Notes under the pieces: generated by a model
What the model saw: only the letters and a program-made list of their open reading frames with translations
Database searches by the model: none
Told to the model about the DNA's origin: nothing
Origin: Eledone cirrhosa
Lineage: Eukaryota
Assembly (NCBI GenBank): GCA_964016885.1
Contig: OZ024744.1
Span: 6,448,001-6,512,000 of the forward strand
DNA length: 64,000 nucleotides
Direction of reading: 5' to 3'
Translations under genes and position numbers: made by a program
Shown: positions 1-64,000 of the stretch, one piece after another
How positions within the stretch are numbered: position 1 is the first letter of the stretch
Layout: each line of letters begins with the position of its first letter

Positions 1-563
1 CAGATATTATGATATGGGACAGGGAGAAGAAAACATGCACAGTAGTGGAAATTAGCTGCCCAGCAGATGCCAATATAATATCAAAGATTAGTGAAAAGGA
101 AAATATTTATGCAGAACTAATGAGAAATCTGCAGATAATCCACCCTGATTACAACTTCAGATTTATGCCTGTGATTATTGGGGCACTGGGGTATGTTAGT
201 AACTGCCACAATACAAATCTTGAGAAGCTAGGCTTCACAGGAACAGAAAGAACACAACTAGTTAGAAAATTACAAGTACAATCCATTAATGGAACAGTAA
301 AATTGTGTAAAACATTCCAAAAGTGTTGCATCTAATAACTGCATATACACATGTACAGATACAAAGCATATACATATGCACACATACAACTGAAAACATC
401 CACATCCACACATACAATAAAATCCATATCTACAGATGCAGACATACATACATATCTACCTAGTTGATGTTGTGTAAATTCCAATGAGAGAGTCTTGTGT
501 CTATGTTAGAAACCGACTCTCTCTCCATTGGTAACACTTTGTGAAATTATAAAACCAGATGAA
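1..563 (+). mobile_element. 3' end of an R2/R4(Dong)-like non-LTR retrotransposon: restriction-like endonuclease C-terminus (ORF to 335) plus 3' UTR
   Basis: (P)DIMIWDREKKTCTVVEISCPAD..K...Y..PVIIGALG is an RLE PD-(D/E)xK motif. The 3' UTR has a hairpin ccaatg-agagagtc...gactctctc-tccattgg (481-530) and ends in a (CATA)n-like tract. Confidence 0.8.
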
Positions 564-599
564 TGTACATACATACTTACATACATGCACTTAGGAAAA

Positions 600-1112
600 T
601 AATATTAAAAACAAATGAGGAGGAATATATTGAGATAGATGGCACTAAGGAATACTGGTGGAAATTGAAAATAAAAACTGCCACCAAATTAAAGCACGAC
701 AACCATCGTTGTTTGGGACCACACATTGAAAAGGTGGTCTGTTGTAGAGATCAGCTGCCCATTTGATGTCAACCTTGTAAGAAAAATACAGTTGAAGAAG
801 GACATCTACAGACCATTGATGAGGAGTGTGCAGACCCAGTATCCAAGATACACCTTTAGCTTCATACCCATCATTATTAGAGCTACGGGTTATATACCAA
901 CCCGCTTGGACCAAAGTATAACTGAACATGGATTTATGGACAAAGAGCGCAGCTCCCTAATTCAAATAACTACAAGTGGCTGCGATAGCTGGTACCTTCA
1001 AAATAGGCAAAACATTCTTGCGTTTCAAGGGACGACAATTTCTTTTCTTTTACAACATTGCCACCAGGAAGGTGGCCAGTTACAAGTATACTCGAAATTA
1101 AGAGAAAGAGAA
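600..1112 (+). mobile_element. Second, frameshifted RLE non-LTR retrotransposon 3' fragment
   Basis: EYWWKLKIKTATKLKHD..., WSVVEISCPFDVNLVRKIQLKKDIY...FIPIII, homologous to 9-335; followed by (CATA)n. Confidence 0.7.
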
Positions 1113-1142
1113 ACATACATACATAAATACATACATATATAC

Positions 1143-2050
1143 ATATCACCAGGATATTAATGGAAAAGCAACGATCATCAGAGAAGCATTTTCCTGTCCT
1201 AGGGTTAAAAACCCCAGGAACGACAAAATATATGACCTCACTCCAACTAATACAGGTCTAAAAGGTTGTGAAAGTGACCCGTAAATACATTGGTGTATAG
1301 TGAAGGCGGGAAATCGTAGACTCGCCGTCTATAGCTCGCCACTAAAAAAAGATTTTTAGTAACTAAATATAACGACAAATGTGTATCTCTACATATGGAG
1401 ATTATTGAGAAAGGTTAATATATATCTAAGGGTACAATGTACCCCCGGAAATATATAGTGTGTCTATGATTTAAGGTGGTTCTATGGTAATAATTTGATA
1501 TACCAGAACATAATATCAGGATAAGCAGAACAAGTAAAATTCAACCAATTTTTCAAAATAAATCAAAATTAATATACAATTAAAATTAATCAAAATTAAA
1601 AAATATAATATAAATATTTACCTATTCAAATGGCCCTAACTGTACAGTTTCACGGTGCAAAACATTAAATATCACCAGGATATTAATGGAAAAGCAATGG
1701 CGAGCTATAGACGGCGAGTCTACGATATCCCGCCTTCACTATACACCAATGTATTTACGGGTCACTTTCACGACCTTTTAGACCTGTATTAGTTGGAGTG
1801 AGCTCATATATTTTGTCGTTCCTGGGGTTTTTAACCCTAGGACAGGAAAATACTTCTCTGATGATCGTTGCTTTTCCATTAATATCCTGGTGATATTTAA
1901 TGTTTTGCACCGTGAAACTGTACAGTTAGGGCCATTTGAATAGGTAAATATTTATATTATATTTTTTAATTTTGATTAATTTAATTGTATATTAATTTTG
2001 ATTTATTTTGAAAAATTGGTTGAATTTTACTTGTTCTGCTTATCCTGATA
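1143..2050. mobile_element. Non-coding HHR element A (526-nt unit): minus-strand copy longer than one unit (1143-1697) plus inverted plus-strand arm (1698-2050)
   Basis: atatcaccaggatattaatggaaaagcaa recurs at 1143 and 1669. 1698-2050 is the reverse complement of 1143-1340 joined to 1514-1697. Confidence 0.75.
1848..1937 (+). ncRNA. Type-I hammerhead ribozyme (canonical core)
   Basis: CTGATGA (1858-1864), long stem II cattaa-tatc/gata-tttaatg, GAAAC-TGTACA-GTT (palindromic stem III), weak stem I ttct/aggg. Confidence 0.7.
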
Positions 2051-2087
2051 CATATATACATATATACATTTATTTGTATTTGTGTTT

Positions 2088-2250
<163 letters not shown>

Positions 2251-2284
2251 GTCTCCTCTTTTCTCCCCACTTTCTTTGCTCAAT

Positions 2285-2467
2285 GTCGGTGACCAAAGAC
2301 AGTCGCATTAATATTTCTATGATGCTGTTTGACCATAATTCTCATTGGGGATAAAATAAAGTCGCTGGGACCCGAATCCCTGTCCGATCATTACTCTTAA
2401 GCTGGTTACAGAGCCACAGCTTATCCCCCGCCATAACAAGTATGAAGCCGTTGACTATTTTAAAGGT
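2285..2467 (+). repeat. About 183-bp direct repeat, second copy at 9233-9416
   Basis: gtcggtgaccaaagacagtcgca...gaagccgttgac...aaaggt at both positions, roughly 90% identical by eye. Confidence 0.9.
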
Positions 2468-5400
2468 TGTCATCAAGGTAAATAAGGAGTCCATCTACCC
2501 CAGTTCCAGAACAAACTTTCTAGATAGACTGCCAACCAAACCTAACAGAACCTTTCTTATACACTATTAGATGGACGTTCAGTCCCTTCAGTTCTTCCGT
2601 CTTTGATGGATTTTGTTTTCTATCGTGCAGCCTGTCCATAAATCCCTTTTCTCACTAAGCATGCTTTGTTGGGTTGTCAGTTTAGTCTGCAACGATCCGA
2701 TCATGTGAAATGTATTGGGTTACATTTTATTAGTAGCACTTGAGTGCGTCTTGACACAAATATGTTTATTTGTATATATATCCCATTAATTCCAATTACT
2801 TTCGTCTTCTTGCCAACGTTAATGTTTTGTCTCTCATCCCTTACTCCACTGGATAGCGTTATGGCTTATGTCAGACGCTGTGACCCCAGGTGTACCAGCA
2901 GTGCTGTTGGCAGGGGTAGAAACTTCCAAAGTCCATCTCAACGGCTAAAGACCCTGGAGTTCTGTCTTTCATTTGTATTTTGATTTTTTAAAAATACTTT
3001 TTTATGGTTTCCCCTTTAAAAATTGTTTTTCATTTTACCTTGTTTTCCTTCCGTCTTATCTTCTCTTTGTTAATTTTTAAATGTATACTAGCAAATGGCC
3101 CCCGTCCATTGGACGGTGTTAATTCTTGGTAGGACTGCAGTCTTAATGGTGAAATTCCGTTTTGTCGATGTTTAACATGGAGGATAATTTTACGTGATCA
3201 ACTCTTTCAATAAAAAATGAGACGGTATTCAGAAAGAGCATGTTTTATTTACAGATATCTGTCATTAAAATGTGAAAATAGAGAAATATCGGAAATAGAA
3301 AATATCGTTTGGAATGTCGTTTAATTGACTGAATGGTGAAGAATCGGTACAAAAAGCTTAGACGACAGTTCGGTTGACATGAAGGCAATCTGTAAGAAAC
3401 TACATGTTTAATTGAATTATGAAATAACCTGGGGCATATGGAATGCTGTCCATTGAAATGAAAAATGGTTGATTTCATCAATGGGCATTTGTTGAAAGAG
3501 TAACGTTACCTATTGTGAAAAGTAAGTAATCGCAATAAGGACCAACCTGAAGGGGCTTTCAAGTTCACGGAAAAACTATTGGAGGGCTGCCTTGTAAACC
3601 ACATTTTTTGTAAATCTTCCGGGAGCGTGGTAAAAGAGATTGGCCGAGTTTCCAACTCTTGAACATCCCACATACAGTTGGCCGTGTGAAAAGCATGGCG
3701 TACTGATGTCCAGCCCAACCACTTTTAGTGACTGCCCCTGGGCTTTGTTAATTGTTATTGCAAAACTTAATCGAATGGGGAATTGGATTCTTTTCATCGG
3801 AAAGACACAGTCAGTTGGAATAAGTGGAACTCGGGAAATAAAAACAGAGTCGCCAGCGTCTTTTCCCGTAATGATTGTAGCGTCGAGAACGTCATCCAAC
3901 ATTTGCGTTATAACCAAGCGTGTGCCATTGCAAAGCCGAGGAGGTTCCAAGTTTCTCAAGAGTATGATGGGACTTCCAAATCTTAGGCAGAGTTTATGCG
4001 GTGGCATTCCCGATGGCTCTTGTGAGTTTAAAAACTCTGTTGGATAAAACGTTACTTGCGTCGGATCCGTAATCGAATCCATCGAAGCATAACATCGCTC
4101 TTGGGAAGGAAGTTGACGAAGCAGACATGTGTTAAGAGCTTGTACGGTGGAATTTGTAGGAGCTAAGATGGCCCTTTCACACATCCATTGATGACTGACG
4201 TAATTTGTTGAGAGGTCGGGGTAAACTCTTGTGCAAATATCCTCAGGGCTGGAGACGTAGTTACCGATGGTACTTATGTCAACCAAACCGTTTACGTCGA
4301 TTGGTAAGTTCCCATTACAAACATCCAATAACTTTGAAGTATAGTAATTGTCACCGTCTTGTTAGTGGAGAATCGATCGCATGTTGATGGTTAACTTTCC
4401 CAACTGGACGAAGCGCCAAAGTTGAGAATGTTTAATGCAAGCATCTATTTCATCAACTGTTTGGCCTTTTGGGATGATGGGAAGAGTTTGACGAAAGTCC
4501 CCAGCAAGAAGCAGAACGGCGCCACCGAACGGTTTAGAATTGGAGCGCAGGTCATGTAGCGTTGTATTGATTACATCAAGTGCTCTTGTTGGACATTGTT
4601 TCCTCGTCCCAGACAATCAATTTGCATTTTTGAAAGACAGCAGCCTCATCAGAATTCTTCTTTATATTGGTGGTCGAATTTTCAACATGACTGATGTTAA
4701 GGGGAAGCTTAAATGTTGAATGGACTGTTCTGCCGCCGTCTAGCACTGTTGCTGCTATTCCTGAAGACGCTATTGCAATGGCAATCTGTCCATGTTGGCG
4801 AACTTTGGCAAGAAGGAGGTTGAGGAGAATTGTCTTTCCTGTACCATCTGGCGCATCAAGGAAGTGGCTACCACCGTTGGTGTCTTCAAGCATGGTCAAA
4901 ACAAAAGTATAGACATCAGCTTGTTCAAGATTCAAAAGTTCTTCTCTTTCTTGAACATAGGACAGAAGCTTGGCAGCACCGTAGCATGTCTCCCTTAGTA
5001 GGGGGCGGTTACAAACAGCCTCATTTTCTCTTTTAGGGGATTCCATATAGTAGTTCTTCAAGGGACGGCCACCCATTTACAAAAGTATATCTTCTAGAAA
5101 TATGAGACCGCAATTGTACATTTCATGTGTAAACTGTAAATTCATGTCTGTGGACGCAAAGCGAGATTGCATTAGGATGTCCAAGCACAGGCTGTCACGA
5201 TATTTATCCCAGAAAGACTGTGGATTCCCAAGACTGCAGTATACCAGCATAACGGCGAAAATCTTACGAAGAGCAATTGGTGACTGCAACATTGATGCTT
5301 CATGGAGGGCGTGGTCATAGTGGTCATCATTGTCGAGAAGACCTAATTTGGAGCAGGCCTCTTTAAATGTTGAACAAATATGGCCATTGACGGTACGAAG

Positions 5401-6773
5401 GTCTTCAAAGGAAGTTGGACTTTTGACAACGTGCATTAGAAGACGAAGGTGAAAACATTCTGAATTGAGCGGGTGAACTGTGTACACTCTGGAGAGGGCA
5501 TCAGACTCACGCATCGAAGCATCTCTTTGTGAAATGCGTCCTCGCTTTCTTCTTTGCCAACAGCGGGAAGATTTATTCCACGTGTATAATGTAGACAACT
5601 CCGCATAAAGAAGTGTTCTGTTAAGAGAGTCAGAAGTACAAAGTTCAAAGAATCCGGTAAGGGTCGTTCTTCGGGGTTGTCTTGCACAGTCAAGCATATT
5701 TTCTTGGTTAAAATACACCCGTTGACCATTCTCCAAATGAACGCTGAGGTTCACGTTCATGGATCGGAAAACGGAATATGCGCCAAAATGCTTCGTTAGA
5801 AGAGATGTAGCGTCCAGTTTGGAAAAATGTGACTTCATCTGTGGCGGCATCAGGGTTATCGGTCTTAGCCAACTCAATAACTGCTCGATCGGCTCCCTTA
5901 TGAATATACTTGCAGATGTATTGGATTGATTTTACGGAGTTGCAGAATTCAACATTAATGTGGGCTGGAAACATTTTACAAAGCACCTTGTTATGTGGTA
6001 CAACGCATCGGTTGTCGATATTGAAATCTTGACCACCAACCATTGTTATAGTTGCCGTATGTCCACCCTCCTGTGGTGCCCAGCGACGGTATAAAGGGTA
6101 GCCATCATCACCAGTTTTGGTTTCATGAATAAGTTTACGTGGGTAACGCTTTGTACATTTCCCATTATCTATACATGCAGATTTTGGATTTAGGTGGCCA
6201 CACTGTCCATGGATCATGTTGGTTTTTATAATTTGAAAAAGGACAGGGTCTTCTTGGGGATTTGGCAATTTAGTACTTATAACGGAATCAACATCAGTTG
6301 ACATGAGCTTTTTTTGAAGACAAAGGAGAATATGGGCATGTGGGAGTCCTCCTTTCTGCCATTCTACGGTGTACATGAAACACCTTACTGGTCCAAAATA
6401 TTGTCCGTATTTTATAACATCCATCATTTTCATAAGTTTCAGGTGAAACACTATAGATGTGATATCATGCCTGTGTGAAGGATTTTGGCCATGAAGTAAG
6501 TGAGACTGGATGTCAAACCATTTTGGATTACATGTGAAGGTGATGAAAAGATCAGGACGGGCCATAATGGCGGACGTAGGTGAGAGCAACATGCATTTTT
6601 TCATGCATGTAACGGGGGCCTCCAGTGTATGACGATGGCAGAATGACAGAAAGCCCAACATCCGAAGCAATAACCTAATCATTTCGATTGATTTCGTCAC
6701 GTAGATTGTCGTATTCTTCTGAACGCAGTTCCTTTTGATCGTGTCTTATCCATTGGAGGCGTTCAGTGTCGAT

Positions 6774-6854
6774 CTGGAAAAGGAAGAAATTGTTGTGGTA
6801 AATATTGAGTGAACTGGCTAAGGAAATTTCTGAACGAAATCATGAAATAGTTAC
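6774..6854 (-). other. 81-nt GT-AG intron in the Helitron 1 Rep region
   Basis: aag|GTAACT...ttcttccttttcCAG|atc. Removal joins VDIFAK to IDTERLQWIRHDQKELRSEEY, a conserved Helitron motif. Confidence 0.8.
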
Positions 6855-7879
6855 CTTAGCAAATATGTCTACACAGTATTGATTGAGGAGCATCCGTGTT
6901 CCATGCAGAATGTTGGTATTGTTCTTGCGAACCATAAGCCGAAATGCATAAAATTCCATTTGTGAAATGGTTTTACGTGGTTGAAGATACATTAAAGTTA
7001 CCGGATTACACTTTGGCAAGTCAATGCGGTAGCCATCGTCGCCAAAGGGGAACAGTAATGGATATTGGAGGGCATTATATGCAGGATGAAGTTCATTTAT
7101 TTTTTGAAGACGCGAGTCCTGCCATTCAAGAACAATACCATGGTTTGAAGCACTCTCATTAGGACTTGTTATAAGCACCGCAACTTCATCGGTTTGGGGT
7201 CTGTTAAAGGAACCCCGATGCTGCCCTGGTGGAGCGTTGTCACCTCGAATGACAACCTTGACTTGATTGGTGTTAGCATCTCTACGCTGAAAAGCAGTTT
7301 TGAAAATGGCGACGTAGGGGTTTATGGTATGAAGCATATATTGAAGGGGCTGCAGAAGAAAATGTATTGTTCCTTTAGCAACTGAAGCTCTTCGTGCAGT
7401 TTCTTCAGGTCCGTTCCCCATAAAGTAAATCTGGAGAAAACTGTGTTCATCGCCATCTTGTGGAATAATGGAGCCAATTTGATGGTAAATTTGACCTTGC
7501 ACTTTGAATGTGGGCATATAATTTCCATGTTCTATTGGTGTATGACCAAAGCTTGTCATTTGGAAAGCCGAATTGTAGGCTCTTATATTTCTAAGAAAGT
7601 GTTTAGAATCAGGGTGGTCTCCAAGCAGCAGAAAATTCAAAGGTTCGGCACCGACTTGTAAATGAGGCAATCTAACCGTTCCATTGGAGAAGCATATACC
7701 GGTAGATTCTGCTGGCCACCCCATTTCGTTACAGCGGACGCAAACAGTTGACATGCTACCAATGATGACATGTAGTCCTCTTGGAGGCTGTAATGAAAAG
7801 CCTTTTTAGACCAGTAACAGGAAGAAACCATCGGAAAGACATGAGAACGCATTTTCCGTTGAGAATCAGCCGCAATCCT

Positions 7880-8190
7880 TGTTGCCCTTTGGTCAACAGT
7901 CTCTAAAGCACGGCTATTTGAAGTAGAAGCAGCATTGCGAGCACGCCGGAGTTCTGCTTGTTCAGCTTTCTGTAATGCTCTGATGTTCAAAGTAGAGGCA
8001 GCATTGTGAGCACGCCGGAGTTCTGCTTGTTCAGCAGTCAGTAATGCTCTGGCCTTCGAAGTAGAAGTAGCATTGCGAGCAAGCCGGAATTCTGCTTGTT
8101 CAGTTGTCTGTAATTCTCTGGTAATCAAAGTAGAAGCAGCATTGCGAGCACGCCGTAGCATACATTGTTCTTCTGTCTCGCTTGCGCGCA
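7880..8190 (-). repeat. 60-bp (20-aa) coding tandem repeats in the Helitron 1 N-terminus
   Basis: EQAELRRARNAASTxxxRAL-type units about five times. Confidence 0.85.
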
Positions 8191-8396
8191 AAGAACGCAA
8201 AGCAAAAGCTTATCTTGTTTTTCTTCCAATGTGACTCTTGCTTTCTCGAGGCATTTTATGGAAAATCTGTAATTGAATAAATCTGAAACAAATTAAATCA
8301 AAGAAATTTACCTGGTTGCTGTTTATAGGACTTCTAATGAAGATTTTGAATGCAAAGTCCCATAAGGATTAGAAAAATGGCGATATATATATATAA

Positions 8397-8505
8397 ATAT
8401 ACCTGTAAACATATGTATGTATTTATCTATGCATGTATGTATATATAATATATATATATACCTGTAAACATATGTATGTATTTATCTATGCATGTATGTA
8501 TATAT

Positions 8506-8540
<35 letters not shown>

Positions 8541-8648
8541 GTAAACATATGTATATATTTATCTATGCATGTATGTATATATAAAAAAATATATATATAT
8601 ACCTGTAAACATATATATGTATTTATCTATGCATGTATGTATATATAA
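8397..8648. repeat. About 60-75-bp minisatellite x4 inside the Helitron 1 5' region
   Basis: atatacctgtaaacatatgtatgtatttatctatgcatgtatg repeated. Confidence 0.9.
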
Positions 8649-8809
8649 AATATTGTCATGTTTACAAAAATATTTTTCTAATATCGTGTTTAATATTTTA
8701 TATTGTCGTCTGCTTCTCTTCTCACGTGGTTACTTACTCTCTCACTCTCTCACTCTCTCTTTCTTTCCCCTCTCACACAGCCTCTTCTTTTTCTCTCTTT
8801 CTGCCAGTC

Positions 8810-8896
<87 letters not shown>

Positions 8897-9854
8897 CTTT
8901 TTTGTTTGTCTCTTTCTTTCTGTCGCTGTTTCCCTCCTATATTCTCTCTCTTTCTTTTCTGTCCCTCTCTCTCTCTTCTACTCTGCACTTTCTACTTCCT
9001 TCTCTTTCTCAACCTCGTTCCCGCTTACGGCAGTTCTAATGGAGATTTTTTAACGCAAAGTCACACAAGGATTAGGAAAATGGCGATTATCACTTTGAAA
9101 GTAACAATTATGCAATTCCTAGCTGTTATTGACACGTCTCGCATCATCCTTTGGAGCGAGATCGGGTGAATAATACGCAAGTTATAATACTTTACACACA
9201 CAGACAGAACGGTACTTATATAGTAGATGACGGTCGGTGACCAAAGACAGTCGCATCAATATTTTTATGATGCTGTTTGTCCATAATTTTCATTGGGGAT
9301 AAAATAAAGTCGCTGGGATCCGAATCCCTGTCCGACCATTACTCCTAAGCTGGTTACAGAGCGGCAGCTTATCCCCCGCCATAACAAGGATGAAGCCGTT
9401 GACCATTTGAAAGGTAAACACGTGGGGTAGTCACTCCACCATTACTACTGCATTGGAACCCGCTGGCCGGCTGAGAACAAAATACCTGTTGATGAAATGG
9501 CAGCCTTGTTCGATCCTTATACTAAAAGCTTACAACGAAAGCAGGCAGTATAATTGATGTAGTGTCACAGAAACCTCCCACTGGATTCTACCAATAATTT
9601 CCAGGAAATCGAGGTAAATTCTTTTGTTAACCTGTTTAGCTTGCTTCGTTTTTTTGGCTCCGGTGGCTGATAGATTCACGACCACCGCTTTCAATTTGTC
9701 TGGCCTCTATAACGTATGCTAATTGCTCTGGTCTTCTTTTAGTCCATTGAGCGTTTGCCGCTTATCTTGAAGATTGCGTTTCGCTTTGTTTTTGGCCGCT
9801 GCAAAAATACGATTTCGCTGAAATTATATTTGTATATATATATATATATAACAT

Positions 9855-10435
9855 TAAATTAAGGGTTGTGATGTCTGAGAGACATGCGCCATATCCACTG
9901 CAGAATAAGCTCAAAGATTCCAATGAATAGATCCGAGCATCTCATATCAACTAGAAATAGATTGACATATATATATATAAAATAAACATGTGGATATGGC
10001 GCATGTCTCTCAGACATGACAACCCTTAATTTATTTTTGGATATATATACGGCCCCTTAATTGTAGAGCTAACTCAGTTGAATGAACTCGGCTGCTATTT
10101 CTAGCTGTCGATAATCCTATTCACGTTTATAATACAACACGTAGTTCGAGTCATTCACAGATTTGCATTTGCTTTGTAAACGCAGATAGTTGTATCTTCT
10201 CCTTTGGTGGTCATCCAGGATGATTTACTTATTAATTGGTGAAATATATTTTTTATTTAAAGAAATATATACAAAGGAGATTAATCATTTTAAAAGGTAT
10301 CTACATTTTAAGTTCTAGTTAAACTTTAATTGGTTACCTACTTAGCTATGTGTGCTTACATACTTTACAAATTATTGTGATTGTTCCATATGTTTATTTT
10401 ATATATATATATGTCAATCTATTTCTAGTTGATAT
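9855..10435. mobile_element. Non-coding HHR element B (about 491-nt unit): plus-strand body 9990-10435 with inverted arm 9855-9989
   Basis: The reverse complement of the arm reads from the body's 3' end (atgtttatttt...ctagttgatat) through 45 extra nt into the body's 5' start (gtggatatggcgcatgtc). Confidence 0.75.
10198..10280 (+). ncRNA. Hammerhead-like fold with swapped G3-C8 core (GTGGTCA)
   Basis: 9-bp stem I tctcctttg/caaaggaga, stem II base cca/tgg, GAAA-tatattt...aaatata-TA. Confidence 0.55.
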
Positions 10436-10610
10436 ATATATCTATATTTGTTTTGCAAGGTTTTTGATATGTAATCGTGTGTCGAAACAAATATTGTTAT
10501 ATTTGGGGAGGGTCATATTGTTGTAATATTGCCAGAACACACTCATTGTTTGGTTGGTTCTCGCTTCTGTATAAACATAAATTGCACAAAACTTTCCTGT
10601 ATTACAGCCC

Positions 10611-10881
10611 CACGTTATACCCTAACGGATAGTACGATTTATACGTGGATATTTTACGTCTTGATGTGGGAGCTAAGTATGTTTTGTTTATACCTTTACT
10701 TATTTGCATAGCGAACGTTTCCACGAACCAAAGTATCGTCTTCCTGTCTTCCTCCGGTTGCAACGTTTTTTGAAATATCCACTTCTGCGTTTACAGATTG
10801 ACTTTGTTAGTTTCAGAAGATCCCGTTAAGGGTGAAAGCAGCGATTCTTTGCTTAAACTTTAATCTGTTATTTTAATAAAT
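10611..10881 (+). mobile_element. Internally deleted 3' fragment of the Naiad family at 60430-62136
   Basis: 10611-10710 matches 60948-61050; 10720-10881 matches 61977-62136. Confidence 0.75.
10809..10859 (+). ncRNA. Type-I hammerhead, U4A variant core (CAGAAGA)
   Basis: agttt-CAGAAGA-t-ccc/ggg-t-GAAA-gcag/ttgc-TT-aaact. Confidence 0.6.
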
Positions 10882-10887
10882 ATATAT

Positions 10888-11650
10888 ATATAAGTATGTA
10901 CACGTACATACATATATGTATACCGACGTACAGTAGTATGTATATATATATATATACATACATGCACACATATATATATGCACGTATGGATTCACCGAAC
11001 ATTTATTATAATGCTCGGTGTGTTTGTAAACAAACATCCCGTATTAAGCCGTAGTGTCTAGCAACCACCATACGTGCATATATATATGTGTGCATGTATG
11101 TATATATATATATACATACTACTGTACGTCGGTATACATATATGTATGTACGTGTACATACTTATATTTAAGTAACAGCCGTACTAAGAGTGAGAAATGA
11201 AATATCGTTTCATTTTTTCCGTTTATCGTTTTCGGTGCACCCGGCCAATTAACCCACTCGATATGCAAATTGGGCTACTCAGCCGTTAATATGCATAAGG
11301 TAAGTATATACGTTCAACAATCTGGCAGGAAGGTATACGTTGCTGACGATAGCTAACAAGCTTGAAACTAGTACAGCGTTCCTTTGTCAGTGTTGAACAA
11401 ACGAGCAACGGTGGTTGCTAGACACTACGGCTTAATACGGGATGTTTGTTTACAAACACACCGAGCATTATAATAAATGTTCGGTGAATCCATACGTGCA
11501 TATATATATATGTGTGCATGTATGTATATATATATATACATACTACTGTACGTCGGTATACATATATGTATGTACGTGTACATACTTATATTTAAGTAAC
11601 AGCCGTACTAAGAGTGGGAAATGAAATATCGTTTCATTTTTTCCGTTTAT
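10888..11650 (+). mobile_element. Non-coding HHR element C (422-nt unit), 1.4 units (11068-11650) plus inverted arm 10888-11069
   Basis: catacgtgcatata recurs at 11069 and 11491. The arm is the reverse complement of about 11410-11590. Confidence 0.85.
11322..11390 (+). ncRNA. Minimal type-I hammerhead ribozyme
   Basis: cgttg-CTGACGA-t-agct-aaca-agct-t-GAAAC-TA-GTA-cagcg, with extended stem I ctggcagg/cctttgtcag. Confidence 0.85.
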
Positions 11651-11748
11651 ATATATATACATATACATATAAACTTAAGAAAATTAACAAAGAGAAAATA
11701 AGACGGAAGGAAAACAATGCGAAATAAAAAACATATATATATATAAAC

Positions 11749-12402
11749 ATACAAATGAATTTATGAGGGATGAACACCGATACAAGTATACATGTGTTCG
11801 AATTGCAAATGACCAAGTTAGCTAGGTTGAAAAATACTAATTTAACATAATATGGTTTGCCTGTCTCGATTTAAAATAATAGATCAATAAAAATAACAAA
11901 CCTATATTGGCAATGGCCGTGATACCCGGACAAATTCTAAATTTGTTTCGCAACAATTAAGTGAAAGTTACTATTCCTGTGCTTTTCTGCGGGTATCCAG
12001 GAAAATACGTATCAATCACTTCAGAATACTTAAAAAGACTGATAAATACGTGTTGTTGAACGCACATGTGTCCCAGCGCCTAACTCGTCCCATACTCGTG
12101 CCGCTAAAAATAGCAGCCGGTTTTATGGGACTAAAATTAGCTCAACGTATGGAGCCGTGAATATCATATATTGAGTTATAAACTCGAAAAAGTCTTTTAC
12201 TATTAAATAGCTCATAGAAGGGAATATTTCCTCCGAGCCGTGTAATACAAATTAATATATGAGAGATGAACACATGTATACTAGTATCAGTGTTCATCCC
12301 TCTCATATATTCATTTGTATTACACGGCTCGGAGGAAAGATTCCCTTCTTTGAGCTATTTAATTGTAAAAGACTTTTTCGAATTTATAACTCAATATTTG
12401 AT
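11749..12402 (-). mobile_element. Non-coding HHR element D (496-nt unit) with inverted arm 12268-12402
   Basis: atacaaat.aat.tatgag.gatgaacac at 11749 and 12245. The arm spans this junction. Confidence 0.7.
11921..11997 (-). ncRNA. Hammerhead-like fold with variant core CAGAAAA
   Basis: Minus strand: gatacccg-CAGAAAA-gca...tgc-GAAAC-aaatt-tag-aattt-GTC-cgggtatc (8-bp stem I). Confidence 0.6.
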
Positions 12403-12774
12403 ATATAAACATATATATTTATATATGATGAAAACGAGATCAATGGAATACGTAGTAGACTTAAACAGGTAAGTACTAAGTTTGATTTGATTGACCTAAT
12501 CAAAGCCTTGACCCGACATGGCGCCACTTTTATGACTAAACCAGTAAAATAATAAAGTCGCTAATTGGAGATATTGTTTCTTGATTTTGTTCGAACTTTA
12601 ATCAATATTCATTGATTAGAAGACTTTTGAGATTCCCATGACTGTAAAATTAAAACTTAATTAGTTAAAGAAAAGACATGGTTTATGAAATATGATTAAT
12701 TCACTCTGACATCTAAGAATGTAAATTGTGATAGAAATTACAACAAAAAAGGGAGAATTATAACACTGAAGAGT

Positions 12775-13200
12775 GTTGTTGTTGTTGCTGTTATTGTTGT
12801 TGCTGTTATTGTTGTTGTTGGTTTTGTGGTTGTTGTTGGTGGTTTTGTTGGTTTTGTTGTTGTAATTGTTGTTGTTGTAATTGTTGTTGTTGTAATTGTT
12901 GTTGTTGTAATTGTTGTTGTTGTTGGTTTTGTGGTTGTTGTTATTATGGCTGCTGTTGGTGGTTTTGTTGGTGTTGTTGTTGTAATTGTTATTGTTGTTA
13001 TTGTTGTGGTTGCTGTTGTTGCTGTGATCGTTGTTATTTTTCGCTGTTGTTGCTTTTGTTGCTACTGTCGTTGTTGTTACTGTTGTTGTTGTTGTTGTTG
13101 TTGTTGCTGCTGCTGCCGCTGCCACTGCTGCAGCCACTACTGCTGCTGATGTTGTTGTCGTGGTTGTTGTTTTTTTTGTTCTTGTTGTTGTTGTTATAGT
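12775..13200. repeat. Degenerate (GTT)n/(GCT)n trinucleotide microsatellite
   Basis: Direct reading. Confidence 0.9.
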
Positions 13201-13284
13201 TGTTTCTATTTTTGATGTTATTCTTCTCATTTCGTTGCTATTACATTGCTGCAATAGAAGACAGTGGATTGTCAGAATCAATAG

Positions 13285-14150
13285 AGTTTCTTCTTCTTCA
13301 CCCACTTGTTTCTGACAGGTCCTCAAACACTCCTTCCAGCAGATCCTGTCAGAAGTAACCGTCTCCAACTGGTCCGGCTGGATCCCCAAGTGAGGCAGCC
13401 AAGCTCATGGATATTATCCAACTACCTTGCCCAGGGTCTACTCCTGGGCCTCATGCAAGTTCGTTTTTGCCTGTAAAATCTCGCCAACGGAGTTCTTTCC
13501 TGAGACATTCTAACCACATGTCCATATTATTGGAGTTGTGAGCTTTCAATTCGGAGACGTAGCAGCTCTACCTGGAGTGACTCTCTGATCTCCGAGCTAC
13601 GCACTTTATCGAGTAACGTTACTCCAAAGACCCTTCGGAAGAATCCCATTTCGGCTGCATTTACTCGCGATCATATTCTTTCGGTCATTACCCAAGATAC
13701 ATGCATGATCATAGGCAAGGGTTGGCACGAAAACTGAATTGAAGATAACGAGTTTGGCTTTTACACCTACATGTAATCTTCTGATTACTAAATGCTGAAG
13801 CTGGCACATTACTGCATCAGCTTTTGCAGTTCTTTCACTTAATTCAGCCTCCTGCCTTCCATTATTCATGAACACAACCCCAAGGTACTTGAACCTCTCT
13901 ATCTGCTTCAGTAGAACTCCATTCACATGTAGAATGGAGTGCACAGGCTTCCTTGAGAGGACACATGTCTCACATCTTTGCAGCACTGATTTTCATTCCA
14001 TCCATGCAGCACTCGGCATCAAACTTATCAAGTGCAAGTCAGAGATCACCTTTCGAGTTAAGTAACGCTATATCGTCTGCAAATTCCAGTCTACTGATGT
14101 TACATCTGTCAGTCGTGATAACACTTCCAACCCGGTTGTGCATGTCAATC
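13285..14150 (-). mobile_element. Degenerate RTE-clade LINE 3' fragment
   Basis: LEFADDIALL (minus strand near 14070-14090), LKQIERFKYLGVVF, KLVIFNSVFVPTLAY; 3' tail gaagaagaag. Confidence 0.75.
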
Positions 14151-14199
14151 CTGTTAATGAAAATAATCGTTACAGCAGAATTTAATTACGACTCTATAC

Positions 14200-14332
14200 G
14201 TTTTTAGTTCAAATCCCTCTGATCTCAACTTTGTCTTTCATCCTCCTGGGGTCGATAGAATAAAAAGCCAGTAAACAATCCCCCGCCGACGACTATACAT
14301 TATCGGTCGTCTTCCTAAATTAGAAATAATTA
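14200..14332 (+). mobile_element. Degenerate tRNA-derived SINE (family of 46254)
   Basis: gttcaaatcc...ctttcatcctcctggggtcgata...ccagt. Confidence 0.55.
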
Positions 14333-14912
14333 TTGTTGATGTTATTTTTGTTATTGTTTAACGCCATGTCAGTTTAATTGATCTTTGATATCAAAACGTT
14401 CCATCTGCAACCATATACTTGTATTTGTGTGTGTAGGGGGGGGTCTTTGAAATAATATCTATGTGACAACACAGACAGGATGACTACTATGACTAGATTG
14501 TCTCCGTTGTCAGACCGAACTTTGGATACATGAAACAAAGCCTGCCGATGAAGGGAATTCACATATATTGAATGAGATTATGCAACTTGGTATATAACTT
14601 CCAGCAGGCCCAGAAACCTATATGAGAATTTTATCGATTTATCGATTTTAATAAATATGACTAGGTCCAGGTTAGATTTCATCCTTTCTGTATTTATCGT
14701 CGTTGTTGTGGTATATGTATAGCCACTGCCTTCGGTCGTTTTTCTCGGTATCACACTTTTAAACTGTTGTGTTTACTTTGGGTGGTAATATATTATTAAT
14801 ATATTGCTCTAACGAGTGCTTTGTGATTGCTTCAAACAACTCAATTAGTACCTGCTATATGGCAGCTACAACTTCGATTCATATCTAATATATATAATAC
14901 TATATATATATT

Positions 14913-17880
14913 CTAGGGCGGGTAAAATTCCCGAGATCCATGGACGAGTTCTCTCCAGCGGTCTCTGTCCCTCATTATCGATGCCATGTCCTGCGTCTCT
15001 AACAGACCAGTGTCTGTCCTTAGGCTATCAACATACGTTAACCTTGGTCTTCCTCTTCCAGTGTGTCCATGTAGAGGATCCCACAGGAGCACTGAGTGCA
15101 ATGTCAAATCTGGATGTCGGTGAGCATGTCCAGCTAACCTCGATCTCCTCTGTGTCACTTTTGAGCTGACTTTTGGGAGGCTCCCGTACAGCTCTGAGTT
15201 TTTCATCCTCAGTGTATACTGATTAATGTTCAGAGCCATCCTCAGCATTCTCGTGTAGCATCCATCCACCATCTGAGTGAGTTTCTTGGTCAGTGTCCAA
15301 GTCTCAGACCTGTACAGCAGCACAGACTCCACTGTAACAATGAAGAGGCGGATTTTCAGGTCTTTACGAAAGTCCGACTTCCACACCGATCTCAAGCTGT
15401 GGCACGCCGCCCAGGCTTTTCTCTTCCTCTCAACCACATCATCTTCCAAATACAGGAAGTCCTCAACCAATTCTAGCGGCTTCCCGCCTACATTAGTGAA
15501 CCCCTCTGGCTTCTCAACATTCTCTACCAGATATTTTGTTTTAGTCTCATTCATTCTCAGCCTCACACTCACCGACACAGTCTCAACCTCCTGCATCAAA
15601 TCCTCTGTCTTCTTCACTGTATTTGTCACCAAAACTATGTTCAGCAAAACTATGTTCAGCATCCGATATCTTTTTCGCCTTAACTCTCCTGCTCTGAGCC
15701 GGTGCTACAGTAAAGCCAGAGTCCTTGTGTTTCTCCAGTGCAAGGCGCATACAATAGTCCACTACGATGATAAAAAGGCAGGGAGCCAATGTATCTCCCT
15801 GGAGCACTCCAGCCAGTATCTCAAAGAACTTTGTCATCCCATCAGGTGTAATGACTTGGGCTTTGGTGTTGGTGTAGAGCAGTGATATCAGGCCCACTAT
15901 CTTCTTGGGGATTCCATAACCCTGTAAGATCTTCATCAGGCAGTGATGGTCCACAGAATCAAAGGCCTTCCTAAAATCAATGAAAACCATGACCGCAGGA
16001 CGACACTTTGTTCTAGCTCCCTCTAATATCCTCCTCAGCATCAAGATGTGACTGGTGGTTGATCTTCCTTTTCTGAAGCCGTTCTGGCTGTCCCTGAGCT
16101 TCTTCTCCATCTCAGGCTGGATCCTGTTAAGAATCATCCTGTTGAGGGTCTTTGCCACAAGTGACGTCAGTTGCTGTTAGAGAGATCTGCCTTCTTTGGC
16201 ACTGGGACGATGTTACTGATCCTCCACTGATTCGGAGCAACTCCTTTCTCCAGTGCCTGGTTACAGAACCCCAGGATGATTCCATCAAAATCACACCTCT
16301 TCATCACCTCTGATGCCACTCCATCTTCTCCACGAGCCTTGCCCTCCTTGATCCTCTTCTTGGCTCTCCGAAGCTCCTCTCTGGCGAAGGGCTCTGTTTC
16401 AATATCCAGTTCCTCAAACAGCCGCCTGATCTCCCCAGTGCTCTGGGCTGTGGAGGGTGGCTCTCCTAGTAGGGTCCTAAAATGGTCTAGCCATTTCCTC
16501 TTCCTATCCTCGGGCCCTGTTCCCTGGATCTGACTCGAACACCTTCTCTTCCTCCCTGTGATCTCGTTGATGATCATCCAGCTCTCCTTACATCCAGACC
16601 TGTCAACAGCTCTCTCCACACTTCTGATCTTCTCTATCAGTGCCTCCTCTCTGGCCTCAGTGTAAGCGGTACAGAGTTCTTGCCTCATCACCTCAACAAT
16701 CTCCACCCTCTCCTCCCTAGGATCAGCATATTATTGATCCTTGGCAGCTTTCAGGTGTTCTCTGGCTGCACACACTTTGGGCTTTGCAGAGCTGACGTGC
16801 TTCCCTTTGTTCTTTTTCCTCGGCACCAGGGTTTCACTTGCTTCCGCCACTGCATTGGTGAAGTGCCCGTACCTCCTCGTCACACTCTCCCCAGTCCATC
16901 CAATCTCTCTCTCCTCTGACTCTCCACACAGAGCACTAAACCTGTTTCTCACTTCCACTGTGAACCTCTCCTGTAGCTTATCATCTTCCTTGAAAGCTCC
17001 CCAGTCATAGATTGCTCTCCGGGGCTGAGCCTTGCTCTTTCTTAAGCTCACCCGGACCTCATACATAACAAGCCGGTGGTCACTACCCAGTGTACTGAAA
17101 TAGTTGTATGGTTCTGTGTTCTGAACACTATTCTGCCACTTTTTCCTCACCAGAATGAAATCAATCTGGGACTTGGACAGGTGCATATCTGAGATGTAGG
17201 TCCACATCTTCCCCAGATTCTTCCTAAACCTTAGGTTGGTCGCTATCAAGTTTGCCTCCAGCAGGGTGTCTCTCAGTAGTCTTCCATTTCGGTTGGTGTT
17301 ATGGAATTACCAGCAAGGATCTTCACTGCCCTCCTTACTCAGATGTGCACTGAAGTCCCCCAAAACAAGCAGGATATTGTGTGCCTGAGTGGTGTTGACA
17401 GCTCTACACACCTCCTCATGGAACTCTTCCGCACTCACATCACTGTCTCCCTCGTTTGGACTATAGGCTGAGATGACTGTCAGTCTTGGGTTTCCATTGA
17501 AGGTCACCCTCAACACTCGCAGGGAGACAGACATTATTTCCCTCACCAACAGATTGGTTTTTGCACTGAACACAAAACCCACTCCTCCCACTGCAGCATT
17601 GGTCATGTTCCTCACTGCCGATGTGGTGATGAGCTGACTCCTCTTCCCAATCATCACACTTCTCACGGGCTCATCGTGTAGGATCCTGTGTTCTTGGATC
17701 GCAAGTATCTGTATACCACTCTCCTCGAACAGATGTCCCAACTCCTCTCTCTTCTCCAGCGTCCGAATAGTCCTCACATTCAAAGTGACCATTTTGATGG
17801 TTCTTCTGCAGGAAAAAACTGCATTCTTTATATTTGTCTCAGAGACAGCTGATCCATCATCCAGAGGCCATCCCTGTCAT
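14913..17880 (-). mobile_element. Near full-length RTE-clade LINE (APE endonuclease + RT), frameshifted
   Basis: TLNVRT, IQEHR, LGDFSAH, IDFIL and SDHRLV (APE). QNGFRKGRST, FIDFRKAFDSV and GVLQGDTLAP (RT). GRPRLTY at the C-terminus. Confidence 0.92.
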
Positions 17881-18468
17881 CCGTTATACCTTGTAACCAC
17901 AGAAACCGAGTCTAAGTATACATTTTTTTGACAACAGTAAAAACGCATAATGAAATAGAGAAGTAAGTGAATAATAAACACTATTATGTACAAAGCATAA
18001 TATTGTAAACATTATGACATCACTTAATGTATGAACATCAATCTTGAAACGATAAATTATACAATGTCAAATCTATAAATTAACTTAGTAATCTGTTAGA
18101 AATTGCTGGTTGTGAAATATACAAAATGATATTGTTAGTCTCAAGGAATCGTACCTTTTGTGTCAAGTACAAAGAGTAAATTAAAATCCGAATGAGCCTA
18201 ATTATGAAAGATAACTCTTGTCTTACTTAACGATAACTCTTGTCTTACTTAATCACGAAAATTCACACAAATAACCTAAACTTTTTAATGTCTCCAAAGG
18301 CCCCAATATCGATTTTTGAAAGCCTTTGTAGATCATGTAGAGGTTTTGTGCAAGTAGAAGATCTGTAACAAAAATGTCAAAGAAATCGCATGAATGGTTT
18401 AGAATATATGAGCCCTCATTAAAAATTGTCCACACGCACATATACACACATACAGAAAACTTCGTCTT

Positions 18469-18540
<72 letters not shown>

Positions 18541-19055
18541 TGTGTCTGTGTCTGTGTTTGTGAATGTGTGTATGTGCGTGCGTATTTTATTCTCATATTT
18601 AAGATGTGAAGTTACTGCTATTGCCAGGATCCCTCATTTTCTAGCAAAAAACGTTGTGTGACTAATACATTACAGCTACGTTAAGATTAATTGGTTATAG
18701 AACTGTATTGCAATACACATTTCTTGAGAACTGTGGACGTAACAGGCACATTTAAACAGCTTGTCTTTATGTAGAAAGTTGGTTAACACTCTACAACGGT
18801 ATGTGGTACCATCGTATTGCATTGAAACAAAACATCGTTAATTCACCCAAATCCGTTTGATAAGCAAGTTAGACTTATCAATTTGACTTCAGCCATGACT
18901 AATTCATAATCAGTGTCTATACAGTTAAAGAATGTTCTTATTCATTGATGAAATTTAACCAAAGAGTTGAAATTAGTTTGGCTGCTTCTTCTTACACTGT
19001 TGATGAAAAAGACATCGTACATGTAGAACGAATGTATACATTTATACATAGCTGT

Positions 19056-19245
19056 GGAGGTGCGTGGATTATTAATTAGAGCTTTCGGCTCACAATCATG
19101 AGGTTGCGAGTTCGATTACCTGACCACGTGATGTGTTGTGCCCTTGGAAAAGATAGTTTATTTCCAGTACAGTCAGCTGAGAAAAATGAGTTGTGCCGTC
19201 ACTGGTGCCAAACCCTAACGGCTATTACCTATCCCGTGGACAACA
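19056..19245 (+). mobile_element. tRNA-derived SINE, degenerate
   Basis: tRNA-like head with B-box gagttcgatt, then gtgttgtgcccttgg core-like segment. Confidence 0.5.
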
Positions 19246-19259
19246 AAACATCATATATA

Positions 19260-19335
<76 letters not shown>

Positions 19336-19389
19336 TTATATATATATATATATATTTAAAAGAATAGAGGTGTAAGACACGAGTTATGA

Positions 19390-21560
<2,171 letters not shown>

Positions 21561-21561
21561 A

Positions 21562-22740
21562 ATTGAGCAAAGTGCTGTTGAAAAGACGCACACATCTGCT
21601 CGGGTTCGGGCAACATGCACCCGTTTTGATCAGGCAAAGACCGAATTGTGGACTTGTTGCCACATCGCGCCTCCACCACCCGGGCCCATTGAACGGCTCT
21701 CGTCCCTTCGTGTTTCAGAGCACGCGCTCTAGCTCTGACAACGCAGCCTTCATGCTTTGCTTTGAAGAATTCGTCGAGTGCCAATCTTGCCCCTCTTCTA
21801 GCTTTCTAACTAACTCTCCCCCTACTCTATTTTCCTCTATCACTACCCCTTTGCTAAACCTTATTGATTCTACTCTAATAACCCTTTTCAGGGTAAACCA
21901 CCACCTGTTATTGACGATCGCACCCGTCAACGCACGCTTAACTAATACGCTAATTCGGTCTCTGTAGGCTTTGGGCGCCGGGAACGACGCGTTCAGCTTC
22001 CAGTTGCCGGGCCCTTGCCTATTGAGTCTATCTAAGTCACCTTCACAGATCAAAAATTTGTGGTCCGTGTAGTCGACTACTTTAAATTGTGGACAACCTA
22101 AACTAGTCTTATCAGTTTCCCTACATACGATCTAGATGACCCGATGCGGTTTGCCCATGTCTACATTGGCACATTCGGATAATCCAGTCTATACCTGTCA
22201 GAAAGTTCAAAACGTCTGAGCAAGTTGTTGAGGCTTTTACACCCTCCTGCCCTGTCTACTATCACCACATAATCCCAGCGTGCATCTAAGATACAGTCCC
22301 AGTCGCCCACTAACACTAAAGAGCGGGACGTTCCAAGAAAGGTATCTAGACGTCTGAAGAAATCTGGTCATCCTGCCCCTGATGGGGCGTAGACGGCTAC
22401 TAGCCTGAAAGCATTGTCTTCGCTGCCTGTCACGTCCAGTACCACCGACTTACCTCCTGGGTCCAGGAAGATGGCCCGTATGGCGAGATCCAAGCATCTC
22501 CGAAAAAGCACAGCAACTGCTCTCCCCGATCCTGGACGGCTGGGAGATGCGTAGACATCGTAGCCGCCGAAGATCTGTGCGAAGGCTCGTGCTTCTGAAA
22601 TTTTGGTCTCGCTGATGGCCATCAGCGAGACCAGAATTTCTAGTGTTAGTGACCTGAGGTCGTTGAGCAGGTGACCCTGCTTCCAAGATGACCCCAGGCC
22701 ACGTACATTTATACTGCCTATTCTAAGTAAGGCCATATTG
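21562..22740 (-). mobile_element. L1/Tx1-like LINE ORF2 N-terminal APE endonuclease fragment
   Basis: SINVRGL, ISETK, VAVYAPS, (VG)DWD, DHK, GPGNWKLNAS. Confidence 0.8.
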
Positions 22741-22869
22741 CTGGGGGGCGTGGCTCAGCCATGTTTTTTTTTTTTAAAGTAAAATGTTCAAATATTGTTC
22801 AAATATTTGGGCCAAATGGCCCAAATATCATACTTCCCCCTTCACAAGGCAAAGTACAAGGGCTTATAT

Positions 22870-23128
22870 CCCTTACAAAACAAGAAAAATTTGACAACAA
22901 ATAATTATAACAGGTAAATAAAGTGACTTACTTGGAGCGAGCAAAATGACGTCAGATCAGACCAATAATAATAATAAATGTGAAGACTAAAATGAAAAGA
23001 GGGCTCGATAAGGATAAATATATATCAAATATATAAGAACCCTAGAGTAAATATTTATTAAAATAACAGATTAAAGTTTAAGCAAAGAATTACTGCTTTC
23101 ACCCTTAACGGGATCTTCTGAAACGGCC
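22870..23128 (-). mobile_element. Naiad pLTR fragment carrying a CAGAAGA hammerhead (23075-23124)
   Basis: Reverse-complement match to 10809-10881 and 62064-62216. Confidence 0.7.
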
Positions 23129-23157
23129 ACTACTATATATATATATGTATGTATGTA

Positions 23158-23199
<42 letters not shown>

Positions 23200-23225
23200 T
23201 ACATACATACATACATATATATATA

Positions 23226-23435
23226 TATAACGAAGGAAATGTGGTAAGGAACCAGGTGGATCATAACGCACCAAAGTACTCAATACTTAGGGTAGTAGAG
23301 TGGGTAATAGGAACGAGTAGGACCCCGACGGCTGAGCTCAAGCCGTTTCGACGGCTAATTCTGGAATAAAAAAAAAAATTTTTAAGAATTAGCCGTCGAA
23401 ACGGCTTGAGCTCAGCCGTCGGGGTCCTACTCGTT

Positions 23436-23440
<5 letters not shown>
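23226..23440. mobile_element. Tail-to-tail pLTR fragment (family of 58610-59616) forming a hairpin at 23308-23439
   Basis: GAAAC-ggc-ttgagctca-gcc-GTC half-hammerhead in both arms; matches 58612-58667 and 59513-59616. Confidence 0.7.
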
Positions 23441-23510
<70 letters not shown>

Positions 23511-23695
23511 TTATATAGTAAGGTGTATTATTGGTTGTGTCATTCGGTCCAATAAACTTTTGTTAGCAATATTAAATTCTCCACGCATTTGTATATCTCC
23601 AATTCCATTTATGGGAACAGCTAGATGATCTAAAACGGAGTATTTGTATCAAAATAAAGATCCGAAGGCATGGTATACATTTCCAATCATTTTAA

Positions 23696-23769
23696 TCACG
23701 ACCCATGTTTCAATAAGGGATAGATCGATCGTGCGGCCATGATCGATTATCACTGATCTCGTCAGGTGA
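23696..23769 (-). ncRNA. Type-I hammerhead in pLTR
   Basis: tcac-CTGACGA...atcgatc/gatcgat...GAAAC-atgg-GTC-gtga. Confidence 0.7.
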
Positions 23770-26090
23770 AAAGGAATTGTCTTCAAATCCTTGATATGAG
23801 GGAGAAAATTTAACGATATTCACTCACTAATGTTTTGTCTCCCATATGAAGATTAAGCAACAAAAACACGTCGTCTGCTATCGTCTTCAGTTACGGTTAT
23901 AAAACTATCAAGTCTCTATCTCTCAATAGCTGTAAAAGACGCTGGACGGGTCTAATCTCAACATCAAATCTGTTGAATTACAGTCGGTCATAGTTATTGT
24001 GAGTGTGTATACACACACACTCACACACACCGACGCGAGGTCAAAGAAAAAATAGTATATACCAACACAGTATTCACCGAAAGTTAGGTTACAAAACAAC
24101 AAATGTTATATTGGTCAAATCTAAATTTGACGATGTGAATTGGAAAAATTAGGTCAACCGCAATTCTATACACACGCAAGTAAATTCGGTTCAATGTTCT
24201 GCTATACGTGTATCGATTGAATTGTAACACCGTATCGTCTAAAAAGTGTATGTTTTGGTATATACACATCCATGTGAAGAGCAAGTAGTCAGCTCATATC
24301 GAACTCTGTATGTGCCGTTGTCCCATTGAGAATCTGAGTCCCCAAATCTGTGCCTGCAAGCAACCACCATGTAGGCCACCAAGGAGCTCTGAGTAGGGTT
24401 GGGTATTTAAGTTAATGTGTGAGTATGTGCGTTTTCCCGTCATATGGGCCCTAGGGCTTTTAAGATAGGTGTTTGAGTGGTGGAGGTGTGTTACCCAACA
24501 CAAAAATAAAAATAAAATAAAATAAAATAAAATATAAACAGAATAGCCAAAACCCCGAGGATGTGTGTAAGCCAATTAAAGTGTTTAAGTAGTATGTCCA
24601 ATCAGTAACCGTGAGCATACCATGGTTAGATGATCACGGATCAAAACCTAGTGTAGTGTTCAATTGATAGGATCGTGACCAGTCATAACTGTGGGAACTC
24701 CGTGTCTAAAGAAACCGGGTACTGTGTGTAGAATTATGTATAAAGAGCGTAATCGTTCTTAACTGAGTGTGTAATATGTCTAACTATTTACTAACCTAGA
24801 GAACTCTATGGTTAGGGTATTCTAAAGTAATGGTGAGTGCGCGTAATCGGTCTTAACTGAGTGTGTAATCATTCTAACTATTTACTAACTAGGTATTCTA
24901 AAGTAGTGGTAAATGTGCACTCAGCTGTGAGAACTCAGTGGAAGCAAACCGAGTACCGTTTGTAAGTGCGCAAACGATCTTAGCTGTCTACTACCTGAGT
25001 GTGTGATTGTCTGGGTTTTTTTTTGCTAATTGAGAGAACTCTATGGCTAAGGTAAAAAGGGAGGAGTTTGTGGTAGGTTACTTTCCAAATATCCTGCGGA
25101 AGGTTTTCTAGATTCTATGTTGGCAGTTGCTGAAAAGATCCGCTCTCTTCTTCTCTTTATTAATAGGGGGCCGCCTCTAATAATATTAATGGTTTCAGCT
25201 ATACATAAATTACAAACGTCCGTGCTGCCATTATATGGACGGGCTGAGCAAATTATGGACCAGGATAATGAGTGCTCTATATTCTGTTGTTTAAGCTTCC
25301 AGACTAATTCAGAAAGCGCCGTGCTATTTTTTTATATCTAATATATTAAAGGTATGGCGGTGATTATACCATCTATCCTTAAATTCAGTGGCAGTTGCCC
25401 CAACATACCTGAAGGTTCTATGTAAAGTGGAGACCTTACAGTCGTAGACTATGTTTTTGGTGAGGCATTTCCCAGCCATGGGGCAAGTGGCGGTTTCCTG
25501 CAATTACATTTTCTGTTATCGACCTGGGTAGTTCCTGGGGAACCACGTACCTCTGGTGTCGGTTCTCAGTTCTTGTCTGCTCTATGGGTAAATTCCCAGG
25601 GGTTGGGCGTGACCCGACTCGCCTCACGTGTATGAGTCCGTTGATCCATAGAGCTGCCATTAGTTCTGCTATGTCTCATTTGGGCTGTCCTAAGTCTACT
25701 ATAATTCATCTAAGCTATATTCTGAGATATATTACTGGTTGTGGAGTAGGACAGCTTGATGGTATTCCTATTGAATATGTTACAGTATCTGTGTGATCTA
25801 GGGAAACATTATTTTTTCTTTGACCTCGCGACGGTGTGTGTGAGTGTATACACACTCACACTAACTGAGACCGACTGTAATTCAACAGATTTGATGTTGA
25901 GATTAGACCCGTCCAGCGTCTTTTACAGCTATTGAGAGATAGAGACTTGATAGTTTTATGACCGTAACTGAAGACGATAGCAGACGGCGTATTTTGCCTG
26001 CTTAATCTTCATATGGGTGATAAAACTCTAGTGAGTGAACATCGTTAAATATTTTCTCCCCCATATCAAGGAATTGAAGACAATTCCTTT

Positions 26091-26164
26091 TCATCTGACG
26101 AGATCAGTGATAATCGATCATGGCCACACGATCGATCTATCTCTTATTGAAACATGTGTCATGA
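26091..26164 (+). ncRNA. Type-I hammerhead in inverted pLTR
   Basis: tcat-CTGACGA...GAAAC-ATGT-GTC-atga. Confidence 0.75.
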
Positions 26165-26337
26165 TTAAAATGATTGAAAATGTATACCATGCCTTCGGAT
26201 CTTTATTTTGATATATATATATGTATATATATGTATGAATGAAGTAATTCCGTAGGAAAAGTCCAGGAAAAAAGAGTGCTCTATGTAAGCAACAGAGCTT
26301 AATTATTATTATGTAATAAACAACATAAGGCAATTAT

Positions 26338-26395
26338 TCCATTTACCAGTGGTTTCTTAAAAGCAAAAGGTTTTGCTTTCAATCCTCAGAATGAA
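26338..26395 (-). ncRNA. Type-I hammerhead (mirror of 34251-34308)
   Basis: ttcatt-CTGAGGA-ttgaaagcaaaa/ttttgcttttaa-GAAAC-cactg-GTA-aatgga. Confidence 0.85.
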
Positions 26396-26530
26396 AAAAT
26401 CCTGGTTTGTTTATTGAATTTGGATCTTAAAACCAAAAAAAGGCAAGCTATATGAAAGTGAGGCTGGAGAAGGAAGAAGGAAAGGAAAAATAAAAATAAA
26501 ATAAGACTACCCATACGACCACACATACAC

Positions 26531-26611
<81 letters not shown>

Positions 26612-26741
26612 CATACACACACGCGCATACACACACACGTTATTCCGGGTTGAATCGGAGGCAGCCACAGTAAGCAAGGCACTCAGTACACCGCAGAGCA
26701 TGAAGGTTATAATACAGTTGAGAATCTGTGTATGTATACAA

Positions 26742-26772
<31 letters not shown>

Positions 26773-26774
26773 TA

Positions 26775-26808
<34 letters not shown>

Positions 26809-27186
26809 TGCGTATGCGCGCACGCACGCACGCGTATACAAATATAAATATATTTCCCCCATACACATGTATGTGCGTGCATGCGCGCATACGCGCAGGG
26901 TATGTTCTGTTGAAAGTGTCTCGTGAATTTATGGCTACAGTTGTATAGATTATACTTAGAAATTGTCTACAGAATTCCCTAAACCTTCGTCAATTTACTA
27001 GAACCTTTAAGAATTTAGCTTTTAAGGAATCTCCCCTCCTCCAAAACTATCTACCATGACTGACCCCATACTAATCTTACAGACACCTGTAAGCTAAAGA
27101 GAAAGCTAATGATAAGGATTGGCTCCAATCTGAATACAGAAATCTGTCTGCCTCTGTTCCTCTAAGAACAAACATATACAAACATT

Positions 27187-27277
<91 letters not shown>

Positions 27278-27455
27278 CTACACACACACACGCATATATA
27301 TATATACACACACACATATACACACACACACATACACACACACACATACACACGCACACACACATATACACACGCATATATATACACATACATATATATA
27401 CATGTATGCGCGTGTGTACACGCATACACATACGTACACATAGCCATACCCACAC

Positions 27456-27532
<77 letters not shown>

Positions 27533-27985
27533 CATACATTCACACAATCAAGCATATATACACACGTACATGCATACACATACATAAATGCACTCCTCTA
27601 CATATTCACACACGCAAATAAATATTAGAAAAAAAAATATATATATATTATAAAAATATATAAGGCAGCAAACTGGACAGACAAGCGTGGTAAGAAACAC
27701 ACACAAAAGCACATATACATACGCACGAGATAGTCAACGCATTCACACACTCTCACACATAAAAAAATTCCAAATACAAATAAATAACCGCATACATACG
27801 CATACATGCATAACCACGCACAAGTGTACAATCTATACACACACACATGTGTATACAACTATATGCACACACACACATATATGCATACATAAACACACAT
27901 ATATATACATAAATACAAACGTACACACACACATATATATACACGTACACATACACGCACAACAGAACACAAACACACACACACG

Positions 27986-28017
<32 letters not shown>

Positions 28018-28084
28018 CATACAATTATCAATATATACACACGCACATATGTACACACACACATATATACACACACACATATAT

Positions 28085-28157
<73 letters not shown>

Positions 28158-28326
28158 CATGCATATACACATATACACACATACACAACCACGCACACAC
28201 ACATGCATACGCATACACACACGTATATGCGTGTGTGTATGTAAAACTCAATCTTAGATAAATCATAAGGACCTTACATATACGTATATATAGTAGTAAA
28301 GTATTAAAGCAACATAAGGCAATTAT

Positions 28327-28386
28327 TCCATTTACCAAGGGTTTCTTAAAAGCAAAAAAAATGTTCCTACAATCTTCAGGATGAGA
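28327..28386 (-). ncRNA. Type-I hammerhead, partly degenerate (mirror of 32375-32435)
   Basis: CTGAAGA...GAAAC-ccttg-GTA-aatgga. Confidence 0.6.
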
Positions 28387-28517
28387 GAAACCTGGCTTAT
28401 CCACACATACACATATATATACACACACACAAATACATACATATATAAATACATACACACAGGCACACACACACCTACGTATAAACATATATACATACAC
28501 ACATACACACACATATC

Positions 28518-28595
<78 letters not shown>

Positions 28596-28817
28596 TACAC
28601 ACAAATATACACACACATACACATAGGTATGTGGAGGGCAAGGCAAAAAGAATATATGTGGGGGGGGGGGGGCGCATAGGAGAAGGTAAAATATAAGGGG
28701 AGGTAAGGGAGAAACAAATATAAAATAAATGTAAGTATACAAGAGTACAGAACGTAGAAACAGTAAAATAAAAATAAAAATAAAAACCGTAGCAGAAGTA
28801 AAGAGCGGGAGAGGAGT

Positions 28818-29827
28818 TCAAGGCGGTTGATTTCTCATAGGAGTGTCAATCCAGTTACAGATCAGGTGCGGTCTCAGATGAGGACAGCATCTGAAGATCT
28901 CAGTCTTTGAATTAAGGCAAGCGGAAGTGTCTCTCAAGTTTAGCAAAATCCTATACTTTTCTGTGGTACACAAAGAACAATTCTTTGTGCCCCTTTGGTA
29001 CTCCCTCGAATGGTCTAATATAGACCAATCAATAGAGTACGGGATGTTACTATCCTTGAGTTCCCACACCTTACTTGCGAGGGCCGTTGATGTTCGTTTA
29101 TCGGAGTGCTTAAAAGAAGCGACATGTGAGTAAAATCTGGTTTTAAACCTGTCCTGGGTCATACCGACATATCGCTCACTCCTGGCTGGCTGGTTGTTGA
29201 TTACTGGTGTTATCGTAGCCTCATAAACGACAGATTTAGTGTTACATCTACCCTGCAATGGGCGTTCGTCCGGCTTCCTGCAACTGCATCCTGGATTTAT
29301 TCTCGTCCGGTTTGAGCTGGTGATTTTGGACTTCATAGATGGGCAACAAGAGTAGCTGATCTTGACTACGTTCCTATTAAATATCTTATAGTATCTATGA
29401 TTAGGAGGAAAATGTTTGTCTAATAGTTCAAGGAATTTCCTTCCTACATTAGTTTTGACAGTTAGAGAGAAGGGGGATGTGAACCAAATAATCTTCCTTT
29501 TCCTGTTATTGTGGTTAGTTTTAGGGGGGGGGGAGTAGGTAAATAAGACATTTTTTTCTGTAAAACCGCTGTTCTTAAGGGCTTTATTATAATAAGGGGC
29601 GGCTTTATTAAAAATGTCTATAGACGAAGATAAGGTAGAAATCCTACGGCTAATGTTAGGAATAAGATTATTAAAAACTATAGGGGGATGGCAAGACTCT
29701 TTGTGTATATACCTAAGATTTTCGTTAGGTTTATGGTAGGGTTTAAAAGAGGCAGTAAGTAAATCAAGATTAATATCAAGAAAGTTAGCATTAGTAAGGT
29801 TCGTATCTATAGTAATTTTAAGGTTAA
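28818..29827 (-). pseudogene. Inverted copy of the Naiad RT thumb + GIY-YIG region
   Basis: 339-aa ORF nearly identical to the C-terminal half of 29850-31972, lacking the insert and the frameshift. Confidence 0.9.
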
Positions 29828-29849
29828 AATCGAACAAGTCGTTAAAAGA

Positions 29850-31972
29850 ATGAGATGGAAGGCAATGGTTTACGACGGACTATTCAGGGCTGATACTAAA
29901 GATCGTTTTGACATCAAATCTCGTAAATATCCACCTAGAATTAAAGACATGGCCAGCTTCGAATTAGACCTCGTTAATCTAATTAATGATATCAAGTTTC
30001 GTAAGTACAATAATAACTTTCAAACCAAACTTTCTAACGGTATTTCTAATTTTAGAAATTCTACAAACACTTTCGTTCTTTCTGATAAAACTAAAAACCT
30101 CTTTGAAGTTAATAGTACTTTGTATAACCAACTTTTAACTAATAGTATTACCAATAAATATCAATTAACTAATAATAATACCTACAATACTATCAATAAA
30201 GAAGCTAAAGAACTAGCTAGTTCTTTACAAATAGATAACCGGATTGAAAGTTTAGCTAAGCGTAAAGAATCTATTACCCTTAAAGACCATAAATTGGACT
30301 TTACTAATCGACCTAGTTGTAGATTGATTAACCCGGCTAAATCCGAGGTTGGCCTTGTAAGTAAGAATATCTTAAGAAAAATAATTCTCCAAATCAGAAC
30401 TAACACTGACCTATCACAGTGGCTAAATACTTCCTCTGTTATTTCTTGGTTCAATAATATACAAGGTAAAAATAAGTGTAGATTTACCCAGTTTGATATT
30501 GTCGATTTTTACCCTTCTATTACTGTTTCCTTATTAACTAAGGTCTTAGATTTTGCAAGACCCTCCATTAATATTTCTAAATTAGAAGAAGACATTATCT
30601 TCCATGCTAGAAAAACTTTACTTTTTACTAATGATAATATTTGGGTTAAAAAGTCAAACCCTGAAAACTCTTTTGATGTCGCAATGGGTTCATATGACAG
30701 TGCGGATGTGTGTGACGTAGTTGGATTGTTCCTTCTCCACACCCTCAAAGAGAAATTTCCGTCCCATAATATCGGTTTATACCGTGATGACGGATTAGCA
30801 GTTTCTCATACCACCAACGGCCATGACCTTGATAAATTCCGTAAAGATTTAATCAATACTTTTGCTAATCTTAACCTTAAAATTACTATAGATACGAACC
30901 TTACTAATGCTAACTTTCTTGATATTAATCTTGATTTACTTACTGCCTCTTTTAAACCCTACCATAAACCTAACGAAAATCTTAGGTATATACACAAAGA
31001 GTCTTGCCATCCCCCTATAGTTTTTAATAATCTTATTCCTAACATTAGCCGTAGGATTTCTACCTTATCTTCGTCTATAGACATTTTTAATAAAGAACAA
31101 TTCTTTGTGCCCCTTTGGTACTCCCTCGAATGGTCTAATATAGAACAATCAATAGAGTACGGGATGTTACTATCCTTGAGTTCCCACACCTTACCTTATT
31201 ATAATAAAGCCCTTAAGAACAGCGGTTTTACAGAAAAAAATTCTTATTTACCTACTCCCCACCCCCTAAAACTAACCACAATAACAGGAAAAGGAAGATT
31301 ATTTGGTTCACATCCCCCTTCTCTCTAACTGTCAAAACTAATGTAGGAAGGAAATTCCTTGAACTATTAGACAAACATTTTCCTCCTAATCATAGATACT
31401 ATAAGATATTTAATAGGAACGTAGTCAAGATCAGCTACTCTTGTTGCCCATCTATGAAGTCCAAAATCACCAGCTCAAACCGGACGAGAATAAATCCAGG
31501 ATGCAGTTGCAGGAAGCCGGACGAATGCCCATTGCAGGGTAGATGTAACACTAAATCTGTCGTTTATGAGGCTACGATAACACCAGTAATCAACAACCAG
31601 CCAGCCAGGAGTGAGCGATATGTCGGTATGACCCAGGACAGGTTTAAAACCAGATTTTACTCACATGTCGCTTCTTTTAAGCACTCCGATAAACGAACAT
31701 CAACGGCCCTCGCAAGTAAGGTGTGGGAACTCAAGGATAGTAACATCCCGTACTCTATTGATTGGTCTATATTAGACCATTCGAGGGAGTACCAAAGGGG
31801 CACAAAGAATTGTTCTTTGTGTACCACAGAAAAGTATAGGATTTTGCTAAACTTGAGAGACACTTCCGCTTGCCTTAATTCAAAGACTGAGATCTTCAGA
31901 TGCTGTCCTCATCTGAGACCGCACCTGATCTGTAACTGGATTGACACTCCTATGAGAAATCAACCGCCTTGA
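29850..31972 (+). pseudogene. Naiad-type PLE RT + GIY-YIG ORF (5'-truncated, frameshift near 31240)
   Basis: CRLINPAKSEVG, FDIVDFYPSI, AMGSYDSA and GLYRDDGLA (RT). CSCRKPDECPLQGRC linker. VVYEA...YVGMTQDRFKTRFYSH (GIY-YIG). CSLCTTE. Confidence 0.92.
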
Positions 31973-32191
31973 ACTCCTCTCCCGCTCTTTACTTCTGCTA
32001 CGGTTTTTATTTTTATTTTTATTTTACTGTTTCTACGTTCTGTACTCTTGTATACTTACATTTATTTTATATTTGTTTCTCCCTTACCTCCCCTTATATT
32101 TTACCTTCTCCTATGCACCCCCCCCCCACATATATTCTTTTTGCCTTGCCCTCCACATACCTATGTGTATGTGTGTGTATATTTGTGTGTA

Positions 32192-32243
<52 letters not shown>

Positions 32244-32374
32244 GATATGTGTGTGTATGTGTGTATGTATATATGTTTATACGTAGGTTTGTGTGTGCCT
32301 GTGTGTATGTATTTATATATGTATGTATTTGTGTGTGTGTATATATATGTGTATGTGTGGATAAGCCAGGTTTC

Positions 32375-32435
32375 TCTCATCCTGAAGATTGTAGGAACAT
32401 TTTTTTTTGCTTTTAAGAAACCCTTGGTAAATGGA
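32375..32435 (+). ncRNA. Type-I hammerhead, partly degenerate, first in the Naiad 3' UTR
   Basis: tctcatc-CTGAAGA-ttgtagg...cttttaa-GAAAC-ccttg-GTA-aatgga. Confidence 0.6.
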
Positions 32436-32610
32436 ATAATTGCCTTATGTTGCTTTAATACTTTACTACTATATATACGTATATGTAAGGTCCTTATGAT
32501 TTATCTAAGATTGAGTTTTACATACACACACGCATATACGTGTGTGTATGCGTATGCATGTGTGCGTGCGTGGTTGTGTATGTGTGTATATGTGTATATG
32601 CATGTATATG

Positions 32611-32671
<61 letters not shown>

Positions 32672-33272
32672 ATATATGTGTGTGTGTACATATGTGCGTG
32701 TGTATATATTGATAATTGTATGTGTGTGTGTGTCTGTGTGTATATGTGTGTGCGTGTGTGTTTGTGTTCTGTTGTGCGTGTTTATGATATATACGTATTT
32801 GTATGTGTATAATTGTTTAGCTATGTATGTATATGTGTGGATATATATGTTTGTGTATGTGTACGTGTATATATATGTGTGTGTGTACGTTTGTATTTAT
32901 GTATATATATGTGTGTTTATGTATGCATATATGTGTGTGTGTGCATATAGTTGTATACACATGTGTCTGTGTATAGATTGTACACTTGTGCGTGGTTATG
33001 CATGTATGCGTATGTATGCGGTTATGTATTTGTATTTGGAATTGTTTTATGTGTGAGAGTGTGTGAATGCGTTGACTATTTCGTGCGTATGTATATGTGC
33101 TTTTGTGTGTGTTTCTTACCACGCTTGTCTGTCCAGTTTGCTGCCTTATATATTTTTATAATATATATATATTTTTTTTTCTAATATTTATTTGCGTGTG
33201 TGAATATGTAGAGGAGTGCATTTATGTATGTGTATGCATGTACGTGTGTATATATGCTTGTTTGTGTGAATG

Positions 33273-33316
<44 letters not shown>

Positions 33317-33894
33317 GGTATGGCTATGTGTACGTATGTGTATGCGTGTACACACGCGCATACATGTATATATATATGTGTATATATATGCGTGTGTATA
33401 TGTGTGTGTGCATGTGTATGTGTGTGTATATATGCATGTGTGTGTGTGTATGTGTGTGTGTGTATATATATATATGTATGCGTGTGTGTGTGTAGATATG
33501 TGTGGGGGGGTGTATGTATGAATGTTTGTATATGTTTGTTCTTAGAGGAACAGAGGCAGACAGATTTCTGTATTCAGATTGGAGCCAATCCTTATCATTA
33601 GCTTTCTCTTTAGCTTACAGGTGTCTGTAAGATTAGTATGGGGTCAGTCATGGTAGATAGTTTTGGAGGAGGGGTGATTCCTTAAAAGCTAAATTCTTAA
33701 AGGTTCTAGTAAATTGACGAAGGTTTAGGGAATTCTGTAGACAATTTCTAAGTATAATCTATACAACTGTAGCCATACATTCACGAGACACTTTCAACAG
33801 AACATACCCTGCGCGTATGCGCGCATGCACGCACACACATGTGTATGGGGGAAATATATTTATATTTGTATACGCGTGCGTGCGCGCATACGCA

Positions 33895-33951
<57 letters not shown>

Positions 33952-34250
33952 GTTTGTATACATACACAGATTCTCATCTGTATAATAACCTTCATGCTCT
34001 GCGGTGTACTGAGTGCCTTGCTTACTGTGGCTGCCTCCGATTCAACCCGGAATAACGTGTGTGTGTATGCGCGTGTGTGTATGTACATGTTTGTGTGTGT
34101 GTGTGTGTGTGTTTTCGTGTATGTGTGGTTGTATGTGTAGTCTTATTTTATTTTTATTTTTCCTTTCCTTCTTCCTTCTCCAGCCTCACTTTCATATAGC
34201 TTGCCTTTTTTGTTTTTAAGATACAAATTCAATAAACAAACCAGGATTTT

Positions 34251-34308
34251 TTCATTCTGAGGATTGAAAGCAAAACCTTTTGCTTTTAAGAAACCACTGG
34301 TAAATGGA
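34251..34308 (+). ncRNA. Type-I hammerhead ribozyme at the Naiad 3' end
   Basis: 6-bp stem I, 12-bp stem II, canonical CTGAGGA/GAAA/GTA. Confidence 0.87.
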
Positions 34309-34339
34309 ATAATTGCCTTATGTTGTTTATTACATAATA

Positions 34340-34370
<31 letters not shown>

Positions 34371-34374
34371 ATAT

Positions 34375-34405
<31 letters not shown>

Positions 34406-34417
34406 ATGTGTCTGTGT

Positions 34418-34482
<65 letters not shown>

Positions 34483-34592
34483 CGTGTAGGTGCGTGTGCG
34501 TGTAGGTCCGTGTGTGTCTATGACCAGTGTATATAGTAGATCACAAACACCCACATTTATATATTCACACAAACATATATATATATATATAT

Positions 34593-34720
34593 AAAGATTT
34601 ACTAATGGTAGGCTTACACACGGGCAACGCCGGGTATGGCTGCTAGTACATATATATATATATGTACTAGCAGCCATACCCGGCGTTGCCCGTGTGTAAG
34701 CCTACCATTAGTAAATCTTT
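34593..34720. repeat. 128-nt palindrome of the Helitron 2 3' terminus centred on (TA)n
   Basis: 34593-34650 is the reverse complement of 34663-34720. Confidence 0.9.
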
Positions 34721-37700
34721 TTTTAAAGAGAAAACAACGTAGCACGAAGCCCCCAAAACATTTATTTTTAATCATAAGAAGTATGTGTTGTTCGATTAAA
34801 AACGGTAAAATGTTATGGCATATGAAAGGTGAATGAGTGTAAAAGTGTGACGTTGACGCGGTGAAGCTCCAAACGCGAACTATGCCACAAGGAAGTCAGC
34901 AGCCCAAAAGTGAGTCACATGGAATTTATGACAATAATGTAGGATGTTTGGCAATTCAGGGACTGAAGTCGTTGCGGGATGACGGAGATAATGTATGACG
35001 ACTTTGAGTGAAAGGTACAAATGAGGGGGGTGCCATACGTTTGCTACAGTAGAAACATGTAAATTGTTCGTTATGCATTGCGTATATGTAGGCATTCTAA
35101 TGATTTATTTAGTTTGAAATGCTTACCATTCTGTATAGCTGTGGCAGCCAATAGAAACTGTGACGTTGCTTTCCTTAGACTGATTGCAGTGACATAGACC
35201 AAACATGAAGGACGCTCAAAATTCCCCAACACAAATTCTGCACCAACCTCGATTGCAAAAGTAACAGAGAATAACGAATAGCGATTATTACGCCAAAAGA
35301 AAAATGCTGAAGCAACTTCTATTGCACGAGATGCAGGAAACGAAACACAACGTTCGATGCGACAACAAATAAATGATGAGGCAACTGCTGCTGCTTGAGG
35401 TGTAGAAAACGATTCTCAACCCTCACTACGACAGAAAACAAATATTGAGGCAACGTCTATTGCAGGAGATGCAGAGAACCACAGCGTTCATTACGGCGGC
35501 ATAGAAATGCTGCGGCAACCTCCGCAGCTCGTGCTGCATCAACCGAAACACAGCGTCAACTGCGGCAGCAAAGAAGTGTGAGTCAACGTCTTCTCTTTGA
35601 ACTGTATCAACCGAAACACAGCGTCAACTGCAGCAGCAAAGACATGTGAATCAACGTCTGCTGCATGCGCTGGCGAATCCATGGAAAACTGGCTCAACCA
35701 ACCAGGGGGGAACGTGCATTTCAATACATTGTAGCTCAAAGTGGTCACAAGGTTTACAGTCGAAAAGTATGGTGCTATGAATTTCAAAAAGGCAGTATGT
35801 CTACAATTTGGTAATTATTGAAAGCAGCGAGGTATTTGATTGTTAGAAGACGGTTTGTGTCGCAGTGTTGATTACAGAACTTCTTGGTACACAATGTTTG
35901 TGGGTTTACCGTTTGGAGCAAATGCATAAAGGTTTCTTTTGCTTCCCACTCTGGAACATCCAACGTATAGCTGACCGTGTGAAAAGCATGGCTCTTCTAG
36001 GTTTATTCCCGCGACGGACAATGTTTGCCCCTGAGACTTATTTATCGTCATAGCGAAACTACAACGAACTGGAAACTGGAGCCTCCTAAATGCAGAGGGG
36101 ATCTCTGATGTTGACGGACAAAGGGGAATCCTTGGGATTAAAACATTTTCCCACTTTCCACACCCCGAGAGACTCGTCGCCTCGATCAAGTTTTGCGTTA
36201 GTTTATTTACTGTAAGGCAGAGATATGGTTGGTGTAGATTCCTCAAAAGCATAATTGGGCATCCTTGCTTAAGTTCCAATCGATGAGATGGCAACACGGT
36301 GGGGTTCAATGAGTTAACAAACTCAATTGGGTAGTTAATGGGGTCTTTGACTGTATCGATGGACTTGTATGTACACGAAGCTGTAGGAAGAGACTTAAGC
36401 CGTTGATTTTGTTGACAGCCTCATTTTTCAGAGCCAGTATTGCCCTTTCGCACAGCCAGTTTGGAATTTGGTAGTTAGTGCTCATCTCAGGGAATACTGC
36501 ATCTGTCAAGTCGTCAGCACTGTCGACTAAAGTGCAGACCGGTTTGGGGGAGGTTTTTTCCTCTTCATCAAGTGGCACTTTGCCGTTCCCTACTGTCAAT
36601 AGGTTGATAGCAAACTCTGATGACACTTGGTCACCAAGCATCCGAGCTCTCATGTTCGTAGAGAGCGTTAATGTTGTGACATATCGCCAAAGCGGAGATG
36701 AATTTAAGCATGCTCGAATAGCATCAGCCCTTGTTCCTTTGGGAATAACAGGGAGGGTTTGTCTAAATTCTCCGGATAAAAGGACAGTCACGCTTAAAGT
36801 CCGTCCAGTGCCTCCAAAGCTCGTTTATGAGCCATGGTACATTCGTCCCAAACTATAACTTCACACCTTTTAAGCAGTTCTGCCTTTTCTGATCCTTTGG
36901 TAATATTACCGCAGGGTGTGTCATTTGCTGTCATATTAAGGGGGCGTTTGAAGGCTGAATATTCTGTCCTGCCCCCAGGAAGCAAGGTTGTTGCAATACA
37001 GGAAGACACAACAGCAAGTGCTACGTGTCTGTGTTGTCGAACCTTGGCAAGAAGAAGCCGTATGACAAAAGTCTTCCCTGTGCCTCCAGGGGTGCCCAAG
37101 AAAAAGATTCCTGCCGTACGACGGTGGACACAGTCAGCAATAGTGTTATATGCTCGTTCCTGTTCCTTCAGCAGCATTGGTTCATGTTCAGTGACATATG
37201 TAGCCAAGCTGTCAGTGTCGTAGGATAGTTCCCGAAGTATTTCTGCGGAAATGATGTCGGAGCCTGTTCTGTTGGTTTGGGGCAGGTCATATGTCTGCAG
37301 TGCATTCCCACCCATTGCAGCTATCATATTTTCAATTTCAATAAGTGCTTTGTTGTAGATTTCATCTGTGAAGCCTACTTCCATGTCAGGAAGTTGTAAT
37401 TGTGCTTGATGTCTGAAGTCCTCAGAGAAGTCATCTCTGTACTTGATCCACAAGAAGGAAGGATCGGGCAATTCAAAAATCTACAGTAAGACAGCAAAAA
37501 GCTTCCTAAGGCTGTGTGGAATTTGTGAAACAACTGCTTCTGCCAAAGTGGCATCCCACTGAGCACCATCTTCCAGTAGTCCACGCCTGAGGCAGGCCTC
37601 TCTGTACGTGTCGTCGCAAATTTGGCCATCAACAGTTCTTAGGTGTTCAAAACTGGTTGGTCCTCTTACGTCATGGAGAAGCATACGCAGGTAGTAACAT

Positions 37701-40700
37701 TCTTGGTAGATGAAGGGCTCTGTGTAAACTCGCGCCAGGTAGCTGTCAAAGTTAAAATCTGGATGGCCATCAACGCTTTCACCTTTGATTCTTGGCTTCC
37801 ATGAATACTTTTCCCATTTGTAGAAAGAGGGGACTTGGGGATACAGCAAAGTAAGAGCGAATGCGTCGCCTTGACATAGTTGAAAGAATGCAGTAAGAGC
37901 TGGTTGCAGAGCCCTCAGAAAAGCTGTTTGTTTTATATAGTACACTCTTTGACCGTTTTCAAGGTGCACAGCAAGGTGTTGGACGGCAGGGTATCTTCTG
38001 TGCATTGAGAAACGGTAAATTCGCCAAATTGCCTCGCTGGTACTTATATCGTGCTGATTGGTACTGTGCAACTTCATCCCGTTTGTTTCCTTCTTTAAGC
38101 CCGAACATGGCGGCATCCGGGCCCTTATTTATATACTTGCAGACATATTTGATTGATTTAATAGAGTAGAGTTGCACTATACAACATTTATGTGAGAGTT
38201 GAACGCCTTGAGTAGTAATGGGCAGTACGGTACAATCTATCGGTTGTCAATTTCATGTTTTCCAACCAGTGCTGTTAATCCTCCGTCCTCACGGCTTATT
38301 CGTCTGTATGATGGCTATCCGTCATCAGCAGTTTGAGTTTCGCGAAGGAAGGCTTTTTGGTATTCTTTGGAGCAAATACCGTTGTTCAAACACAGAGAGT
38401 TAGATTTGAACCCACGTCCACAAGGACCGTGAACCATGTGCGCCGTAACCCTGTCAAATAGGGTTTTGTCAGTTTGCGGGTTTGGAAGCTCTGCGGATAT
38501 AATCTTGTCGATGTCGTCTGCTCCGATTTTTGTCGACAACCAAATAAGAATGTAAGCATGGAGGATCCCCGCTTCTGCCATTCAATTGAGTACATGTAAC
38601 ATTGCACACGTCCAAATACCTGGCCCTTTGTGATAAGGTCCATTAGTTTGTATACTTTTAGCTCGAAGACTCTGGATGAGAGGTCATGGCGACCGCTGGG
38701 CTGTTGTCCTGGAAGGAGTTCATGGGCAATTTCTTGCCACGAAGGATTGTATGTAAAAGTAATAAATAGGTCTGGTTTTCCGTACTCGCGCACATACGTC
38801 ATTGCGTCCTGGGTTCTTTAATGCACACAACAGGGACTTCCTTCGAAGATTGAAGGTAAAATGCAAACTTTTCTAATGTTATCCGGGATTTCATTATTGT
38901 ACATTCCATCAAGTAGGTGAATGTAATCGTCGCAGTGTAGTTTTGTCTGGTTTAATCTTATGAGGCACAGTCGTTCAGTCTCCATTTTCGCGGCCATGTC
39001 TACAGCAAATTGGTTGAATAGTTGTTGTGAACGATGAAGGTGGTTAAAGCAGTTGTCGCAGACCATGAAGTGGTAGGCATAGAATTGCATGCAAGGACAC
39101 TGTCTTATTGGTAGGTTGGTCAGGTGCCAGTGGGTTGAACTGCGGAATTGTGGTGTGGTATCCGTTTTCACCACGTGGAAAGAGAAATGGATACATCAGT
39201 TCATCGTAGGATCTGTGTATCTCACTGATCCGTTGAAGGGTGTTGTCACGACGTTTAAGAACAACATCTCTTCTGTTGTGTTGATCACCATGGAGGACTA
39301 TAGCAACTTCATTGTATGCGGGTGGATTGTAGCGACCGGCATGCTCTCAGGGTAGTCTTTCTTCAGCATTGAGAACCTAGTTGAAGTTATTTAAAGGTGC
39401 ATTTTCCAGGGCGTATTTGAAGCTTAGCACGTAACTGTTGTTCGTATGTAGCATTTCTTGAAGTTCAATTAGCAGCTCTGGGTTGGTTTTGGGTGAAACG
39501 GCTTTCCGCCTCTCTGCCTGTTCTCGGTAGTCAGCAATAAAGTAAATCTGAAGGAAGTTATGCTCTGCATTTGCCACAGGTAAGAGTGATACGATCCTGT
39601 GGTAAACCTGCCCCTGCACTTTGAAAGTAAGCATAAATCCACCTTCATTGACAATGTTTGATCTGATGGAGGTCATTTGGAAGGCGCAGTTGTACTGACG
39701 AATTTCACGAAGAAATTTTCTTGACTCCGACGTCGCGCCTGTCAGTAGGAACTTCAACGGCTGAGAGGGATCCTGAAGAAGGGGCAGTTTGACTTTACCA
39801 TTGGCGCAGCACATTCCTTTAGCTTCCCCTGGCCATTTTTTAGCATTGCAATACGGGAAAATTGTAGACATAGTGCCAATTTGGATATCTGGATGCGTCT
39901 CATAACGTCATAGTTAAATGCCTTAAGCGACCACCGTGTTCTGCAAAGCTTTGAAAGACCCTGTGCAGAAGCTCTGCGACGTGCGTTCTCGCCCAGCTGT
40001 TGTTGTCGGTGTTCAACGGTTTCTCTAGCGCGTGTAGCGGAAGTTGATGCAGCATCTCTTTGTTGTCGCAGCAAACGTTGTGTTTCAGTTTCCGTAGCTC
40101 GTGTAATAGCAGTGGCCTCTGCATTTCTTTTCTGTCGAGGTGAGCGTTGAGCATCGTTTTCTGCATTTCGAGCAGCAGAAGTTGATGCAGCATTTCGTTG
40201 CTGTCGCAGCGAACGTTGTGTTTCGTTTTCTGCAGCTCGTGCAATAGCAGTTGCTTCAGCATTTTTCTTTTGGTGGAATAATCGCTTTCCCTTATTCTCT
40301 GAAGCTCTTGCAATCGAAGTTGAGGGAGCATTTCTGTCAAGTTGTTTTGAACGTTCTTCATCTTCAGTCGCAGCTCATGCGAGAGCTCTAAGGGAAGCTT
40401 CGGGAGTTCTTCTGGATTGAGTCATTTGTGGCGTTTCTTCCAACCGTCTTCTTTTGATTTTTAAAGCTGAAGCTGAAGATCTACCAAGTAGGCGTCTTTT
40501 TCGCCGTGGCATTGTATAATATGCGGAAGTAAACTTTTGCTGCAATAGAATTTAAATATGGTGAGAAGAAGTGACTTTGCCTATCGCAGAAGAAGTAGTC
40601 GTTGGAGGAAGGATTATTTATTCTAGTTCGTAAGAAAATAAGTAGTATGCCGATTATACTACTGGTAGGGGATGTAGAGCATTTTGTAACTAAATAACGA

Positions 40701-41415
40701 CTACAGCAGGCATTAATTCAGTGTATTTATGGAGGTAATAACAATAATTAACTGCTGTTAAATTTTGCTGTTGAGTGTTACAGTTAAGTTGTAGGTTATA
40801 ATAAATTATCATCTACAACTACTGTCACCGAAAAAAATTGCGTAAGTGAAACACCACACGCACGTACACACACACACACACACACACACACTCACGCACG
40901 CAAACGCTCAGACGCACGCAAACTCACGCACGCACGTGTGCACGTACACACATGTTAATAGATTTAACTCTTATTGGAACGCTGCACGAACTCACACACA
41001 CACGTGCGCACGCACACACACGCACACATGTTAATTAGTTATAGCTTTCCTTCCCCTCTTCCACTGTCATGTATCAAACATAGCGTCTGTCGCTCTCTCA
41101 CTCTCTCTCTTTCACTCTCTCTCTCTCCGGCTATCCCCCTCTTTTTAGTCTGTTTCTTTCACTGTCACTCTTTCTTTTTCATTTTTATAGATATAGAGAT
41201 TTTTTCTGTGTAAAGTCGTACCTATAGTCAGTTTTATAGATTTGTTACCTAGACAACGGAGGAGGCGATTATTCGAAATGTCGTGCGACCTGCCCAGATA
41301 GATTAGTGGTTGATTACAAAAAGACTTTTGAAAATCGGCCTTGCGGATCAAAAGTTGCTGTGGAACAGACACACACACACACACAGACAGACATTTTCAT
41401 TTTTATAGATATAGA
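34667..41415 (-). mobile_element. Helitron 2, full length
   Basis: 3' cgggcaacgccggg hairpin plus CTAG (34667-34670). 5' TCTATATCTATAAAA at 41415, with a second inner 5' end at 41197. Confidence 0.9.
35872..40512 (-). pseudogene. Helitron Rep/PIF1 helicase, degenerate
   Basis: MPRRKRR start; 60-bp N-terminal repeats; [63 protein letters not shown]. Confidence 0.95.
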
Positions 41416-41571
41416 TATATACACACACACATATATATGGGCCTTCCTGTTTCATTTCACATTATATACATGTCTGTATATTTTAATTATTTAAACATTA
41501 TTTCTAAGTGAACATGATTTGAAGGTAATATTTCTCTCTCTCCCTCTCCTTCTCTCTCTATATATAACAAA

Positions 41572-43074
41572 CTAGCAGCCATACCCGGCGTTGCCCGGGT
41601 GTAAGTCTACCATTAGTAAATATTTTTTTTAAAGAGAAAACAACGTAGCACGAAGCCCCCCAAAACATTTATTTTTAATCATAAGAAGTATGTGTTGTTC
41701 GATTAAAAACGGTAAAATGTTATGGCATATGAAAGGTGAATGAGTGTAAAAGTGTGACGTTGACGCGGTGAAGCTCCAAACGCGAACTATGCCACAAGGA
41801 AGTCAGCAGCCCAAAAGTGAGTCACATGGAATTTATGACAATAATGTAGGATGTTTGGCAATTCAGGGACTGAAGTCGTTGCGGGATGACGGAGATAATG
41901 TATGACGACTTTGAGTGAAAGGTACAAATGAGGGGGGTGCCATACGTTTGCTACAGTAGAAACATGTAAATTGTTCGTTATGCATTGCGTATATGTAGGC
42001 ATTCTAATGATTTATGTAGTTTGAAATGCTTACCATTCTGTATAGTTGTGGCAGCCAATAGAAACTGTGACGTTGCTTTCCTTAGACTGATTGCAGTGAC
42101 ATAGACCAAACATGAAGGACGCTCAAAATTCCCCAACACAAATTCTGCACCAACCTCGATTGCAAAAGTAACAGAGAATAACGAATAGCGATTATTACGC
42201 CAAAAGAAAAATGCTGAAGCAACTTCTATTGCACGAGATGCAGGAAACGAAACACAACGTTCGATGCGACAACAAATAAATGATGAGGCAACTGCTGCTG
42301 CTTGAGGTGCAGGAAACGATTCTCAACCCTCACTGCGACAGAAAACAAATATTGAGGCAACGTCTATTGCAGGAGAGTCAGAGAACCACAGCGTTCATTA
42401 CGGCGGCATAGAAATGCTGCGGCAACCTCCGCAGCTCGTGCTGCATCAACCGAAACACAGCGTCAACTGCGGCAGCAAAGAAGTGTGAGTCAACGTCTTC
42501 TCTTTGAACTGTATCAACCGAAACACAGCGTCAACTGCAGCAGCAAAGACATGTGAATCAACGTCTGCTGCATGCGCTGGCGAATCCATGGAAAACTGGC
42601 TCAACCAACCAGGGGGGAACGTGCATTTCAATATATTGTAGCTCAAAGTGGTCACAAGGTTTACAGTCGAAAAGTATGGTGCTATGAATTTCAAAAAGGC
42701 AGTATGTCTACAATTTGGTAATTATTGAAAGCAGCGAGGTATTTGATTGTTAGAAGACGGTTTGTGTCGCAGCTTAAAGCCCGGTCCAGTGCCTCCAAAG
42801 CTCCTTTTTGAGCCATGGTACATTCATCTCAAACTATAAGTTCACACCTTTTAAGCAGTTCTGCCTTTTCTGATCCTTTGGTAATACTGCAGCAGGGTGT
42901 ATCATTTGATGTCATATTGAGGGGGAGTTTGAAGGCTGAATGTGCTGTCCTGCCCCCAGGAAGCAAGGTTGCTGCAATACCGGAAGACGCAACAGCAAGT
43001 GCTATGTGTCTGTGTTGTCGAACCTTGGCAAGGAGAAGCTGTGTGACAAAAGTCTTCCCTTATATACATATATA

Positions 43075-43162
<88 letters not shown>

Positions 43163-43471
43163 AACACACACACTCACGCACGTAAACGCTCAGACGCACG
43201 CAAACTCACGCACGCACGTGTGCATGTGCACACACATGTTAATAGATTTAACTCTTACTGGAACGCTGCACGAACACACACACACGAACACACACGCACA
43301 CATGTTAATTAGTTATAGCTTTCCTTCCCCTCTTCCACTGTCATCGTGTATCAAACATAGCGTCTGTCGCGCTCTCTCTCTCTCACTCTCTCTCTCTCCG
43401 GCTATCCCCCTCTTTTAGTCTGTCTGTTTCTTTCACTCTCACTCTTTCTTTTTCATTTTTATAGATATAGA
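41572..43471 (-). mobile_element. Non-autonomous deletion derivative of Helitron 2
   Basis: 41572-42772 matches 34667-35864; 42773-43059 is similar to 36793-37079; 43160-43471 is similar to 40860-41197. Both termini present. Confidence 0.9.
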
Positions 43472-43486
43472 TATACATATATATGT

Positions 43487-43519
<33 letters not shown>

Positions 43520-43724
43520 CGGTTCCTTCCCTCCCTCCCCCGTTTTCCCAATAACTTATCCAGTTATTGACGCCCTCGGGTCAGATAAATATAGCAGAGA
43601 GAGAGAAATATTACCTTTAAATCATTATCACTTAGAAATAATGTTTAAATAATTAAAATATACACAGACATTTATATAATGTGAAATGAAACAGGAAGAC
43701 CCATATATATATATATATATATAT

Positions 43725-44334
43725 GAGAGACGTAAAATAAGAAAATTATAAAATTAACTTACTAAAATTTCACTCCCAACTAATTAGTTTCTGAAATGGA
43801 ATAAATATACTTTCCGAAGAAAATATAGAGAAGCATTTCGTCGTCAGGGAAGTCTATTCTCAGCTAAGTATCCAGGCAAAGCGTGGACTCTGGAAACTTA
43901 TACAAAAATAATTCAGTGGATAGAAAATAGCAAAGCGTGGACTGAATTCCTAGCCATTGAGAAAATCACTGCCTCTGCGTCGGTGGCAAATTCAAAAAGA
44001 ATCAATCACGTGACATCGAGGTCAATTAGTGGAAAGTGGTTTGTTAAGAAGACAGCGGCCTGCCTGCTACCATAGCAGCAGTTTTGGCCAATATTGCTCG
44101 ACAAATAATTTCGAGATAATTATAAAGAATTAATATCTAGTAACATATATATACATACAGATGCATATCAATGCTAGCAAATATATAGGTTTTGTCTTAG
44201 TAACTTTGTGGTTCAATGCATGGGGCAGTAGGCAGTGATTGAACCACAAAGTTACTAAGACAAAACCTATATATTTGCTAGCATTGATATGCATCTGTAT
44301 GTATATATATGTTACTAGATATTAATTCTTTATA
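43725..44334 (-). mobile_element. ORF-less PLE-type fragment with hammerhead and 97-bp inverted arm (44121-44217 / 44238-44334)
   Basis: Perfect inverted repeat plus HHR; flanked by (TA)n. Confidence 0.65.
43772..43853 (-). ncRNA. Type-I hammerhead ribozyme
   Basis: acttcc-CTGACGA-c-gaaatg...catttc-a-GAAAC-TAATTA-GTT-gggagt. Confidence 0.8.
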
Positions 44335-44779
44335 TATATATATATATGTTTGTGTGTATGTATATATATAAATATGTGTTTGTGTTTACATATATATATA
44401 TCTATATGTATGTTTGTGTGAATATATAAATGTGGGTGTTTGTGATCTACTATATACACTGATCATAGACACACACACCTACACGCACATATATATACAC
44501 ACACACACTCATATATATATATATATACATACAACAACACCGCCAGCTCTCTCTTCTATTCTCCTTCTCTCTCTCTCTCGCTCTCTCTCTTTATGAATGT
44601 GGCCATGTACCTAAATCAGAAACCATTATTATCAATATATACATATGTCAGTAAAGTTATTTATGAATCGCTGAGGAGGATAGTGGCATATGAAATTTCA
44701 ACAGAGAGTGTTTGAAAAATCTTCTTTACACGGCGATATTGCATTTAAATACAATTTGTTTACATAGATCAGGCTGCAA

Positions 44780-44925
44780 ATTGATAGAGTTCTTACAACG
44801 TCGGATAGAATCCTTTGTAGTATCAGTTTTGGCTCTCTGACTTCAAAACCCGCCGAGATCAACTTCGCTTTCATCCTTTCGAGGTCGATAAATAAAGTAC
44901 CAGTCAAGTACCGGAGTCGATTCTT
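44780..44925 (+). mobile_element. Degenerate SINE (family of 46254); another degenerate minus-strand copy near 45190-45400
   Basis: cccgccgagatcaacttcgctttcatcctttcgaggtcgataaataaagtaccagt. Confidence 0.65.
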
Positions 44926-45794
44926 CTTCTATATCTCTTTCTTACGCCCTTACTCTCTCATTTTCTATCCCTCTCTGAAAGAAATCTGCTGTATTCAGAC
45001 CTGGAGAGGATTGGGCTCCGCCAAGTTGAAAGAATGCCTCAGGAGTTATGGCACCATACAATGCATCGATAGCATGACCTTCATACCACTGCAGTGGTAG
45101 ATAGCGACAATCTTTCTCCACCACACTGAAGCTTGCATGATCAGTTTTGGTTTCGTCGTCGTCTGATTAGATTTAGCCATCCATGGAATTTGAATACCTT
45201 AGGCTCGAATTTAAACTTAGAGAGTCAAAGTACCGAAAGTAATATTGTAAGGCATGTCTTCGGAGGCTTTAAAAATTCGGCCATTCCACTGCCATTGACT
45301 AGTAATTTATTTCATCGACCCCGAAAATATGAAAGGAAAAGTTGACCTTGATGAGTGCAGATTCGGAAGAAATGCTGTGAAATAATTTACCAGAGATACT
45401 AGTGACCCTGTCAATATAAGTTTAGACAAGACTGAGATATATTTAGTTCACGTTAGAATTAAAACATTCGATCACTGACCACCCGCTGTTTTCTCGTTCT
45501 GTGATGCAAAACTGTTTAAGGTGTTTATATTTATATAAAAAAAAACCTCCCATCACGATTTTATGTAAGAAACTTTGTTAAGTTATGTTCCAAAAGTCCG
45601 ATTAATAAAGACAAATTTAATTCCAAATTTTTTATTATTTTCAAAATTATTTGAAAATAATAGGAAACAGAAATGTAGTAATGGAAGGCATAACGGTAAT
45701 TTCAACATTAAGTTTATACATATGGAAATTCTTAGAATCGATTTAGGCTATCAATCATCGATATCCAATGTCGCCAAAGTTCAAGACTGTTCCG

Positions 45795-46230
45795 GCGGCA
45801 CGCCACCTGGAATAATATAAGAAGGAGCCTTGAGGCGTCCAATTTCCCATGGCAACTGGAACCTGTCGGCCTGAACCGTGGTAATAGTGAATATCTTCCC
45901 GTTCAAGGGAGGTAAATTTCTAATATGGGACGCCATGAACAGTGAGACGTTCTCCGCCTCCAACATTATCACTTTAGCCACAACCCCGGACACTGCCACA
46001 CGTAACCTGATAGAAGAGAAAGATACATAAGTAGCAGGATTTCAATGACAGCTTCCTTTCCGCGTAGGTGAACTTTGAGAGACCTTCTGTATACCCTGTT
46101 GTCCCGTACTACATGGAATGGCTGACGTAGCGGATGTGACGGGCTATTCTCAGCGGCAATGCTGTCGCCAACTTGTGCGTGGGACGCAACTGAGAGACAC
46201 CGCCAAGCAACAGATGGAGATATTGCCTCC
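45795..46230 (+). mobile_element. Degenerate CRE-like non-LTR retrotransposon RLE fragment
   Basis: RHATWNNI.RRSLEASNFPWQLEPVGLNRG...FPFKGGKFLIWDA...AILSGNA resembles the CRE C-terminus (EP.GL.R...G..L.WD.T...RGNA). Confidence 0.55.
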
Positions 46231-46253
46231 TTCCCTACACATGTCACTTTTTG

Positions 46254-46442
46254 TGGGTGGATTGGCAGTATCGGTAGAGGGTCGGACGCCATGCTTTGAC
46301 GCATAAAGTTACGGCCCTTGCCATTCTGAGTTCAAATCCCGCCGAGGTTAACTTTGCCTTTCATCCTTACGGGGTCGATAAAATAAAGTACCAGTAATGC
46401 ACTGGTTTTTTGCTGGCCTTCTGCCGAAAGTAGAAACAATTA
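46254..46442 (+). mobile_element. tRNA-derived SINE of the type abundant in octopus genomes
   Basis: A-box tggcagtatcgg, B-box gagttcaaatcc, body ctttcatccttacggggtcgataaaataaagtaccagt. Confidence 0.8.
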
Positions 46443-46556
46443 TTTAGTTCTTCTCTCTCTTCCTGTATATTAAAGTATGTCTTCGTCATTAGACATTTCT
46501 TTTTAAACAAGTCAAACCCATGAGATAAACTGGAATCTTGAACAGAAAACATTCAC

Positions 46557-46651
46557 TAGTGGTAGTGGTAGTGGTAGTAGTAGTAGTAGTAGTAGTGCTG
46601 TTGGTGGGGGTAGTAGTAGTAGTAGTAGTAGTAGTAGTGCTGTTGGTGGGG

Positions 46652-46693
<42 letters not shown>

Positions 46694-46738
46694 CTGTTGG
46701 TGGGGGTAGTAGTAGTAGTAGTAGTGCTGTTGGTGGGG

Positions 46739-46789
<51 letters not shown>

Positions 46790-46815
46790 CTGTTGGTGGG
46801 GGTAATAGTAGTAGT
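46557..46815. repeat. Compound satellite (GTA)n-gtgctgttggtggggg, about five units
   Basis: Direct reading. Confidence 0.9.
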
Positions 46816-47173
46816 AGCAACAGCAGCAGCAGCAGAAGCAGAAACACCAGCAGCAGCAGCACAAGCAGCAGCTATAGCAGCAATGAAAATAAATATATCA
46901 ATAATTGATAGCTTTTGATTTGTAAAATGTCTGATCTCTAATTGTTAATATCTCACTAATCAATAGTTATATATTGATTTTCTGCCGCTGGTTTTGTATC
47001 ATTTCACAGCATACGGGTAGATTGTTATTCTTGTGGTCGCTTCTTTTGCACCCGTTTCAATGTCGTTTTGACAGACGAGAGGCGTTGGTATAGAAGGGTG
47101 GCCTCATCTCACACAAGACTTTCTTAACGGAGGAAATATATCATTAGACAATCTACTACTAGTAGTAGTGCTG

Positions 47174-47255
<82 letters not shown>

Positions 47256-47745
47256 TACTTCTTCATTGACATTGTCTGACATGGAATAAAATAAATTAAA
47301 AGAAGGCATTCTATTGTGACTGTTGCCTTCAACACAAGGCTACTCAGCTTGTGTGTGAGTATATATATATATAGTAGTAGTAGTAGTAGTTTTTTCTTTC
47401 CTCTTCTATCTTCTCCTTCCTTTTTCTTTTTTCTTTTTTTCTTTTTTTCTCTCTCCCTTACATATTATCTTCTTCCAACAGTTTAATTTCAATAAACCGT
47501 TATCTTTTCAACCTTTCGGACACTCAGTTGCATACTCACTCATAACTTTGTATTACCCGAAATAAAGTAATATCTCCACTACCCAGGAAGCTCCAACCTT
47601 TAAGGTTGTCTTTTTTTCCGGGTATGTCAATATTTATTTATAAACCAAATCTGTATTTTATCACCATAATTTGCCTTGGTTGCCCTTGAAATATGTATAA
47701 TAAAATAAATATGGTTTTATAAATATAGTTTCCATTTATTAATAT

Positions 47746-47787
<42 letters not shown>

Positions 47788-47794
<7 letters not shown>

Positions 47795-50700
47795 GTGAGG
47801 TTTATTTTACAAAATGAAATCGAACCGAGGTGTCCTACACGAGTGAAAGTATAAGGAAAAATGATGAAATCGAAAATGCAACTGGAGTCTTTTTAACATT
47901 TTTTAATAAAAAATATATATTTATTTGGTTCCTTTACCGGTTTCGCAGTTCTTCTACTTTTCAAAAGTAGAATCGAAATGGAGGGTTTGTGGTTTTTCTC
48001 ACACTGGTTGGTCTTTGTATGTTATTCCTGGAAAAAAGTGGATCGAAATGCCAGGCTTTTGGAGAAGTAATTTGGTTGGTTGGTGAATAAGTATAATAAA
48101 TTTCGCGCCAGTTCATGTTACAAGTTATTATATTTGCCTTGAAACAAAGGGCTCGGGTTATTTTTTCATATATGAGTGAAGTTTGGTTGGTTGATGCAGT
48201 CACGTGAATAAGCACATCAGCTTTCGCGCCAGTTTGTGTTTGAATTTCTTTTTACTTAAAAAAACCTGGCTGACGAAGGCTTTCTTTTGTTAAATGTAAT
48301 TTGATTGGTTATAAACGAAATTATGACTGCCACGAGAACAAGTACATTAAATTTCGCGCCCGCATTTTTGAATTTTTTTTATAGCCATTTAGAGAATTTT
48401 GTGCCAAACAAAAGATAATGGTCAAGAAAAAGGGATGGAGAGAGTTGTTCTGAATATGACCGATGTGCTGAAATGTAATCTGATTGGTTATAAATGAAAT
48501 TATGACTGTCACGTGAACATTAAATATTGCGCGCGTATTTGGGAATTTATTTTGTAACGTTTAGAACATTTTGTGCCAAACAAAAGATAATGGTCAAGGA
48601 AAATCGGATGGAGAGAATTGTTCTGGTTCAGTGAATATGGCTGGTGTGCTGGTGCCTTTAATTCTTGAAGTCTTTTATTTCACGTTTTATAATTGGAGAC
48701 AAATTCTTCTTGCTAGGTTAAAGGGATGTTCGTCTTCGTGTGCTTTGGATGGAGGTGGATAGCAGGTACTGTTCGGAATCTGTTGGTTTGTAGTGTATGT
48801 CAGTTTCAATATTTGTGTCTTTTTTAAAGATTATGATGTCCAGAAATGGGAGTTGATCTTGGCTGTATTCCATTGTGAATTGGGTGTGCTTATTGGTGCC
48901 GTTAATTAAATTTTTGAAATCATTTAGTTGGTCGAGTGTGTGGTACCAAAGAATGAGACAATCATCCAAGTAGCGTTTCCAATTCTCTGATAAATATTTG
49001 TGGAAGTTCAATCCGTATTTTGATTTGGACTGTTCATATATCTGGACTTCTAAAGACACAATAATAGTGTCGTTGTTGACATGTTTGGGGAGGTGGTTTA
49101 AGAGGTCCAGATCGTCTCTTACAAGGCTTGGTATGTGTTTGAGAATTGGTTTTAGTAGTATGTCTATAAAGTTGCTCAGTCTGTGTGTTTCACATTGTGG
49201 GCCCGCTACAATTGGTCTTAATTTAAGGTATGTGGGGTATTGTGTGTTCACGTAGGCTGAGGTGGATTGTTTACAGGCATCGTTAATTATTTTACACTTG
49301 TGGATCTTCGGAAGTCCGTAAAGGTTGCTGGTTTTGTATTCAAAATGTGTTAAATAATCGCGTTCCTTTTTAGTTAAGTCTTCCTGGTATCGACAAATCA
49401 GTGTGTTTAATCTGGTCATTGTTTTTGATTGCTGGTAGTTTTTTACTCTTTCATAGTAATTAGTATTTTGTAAGAGAGAGAACATAGAATTTTTATTTTT
49501 TCAGCCTCCATAATGACAACAGTACTTCCATTGTCCACTTCCTTAATTATAACGTCCGTATTGTTTTTTAGTTCATGGATAATCTCCCATTCCCTTCGAC
49601 TCGTGTTGGGTTTGGGTTTAGGTTGCGGTAGTTCATGGTATGGGAAAATAGCTATGTGGTCACAAAATTTGTCCAGAACTCTGTTTCTACCTTTTGTTGG
49701 GTTGTAGCTGCTTTTATTCCGTACAATTGGTTGGTCGTTATTCTCCTTGTAAAAGAATTCCCCTGTGAGACGTAATTTTCTACAGAAGTGTGAGATATCG
49801 TCATTTATCTCATTGAGATTAGAATATTGTGGTGTTGGTGTGAATATCAGTCCTTTGGATAGAGTTTTAATTTGTTGGGCTGAGAAGTTTGTATTTGAAA
49901 GGTTGATTATTTTCGGTTTTTCAAAATCGGTTTGTGCCACGGGTGTCGTGGGTCCTGTAGCCTTGGTCTACATTGTTTTTTCATGAATATTATTATATCT
50001 AATGGCATTTCCCCTGTCGTTGTGTGGTCTTGTATAGAAGTTTCGGACATATTGAGGTTCGGTTTGTTGATGGTCCGGGTTGTAGATTTTGTTCCTTTGT
50101 GTGGGTTGGGATCTACGATTTTGGAACAGGTTCTGTGACGGTTGGGTCTACGGTTTTGGAAAATGTTTTGTGTGTGTTGTGATATGCGGATCGGGTCCTG
50201 TCTTGTGTTGGCGGGACATTCGGTTTTTGTTAGTAGGGTTATAGTTTTGTCTATGGGTTCTGGGATTATCGTCATAGTTTTGCTGGGGGTATGTTGGACG
50301 TTTTGTTACTTTTTTGTTATTTGTTGTGCATGTGGTGTGTGAGTTTTAATTTGTTTTAAAAATGGGTTACCTGTATGTTGTTTATTTTTGAAATCCATTT
50401 CGTAGTTGTTGAACCAGGTGGCGTTTTGGTCCCATCGCTGGAGGGATGTTAGTTCTTCATCCTCACAGTTTTCTTTCCAAAGTTTGAATGTTTTTTCATA
50501 GAATAGGCCTTCAGAGTGCCTTGAGATTTCTGTTTCCATTTGTTGGTCGAGTGACTTGAATTTTTCTTTGTTGGAGTTGGCTCTTCATCGCAACAGTTCT
50601 ATTTCTATGGTAAACGTTTCTAACGCCATCTTTTCCCTAAGTTTTCTTGTTCATTTTGTTTATTCATGGATGGGTTTTATTTGGAGTTTTTTGGGTAGGA

Positions 50701-53700
50701 TGATTGAGGTAGAGTTTATCCACTTTTCATATATGTCTGCATTACCAATATTTTTTAAGAGATTCCAAAATGCGAAATTGCAGGCGGTTAGCTTTTGAGT
50801 CCATATATTGATTAGGGTGTTTTCAAGTGAGTTGTCATATCGTAGATTGGGTTCTAATGGTTGATTTTTAGATTTTGGAGCTTTGCTGTTTCAATGGTTT
50901 TGATTAGTTTAGCTAATGCTGGAGTAATATTCGTCTATTGGGTATTTTCTGCTTCTTCGTAGGGTCCTTTTTTATAAATATGTATTTGGTCCACTTTGTT
51001 GGTCACAATTGAAACTTTGGTGGAAATCTCTTTGAGTTCATTTAAGATGTCCTGGTTCAGTAAGTTGTCGTTTTGTTGAAACTTTGATGGCATTTTCGGT
51101 CTTCGTGTGGTGGGTATGCATTAGAAAGGGAGTTTATTTTTACAAAACGAAAACTAACCGAGGTGTCCTACACGAGTGAAAGTATAAGGAAAAAAGATGA
51201 AATCGAAAATGCAACTGGAGTCTTTTTAACATTTTTTTAATAAAAAATATATATTTATTTGGTTCCTTTACCGGTTTCGCAGTTCTTCTACTTTTCAAAA
51301 GTAGAATCGAAATGGAGGGTTTGTGGTTTTTCTCACACTGGTTGGTCTTTGTATGTTATTCCTGGAAAAAAGTGGCTCGAAATGCCAGGCTTTTGGAGAA
51401 GTAATTTGGTTGGTTGGTGAATAAGTATAATAAATTTCGCGCCAGTTCATGTTACAAGTTATTATATTTGCCTTGAAACAAAGGGCTCAGGTTATTTTTT
51501 CATATATGAGTGAAGTTTGGTTGGTTGATGCAGTCACGTGAATAAGCACATCAGCTTTCGCGCCAGTTTGTGTTTGAATTTCTTTTTACTTAAAAAAACC
51601 TGGCTGACGAAGGCTTTCTTTTGTTAAATGTAATTTGATTGGTTATAAACGAAATTATGACTGCCACGAGAACAAGTACATTAAATTTCGCGCCCGCATT
51701 TTTGAATTTTTTTTATAGCCATTTAGAGAATTTTGTGCCAAACAAAAGATAATGGTCAAGAAAAAGGGATGGAGAGAGTTGTTCTGAATATGACCGATGT
51801 GCTGAAATGTAATCTGATTGGTTATAAATGAAATTATGACTGTCACGTGAACATTAAATATTGCGCGCGTATTTGGGAATTTATTTTGTAACGTTTAGAA
51901 CATTTTGTGCCAAACAAAAGATAATGGTCAAGGAAAATCGGATGGAGAGAATTGTTCTGGTTCAGTGAATATGGCTGGTGTGCTGGTGCCTTTAATTCTT
52001 GAAGTCTTTTATTTCACGTTTTATAATTGGAGACAAATTCTTCTTGCTAGGTTAAAGGGATGTTCGTCTTCGTGTGCTTTGGATGGAGGTGAATAGCAGG
52101 TACTGTTCGGAATCTGTTGGTTTGTAGTGTATGTCAGTTTCAATATTTGTGTCTTTTTTAAAGATTATGATGTCCAGAAATGGGAGTTGATCTTGGCTGT
52201 ATTCCATTGTGAATTGGGTGTGCTTATTGGTGCCGTTAATTAAATTTTTGAAATCATTTAGTTGGTCGAGTGTGTGGTACCAAAGAATGAGACAATCATC
52301 CAAGTAGCGTTTCCAATTCTCTGATAAATATTTGTGGAAGTTCAATCCGTATTTTGATTTGGACTGTTCATATATCTGGACTTCTAAAGACACAATAATA
52401 GTGTCGTTGTTGACATGTTTGGGGAGGTGGTTTAAGAGGTCCAGATCGTCTCTTACAAGGCTTGGTATGTGTTTGAGAATTGGTTTTAGTAGTATGTCTA
52501 TAAAGTTGCTCAGTCTGTGTGTTTCACATTGTGGGCCCGCTACAATTGGTCTTAATTTAAGGTATGTGGGGTATTGTGTGTTCACGCAGGCTGAGGTGGA
52601 TTGTTTACAGGCATCGTTAATTATTTTACACTTGTGGATCTTCGGAAGTCCGTAAAGGTTGCTGGTTTTGTATTCAAAATGTGTTAAATAATCGCGTTCC
52701 TTTTTAGTTAAGTCTTCCTGGTATCGACAAATCAGTGTGTTTAATCTGGTCATTGTTTTTGATTGCTGGTAGTTTTTTACTCTTTCATAGTAATTAGTAT
52801 TTTGTAAGAGAGAGAACATAGAATTTTTATTTTTTCAGCCTCCATAATGACAACAGTACTTCCATTGTCCACTTCCTTAATTATAACGTCCGTATTGTTT
52901 TTTAGTTCATGGATAATCTCCCATTCCCTTCGACTCGTGTTGGGTTTGGGTTTAGGTTGCGGTAGTTCATGGTATGGGAAAATAGCTATGTGGTCACAAA
53001 ATTTGTCCAGAACTCTGTTTCTACCTTTTGTTGGGTTGTAGCTGCTTTTATTCCGTACAATTGGTTGGTCGTTATTCTCCTTGTAAAAGAATTCCCCTGT
53101 GAGACGTAATTTTCTACAGAAGTGTGAGATATCGTCATTTATCTCATTGAGATTAGAATATTGTGGTGTTGGTGTGAATATCAGTCCTTTGGATAGAGTT
53201 TTAATTTGTTGGGCTGAGAAGTTTGTATTTGAAAGGTTGATTATTTTCGGTTTTTCAAAATCGGTTTGTGCCACGGGTGTCGTGGGTCCTGTAGCCTTGG
53301 TCTACATTGTTTTTTCATGAATATTATTATATCTAATGGCATTTCCCCTGTCGTTGTGTGGTCTTGTATAGAAGTTTCGGACATATTGAGGTTCGGTTTG
53401 TTGATGGTCCGGGTTGTAGATTTTGTTCCTTTGTGTGGGTTGGGATCTACGATTTTGGAACAGGTTCTGTGACGGTTGGGTCTACGGTTTTGGAAAATGT
53501 TTTGTGTGTGTTGTGATATGCGGATCGGGTCCTGTCTTGTGTTGGCGGGACATTCGGTTTTTGTTAGTAGGGTTATAGTTTTGTCTATGGGTTCTGGGAT
53601 TATCGTCATAGTTTTGCTGGGGGTATGTTGGACGTTTTGTTACTTTTTTGTTATTTGTTGTGCATGTGGTGTGTGAGTTTTAATTTGTTTTAAAAATGGG

Positions 53701-56700
53701 TTACCTGTATGTTGTTTATTTTTGAAATCCATTTCGTAGTTGTTGAACCAGGTGGCGTTTTGGTCCCATCGCTGGAGGGATGTTAGTTCTTCATCCTCAC
53801 AGTTTTCTTTCCAAAGTTTGAATGTTTTTTCATAGAATAAGCCTTCAGAGTGCCTTGAGATTTCTGTTTCCATTTGTTGGTCGAGTGACTTGAATTTTTC
53901 TTTGTTGGAGTTGGCTCTTCATCGCAACAGTTCTATTTCTATGGTAAACGTTTCTAACGCCATCTTTTCCCTAAGTTTTCTTGTTCATTTTGTTTATTCA
54001 TGGATGGGTTTTATTTGGAGTTTTTTGGGTAGGATGATTGAGGTAGAGTTTATCCACTTTTCATATATGTCTGCATTACCAATATTTTTTAAGAGATTCC
54101 AAAATGCGAAATTGCAGGCGGTTAGCTTTTGAGTCCATATATTGATTAGGGTGTTTTCAAATGAGTTGTCATATCGTAGATTGGGTTCTAATGGTTGATT
54201 TTTAGATTTTGGAGCTTTGCTGTTTCAATGGTTTTGATTAGTTTAGCTAATGCTGGAGTAATATTCGTCTATTGGGTATTTTCTGCTTCTTCGTAGGGTC
54301 CTTTTTTATAAATATGTATTTGGTCCACTTTGTTGGTCACAATTGAAACTTTGGTGGAAATCTCTTTGAGTTCATTTAAGATGTCCTGGTTCAGTAAGTT
54401 GTCGTTTTGTTGAAACTTTGATGGCATTTTCGGTCTTCGTGTGGTGGGTATGCATTAGAAAGGGAGTTTATTTTTACAAAACGAAAACTAACCGAGGTGT
54501 CCTACACGAGTGAAAGTATAAAGAAAAAAGATGAAATCGAAAATGCAACTGGAGTCTTTTTAACATTTTTTTAATAAAAAATATATATTTATTTGGTTCC
54601 TTTACCGGTTTCGCAGTTCTTCTACTTTTCAAAAGTAGAATCGAAATGGAGGGTTTGTGGTTTTTCTCACACTGGTTGGTCTTTGTATGTTATTCCTGGA
54701 AAAAAGTGGCTCGAAATGCCAGGCTTTTGGAGAAGTAATTTGGTTGGTTGGTGAATAAGTATAATAAATTTCGCGCCAGTTCATGTTACAAGTTATTATA
54801 TTTGCCTTGAAACAAAGGGCTCAGGTTATTTTTTCATATATGAGTGAAGTTTGGTTGGTTGATGCAGTCACGTGAATAAGCACATCAGCTTTCGCGCCAG
54901 TTTGTGTTTGAATTTCTTTTTACTTAAAAAAACCTGGCTGACGAAGGCTTTCTTTTGTTAAATGTAATTTGATTGGTTATAAACGAAATTATGACTGCCA
55001 CGAGAACAAGTACATTAAATTTCGCGCCCGCATTTTTGAATTTTTTTTATAGCCATTTAGAGAATTTTGTGCCAAACAAAAGATAATGGTCAAGAAAAAG
55101 GGATGGAGAGAGTTGTTCTGAATATGACCGATGTGCTGAAATGTAATCTGATTGGTTATAAATGAAATTATGACTGTCACGTGAACATTAAATATTGCGC
55201 GCGTATTTGGGAATTTATTTTGTAACGTTTAGAACATTTTGTGCCAAACAAAAGATAATGGTCAAGGAAAATCGGATGGAGAGAATTGTTCTGGTTCAGT
55301 GAATATGGCTGGTGTGCTGGTGCCTTTAATTCTTGAAGTCTTTTATTTCACGTTTTATAATTGGAGACAAATTCTTCTTGCTAGGTTAAAGGGATGTTCG
55401 TCTTCGTGTGCTTTGGATGGAGGTGGATAGCAGGTACTGTTCGGAATCTGTTGGTTTGTAGTGTATGTCAGTTTCAATATTTGTGTCTTTTTTAAAGATT
55501 ATGATGTCCAGAAATGGGAGTTGATCTTGGCTGTATTCCATTGTGAATTGGGTGTGCTTATTGGTGCCGTTAATTAAATTTTTGAAATCATTTAGTTGGT
55601 CGAGTGTGTGGTACCAAAGAATGAGACAATCATCCAAGTAGCGTTTCCAATTCTCTGATAAATATTTGTGGAAGTTCAATCCGTATTTTGATTTGGACTG
55701 TTCATATATCTGGACTTCTAAAGACACAATAATAGTGTCGTTGTTGACATGTTTGGGGAGGTGGTTTAAGAGGTCCAGATCGTCTCTTACAAGGCTTGGT
55801 ATGTGTTTGAGAATTGGTTTTAGTAGTATGTCTATAAAGTTGCTCAGTCTGTGTGTTTCACATTGTGGGCCCGCTACAATTGGTCTTAATTTAAGGTATG
55901 TGGGGTATTGTGTGTTCACGCAGGCTGAGGTGGATTGTTTACAGGCATCGTTAATTATTTTACACTTGTGGATCTTCGGAAGTCCGTAAAGGTTGCTGGT
56001 TTTGTATTCAAAATGTGTTAAATAATCGCGTTCCTTTTTAGTTAAGTCTTCCTGGTATCGACAAATCAGTGTGTTTAATCTGGTCATTGTTTTTGATTGC
56101 TGGTAGTTTTTTACTCTTTCATAGTAATTAGTATTTTGTAAGAGAGAGAACATAGAATTTTTATTTTTTCAGCCTCCATAATGACAACAGTACTTCCATT
56201 GTCCACTTCCTTAATTATAACGTCCGTATTGTTTTTTAGTTCATGGATAATCTCCCATTCCCTTCGACTCGTGTTGGGTTTGGGTTTAGGTTGCGGTAGT
56301 TCATGGTATGGGAAAATAGCTATGTGGTCACAAAATTTGTCCAGAACTCTGTTTCTACCTTTTGTTGGGTTGTAGCTGCTTTTATTCCGTACAATTGGTT
56401 GGTCGTTATTCTCCTTGTAAAAGAATTCCCCTGTGAGACGTAATTTTCTACAGAAGTGTGAGATATCGTCATTTATCTCATTGAGATTAGAATATTGTGG
56501 TGTTGGTGTGAATATCAGTCCTTTGGATAGAGTTTTAATTTGTTGGGCTGAGAAGTTTGTATTTGAAAGGTTGATTATTTTCGGTTTTTCAAAATCGGTT
56601 TGTGCCACGGGTGTCGTGGGTCCTGTAGCCTTGGTCTACATTGTTTTTTCATGAATATTATTATATCTAATGGCATTTCCCCTGTCGTTGTGTGGTCTTG

Positions 56701-58465
56701 TATAGAAGTTTCGGACATATTGAGGTTCGGTTTGTTGATGGTCCGGGTTGTAGATTTTGTTCCTTTGTGTGGGTTGGGATCTACGATTTTGGAACAGGTT
56801 CTGTGACGGTTGGGTCTACGGTTTTGGAAAATGTTTTGTGTGTGTTGTGATATGCGGATCGGGTCCTGTCTTGTGTTGGCGGGACATTCGGTTTTTGTTA
56901 GTAGGGTTATAGTTTTGTCTATGGGTTCTGGGATTATCGTCATAGTTTTGCTGGGGGTATGTTGGACGTTTTGTTACTTTTTTGTTATTTGTTGTGCATG
57001 TGGTGTGTGAGTTTTAATTTGTTTTAAAAATGGGTTACCTGTATGTTGTTTATTTTTGAAATCCATTTCGTAGTTGTTGAACCAGGTGGCGTTTTGGTCC
57101 CATCGCTGGAGGGATGTTAGTTCTTCATCCTCACAGTTTTCTTTCCAAAGTTTGAATGTTTTTTCATAGAATAAGCCTTCAGAGTGCCTTGAGATTTCTG
57201 TTTCCATTTGTTGGTCGAGTGACTTGAATTTTTCTTTGTTGGAGTTGGCTCTTCATCGCAACAGTTCTATTTCTATGGTAAACGTTTCTAACGCCATCTT
57301 TTCCCTAAGTTTTCTTGTTCATTTTGTTTATTCATGGATGGGTTTTATTTGGAGTTTTTTGGGTAGGATGATTGAGGTAGAGTTTATCCACTTTTCATAT
57401 ATGTCTGCATTACCAATATTTTTTAGGAGATTCCAAAATGCGAAATTGCAGGCGGTTAGCTTTTGAGTCCATATATTGATTAGGGTGTTTTCAAGTGAGT
57501 TGTCATATCGTAGATTGGGTTCTAATGGTTGATTTTTAGATTTTGGAGCTTTGCTGTTTCAATGGTTTTGATTAGTTTAGCTAATGCTGGAGTAATATTC
57601 GTCTATTGGGTATTTTCTGCTTCTTCGTAGGGTCCTTTTTTATAAATATGTATTTGGTCCACTTTGTTGGTCACAATTGAAACTTTGGTGGAAATCTCTT
57701 TGAGTTCATTTAAGATGTCCTGGTTCAGTAAGTTGTCGTTTTGTTGAAACTTTGATGGCATTTTCGGTCTTCGTGTGGTGGGTATGCATTAGAAAGGGAG
57801 TTTATTTTTACAAAACGAAAACTAACCGAGGTGTCCTACACGAGTGAAAGTATAAGGAAAAAAGATGAAATCGAAAATGCAACTGGAGTCTTTTTTTTAT
57901 TTTTTATAAAAATATATATTTATTTGGTTCCTTTACCGGTTTCGCAGTTCTTCTGCTTTTCAAAAGTAGAATCGAAATGGAGGGTTTGTGGTTTTTCTCA
58001 CACTGGTTGGTCTTTGAATGTTTTATATGGAAAAAAGTGGCTCGAAATGCCAGGCTTTTGGAGAAGTAATTTGGTTGGTTGGTGAATAAGTATAATAAAT
58101 TTCGCGCCAGTTCGTGTTACAAAGTTATTATATTTGCCTTGAAACAAAGGGCTCAGGTTATTTTTTTCATATATGAGTGAAGTTTGGTTGGTTGATGCAG
58201 TCACGTGAATAAGCACATCAGCTTTCGCGCTAAATTCGTGCTTGAATTTCTTTTTACTTAAAAAAAAATGTCTCACGAAGGCTTTTTTAAAAAAATGTAA
58301 TTTGATTGGTTATAAATGAAATTATGACTGTCACGTGAACAAGTACATTAAATGTGGCGTCCGTATTTGGGAATTTTTTATAGCCATTTAGAGAATTTTG
58401 TGCCAAAAAAAAGATAATGGTGTAGAAAAAGGGGTGGCGAGAGTTGTTCTGAGTATAACTGATGT
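47788..58465 (-). mobile_element. Tandem array of a defective PLE: 3 x 3334-bp units (starts 47788, 51121, 54455) plus a diverged terminal pLTR (57789-58465)
   Basis: ORFs recur at +3334. IINLSN...LSKGLIFTPTP, YGLPKIHK, LRPIVAG, WKRYLDD, LPFLDI and YKPTDS are PLE RT motifs. Confidence 0.93.
47931..47967 (-). ncRNA. Minimal hammerhead with U3-A8 core (TTGAAAA); copies at 51265-51301, 54599-54635, 57930-57966
   Basis: ctt-TTGAAAA-g(t/c)ag-aagaa-ctgc-GAAAC-CG-GTA-aag. Confidence 0.65.
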
Positions 58466-58521
58466 ATATACACACATACACATACATATACCTACAGATA
58501 TACATATATATACACACACAG

Positions 58522-58609
<88 letters not shown>

Positions 58610-58612
<3 letters not shown>

Positions 58613-59616
58613 GGAACAAGTATGACCCCGACGGCAGAGCTCAAGCTGTTTCGACGGCTATTTCTGGACTAAATAAGAATGTTTAGCCCGGTAAATAAAT
58701 AGCCGAACTTCTCAGGGGGTATTTATTTATTTGGGAAGATAGTAATTGTCGAGAGGATTGGTCAAAAGTTTGTTGTAAAGACAGATGAATGTATCATGGC
58801 ATTTGGTGGGTAGGAATGGCTGAACTTGCCGGTAGAACAAAGAGGGGGTGCGGGAAACCCAGTCAAGCGTTGAAAGTGAAATCTATACAGCAGATTCTAA
58901 GGAGAGTGTATAAAAGGTCGAAAAAGTGTACTGGAGAAGAGGGGGGGGGGTGAAAGAATAAGTAAATAAAAATAAGGAAATAAGTATATAATAATAAGTA
59001 AATAAAAATAAGGAAATAAGTATATAAAAAAAACAATTTCTGGTTACTAAGCCATTTCCACAAACACCAAATTTCTCATTGGTATTGCTAAGCTATAGAA
59101 AAGTTTAATAGGTGGAGAATAGGAACAATACTAAATACGAGATAATAGTGAAAGAAATTTATAAAGCCGGCTTGACAGGGGGTCAACACCACTGCTAAAG
59201 ATATTTAGTAATCAGCCAATGCTACCTTACAATGACAGGTTAATAAGTTGAGAACAAAAATACTAAAATACTACTACAAAAATACTAATACAAAATATTA
59301 ATACAAAAATACTAATACAAAATACTAATACAAAAATTCTAATACAAAAATACTAATACAAAAATACCACTAAGAAATTTAGAAACCAGAGAAATGAAGC
59401 AGCAACCGGAAAGAAAAAAATTTACTGGGGTCTAAGACATCTGCTATAAAAAGCCTAATCGGCCAAATCTATCTTAAAATTAGGGGGAGGGGGTACTGAG
59501 GCTACAGAGGACCGTCGGTGTCATACTTGTTCCTATGACCCAATCTACTATCCTAAGTATTGAGTACTTTGGTGCGTTATGGTCCATCTGGTTCCTTACC
59601 ACAATTCCTTCGTTAT
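58610..59616 (-). mobile_element. ORF-less PLE 3' UTR/pLTR fragment with inverted arm 59513-59616
   Basis: HHR at the left end; the arm matches the reverse complement of 23226-23330 and 58611-58633. Confidence 0.65.
58625..58720 (-). ncRNA. Type-I hammerhead with altered core (CTGAGAA)
   Basis: acccc-CTGAGAAG..cggctattt...aaatagccg..GAAAC-agc..gcc-GTC-ggggt. Confidence 0.55.
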
Positions 59617-59668
59617 ATATATATAAATATATGGGTAAGAATATTTTCAAAACAGCGAGCGAGTTTGA

Positions 59669-59988
<320 letters not shown>

Positions 59989-60199
59989 GTTTTCTTTATC
60001 ATTTATTTTATTTTGTTTTGACCTGTTTAGCTTGACTTGCGTTTTGGTTTAGGTGGTTGATGCTTTCTTGACCACTATATCAGTTTTGTATGACCTCTTA
60101 ACATATTGTTTAGCTCTAGTTTTTTTAACTATCGAGCGCTTGCCAATATCATATCTGATTTTTGCGTTTCGTTTCGCCTTTTCTAGCCGCCGAAATGCG

Positions 60200-60320
<121 letters not shown>

Positions 60321-60429
60321 ATATATATTAAATTGTTAAACAATATTCAATGATTATGTCAAATAATGAGTTTTACAGTAGATTGGAAGCACTCAATTTA
60401 ATATATAATATATATATATATATATACCA

Positions 60430-62136
60430 TTAACATTTCTTACTCTATGACTGCTAACCTTGCACATAACATCACAGCTTCAAATTTAGCTAAATTACCT
60501 AGCTGTAGGTGCACGTGCAACCCTGTAGCTAGTACTAACTGTAATTGTAGGAATCGGGTTGACTGCCCCCTATCCGGGAAATGCCTCTCTAATAGCATTG
60601 ACTACAAATGTAAGGTTGAAACACCCACGTCCCGTAGGGCCTACATAGGGTTAACCGCCAATAGATTCAAGCAGCGTCTTTACATGCATACCCATTCTTT
60701 TCTTAACCCTTTAAGAAGGAATATGACGTCCCTTTCAGCCTATATCTGGAGTCTAAAAGAAAAACCACAACCAATATAACTTACACTGGGAGATCCTAGC
60801 TGAGGCTAGATCGTATAACGGAAATAAAAGACCATGTGACCTCTGCGCCGCTGAAGCTTTGGAAATACTCTACGCCAATGACCACATCTTAAACAAAAAA
60901 TCTGAGGCAATTTCGGCTTGTAAACATAAAATGCATAAAACTTTCCTCACATTATACCCTAACGGATAGTACGAACTATACGCGGATACTGTACGTCTTG
61001 ATGTGGTAGCTAAGTATATGGTATGTTAATACCATTACTTATTCGTATAGGTAAGTATATATTACCTGTATGTTTTGTGAAGGTACGTATACTTTCTCGT
61101 ACGTATATTTGCTTGTATTTGTTATAGGTGTATATATTATATTATATATACTGGTATATGGGTATATGGTTGTGTGTATACGTGAGTTTTGCGTTTGTGT
61201 GTATGCGGGTTTGCACGTATGTAGGGTGTGTGTATATGTGTACTTTGTGTTTTGGTTGACATACGTCTGCGAACATATGTGTATTTACATGTAGGTATGT
61301 GTGCGCGCGCGTTATATACGTATTTATGTGTGTATATTTCTATACGTTTATATAATTATATGTTTACGCGCACACACACACACACATATATCTTTTTTTT
61401 AAATATATTTTTATATGTATTTGGTGTATACGTTAGTATGTGTGCGGGTACAGGTTTTGCACGGGTTTTGAATGTGTGTGCGTGTTTTTGTGTACGTGCC
61501 TGTATTTGCATACCCATGGCGGGTGTTTCCGCGTATGGATGTGTATGTACGTATATGGATGCGTGCATCTATATATTTAATTATTGTTGATTTCAATAAC
61601 CTCTGTAATTTATTTACATTTTTCTTAACTCTGAAGCCGAGAATCATTCGGTTTCCTAAATAGAATTTTAGTCTACGACTTCAGTTATACCACGTGGTTT
61701 GTCTTTGTGTGTAATTGTTCTCACCGCTCCATATAATAGTTTATACATTTGGCACAAGGTCAGCAATTACCCAGTGCATTACTGGTACTTTATTTTATCG
61801 ACCCCGTAAGGATGAAAGGTAAAGTTAACCTCGGCGGGATTTGAACTCAGAATGGCAAGGGCCGTAACTCTATTCGTCAAAGCATGGCATCCGACCCTCT
61901 ACCGATACTGCCAATCACCGCTCCTATTAATGACGTATTATCTTCGTGTTTTTCCGTTCTTTGTCAGGGAACGCCTTCACGAACCAAAGTTCGTCTTCCT
62001 CTCTTCCTTCGGTTGCAACGTATTTCGAAATATTTACTTCTGCGTTCACAGATTGATTTATTTAGTCTCAGAAGATCCGATTAAGGGTGAAAGCAGCGAT
62101 TATTTGCTTAAACTTTAATCTGTTATTTTAATAAAT
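60430..62136 (+). mobile_element. 5'-truncated Naiad-type PLE: GIY-YIG remnant (60447-60970), microsatellite-rich 3' UTR, pLTR with HHR (62064-62114); inverted pLTR bits at 62308-62370 and 62553-62720
   Basis: CNCRNRVDCPLSGKCL..IDYKCKV..AYIGLTANRFKQRLYMH..SLSAYIWSLK..(frameshift)WEILAEARSY..CDLCAAE. Confidence 0.85.
61741..61927 (-). mobile_element. tRNA-derived SINE inserted in the Naiad 3' UTR
   Basis: Reverse complement of 46254-46442. Confidence 0.8.
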
Positions 62137-62137
62137 A

Positions 62138-62166
62138 CTAGCATAATGGCCCGGCGTTGCTCGGGA
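62138..62166 (-). mobile_element. 29-nt Helitron 3'-end remnant
   Basis: Minus strand TCccgagcaacgccgggccattatgCTAG; absent from the homologous site at about 23048-23056. Confidence 0.6.
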
Positions 62167-62747
62167 GTTGCTCTAGGGTTCTTATATATTTTATATATAT
62201 TTATCCTTATCGAGCCTCGTGAAATAAATACGTTTGTATATATTTTGATATTATGTATGCAAAAATATCTGTACACGAATATATAATTATATATATATAT
62301 ATATATATTAAAATAACAGACTAAAGTTTAAGCAAAGATTCGCTGCTTTCACCCTTAACGGGATCTTCTACCTAAAAGCAGTATGAAGTACAATAAGACT
62401 AACTGATGTAATCGTTGGCCTTGTTTGTTTATATTTTGTTTTTGTGTATGCAAAAATATCTGTCAGTGATGCATATGATTATATAATCACCAGCCTTGTT
62501 TATTTATATTTTGTTTTTGTCTATGCAGAAATATCTGTACACGAATATCTATATTAAAATAACATATTAAAGTTTAAGCAAAGAATCGCTGCTTTTAACC
62601 TTAACGGGATCTTCTGAAACTAAAAAAAATCAATTTGTGAACGGAGATCTAAATATTTCGAAAAAGCTTGCAACCGAAGGAAAACAGGAAGACGATACTT
62701 TGGTTCGTGAAGACGTTGCCTGGCATAATAATATATATATATATCCT

Positions 62748-64000
62748 TTCTTCTTGGTTGTCCATCGTAAACGATGATGACATCTTCTTCATTGTTGTTC
62801 CCTTCTGCCGTGGGCGCGATGGTGGCCGTGGAGGCCGATCCTTGACTTGCAGGTCCGGGGACAGTGGGGGCAGGGGAAGAGACTGGAGTCGCTTGGAGCA
62901 GCTGTTGATGCCTTTCTCCTCCTTTCACGGGCCTCAGTGACCTCTGCCCGTCCCTTCTCTTCAAAAGAGTCTTTGGCGCGTCTGATAAGGGCTCGCCACT
63001 CAGCCCTGTCCTGAGCATGGGACTTGAGTTGTTTTGGCGCGATTCCAGTGTTGTTGATGCTGGACTTCACACAGTCTTTGAACCTCTTAAGAGACCTGCC
63101 CTGCTTTCGTTTCCCCGAACAGAGTTCCTCATACATAGTTGCTTCGGAAGCCTGTGATCGTCCATCCAGATGACATGTCCCACCCATCGGAGTTGACTCT
63201 TCAGTATCATAGCTTCGACACTGGTTGTCTCAGCCATGTCAAGAACTTGAGGTTGGAGAACTTGTCCTGCCATTTGATGTTCATGATTGACCGCAGGCTG
63301 CTCATGTGGAACCATTCCAGCTGCTTCAGGTGCCTTCTGTACAGGGTCCATGTCTCACATCCGTAGAGGAGGCTGGTGAGAACAACGGCCCTATACACCT
63401 TGAGCTTGGTGGACTGCCTGTTGTTGTGCTGGTTCAGTACGCGTGTCCTCAGGCGGCCGAGGCCTTGACTGGCCCTGCAGATTCTGGCATTTATCTCCTT
63501 GTCGAGGCTTCCATCACTGCTGATGACACTGCGGAGGTATTTGAAGTCGTCCACCGTCTTTAGCTGGGTGCCTCCGATGGAGATGGAAGGAGGGTGGGCG
63601 ACGGAGGCAGGTGCAGGCTGGAACAGGACCTCAGTCTTGCCAAAGCTAATTGTGAGATCGAAGAGGCAGGAGGCCTCCACGAACTTGTTGACGATGAGTT
63701 GGAGGTCAGACTCCCTGTGGGCCATGAGGGCACAGTTGTCAGCAAAAAGTGCCTCCAGAACGATCCCCTGCACGGCCCTTGTCTTGGCCGTCAGGCGCTG
63801 TAGGTCAAACAGGGAGCCGTCCAGTCTGTATCGCAGATACAGTCCGTGCTCGAGGTCCCTGACGGCTAGATTGAGCACGCAGGTGAAGAACAGGTTGAAG
63901 AGGACGGGAGCCAGCACGCATCCTTGCTTGACGCCGTTGGTGATTCCGAGCGGTTCCGATGTCTCTCCGCCCGAGCGCACCTGCCCGGTCATGTCGTCAT
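62748..64000 (-). mobile_element. RTE (BovB-like) LINE, RT and 3' end; continues past the window
   Basis: GVKQGCVLAPVLFNL, LRYRLDGSLF, ALFADN, FKYL, LLYGCETWT, CPHCPRTC..RIGLHGH zinc finger; tail aagaagaa. Confidence 0.93.

Follow-up and report, generated by a model that had tools for sequence, protein, structure and literature searches.

Positions 1143-2050 of the 64,000-nt stretch of the Eledone cirrhosa genome analysed here (the window; contig OZ024744.1, positions 6,448,001 to 6,512,000) were identified, by sequence comparison, as a single two-armed insertion of a dispersed non-coding repeat with a unit of 526 nt. Each unit carries a type I hammerhead motif, and the repeat has those sequence features by which metazoan non-LTR retrozymes are defined. 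It was probably a Penelope-type reverse transcriptase (RT)/endonuclease that placed the two-armed insertion in its TA-rich target, copying what is likely to have been a one-unit circle of the hammerhead retrozyme.

Anatomy of the window copy

Unit positions are numbered from U1, which corresponds to window position 1697, and are counted along the minus strand. The following features were assigned:

1131..1146, plus strand: left copy of the target-site duplication, 16 nt, TA/CA-rich (longest string common to both flanks)
1143..1697, minus strand: inverted (second-primed) arm, U1-526 followed by U1-29 (sequence comparison)
1143..1171, minus strand: second copy of the 29-nt terminal redundancy; first copy at 1669-1697
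1175..1181, minus strand: CUGAUGA half of the hammerhead core in the inverted arm, U517-523 (sequence)
1638..1651, minus strand: GAAAC, palindromic stem III and GUU triplet in the inverted arm, U47-60 (sequence)
1697..1698, no strand: head-to-head arm junction, U1 joined to U357 with zero gap (sequence comparison)
1698..2050, plus strand: primary arm, U357-526 followed by U1-184, stopping at the fixed 3' end of the family (sequence comparison, sampled insertions)
1848..1937, plus strand: contiguous type I hammerhead motif, CUGAUGA at 1858-1864 and GAAAC at 1914-1918 (sequence, covariation)
1938..2038, plus strand: predicted long hairpin directly after the ribozyme (fold prediction)
2048..2063, plus strand: right copy of the target-site duplication, its opening 3 nt overlapping the 3' end of the element

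The primary arm measures 353 nt and the inverted arm 555 nt, whereby the two differ by four substitutions and one indel; the plus arm is identical to the unit (U357-526 and U1-184) at 349 of 354 positions. The left copy of the target-site duplication sits in low-complexity DNA and shares its final 4 nt with the end of the inverted arm, which reads ..TGATAT and hence is similar to the canonical 3' end of the family. A rare G>A exchange at 1852, found in this copy, disrupts one stem I pair of the hammerhead. Each arm possesses a single predicted cut site and neither strand carries two tandem ribozymes, so that the window copy would release no monomer and would represent a dead end. Two remnants are present at 1-330 and 693-1160, and the insertion is located directly at the end of the latter. 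Going by a motif, we take both to be the restriction-endonuclease-like end of R2/R4-type retrotransposons; a Pfam search of the remnant 693-1160 gave no match.

In the initial annotation the minus strand from 1697 to 1143 was described as a 526-nt unit which repeats its beginning and carries the ribozyme halves at opposite ends. Both observations were reproduced, as the first and last 29 nt of the 555-nt run are identical, the starts of the repeats are spaced by 526 nt (32 nt are repeated if one mismatch is allowed) and the halves locate to U47-60 (GAAAC..GTT) and U517-523 (CTGATGA). The further statement that an intact ribozyme exists only at 1848-1937 holds true for the contiguous type I form, but not for the permuted 555-nt arm: all core elements are present there in permuted order and a forced hammerhead with a 440-nt loop I is possible, predicted to lie 8.8 kcal/mol above the best fold. 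The plus arm 1698-2050, taken for the inverted one, had to be reassigned as the primary arm, as it ends at the fixed 3' end of the family. Equally, the split hammerhead is no evidence in itself, U1 being just the 5' junction of the inverted arm, and the 5' ends of other copies are scattered all round the unit. The split ribozyme of the window copy is ordinary, the inverted arm beginning inside stem II by chance. The conclusion that a linear RNA with a single ribozyme cannot yield this order was confirmed, the template having more than one ribozyme pass as in a circle or multimer. The window copy alone does not require a circle, since a 710-nt linear RNA with two ribozymes suffices.

The 526-nt family and its sister families

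The genome (3.0 Gb in 1796 contigs) was found to contain 219 exact matches to a 27-nt ribozyme motif (reversed control, 0), 378 to the 3'-end motif of the family (control, 0) and 1270 to a 19-nt motif common to this family and its sister families (control, 0). The set of insertions picked by the 27-nt motif is biased to copies holding U42-68 and another set is biased to long copies; from the set picked by the 3'-end motif, 4 of 100 listed places were left out. Insertion counts were made after 24 of 119 loci had been removed as overlapping duplicates, together with L030 as a likely duplicate of L025.

Among the 94 insertions examined, 91 possess a fixed 3' end at U176-190 (exactly U185 in 83), i.e., 125 nt past the predicted cut and about 13 nt past the base of the predicted hairpin 1938..2038. 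A TA-type repeat flanks the 3' end in 90 of the 94, an inverted arm is present in eight, and the 5' ends are scattered. The copies are thus polar, with one fixed and one variable end, and by that criterion are without LTR organisation. The target duplication, 16 nt at the window copy, is unreadable where the target is pure (TA)n. Copy sizes mostly range from 0.3 to 2.3 units and reach 7.84; some copies consist of head-to-tail units with at least two complete ribozymes, and about a quarter, those exceeding 651 nt, contain two cut sites. A hard length limit near 1165 nt, assumed at one stage, was overturned by longer copies found later, and a pile-up of 5' ends at U66-110 was discarded as evidence, being confounded by TA microhomology and length-dependent drop-off. 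The longest ATG frame in an ORF scan of the unit comprises 10 amino acids on the ribozyme strand and 33 on the other strand, and no ORF joined to a retrozyme copy was found among the sampled copies.

Sister families with units of 481-488 nt are about 74% identical to the 526-nt unit over most of its length and share its architecture. One sister family came to light in three contig sets of one sample; the sister-family loci (L180-L209, L212-L242) go back to 108 exact matches of one motif. Two-armed insertions are far more frequent in the sister families and both arms can exceed one unit, examples being 729 + 742 nt and 548 + 1563 nt.

The hammerhead motif

The type I motif present in each unit comprises the core, three stems and covariation across families, and its predicted cut locates between window positions 1927 and 1928 (U60/61). 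Rfam scans of the window and of 1100-2060 gave no hammerhead family match, and the ribozyme region folded alone was no better than shuffles (z 0.33), findings for which a 40-nt stem II extension is the probable reason. Across 22 haplotypes from three families, 91% of the hammerhead cells are paired, as compared to 35-44% for slid pairing partners used as control. Two-sided changes occupy 31 cells against 13 in shuffles (reached in 0 of 500 shuffles); counted as pairs they amount to five, which is not above shuffles (283 of 500), and the rows are related. For stem III each of the three families has its own 8-nt palindrome, and the triplet is GUU or GUA; such palindromic stems agree with the dimer-capable type I ribozymes described in the accessible text of PMC4209133. 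Folding of the circularised 526-mer, proposed in the initial annotation, gave -131.6 kcal/mol (z -4.7 against 40 shuffles, antisense strand z -2.2), and the active ribozyme fold is predicted to cost 8.8 kcal/mol within the circularised unit. Comparison across the sister families supports the hammerhead, for which self-cleavage is predicted.

Two start sites and junctions at the predicted cut

Altogether 48 head-to-head junctions were analysed (counts include L138, L248 and L231). In the 526-nt family the second arms end 215-240 nt past the cut in 27 of 33 junctions, the primary site lying at +125, while in the sister families they end 190-205 nt past the cut in 15 of 15 (primary site at +92 to +96; one pair is a duplicate). 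A second preferred start is hence located about 100 nt 3' of the first. The apex of the predicted hairpin following the ribozyme is 33 nt shorter in the sister families, and the shift between families equals this 33-nt indel, which suggests that the start sites track sequence or structure. The window copy is among the six exceptions of the 33, as its second arm ends at U29 with TGATAT as at the main site.

Three primary arms (L053, L289 and L264) start at the predicted cut if 2-3 nt of microhomology are allowed for, as likewise does the complex event L269/L270, and a sister-family arm (L258) begins at +2; four others begin 3-9 nt upstream of the cut. The three to five junctions at the cut correspond to p ~0.02, calculated post hoc. 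Such junctions are at most a hint of in vivo cleavage and would fit a re-cut circle as well as partly cut linear RNA.

The template of reverse transcription

When loci were selected solely by their 3' end (94 in all), 95 ends could be resolved, of which at least 87 extend beyond the cut site and 27 are longer than 651 nt, i.e., the cut site was passed twice. A cut linear monomer is therefore not the usual template. The monomer could still account for such ends if the RT, on reaching the 5' end, jumped back to the 3' end of this monomer or on to that of a different one, and mosaic insertions as well as cDNAs stopping at the cut site would be in line with this; however, only eight of the 95 ends lie at or short of the first crossing, and intact stem III and triplet precede 285 of 293 distinct post-cut sequences, so that the jumps would need to be base-precise, which renders monomer jumping improbable. 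The longest insertion, L300:2942-7298 (G000:C3:352307441-352311797), comprises 7.84 units, ends 3' at the canonical site, has an inverted arm and is flanked by TA. Within its seven full units 60 minor alleles occur in one unit and seven in two or more, and neighbouring units are no closer than average (21.0 versus 20.2 differences). This star-like divergence indicates that the units began identical, and the length of the insertion excludes a fixed two-repeat template.

Precisely such a template, namely a coding Penelope-like element (PLE) reduced by deletion to a fixed repeat-insert-repeat form, was named in the initial annotation as the reading which would overturn its own. For the window copy alone it fits, as a 710-nt RNA (U1-526 and U1-184) covers both arms, and Xenopus retrozymes were described to resemble PLE terminal repeats in the accessible part of bioRxiv 2026.07.22.740005. 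Yet the fixed 710-nt template is excluded, solely by other copies, above all by the 7.84-unit insertion but also by several of 2.0-2.3 units, none of which a two-repeat template can yield; further, the whole unit, beyond the terminal repeat, is conserved (74%) with a sister family and no ORF is joined to any sampled copy. The deletion derivative is accordingly held to be very improbable, while a distant origin of the 526-nt unit from a PLE end is possible. Still less credit is given to a DNA-level fold-back, a MITE or an assembly artefact. The nested inverted repeats and low-complexity flanks would suit it, but the structure is polar, most copies are without terminal inverted repeats, a target duplication is present, the same two-arm geometry recurs at 48 junctions and the arms of the window copy are not identical.

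How variants are distributed over the repeats was analysed with 151 insertions (11 duplicates removed), 91 of which have doubly covered sites. Of 341 cases of variants carried by at least four insertions, 289 had the variant in every repeat of the insertion, as compared to 67 expected from random partners, leaving 52 discordant cases. Private variants were present in all repeats in 31 instances and in some in 97, whereby 13 of the 31 fall in nine of 58 single-arm insertions below two units; for a smaller insertion set 35 were seen against 0.4 expected by chance. None of 1830 insertion pairs shares two round-specific variants, and one such variant seemingly common to L055 and L115 turned out to be an alignment artefact. 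The simplest explanation for the homogeneity of repeats is a one-unit bottleneck in each generation, while gene conversion or assembly polishing could be other routes to it. In three arrays of 2.9-3.4 units the sharing of variants is nested, as local duplication would make it, and mosaics of two haplotypes were found in L039 (six sites), L019 and L053 (three each), for which template switching, heterodimer RNA or later conversion are alternatives.

Instead of a circle, the same enzyme may have used a linear multimer, transcribed from tandem copies and left uncut or cut only in part; the repeats of an insertion would then agree because their sources are young or converted. Long arrays (7.84 units) and mosaic insertions do exist, three or four primary arms begin at the predicted cut, two of them at about 526+125 nt, as would be expected with a cut 5' end, and the anole PLE was reported to use mainly uncut RNA in vitro (PMC11167929, accessible text). 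On the other hand, every subfamily variant has reached all repeats and no round-specific inheritance was seen. Because of the internal start and 5' truncation, daughters of a linear template can only be shorter than their mothers, and no daughters of the 7.84-unit insertion were seen: three variants of one of its units were matched in 12 of 1683 comparisons, and 11 of these matches (at U294/300/318/474) look like older-subfamily alleles. The linear multimer is thus considered unlikely, and from the pattern of variants the circle is favoured as template.

Penelope-like elements and other repeats

The insertions bear the signature of PLE insertion, namely a fixed internal 3' start, 5' truncation, partial tandems, an inverted arm and a microsatellite target. 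The 526-nt element is not an autonomous PLE, as no RT/GIY-YIG ORF occurs in the unit or joined to sampled copies. As to a coding partner, two young PLE families (30 loci each) were found to share no real sequence with the unit, i.e., neither a Neptune-like family with a 775-aa RT/GIY-YIG frame nor a PLE-like family with a 714-aa frame; weak AT-rich matches occurred in three and one loci, respectively, and the genome has many more PLE families. A pair of matches 2.8 kb apart proved to be a duplicated retrozyme insertion. A GIY-YIG fragment beside L254 was dismissed, being on the opposite strand with (TA)n in between, and other PLE fragments near copies were judged separate by coordinates only.

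The window itself holds further repeats. A broken Neptune-like PLE occupies 47787-58465 in about 3.2 head-to-tail copies, which are 98-99% alike and have a period of 3334 nt; its relatives elsewhere retain the intact 775-aa RT/GIY-YIG frame in many copies. At 26300-34350 a PLE-like element, relatives of which carry the 714-aa frame, occurs in inverted and partial copies; a hammerhead-like motif (CUGAAGA) follows the ORF end at a distance of about 440 nt. Two inverted repeat pairs of 400-490 nt (11104-11594 / 21064-21552 and 23647-24054 / 25810-26213) carry hammerhead-like cores at 11343 and 21313, and at 23765 and 26095, and are unrelated to the 526-nt unit. Two decayed elements (3576-8209, with a Pif1 helicase domain, and 35872-40421) are presumably Helitron-like, and a decayed LINE with an RT domain resides at 14913-17876.

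Relation to known systems

Like the metazoan non-LTR retrozymes described in the accessible parts of PMC7229834 and bioRxiv 10.64898/2026.07.22.740005, the 526-nt family consists of non-coding tandem units of low GC content with a type I hammerhead, is dispersed as monomers to multimers, has a long target duplication and is predicted to form a self-paired circle. The U.U mismatch at the base of helix II is found in the axolotl HHR_Amex2 as well, according to the same accessible literature. The unit is larger than the 170-400 nt given in PMC7229834, as far as accessible, but falls within the 51-972 bp range of the bioRxiv 10.64898/2026.07.22.740005 survey. Unlike those retrozymes, the family has a long stem II extension and occurs mostly as 0.3-2.3 units rather than as satellites, and fixed start sites, two-armed insertions and (TA)n targeting are not described in the accessible parts of both sources.

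From the accessible text of PMC8557442 and PMC11167929, 5' truncation, partial tandems, an inverted 5' copy, (TA)n bias and internal start sites are hallmarks of PLEs. Similar to EN+ PLEs (PMC8557442; PMC11167929; PMC4209133, each as far as accessible), the 526-nt family has an internal RT start downstream of the hammerhead, two start sites and a palindromic helix III; here the start sites are spaced by about 100 nt, which is about three times the 30-40-nt PLE 'tail' of PMC11167929. In contrast to EN+ PLEs the unit is without an RT or GIY-YIG ORF, and no sequence link to a coding element was found. In L1 twin priming the RNA is primed from both strands of the target, and the resulting cDNAs become joined head to head. 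The insertions described here resemble it in both-strand priming and head-to-head joining, but differ in that the second site is usually 3' of the first, the arms overlap in sequence and a poly(A) tail is lacking.

That PLEs copy RNA circles is a stated hypothesis for retrozymes (PMC7229834; bioRxiv 10.64898/2026.07.22.740005), and circles as the source of retrozyme spread and PLE partial tandems were proposed in 2014-2020 (PMC4209133, PMC7229834), in the parts of these sources that are accessible. Work with the anole PLE in vitro revealed that uncut linear RNA is used and that the ribozyme is dispensable (PMC11167929), and eight of nine Xenopus retrozyme dimers did not cut in vitro (bioRxiv 2026.07.22.740005), both likewise as given in the accessible text. 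A search for octopus hammerhead ribozymes and cephalopod retrozymes found no such family in the literature it covered, most subscription papers and supplements lying outside it; the main text of the Octopus vulgaris repeat annotation holds no mention of 'ribozyme' or 'retrozyme'. The circle model is thus an already published hypothesis, to which the 526-nt family, judged from genomic sequence, adds what appears to be unusually direct support.

Proposed mechanism and implications

Copies with two tandem ribozymes, possibly those above 651 nt, would be transcribed, self-cut and ligated into a circle. A nicked (TA)n strand would then prime at the fixed internal site, with copying proceeding through the joint for a variable distance, while the opposite target strand would prime at the second site, the two cDNAs finally being joined head to head. 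For the window copy, second priming is assumed to have occurred at the unusual site U29 followed by a 555-nt run, from which the 29-nt redundancy and the split ribozyme would result. We infer the transcription, cleavage, ligation and enzyme of this scheme.

More specifically, and only tentatively, it is suggested that a Penelope-type enzyme performs rolling copying of the ribozyme-made circle from two fixed internal sites, which are spaced by about 100 nt and each used by one strand of the target, whereby re-cutting by the hammerhead would sometimes end the cDNA and leave the cut-site junctions as a genomic fossil of self-cleavage in vivo. If this holds true, the circle model for the formation of retrozyme and PLE tandems would become a mapped, testable reaction. 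This young family renders the circle question testable, as its start sites are known exactly, a cut site is predicted, and a star-like 7.8-mer as well as haplotype rules are available; the 7.84-unit insertion is the most suitable single locus for testing the circle model.

Follow-up and report, generated by a model that had tools for sequence, protein, structure and literature searches.

Element B, a repeat at positions 9839 to 10445 of the window (the whole 64,000-nt stretch of Eledone cirrhosa DNA analyzed here), is best explained, with a probability that we put at about three in four, as a decayed copy of a dispersed, non-coding repeat of ~538 nt that carries a hammerhead motif, with a G3-C8 pair in hundreds of copies, moved as a Penelope-type retrozyme, and kept the flip of its 3-8 pair through selection for cutting. 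The likely reason why the flip was retained is that copies left intact would still cut. The host genome (3.0 Gb) is rich in microsatellites, and the window carries, besides this single copy of element B, several remnants of Penelope-type open reading frames.

Element B and its surroundings in the window

The element consists of a direct copy, the body, which contains the hammerhead, and of an inverted arm on its left:

9839..9994, minus strand: inverted arm, a 5'-truncated copy that runs to the long 3' end and into TA repeats (from sequence comparison)
9899..9943, minus strand: 45-nt linker that joins the unit end at 10435 to 9990, the first part of the 104-105-nt tail (from direct junctions in other loci)
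9990..10445, plus strand: body (direct copy), closing at the short 3' end at 10435 plus a TA run
10176..10197, plus strand: 5' flank strand that forms ~20 bp with loop II in intact copies; most of the partner strand is missing from the window copy
10198..10206, plus strand: 5' strand of stem I (double changes at four of nine pairs in alignment A1)
10207..10213, plus strand: core N3-A9, in the window copy G3 U4 G5 G6 U7 C8 A9; family GUGACCA, relatives CUGACGA and UUGAAAA
10214..10240, plus strand: stem II (U.U mismatch and CC(A)/(U)GG) around loop II, with 11 nt missing after ~10221
10241..10244, plus strand: GAAA box (G12-A15.1)
10244..10270, plus strand: stem III, 11 pairs, not of the short palindromic type
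10271, plus strand: A17, with predicted cleavage 3' of the A (AUA), placed from the hammerhead consensus
10272..10280, plus strand: 3' strand of stem I
10281..10288, plus strand: 3' flank, with the potential to form 7-9 bp with the 3' part of loop II in intact B copies, a helix that is weakly supported across families

Read on the minus strand from 9994 to 9839, the arm is made of 10385-10435, the 45-nt linker and 9990-10049, and so extends past 9855, where the sequence-only reading had set its boundary. The same reading used the linker to define a unit of ~491 nt and let the arm close a circle. The linker was borne out: a direct-orientation, head-to-tail junction, behind at least part of the body and with a linker of 40-50 nt, is present in 23 of the 59 other loci examined (some of which overlap), and because of these junctions a unit of the 491 type can be regarded as real in the sense of a tandem DNA junction, the circle itself going beyond a junction that is known from DNA alone. 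The length holds for the window copy (446 + 45 = 491 nt) but not for the family, in which the unit measures 530-546 nt (~538), and it is private to the window copy, the product of two deletions, one of ~38 nt near 10125-10131 and one of 11 nt after ~10221.

The hammerhead-like fold that had been proposed was recovered, with a 9-bp stem I (10198-10206 / 10272-10280), GAAA at 10241-10244 and a stem III of 11 pairs, and none of 300 dinucleotide shuffles of 9855-10435 matched its quality. The clean three-way fold is partly due to the 11-nt deletion in loop II, which does away with the long helix that loop II forms in intact copies; lacking these nucleotides, the window copy folds as a plain junction in an energy model without pseudoknots. 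Both this deletion and the A6G change in the core are decay and not family traits, and the window copy, which as a predicted ribozyme is probably inactive, would be the wrong choice for an assay.

Several other mobile elements surround element B. At 10572-10900 (plus strand) lies a 3' end of an element that we take, from its motifs, to be Neptune-like; it is 91-96% identical to loci L151 and L152 except for the lack of ~740 nt, which are bounded by GT...AG in those loci, and is a spliced copy from which an intron of the 3' UTR was removed. A decayed hammerhead core with the same U-CC/GG-U stem II lies within it at ~10814. Inside the repeats at 10870-11600, a different family is represented at ~11337-11380 (plus strand) by a canonical minimal hammerhead with a CUGACGA core and a palindromic CUAG stem III; this family also has inverted arms in TA runs, and a related copy lies near 21120-21561. 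A large inverted Penelope-type insertion runs from 26389 (minus strand) to 34257 (plus strand), with reverse transcriptase and GIY-YIG-like frames at 28818-31972 and a CUGAGGA hammerhead at both ends. Three to four tandem units of 3334 bp at 47890-58188, with frameshifted reverse transcriptase-like frames on the minus strand, are probably another Penelope-like element. Two regions on the minus strand, 3576-8209 and 35872-40421, are presumably decayed Helitron-like helicase regions with 69-bp tandem repeats, and a decayed frame at 9200-9838 (minus strand), left of the arm, is presumably the C-terminal end of a non-LTR element protein, which it resembles.

The flipped 3-8 pair and its probable history

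A genome search in which core positions 3, 7 and 8 were left free gave 489 matches, which were tallied by hand. The 3-8 pair is G-C in 387 of them, C-G in 50 and U-A in 7 (a Watson-Crick pair in 444 of 489), a wobble in 13 and a mismatch in 32, G-G occurring only once. These matches are most properly counted as related copies, which amount to about two compensated changes and not to hundreds. The inversion to G3-C8 that had been noticed in the window copy is thus a family trait, with homologous C3-G8 and U3-A8 copies at the same columns; in alignment A1, the pair is C-G in 21 copies, G-C in 13 and U-A in 3. The accompanying A6G is not: it was found in 3 of 100 among the listed matches chosen by their flanks, and the two GUGGUCA copies are not sisters in trees. 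Of the two cores between which a family consensus was expected to decide, GTGATCA and GTGGTCA, neither is that of the family; GTGACCA accounts for 74 of 100 among the matches listed (147 were chosen by flanks alone), and among 33 distinct copies selected for their similarity, GUGACCA likewise predominates.

Stem I followed by CUGANGA is found 64 times in the genome versus 8 in the control, and 19 of the 20 CUGANGA loci fetched align to element B. Among the 489 homologous matches, the literal CUGANGA box is present in 50 and GUGANCA in 387, and it was correctly anticipated that standard searches would miss the element: no Rfam hammerhead was obtained at E values up to 10 for the window copy, an intact G3-C8 copy or a C3-G8 copy. 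The G3-C8 pair was previously a laboratory control, and its fixation in hundreds of copies implies that CUGANGA searches undercount ribozymes.

The other signature positions (U4, G5, A6, A9, GAAA, U16.1 and H17) have the expected base as the majority state in the family, and the window copy departs from it at A6. The old background also includes inserted copies whose 3-8 pair is mismatched, three with C.A (type CUGAAAA) and two with G.A, and three C3.C8 insertions lie near the base of the B clade. Inside the G3-C8 clade, shared variants occupy 2 of 52 columns of the core and stems and 35 of 424 columns elsewhere, i.e., they are not clearly rarer in the ribozyme. Mispairing of the core, either internally or with the bases in front of GAAA, is possible in G3-C8 copies. 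A derived GUGAACA subfamily (L097, L115, L248-L266) is rich in copies although the third pair of its stem II (A.A) and part of the near helix are gone.

The order of the core changes was addressed with trees from which the seven core bases had been removed, built on subsamples of 67 of 107, 70 of 130 and 76 of 181 segments, in which short alignments were dropped, common cores thinned and several decay classes left out. The G3-C8 copies form one clade, with support of 100/99 in the first tree and of 90/86 in a later tree in which the earliest GUGAACA copies are included. This clade arises among A8 copies, which themselves lie inside C3-G8 relatives, so that the order runs from C3-G8 on the outside through poorly resolved C.A, U-A and G.A copies to GUGAACA and then to a large GUGACCA clade (99/96), within which N7 changed again. 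The trees contain polytomies, support at the key forks is 80-90, and in the last tree the bootstrap was unsettled. A path from C-G through U-A to G-C, made of single steps through A8, fits the core-free tree and has moderate support. The three basal C3.C8 insertions make a route with G8C as the first step possible. This route was weakened when, among 30 basal-type copies picked blind to the core, 19 of the 21 parsed cores turned out to be G3-C8 already; since the basal copies are mostly G3-C8 and GUGAACA copies occur on the old background (8 matches), the route through A8 is favored.

Covariation of the 3-8 pair has been described in nature as U3-A8, in Cercyon (PMC4209133) and, as the only natural 3-8 covariant, in the available part of PMC3088659. 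The double change C3G/G8C partly restores the in vitro cleavage of a Penelope-element hammerhead (PMC11167929; see also PMC8495972 for laboratory rescue). The core change of element B is identical to the engineered one, with the difference that it is natural, has at least 387 genomic matches and has relatives that record the path towards it. There is no mention of G3-C8 in the available parts of two papers on hammerheads of Penelope-like element (PLE) pLTRs (PMC4209133, PMC8557442), and no natural G3-C8 hammerhead was found in the literature searched, mainly open-access papers.

The family unit, its ends and its insertion

A genome search with element B returned at least 59 matches from the 40 scored of 2316 candidates. 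The unit is non-coding, the longest stop-free frame in a sister unit being 74 codons, and in locus L013 two cores lie one unit apart. With the natural unit of L013 as the reference, ends were mapped for 140 segments from 61 loci. The 3' ends (n = 109) concentrate at two sites, with 37 in the bin 421-440 (~434) and 52 in the bin 521-540 (~538), and the distance between these fixed ends, the tail, is 104 nt. The 5' ends are scattered, and of 109 none falls at 261-280, the region of the predicted cut (268); 19 of the starts coincide with the unit boundary and probably represent junctions that were left unresolved. Among 90 loci searched with a strict motif, those with both ends scored combine a short and a long end in nine cases and never two short or two long ones. 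Terminal ends mostly enter TA repeats (at least three AT at 26 short and 24 long ends), and most of the 43 short sites listed as "other" are linker variants.

The insertions thus show partial tandems, inverted truncated copies and scattered 5' ends, mostly with 1-1.7 units per arm. In published work, Penelope-like insertions are recognized by partial tandems, a truncated copy in inverted orientation and a tail on one side (PMC8557442), and two start sites of reverse transcription would match the tail (PMC11167929). As copies pass through the cut site (twice in L013), the template must have been either circular or an uncut multimer, and the data fit both. Element B is likely a non-LTR retrozyme whose copies were made into TA repeats by a reverse transcriptase of Penelope type, probably that of a Neptune element.

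Metazoan non-LTR retrozymes (PMC7229834; 10.64898/2026.07.22.740005), for which derivation from Penelope-like elements has been proposed, are like element B dispersed non-coding tandem units of low GC content with one type I hammerhead each, and the axolotl HHR_Amex2 (PMC7229834) has the same U.U at the base of stem II. The unit of element B (~538 nt) compares with 170-400 nt in invertebrates (PMC7229834) and with a range of 51-972 nt (10.64898/2026.07.22.740005). Unlike known retrozymes, element B has a G3-C8 core, an 11-bp stem III, a 30-nt loop II paired with the 5' flank and inverted arms. With PLE pLTR hammerheads (PMC4209133; PMC8557442) it has in common partial tandems, an inverted 5'-truncated copy, a tail at one end and microsatellite targets, whereas the tail of those elements measures 30-40 nt and not 104 nt, element B has no open reading frame, and PLE dimers swap through a short palindromic stem III that the element B family does not have.

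An open reading frame-bearing autonomous element with the same end as element B was not found in loci L001-L186. A tblastn search with the Penelope-type frames of the window against these loci and six extended stretches retrieved neighbors, none of which has this hammerhead in a terminal position, and no autonomous element with a long-loop hammerhead was found in looking for such a partner. A Pfam search of the Neptune-like elements gave no match. Neptune-like elements of this genome do carry a terminal hammerhead whose stem II has the same U-CC/GG-U signature, but whose loop measures 5 nt and whose stem III is palindromic, and the supplement of Craig et al. 2021 flags an Octopus Naiad with half a core (PMC8557442). 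In the flanks of loci L002, L011, L012, L017, L031, L037, L041 and others, many unrelated hammerhead families lie within 1.5 kb of B copies; a long stem II and a palindromic stem III occur in these families, which have TA targets in common with the B copies.

The long loop II helix and a possible mechanism

Alignment A1 comprises 51 copies of four subfamilies. Of its structure cells, 86.8% are paired, compared to 38-44% with slid partners; in a shuffle control, which is inflated by relatedness, none of the 500 shuffles came up to three of the five measures, and the other two were beaten by 92 and 148 of 500. Pairing reaches 91% in stem I, 93% in stem III and 95% in the CC/GG of stem II. The three stems surround the core and the structure opens at stem I, as in a type I hammerhead. 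Stem II is made of a U.U mismatch and CC(A)/(U)GG, and its signature pattern is matched 224 times versus 86 in the control, a count unusable as a copy number; the pattern also led to further families whose loops differ. Stem III, with 9-11 pairs formed in cis, is not a short self-complementary helix; double changes were seen at one of its nine pairs. Loop II, ~30 nt long, forms ~20 bp with the 22-nt stretch that precedes stem I, with bulges that shift between subfamilies and double changes at 10 of 21 pairs. A minimal core CUGAUUA noticed inside loop II was rejected as it has no stem I.

This helix was examined in one representative of each of 12 families, close subfamilies cross-pairing as expected. 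The duplex of loop II and the 5' flank has an energy of -13 to -23 kcal/mol, and in 11 of 12 families at most 6 of 500 shuffled flanks do as well. Several helix variants shared among copies within the G3-C8 clade are A/G changes opposite U that keep pairing on the plus strand only. The end of loop II can also pair with the 3' flank; this second helix shows double changes at three of seven pairs and is supported in 5 of 12 families. Having failed in the other 7, it was rejected as a general feature. In an intact B copy, a rod with both helices and the core held open has -31.7 and the plain hammerhead -25.0 in a model without pseudoknots.

A helix from loop II to a flank has precedents in pseudoknotted hammerheads (PMC3088659), which have in common with element B a loop-to-tail pseudoknot, a very short stem II, U10.1-U11.1 and 3-8 covariation, their pseudoknots having at least 4 bp (5-6 in the tested cases) compared to ~20 in element B. 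U10.1-U11.1 and stems II of 1-2 bp are known from natural hammerheads (PMC3088659, PMC7229834). Extra helices that tie stems I and II are also found in type-SGC permuted hammerheads (PMC10085705), in which the blocks are permuted non-circularly, whereas those of element B follow the order C, G, S of an ordinary type I. No description of the long loop II helix was found in the hammerhead and retrozyme literature searched, mainly open-access papers, and the combination of a fixed natural G3-C8 pair with a readable history and a very long helix of loop II and flank in a retrozyme of a known kind appears to be unreported.

The proposed cycle would begin with read-through of a tandem locus that yields multimeric RNA, in which hammerheads would cut after AUA to release a unit that would be ligated to a circle. 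A reverse transcriptase would then start at either 3' site and pass the former cut site, which would produce copies of more than one unit. As for the long helix, the unit would fold as a rod that keeps the CUGANNA half, looped out, and the half with GAAA and the cut site at opposite ends. The ribozyme would then assemble only between two copies, and the monomer circle would remain uncut; the helix, common to about a dozen families in this genome, may be a second way to stop a monomer circle from cutting itself. In Neptune-like elements, the palindromic stem III offers a known dimer route, whereas in the long-loop families stem III pairs in cis, a contrast that agrees with the two-copy mechanism.

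We tentatively prefer this two-copy mechanism, at somewhat less than even odds, to an active ribozyme formed by one molecule, in which the near part of the helix would be a docking pseudoknot and the far part would melt or sit in an upstream hairpin, to zip up later as an off-switch in the circle. Such a ribozyme is a plausible, if doubtful, reading: loop-to-tail pseudoknots with stems II of 1-2 bp are common in natural hammerheads (PMC3088659), the helix directly abuts the ends of both stems, I and II, in those families that were examined, and stem III is long enough for a monomer. In the B and mid families, an upstream hairpin of the kind proposed can sequester the far strand of the flank, but in several others no such hairpin is evident. 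Moreover, the far part of the helix itself covaries (helix 1, four of seven pairs), and the helix-formed state lies below the plain fold in energy in 10 of 12 families, again in a model without pseudoknots. The geometry points in the same direction. An A-form helix of 20 bp spans ~55-60 angstroms, and 4-9 single-stranded nucleotides reach at most ~30-60 angstroms; the helix has 18-26 bp in 11 of 12 families, and in 7 of them only 4-9 nt remain for the way back to stem II. It is thus hard to combine the full helix with a stem II closed in cis, and its length looks too great for a single molecule to form both. A trade of halves between two copies would satisfy all covarying helices at once. The wider proposal that rod-type hammerheads of animal retrozymes cut through two copies swapped through stems I and II and not through stem III, and that in one such family the 3-8 pair walked from C-G through U-A to G-C under selection, is rather unlikely; if true, such a walk would document in the genome that self-cleavage is of importance to the mobility of Penelope-type elements.

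Whether cutting matters at all bears on a further alternative, in which the ribozyme is a relic whose cutting is weak or not needed, the element spread through template jumps on tandem transcripts that had not been cut, and the flip hitch-hiked on the success of a source copy. The insertion of copies with mismatched 3-8 pairs and of the basal C3.C8 copies means that cutting may be dispensable, no 5' ends fall at the cut site, extra constraint within the G3-C8 clade is not significant, and one in vitro study found cleavage unnecessary for the insertion of a Penelope element, cleavage mutants inserting normally (PMC11167929). We nevertheless consider a relic improbable: the larger groups of copies (387, 50 and 7) are all Watson-Crick at 3-8, the positions U4, G5, A6, A9, GAAA and UA are without change at the subfamily level while N7 changes freely, and two successive compensations are unlikely to arise by chance. 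A family with matched, mismatched and flipped 3-8 pairs on a near-identical background, and with very different copy numbers, offers a natural test of cutting versus spread. A chance fold in AT-rich DNA, or a C/D-box snoRNA-like sequence in a MITE-like inverted repeat, would suit the AT-rich region, the inverted arms and one weak match to snR78 (E 0.79), but it is extremely improbable given the shuffles of the window copy, the canonical CUGANGA relatives with covarying stems, arms that are truncated unit copies and not terminal repeats, and a flip that destroys the box C look-alike; the covariation in A1 and in the 12-family helix test refutes it.

At least eight further families (L152, L159, L160, L164, L167, L174, L180, L185) share the U-CC/GG-U stem II, with a loop II of 28-44 nt and a helix between loop II and the 5' flank; one of them, L174, includes a U3-A8 copy.

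Follow-up and report, generated by a model that had tools for sequence, protein, structure and literature searches.

Element C, a 422-nt repeat of Eledone cirrhosa, is probably a non-LTR retrozyme that is copied in trans by the protein of a Penelope-like element (PLE). It adds a new family to a known class, the animal non-LTR retrozymes, and related molluscan or other repeats may be listed in the supplement of PMC7229834. The initial annotation of this DNA had proposed it as a retrozyme candidate, and that proposal is supported by its copy number, its tandem arrays, a type I hammerhead (HHR) with covarying stems and the finding that at the loci sampled no PLE open reading frame (ORF) stands in register with it.

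The window analyzed here is a stretch of 64,000 nt that contains two insertions of element C. As originally described, the element has a 422-nt period, with 11068-11226 recurring at 11490-11650 (98.1% over 161 columns), and a second copy on the minus strand, where 21561-21064 aligns with 11095-11594 (95.0% over 502 columns). Absent from that description is an inverted copy of 11410-11594 at 10885-11069 (97.3%). The first insertion is composed of two arms that meet at a head-to-head junction and have (TA)n on the outer side of each. With monomer positions numbered from window 11069, its forward arm (11068..11650, plus strand) comprises a full 422-nt unit (11069-11490) and 158 further positions, and ends at a long 3' site followed by (TA)n (11650..11670, no strand). 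The inverted second arm (10888..11067, minus strand) runs from monomer 342 to 102 and ends at a short 3' site, again followed by (TA)n. The 56 nt between these two fixed 3' ends (11595..11650, plus strand) contain a AAATGAAA/TTTCATTT hairpin and are here called the tail, a concept taken from the PLE descriptions in PMC11167929 and PMC8557442. The second insertion (21064..21561, minus strand, HHR at 21313) is a single arm of about 1.2 units that belongs to an older subfamily and ends at the short 3' site; its (TA)n flank (20957..21064, no strand) is common to the end of another PLE-type repeat. The two copies had been called differently phased, and their start and end points do differ, the forward arm of the first stopping at position 158 and the second copy at 102. 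This is not a random permutation, however, as 3' ends lie at two fixed sites and only 5' ends vary. A difference in phase alone does not point to a circle.

Element C is non-coding, with no stop-to-stop frame of at least 150 aa overlapping 10888-11650, and GC content is 33% in the bin 10001-12000 (under 50% being the retrozyme criterion). Its left neighbor, outside the element, is a fragment from the 3' side of family W, an unrelated PLE, with an HHR-like motif of its own (10572..10884, plus strand), and the first insertion is placed tail-to-tail in the (TA)n end of this fragment. A stretch of about 750 nt with a GTAAGT start and an AG end, found in other copies of W (cf. locus L302:2457-3200), is missing from the fragment, which by its sequence looks like a spliced retrocopy, whereas the other copies observed appear to retain the intron. 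None of the seven window proteins was named by Pfam. Helicase fragments with 69-bp repeats and broken reverse transcriptase (RT)/endonuclease frames are located at 3576-8209, 35872-40421, 14913-17876 and 21715-22754; from their motifs we take the helicase frames to be Helitron-like and the RT/endonuclease frames to be LINE-type.

Each window copy has one HHR only. In the first insertion this is a type I hammerhead with an extended stem I (11312..11398, plus strand), in which an internal loop is followed by the outer arms GTTCAACA/TGTTGAAC. Its core CTGACGA occupies 11343-11349 (the counterpart in copy 2 starts at 21313 on the minus strand), stem II 11350-11363, GAAA 11364-11367 and stem III, ACTAGT, 11367-11372, all on the plus strand, and the hammerhead consensus predicts a cut after A11373 of that strand. 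Helix I consists of 6 bp plus the internal loop and a lengthy extension, helix II has 4-5 bp, 4 bp of them above a U.U pair, and helix III is 1 bp with a CUAG loop. Copy 2 has two stem mismatches, AGAT for AGCT in stem II and CAGCAT for CAGCGT in stem I. The label of minimal HHR given in the initial annotation is incorrect: with its 1-bp stem III and CUAG loop, the motif has the canonical metazoan type I form as set out in PMC4209133, where the minimal HHRs of PLEs are described as having no helix III or loop 3, a helix II of 7-8 bp and a helix I of 4-5 bp. Of the hairpins listed in the initial annotation, all five arm pairs were located, within 11195-11486. Forcing stem III in the monomer changes the predicted fold from -18.4 to -12.5 kcal/mol, a cost of about 6, and a canonical type I HHR is expected to require a second copy, i.e. 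a dimer (PMC4209133, PMC7229834). It follows from this literature and the modeled folding that, by analogy, the HHR of element C would act as a dimer. A circular fold, as recommended in the initial annotation, was predicted for the unit of locus L156 at -143.4 kcal/mol with 69% of positions paired (z -8.2), and none of 60 shuffles was as stable.

Across ten natural sequences of the clan formed by element C and its sister families, the HHR core is invariant, both sides have changed in 11 of 22 stem pairs, and 90% of stem cells pair versus 34-49% in slid controls; these ten sequences are mutually related, and shuffle counts are therefore not probabilities, and the covariation count also leans on sister family D. 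Core columns are variant at 1.4% versus 3.1% overall, in loci partly chosen on this region. Rfam gave no matches above the gathering threshold in the window, and no hammerhead model matched 11250-11450 at E values up to 10, a point against the retrozyme reading. Family D has a diverged 466-nt unit that keeps both homologous end sites, about 68 nt apart, as well as the tail hairpin, and its HHR has the same ACTAGT stem III with compensatory stem changes (L198:1210-1958; L183; L287; L293; and L305, an array at G000:C1:5.738-5.752 Mb with at least 31 HHRs). Further clan variants with periods near 466-500 nt are present. L189 and L068 contain a different tandem repeat that also carries an HHR; its period is 310 nt, and its stem III is the palindrome ACGCGT.

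The copy number and tandem arrays anticipated for a retrozyme were both found. In the 3.0-Gb genome, an HHR 29-mer is matched exactly 8,052 times, in dispersed copies and tandem arrays. A 33-mer from the tail is matched 9,982 times, a 62-mer from the subfamily present in the window 1,536 times and a less strict pattern for the clan 38,680 times, with no matches for the reversed control in any case; these figures are pattern counts rather than numbers of insertions. The 135 loci annotated are a small and partly biased sample, most being drawn from the first 100 listed matches of the 29-mer, the 33-mer and the 62-mer on contig C1 and some from the best matches of another genome search. Arms were accepted at an identity of at least 84% (82% in an earlier set) and a length of at least 100 nt, or 55 nt if the end was canonical, and 133 of the 135 loci contained arms that passed. 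At most one HHR is found in 159 of 215 arms and two or more in the other 56, with up to 47 in one retrieved stretch. Satellite-like arrays of 15-20 kb with mosaic units are also present, and some copies of element C are 99% identical.

The distribution of arm ends is revealing of how these copies were made. Among the 3' ends of 220 arms, 86 lie at position ~102 and 100 at position 158, two sites 56 nt apart, and 34 lie elsewhere. (TA)n adjoins 182 of 186 canonical arm ends versus 238 of 2,068 random flank positions, and it masks any target-site duplication (for retrozymes, more than 4 bp when present). Both ends are canonical in 51 of 68 head-to-head pairs, and 50 of these 51 join a short to a long end, the remaining one being short-short; after dropping one local duplicate, the pairing is mixed in 49 of 50 (p=4.5e-14). 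A non-canonical end occurs in the other 17 of the 68 pairs, which counts against the explanation preferred here. At their 5' ends, by comparison, the arms are scattered, with stops in every 21-nt bin, and a candidate peak at 269-280 was not above adjacent bins once arms at risk were counted. The predicted cut site is passed by 152 of 186 arms without a pile-up of 5' ends there, in a test biased by the choice of most loci with a pattern that spans this site. Arms longer than one unit number 113 of these 186, with 36 longer than two units and 12 longer than four. L1-style twin priming was rejected as a source of the paired arms, as adjacency was seen in only 2 of 50 pairs.

This anatomy is that of endonuclease-bearing (EN+) PLEs such as PAc of Anolis, which, as described in PMC11167929, PMC8557442 and PMC3846280, exhibit 5' truncation, an inverted 5' copy, an HHR upstream of the tail, a tail at one end only and AT-rich or (TA)n targets. 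Insertions of PLEs are reported to include a copy that is inverted and truncated at its 5' end, and a tail of 30-40 bp that is often present at one end only (PMC8557442, PMC3846280). The tail has been explained as the segment between two reverse-transcription start sites, and the PLE protein, a predicted dimer, as cutting and extending both target strands (PMC11167929). Unlike the EN+ PLEs of these accounts, element C is without an ORF, its tail is 56 nt rather than 30-40, and in its arms the whole unit is repeated head to tail. Non-coding PLE passengers with multicopy head-to-tail insertions are known from the Chlamys elements, e.g. MRC1; these are described as generally having a 3' end similar to that of an autonomous family and as being without canonical HHRs (PMC8557442), whereas no such partner was found for element C in the sample.

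The arms of one insertion appear to derive from the same template. They differ at 155 of 2,920 informative cells (5.3%) versus 16.5% in shuffles (65 pairs), and in the youngest subfamily (21 pairs) at 13 of 1,106 (1.2%) versus 2.6%, with none of 5,000 shuffles as low. At L156, nine HHR-bearing units over two arms are identical except for one change and have rare variants in common. Because arms run past the cut site and may contain several units, a linear monomer released by cleavage is excluded as the template, which leaves a circle or a multimer that had not been cut. The young uniform arms of L154, L155, L156, L185, L188 and L205, with units 0-1.5 changes apart, favor a circle or a uniform source, and the units of the long satellite arrays are 11-30 changes apart, which makes them unlikely templates for such arms. 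Unlike units occur within arms at L151 and L153, where variants alternate, at L186, where the subfamily changes inside one arm, and at L191. These favor multimers, template switches or later exchange, and those of L151, L153 and L186 are not predicted by a single monomer circle. The genome alone cannot decide between circle and multimer. Arrays with a two-unit higher-order period were observed at L100 (G000:C1:49.584-49.588 Mb) and L064. A circular-dimer template was considered for them and rejected, since of the rare variants that recur periodically in L100 only two are also present in the inverted arm and L064 is without a matching second arm; local duplication after insertion is the simpler reading of a periodicity mostly missing from the inverted arm. 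A footprint of A-to-G editing was likewise rejected, the initial excess of 59 versus 28 becoming 106 versus 87 (p=0.22) when each locus was counted once.

From these footprints we infer a cycle that includes transcription, cleavage, circles, a PLE dimer and a PLE partner. Tandem copies of element C would be transcribed, paired hammerheads would cut out unit-length RNA, and a host ligase would close it into circles. A PLE protein, likely as a dimer, would then bind the tail region and nick a (TA)n target on each strand, and reverse transcription would start at two sites 56 nt apart, one for each target strand. Each cDNA would run back through the unit, often beyond the cut site and for several rounds, and stop at a scattered position, after which the two cDNAs would be joined head to head. 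In single-armed copies one arm may have been lost or never made, and some arrays may have been enlarged later by local duplication. Given that element C is a retrozyme copied in this way, two starts on one RNA are the more probable arrangement, and a slight preference can be stated for a circular over a linear multimeric template. A more specific proposal, in which both subunits of a dimeric Penelope-type RT start on the same circular RNA 56 nt apart and copy it by rolling circle into both nicked strands, is tentative. Two published observations count against the cycle, namely that PLE insertion in vitro did not require cleavage by the HHR (PMC11167929) and that cleavage was absent in 8 of 9 retrozyme dimers from Xenopus, as reported in bioRxiv 10.64898/2026.07.22.740005.

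The same family and the same kind of mover could also yield the observed arms without a circle, if the inverted arm arose by self-priming or fold-back of a single cDNA, an endonuclease cut at the other tail boundary and a linear multimer served as template. This is a variant of the best explanation and is compatible with a retrozyme copied in trans. Self-priming has been proposed earlier from palindromic junctions (PMC3846280), as has endonuclease resolution for the tail (PMC8557442). Palindromic junctions occur in 12 of 49 pairs, as fold-back predicts and to the detriment of two separate starts; one arm could have copied the other in 29 of 49, variants common to both arms follow naturally, and a linear multimer fits the unlike units inside arms. 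However, in the other 20 of the 49 pairs neither arm is contained in the other, a class that simple fold-back copying cannot yield unless the center of the palindrome was later deleted, as it could have been. Further, the longer arm is of either type (26 and 24 of 50 pairs), and two RT start sites were observed in vitro (PMC11167929). Fold-back on a linear multimer is the less likely course.

A cognate PLE was sought around the copies. With two PLE proteins of this genome as tblastn queries, none of 134 loci had an ORF in fixed register, contrary to the permanent contiguity with a PLE ORF that the initial annotation had named as grounds for abandoning the retrozyme claim. The same was found with three PLE proteins at 205 partly overlapping loci and in 20 further clan regions. 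The many PLE fragments near element C are expected, given their common (TA)n sites. Two loci have an ORF fragment on the same strand and no more than 100 nt upstream: the one at L151 breaks off inside the ORF, and the other, an ORF end 92 nt upstream at L232, was rejected as the partner, being a chance join, as none of 14 other copies runs on into C. Four PLE-type families (30, 20, 30 and 25 loci) contained only nested C insertions, for the 20-locus family among the matches listed, and a clan profile found no remote pseudo-LTR among the matches listed. No PLE with a common HHR or tail was present among the families sampled, in a genome that holds more families, and this counts against the best explanation. 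The copies could instead be 5'-truncated pseudo-LTR pieces of a rare, unsampled cognate autonomous PLE, with the arrays as by-products. Their anatomy is that of PLE ends, many PLE families of this genome have intact ORFs, and the loci sampled are a small share of the total. The reading is nonetheless improbable, because the arms that exceed one unit run into the next unit rather than into an ORF, no locus or further clan region had an ORF in fixed register, and one of the two upstream fragments is the chance join. Least probable is a satellite that spread through duplication at the DNA level and unequal exchange, with the hammerhead as a relic; this would suit the long mosaic arrays and the locally arisen periodicity of L100, but most loci are short and dispersed, and neither polarized fixed 3' ends nor strict end pairing is expected from DNA duplication.

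Among potential partners of a PLE-copied retrozyme, hybrid insertions point weakly to the autonomous family X, which is joined head-to-head to C with complementary short and long ends at L153:1424-2184, L214:3264-3444 and L315 but not at L314; three of four direct joins are too few, and the hybrid X-C pattern has 7 genome matches, 4 of them with (TA)n in between. Family W, with 19 matches of which 6 are one duplicated locus, was rejected because the end-pairing rule is not followed, and family Z because it has only 11 terminal bases in common with C. Two ends, two arms and (TA)n are likewise seen in autonomous PLE families of this genome; the tail measures 63 nt in X and about 37 nt in Z, and W is also two-ended. 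In the window, family Z is found at 19393-19782 and 20570-20958 as a two-armed, non-coding PLE-type end with 1,905 candidates; its insertion has the 37-nt tail on one arm, and the 11 bases lie in its short end and in the long end of C. The PLE at 26304-34342 has two arms, an RT ORF and a GIY-YIG-type ORF, and HHR-like motifs of its own; it has 50,900 protein candidates genome-wide, many with 714-aa open frames. At 47787-58465 there is a broken PLE in three tandem 3,334-bp copies that are ~99% identical, relatives with 775-aa open frames being common. At L210:1307-4946, a two-armed C insertion lies between outward-pointing 5'-truncated W ORF pieces, one on each side. PLEs of this genome are presumably Neptune-like and Hydra-like, labels that we assign from their motifs.

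Element C fits the animal retrozymes, as characterized in PMC7229834, in every feature testable from the genome. Like the non-LTR retrozymes of coral, mussel and axolotl (Cervera and de la Pena 2020, PMC7229834), it consists of non-coding tandem units, 150-450 bp long in that class, that contain a type I HHR, and its predicted circle is strongly self-paired. Its 1-bp helix III with a palindromic tetraloop is also described there for axolotl HHR_Amex1, and its U.U at the base of helix II for HHR_Amex2. Animal retrozymes give circular RNAs (PMC7229834), and for element C circles are predicted. Of four contig sets considered as a source of RNA, the two runs of organism A gave 8,673 and 92 pieces, and organisms B and C gave 3 and 1 pieces of low depth, from which we conclude nothing. 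The ends of element C are mapped to two fixed 3' sites, inverted arms and (TA)n flanks, and no such ends are described in the portion of PMC7229834 drawn on here. A PLE link was already proposed in PMC7229834 and is argued in bioRxiv 10.64898/2026.07.22.740005 (Li, Clavereau, Pollet), where animal retrozymes are said to resemble PLE pseudo-LTRs. The Xenopus retrozymes of that study are likewise presented as PLE-dependent non-autonomous elements with dispersed monomers and clustered multimers. As set out there, the Xenopus case rests on co-occurrence and pseudo-LTR similarity, and that of element C on the insertion footprint, no cognate pseudo-LTR having been found in the sample. In a literature search outside which most subscription papers fell, no title or abstract was found that reports tail-and-inversion footprints on a retrozyme or counts of short-long pairing.

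The retrozyme class is already known and the surprise is moderate, but the evidence for the mode of copying is unusually clean. PLE mobilization of animal retrozymes has so far rested on shared hammerheads, co-occurrence and pseudo-LTR similarity, whereas in the element C family thousands of copies bear the footprint of PLE insertion itself. Its repeated units make it possible to count how long arms are, whether they share a template and how their ends pair, a task that is difficult in PLEs with an ORF. Element C is thus a small natural substrate for asking whether PLE proteins use circles and whether both tail start sites are used together. If a dimeric RT does act on one circle, this would explain in one step the PLE tail, the head-to-head inverted arms and the tandem arrays of retrozymes, and the short-long pairing in 49 of 50 insertions would be a genomic record of two starts on one circle.
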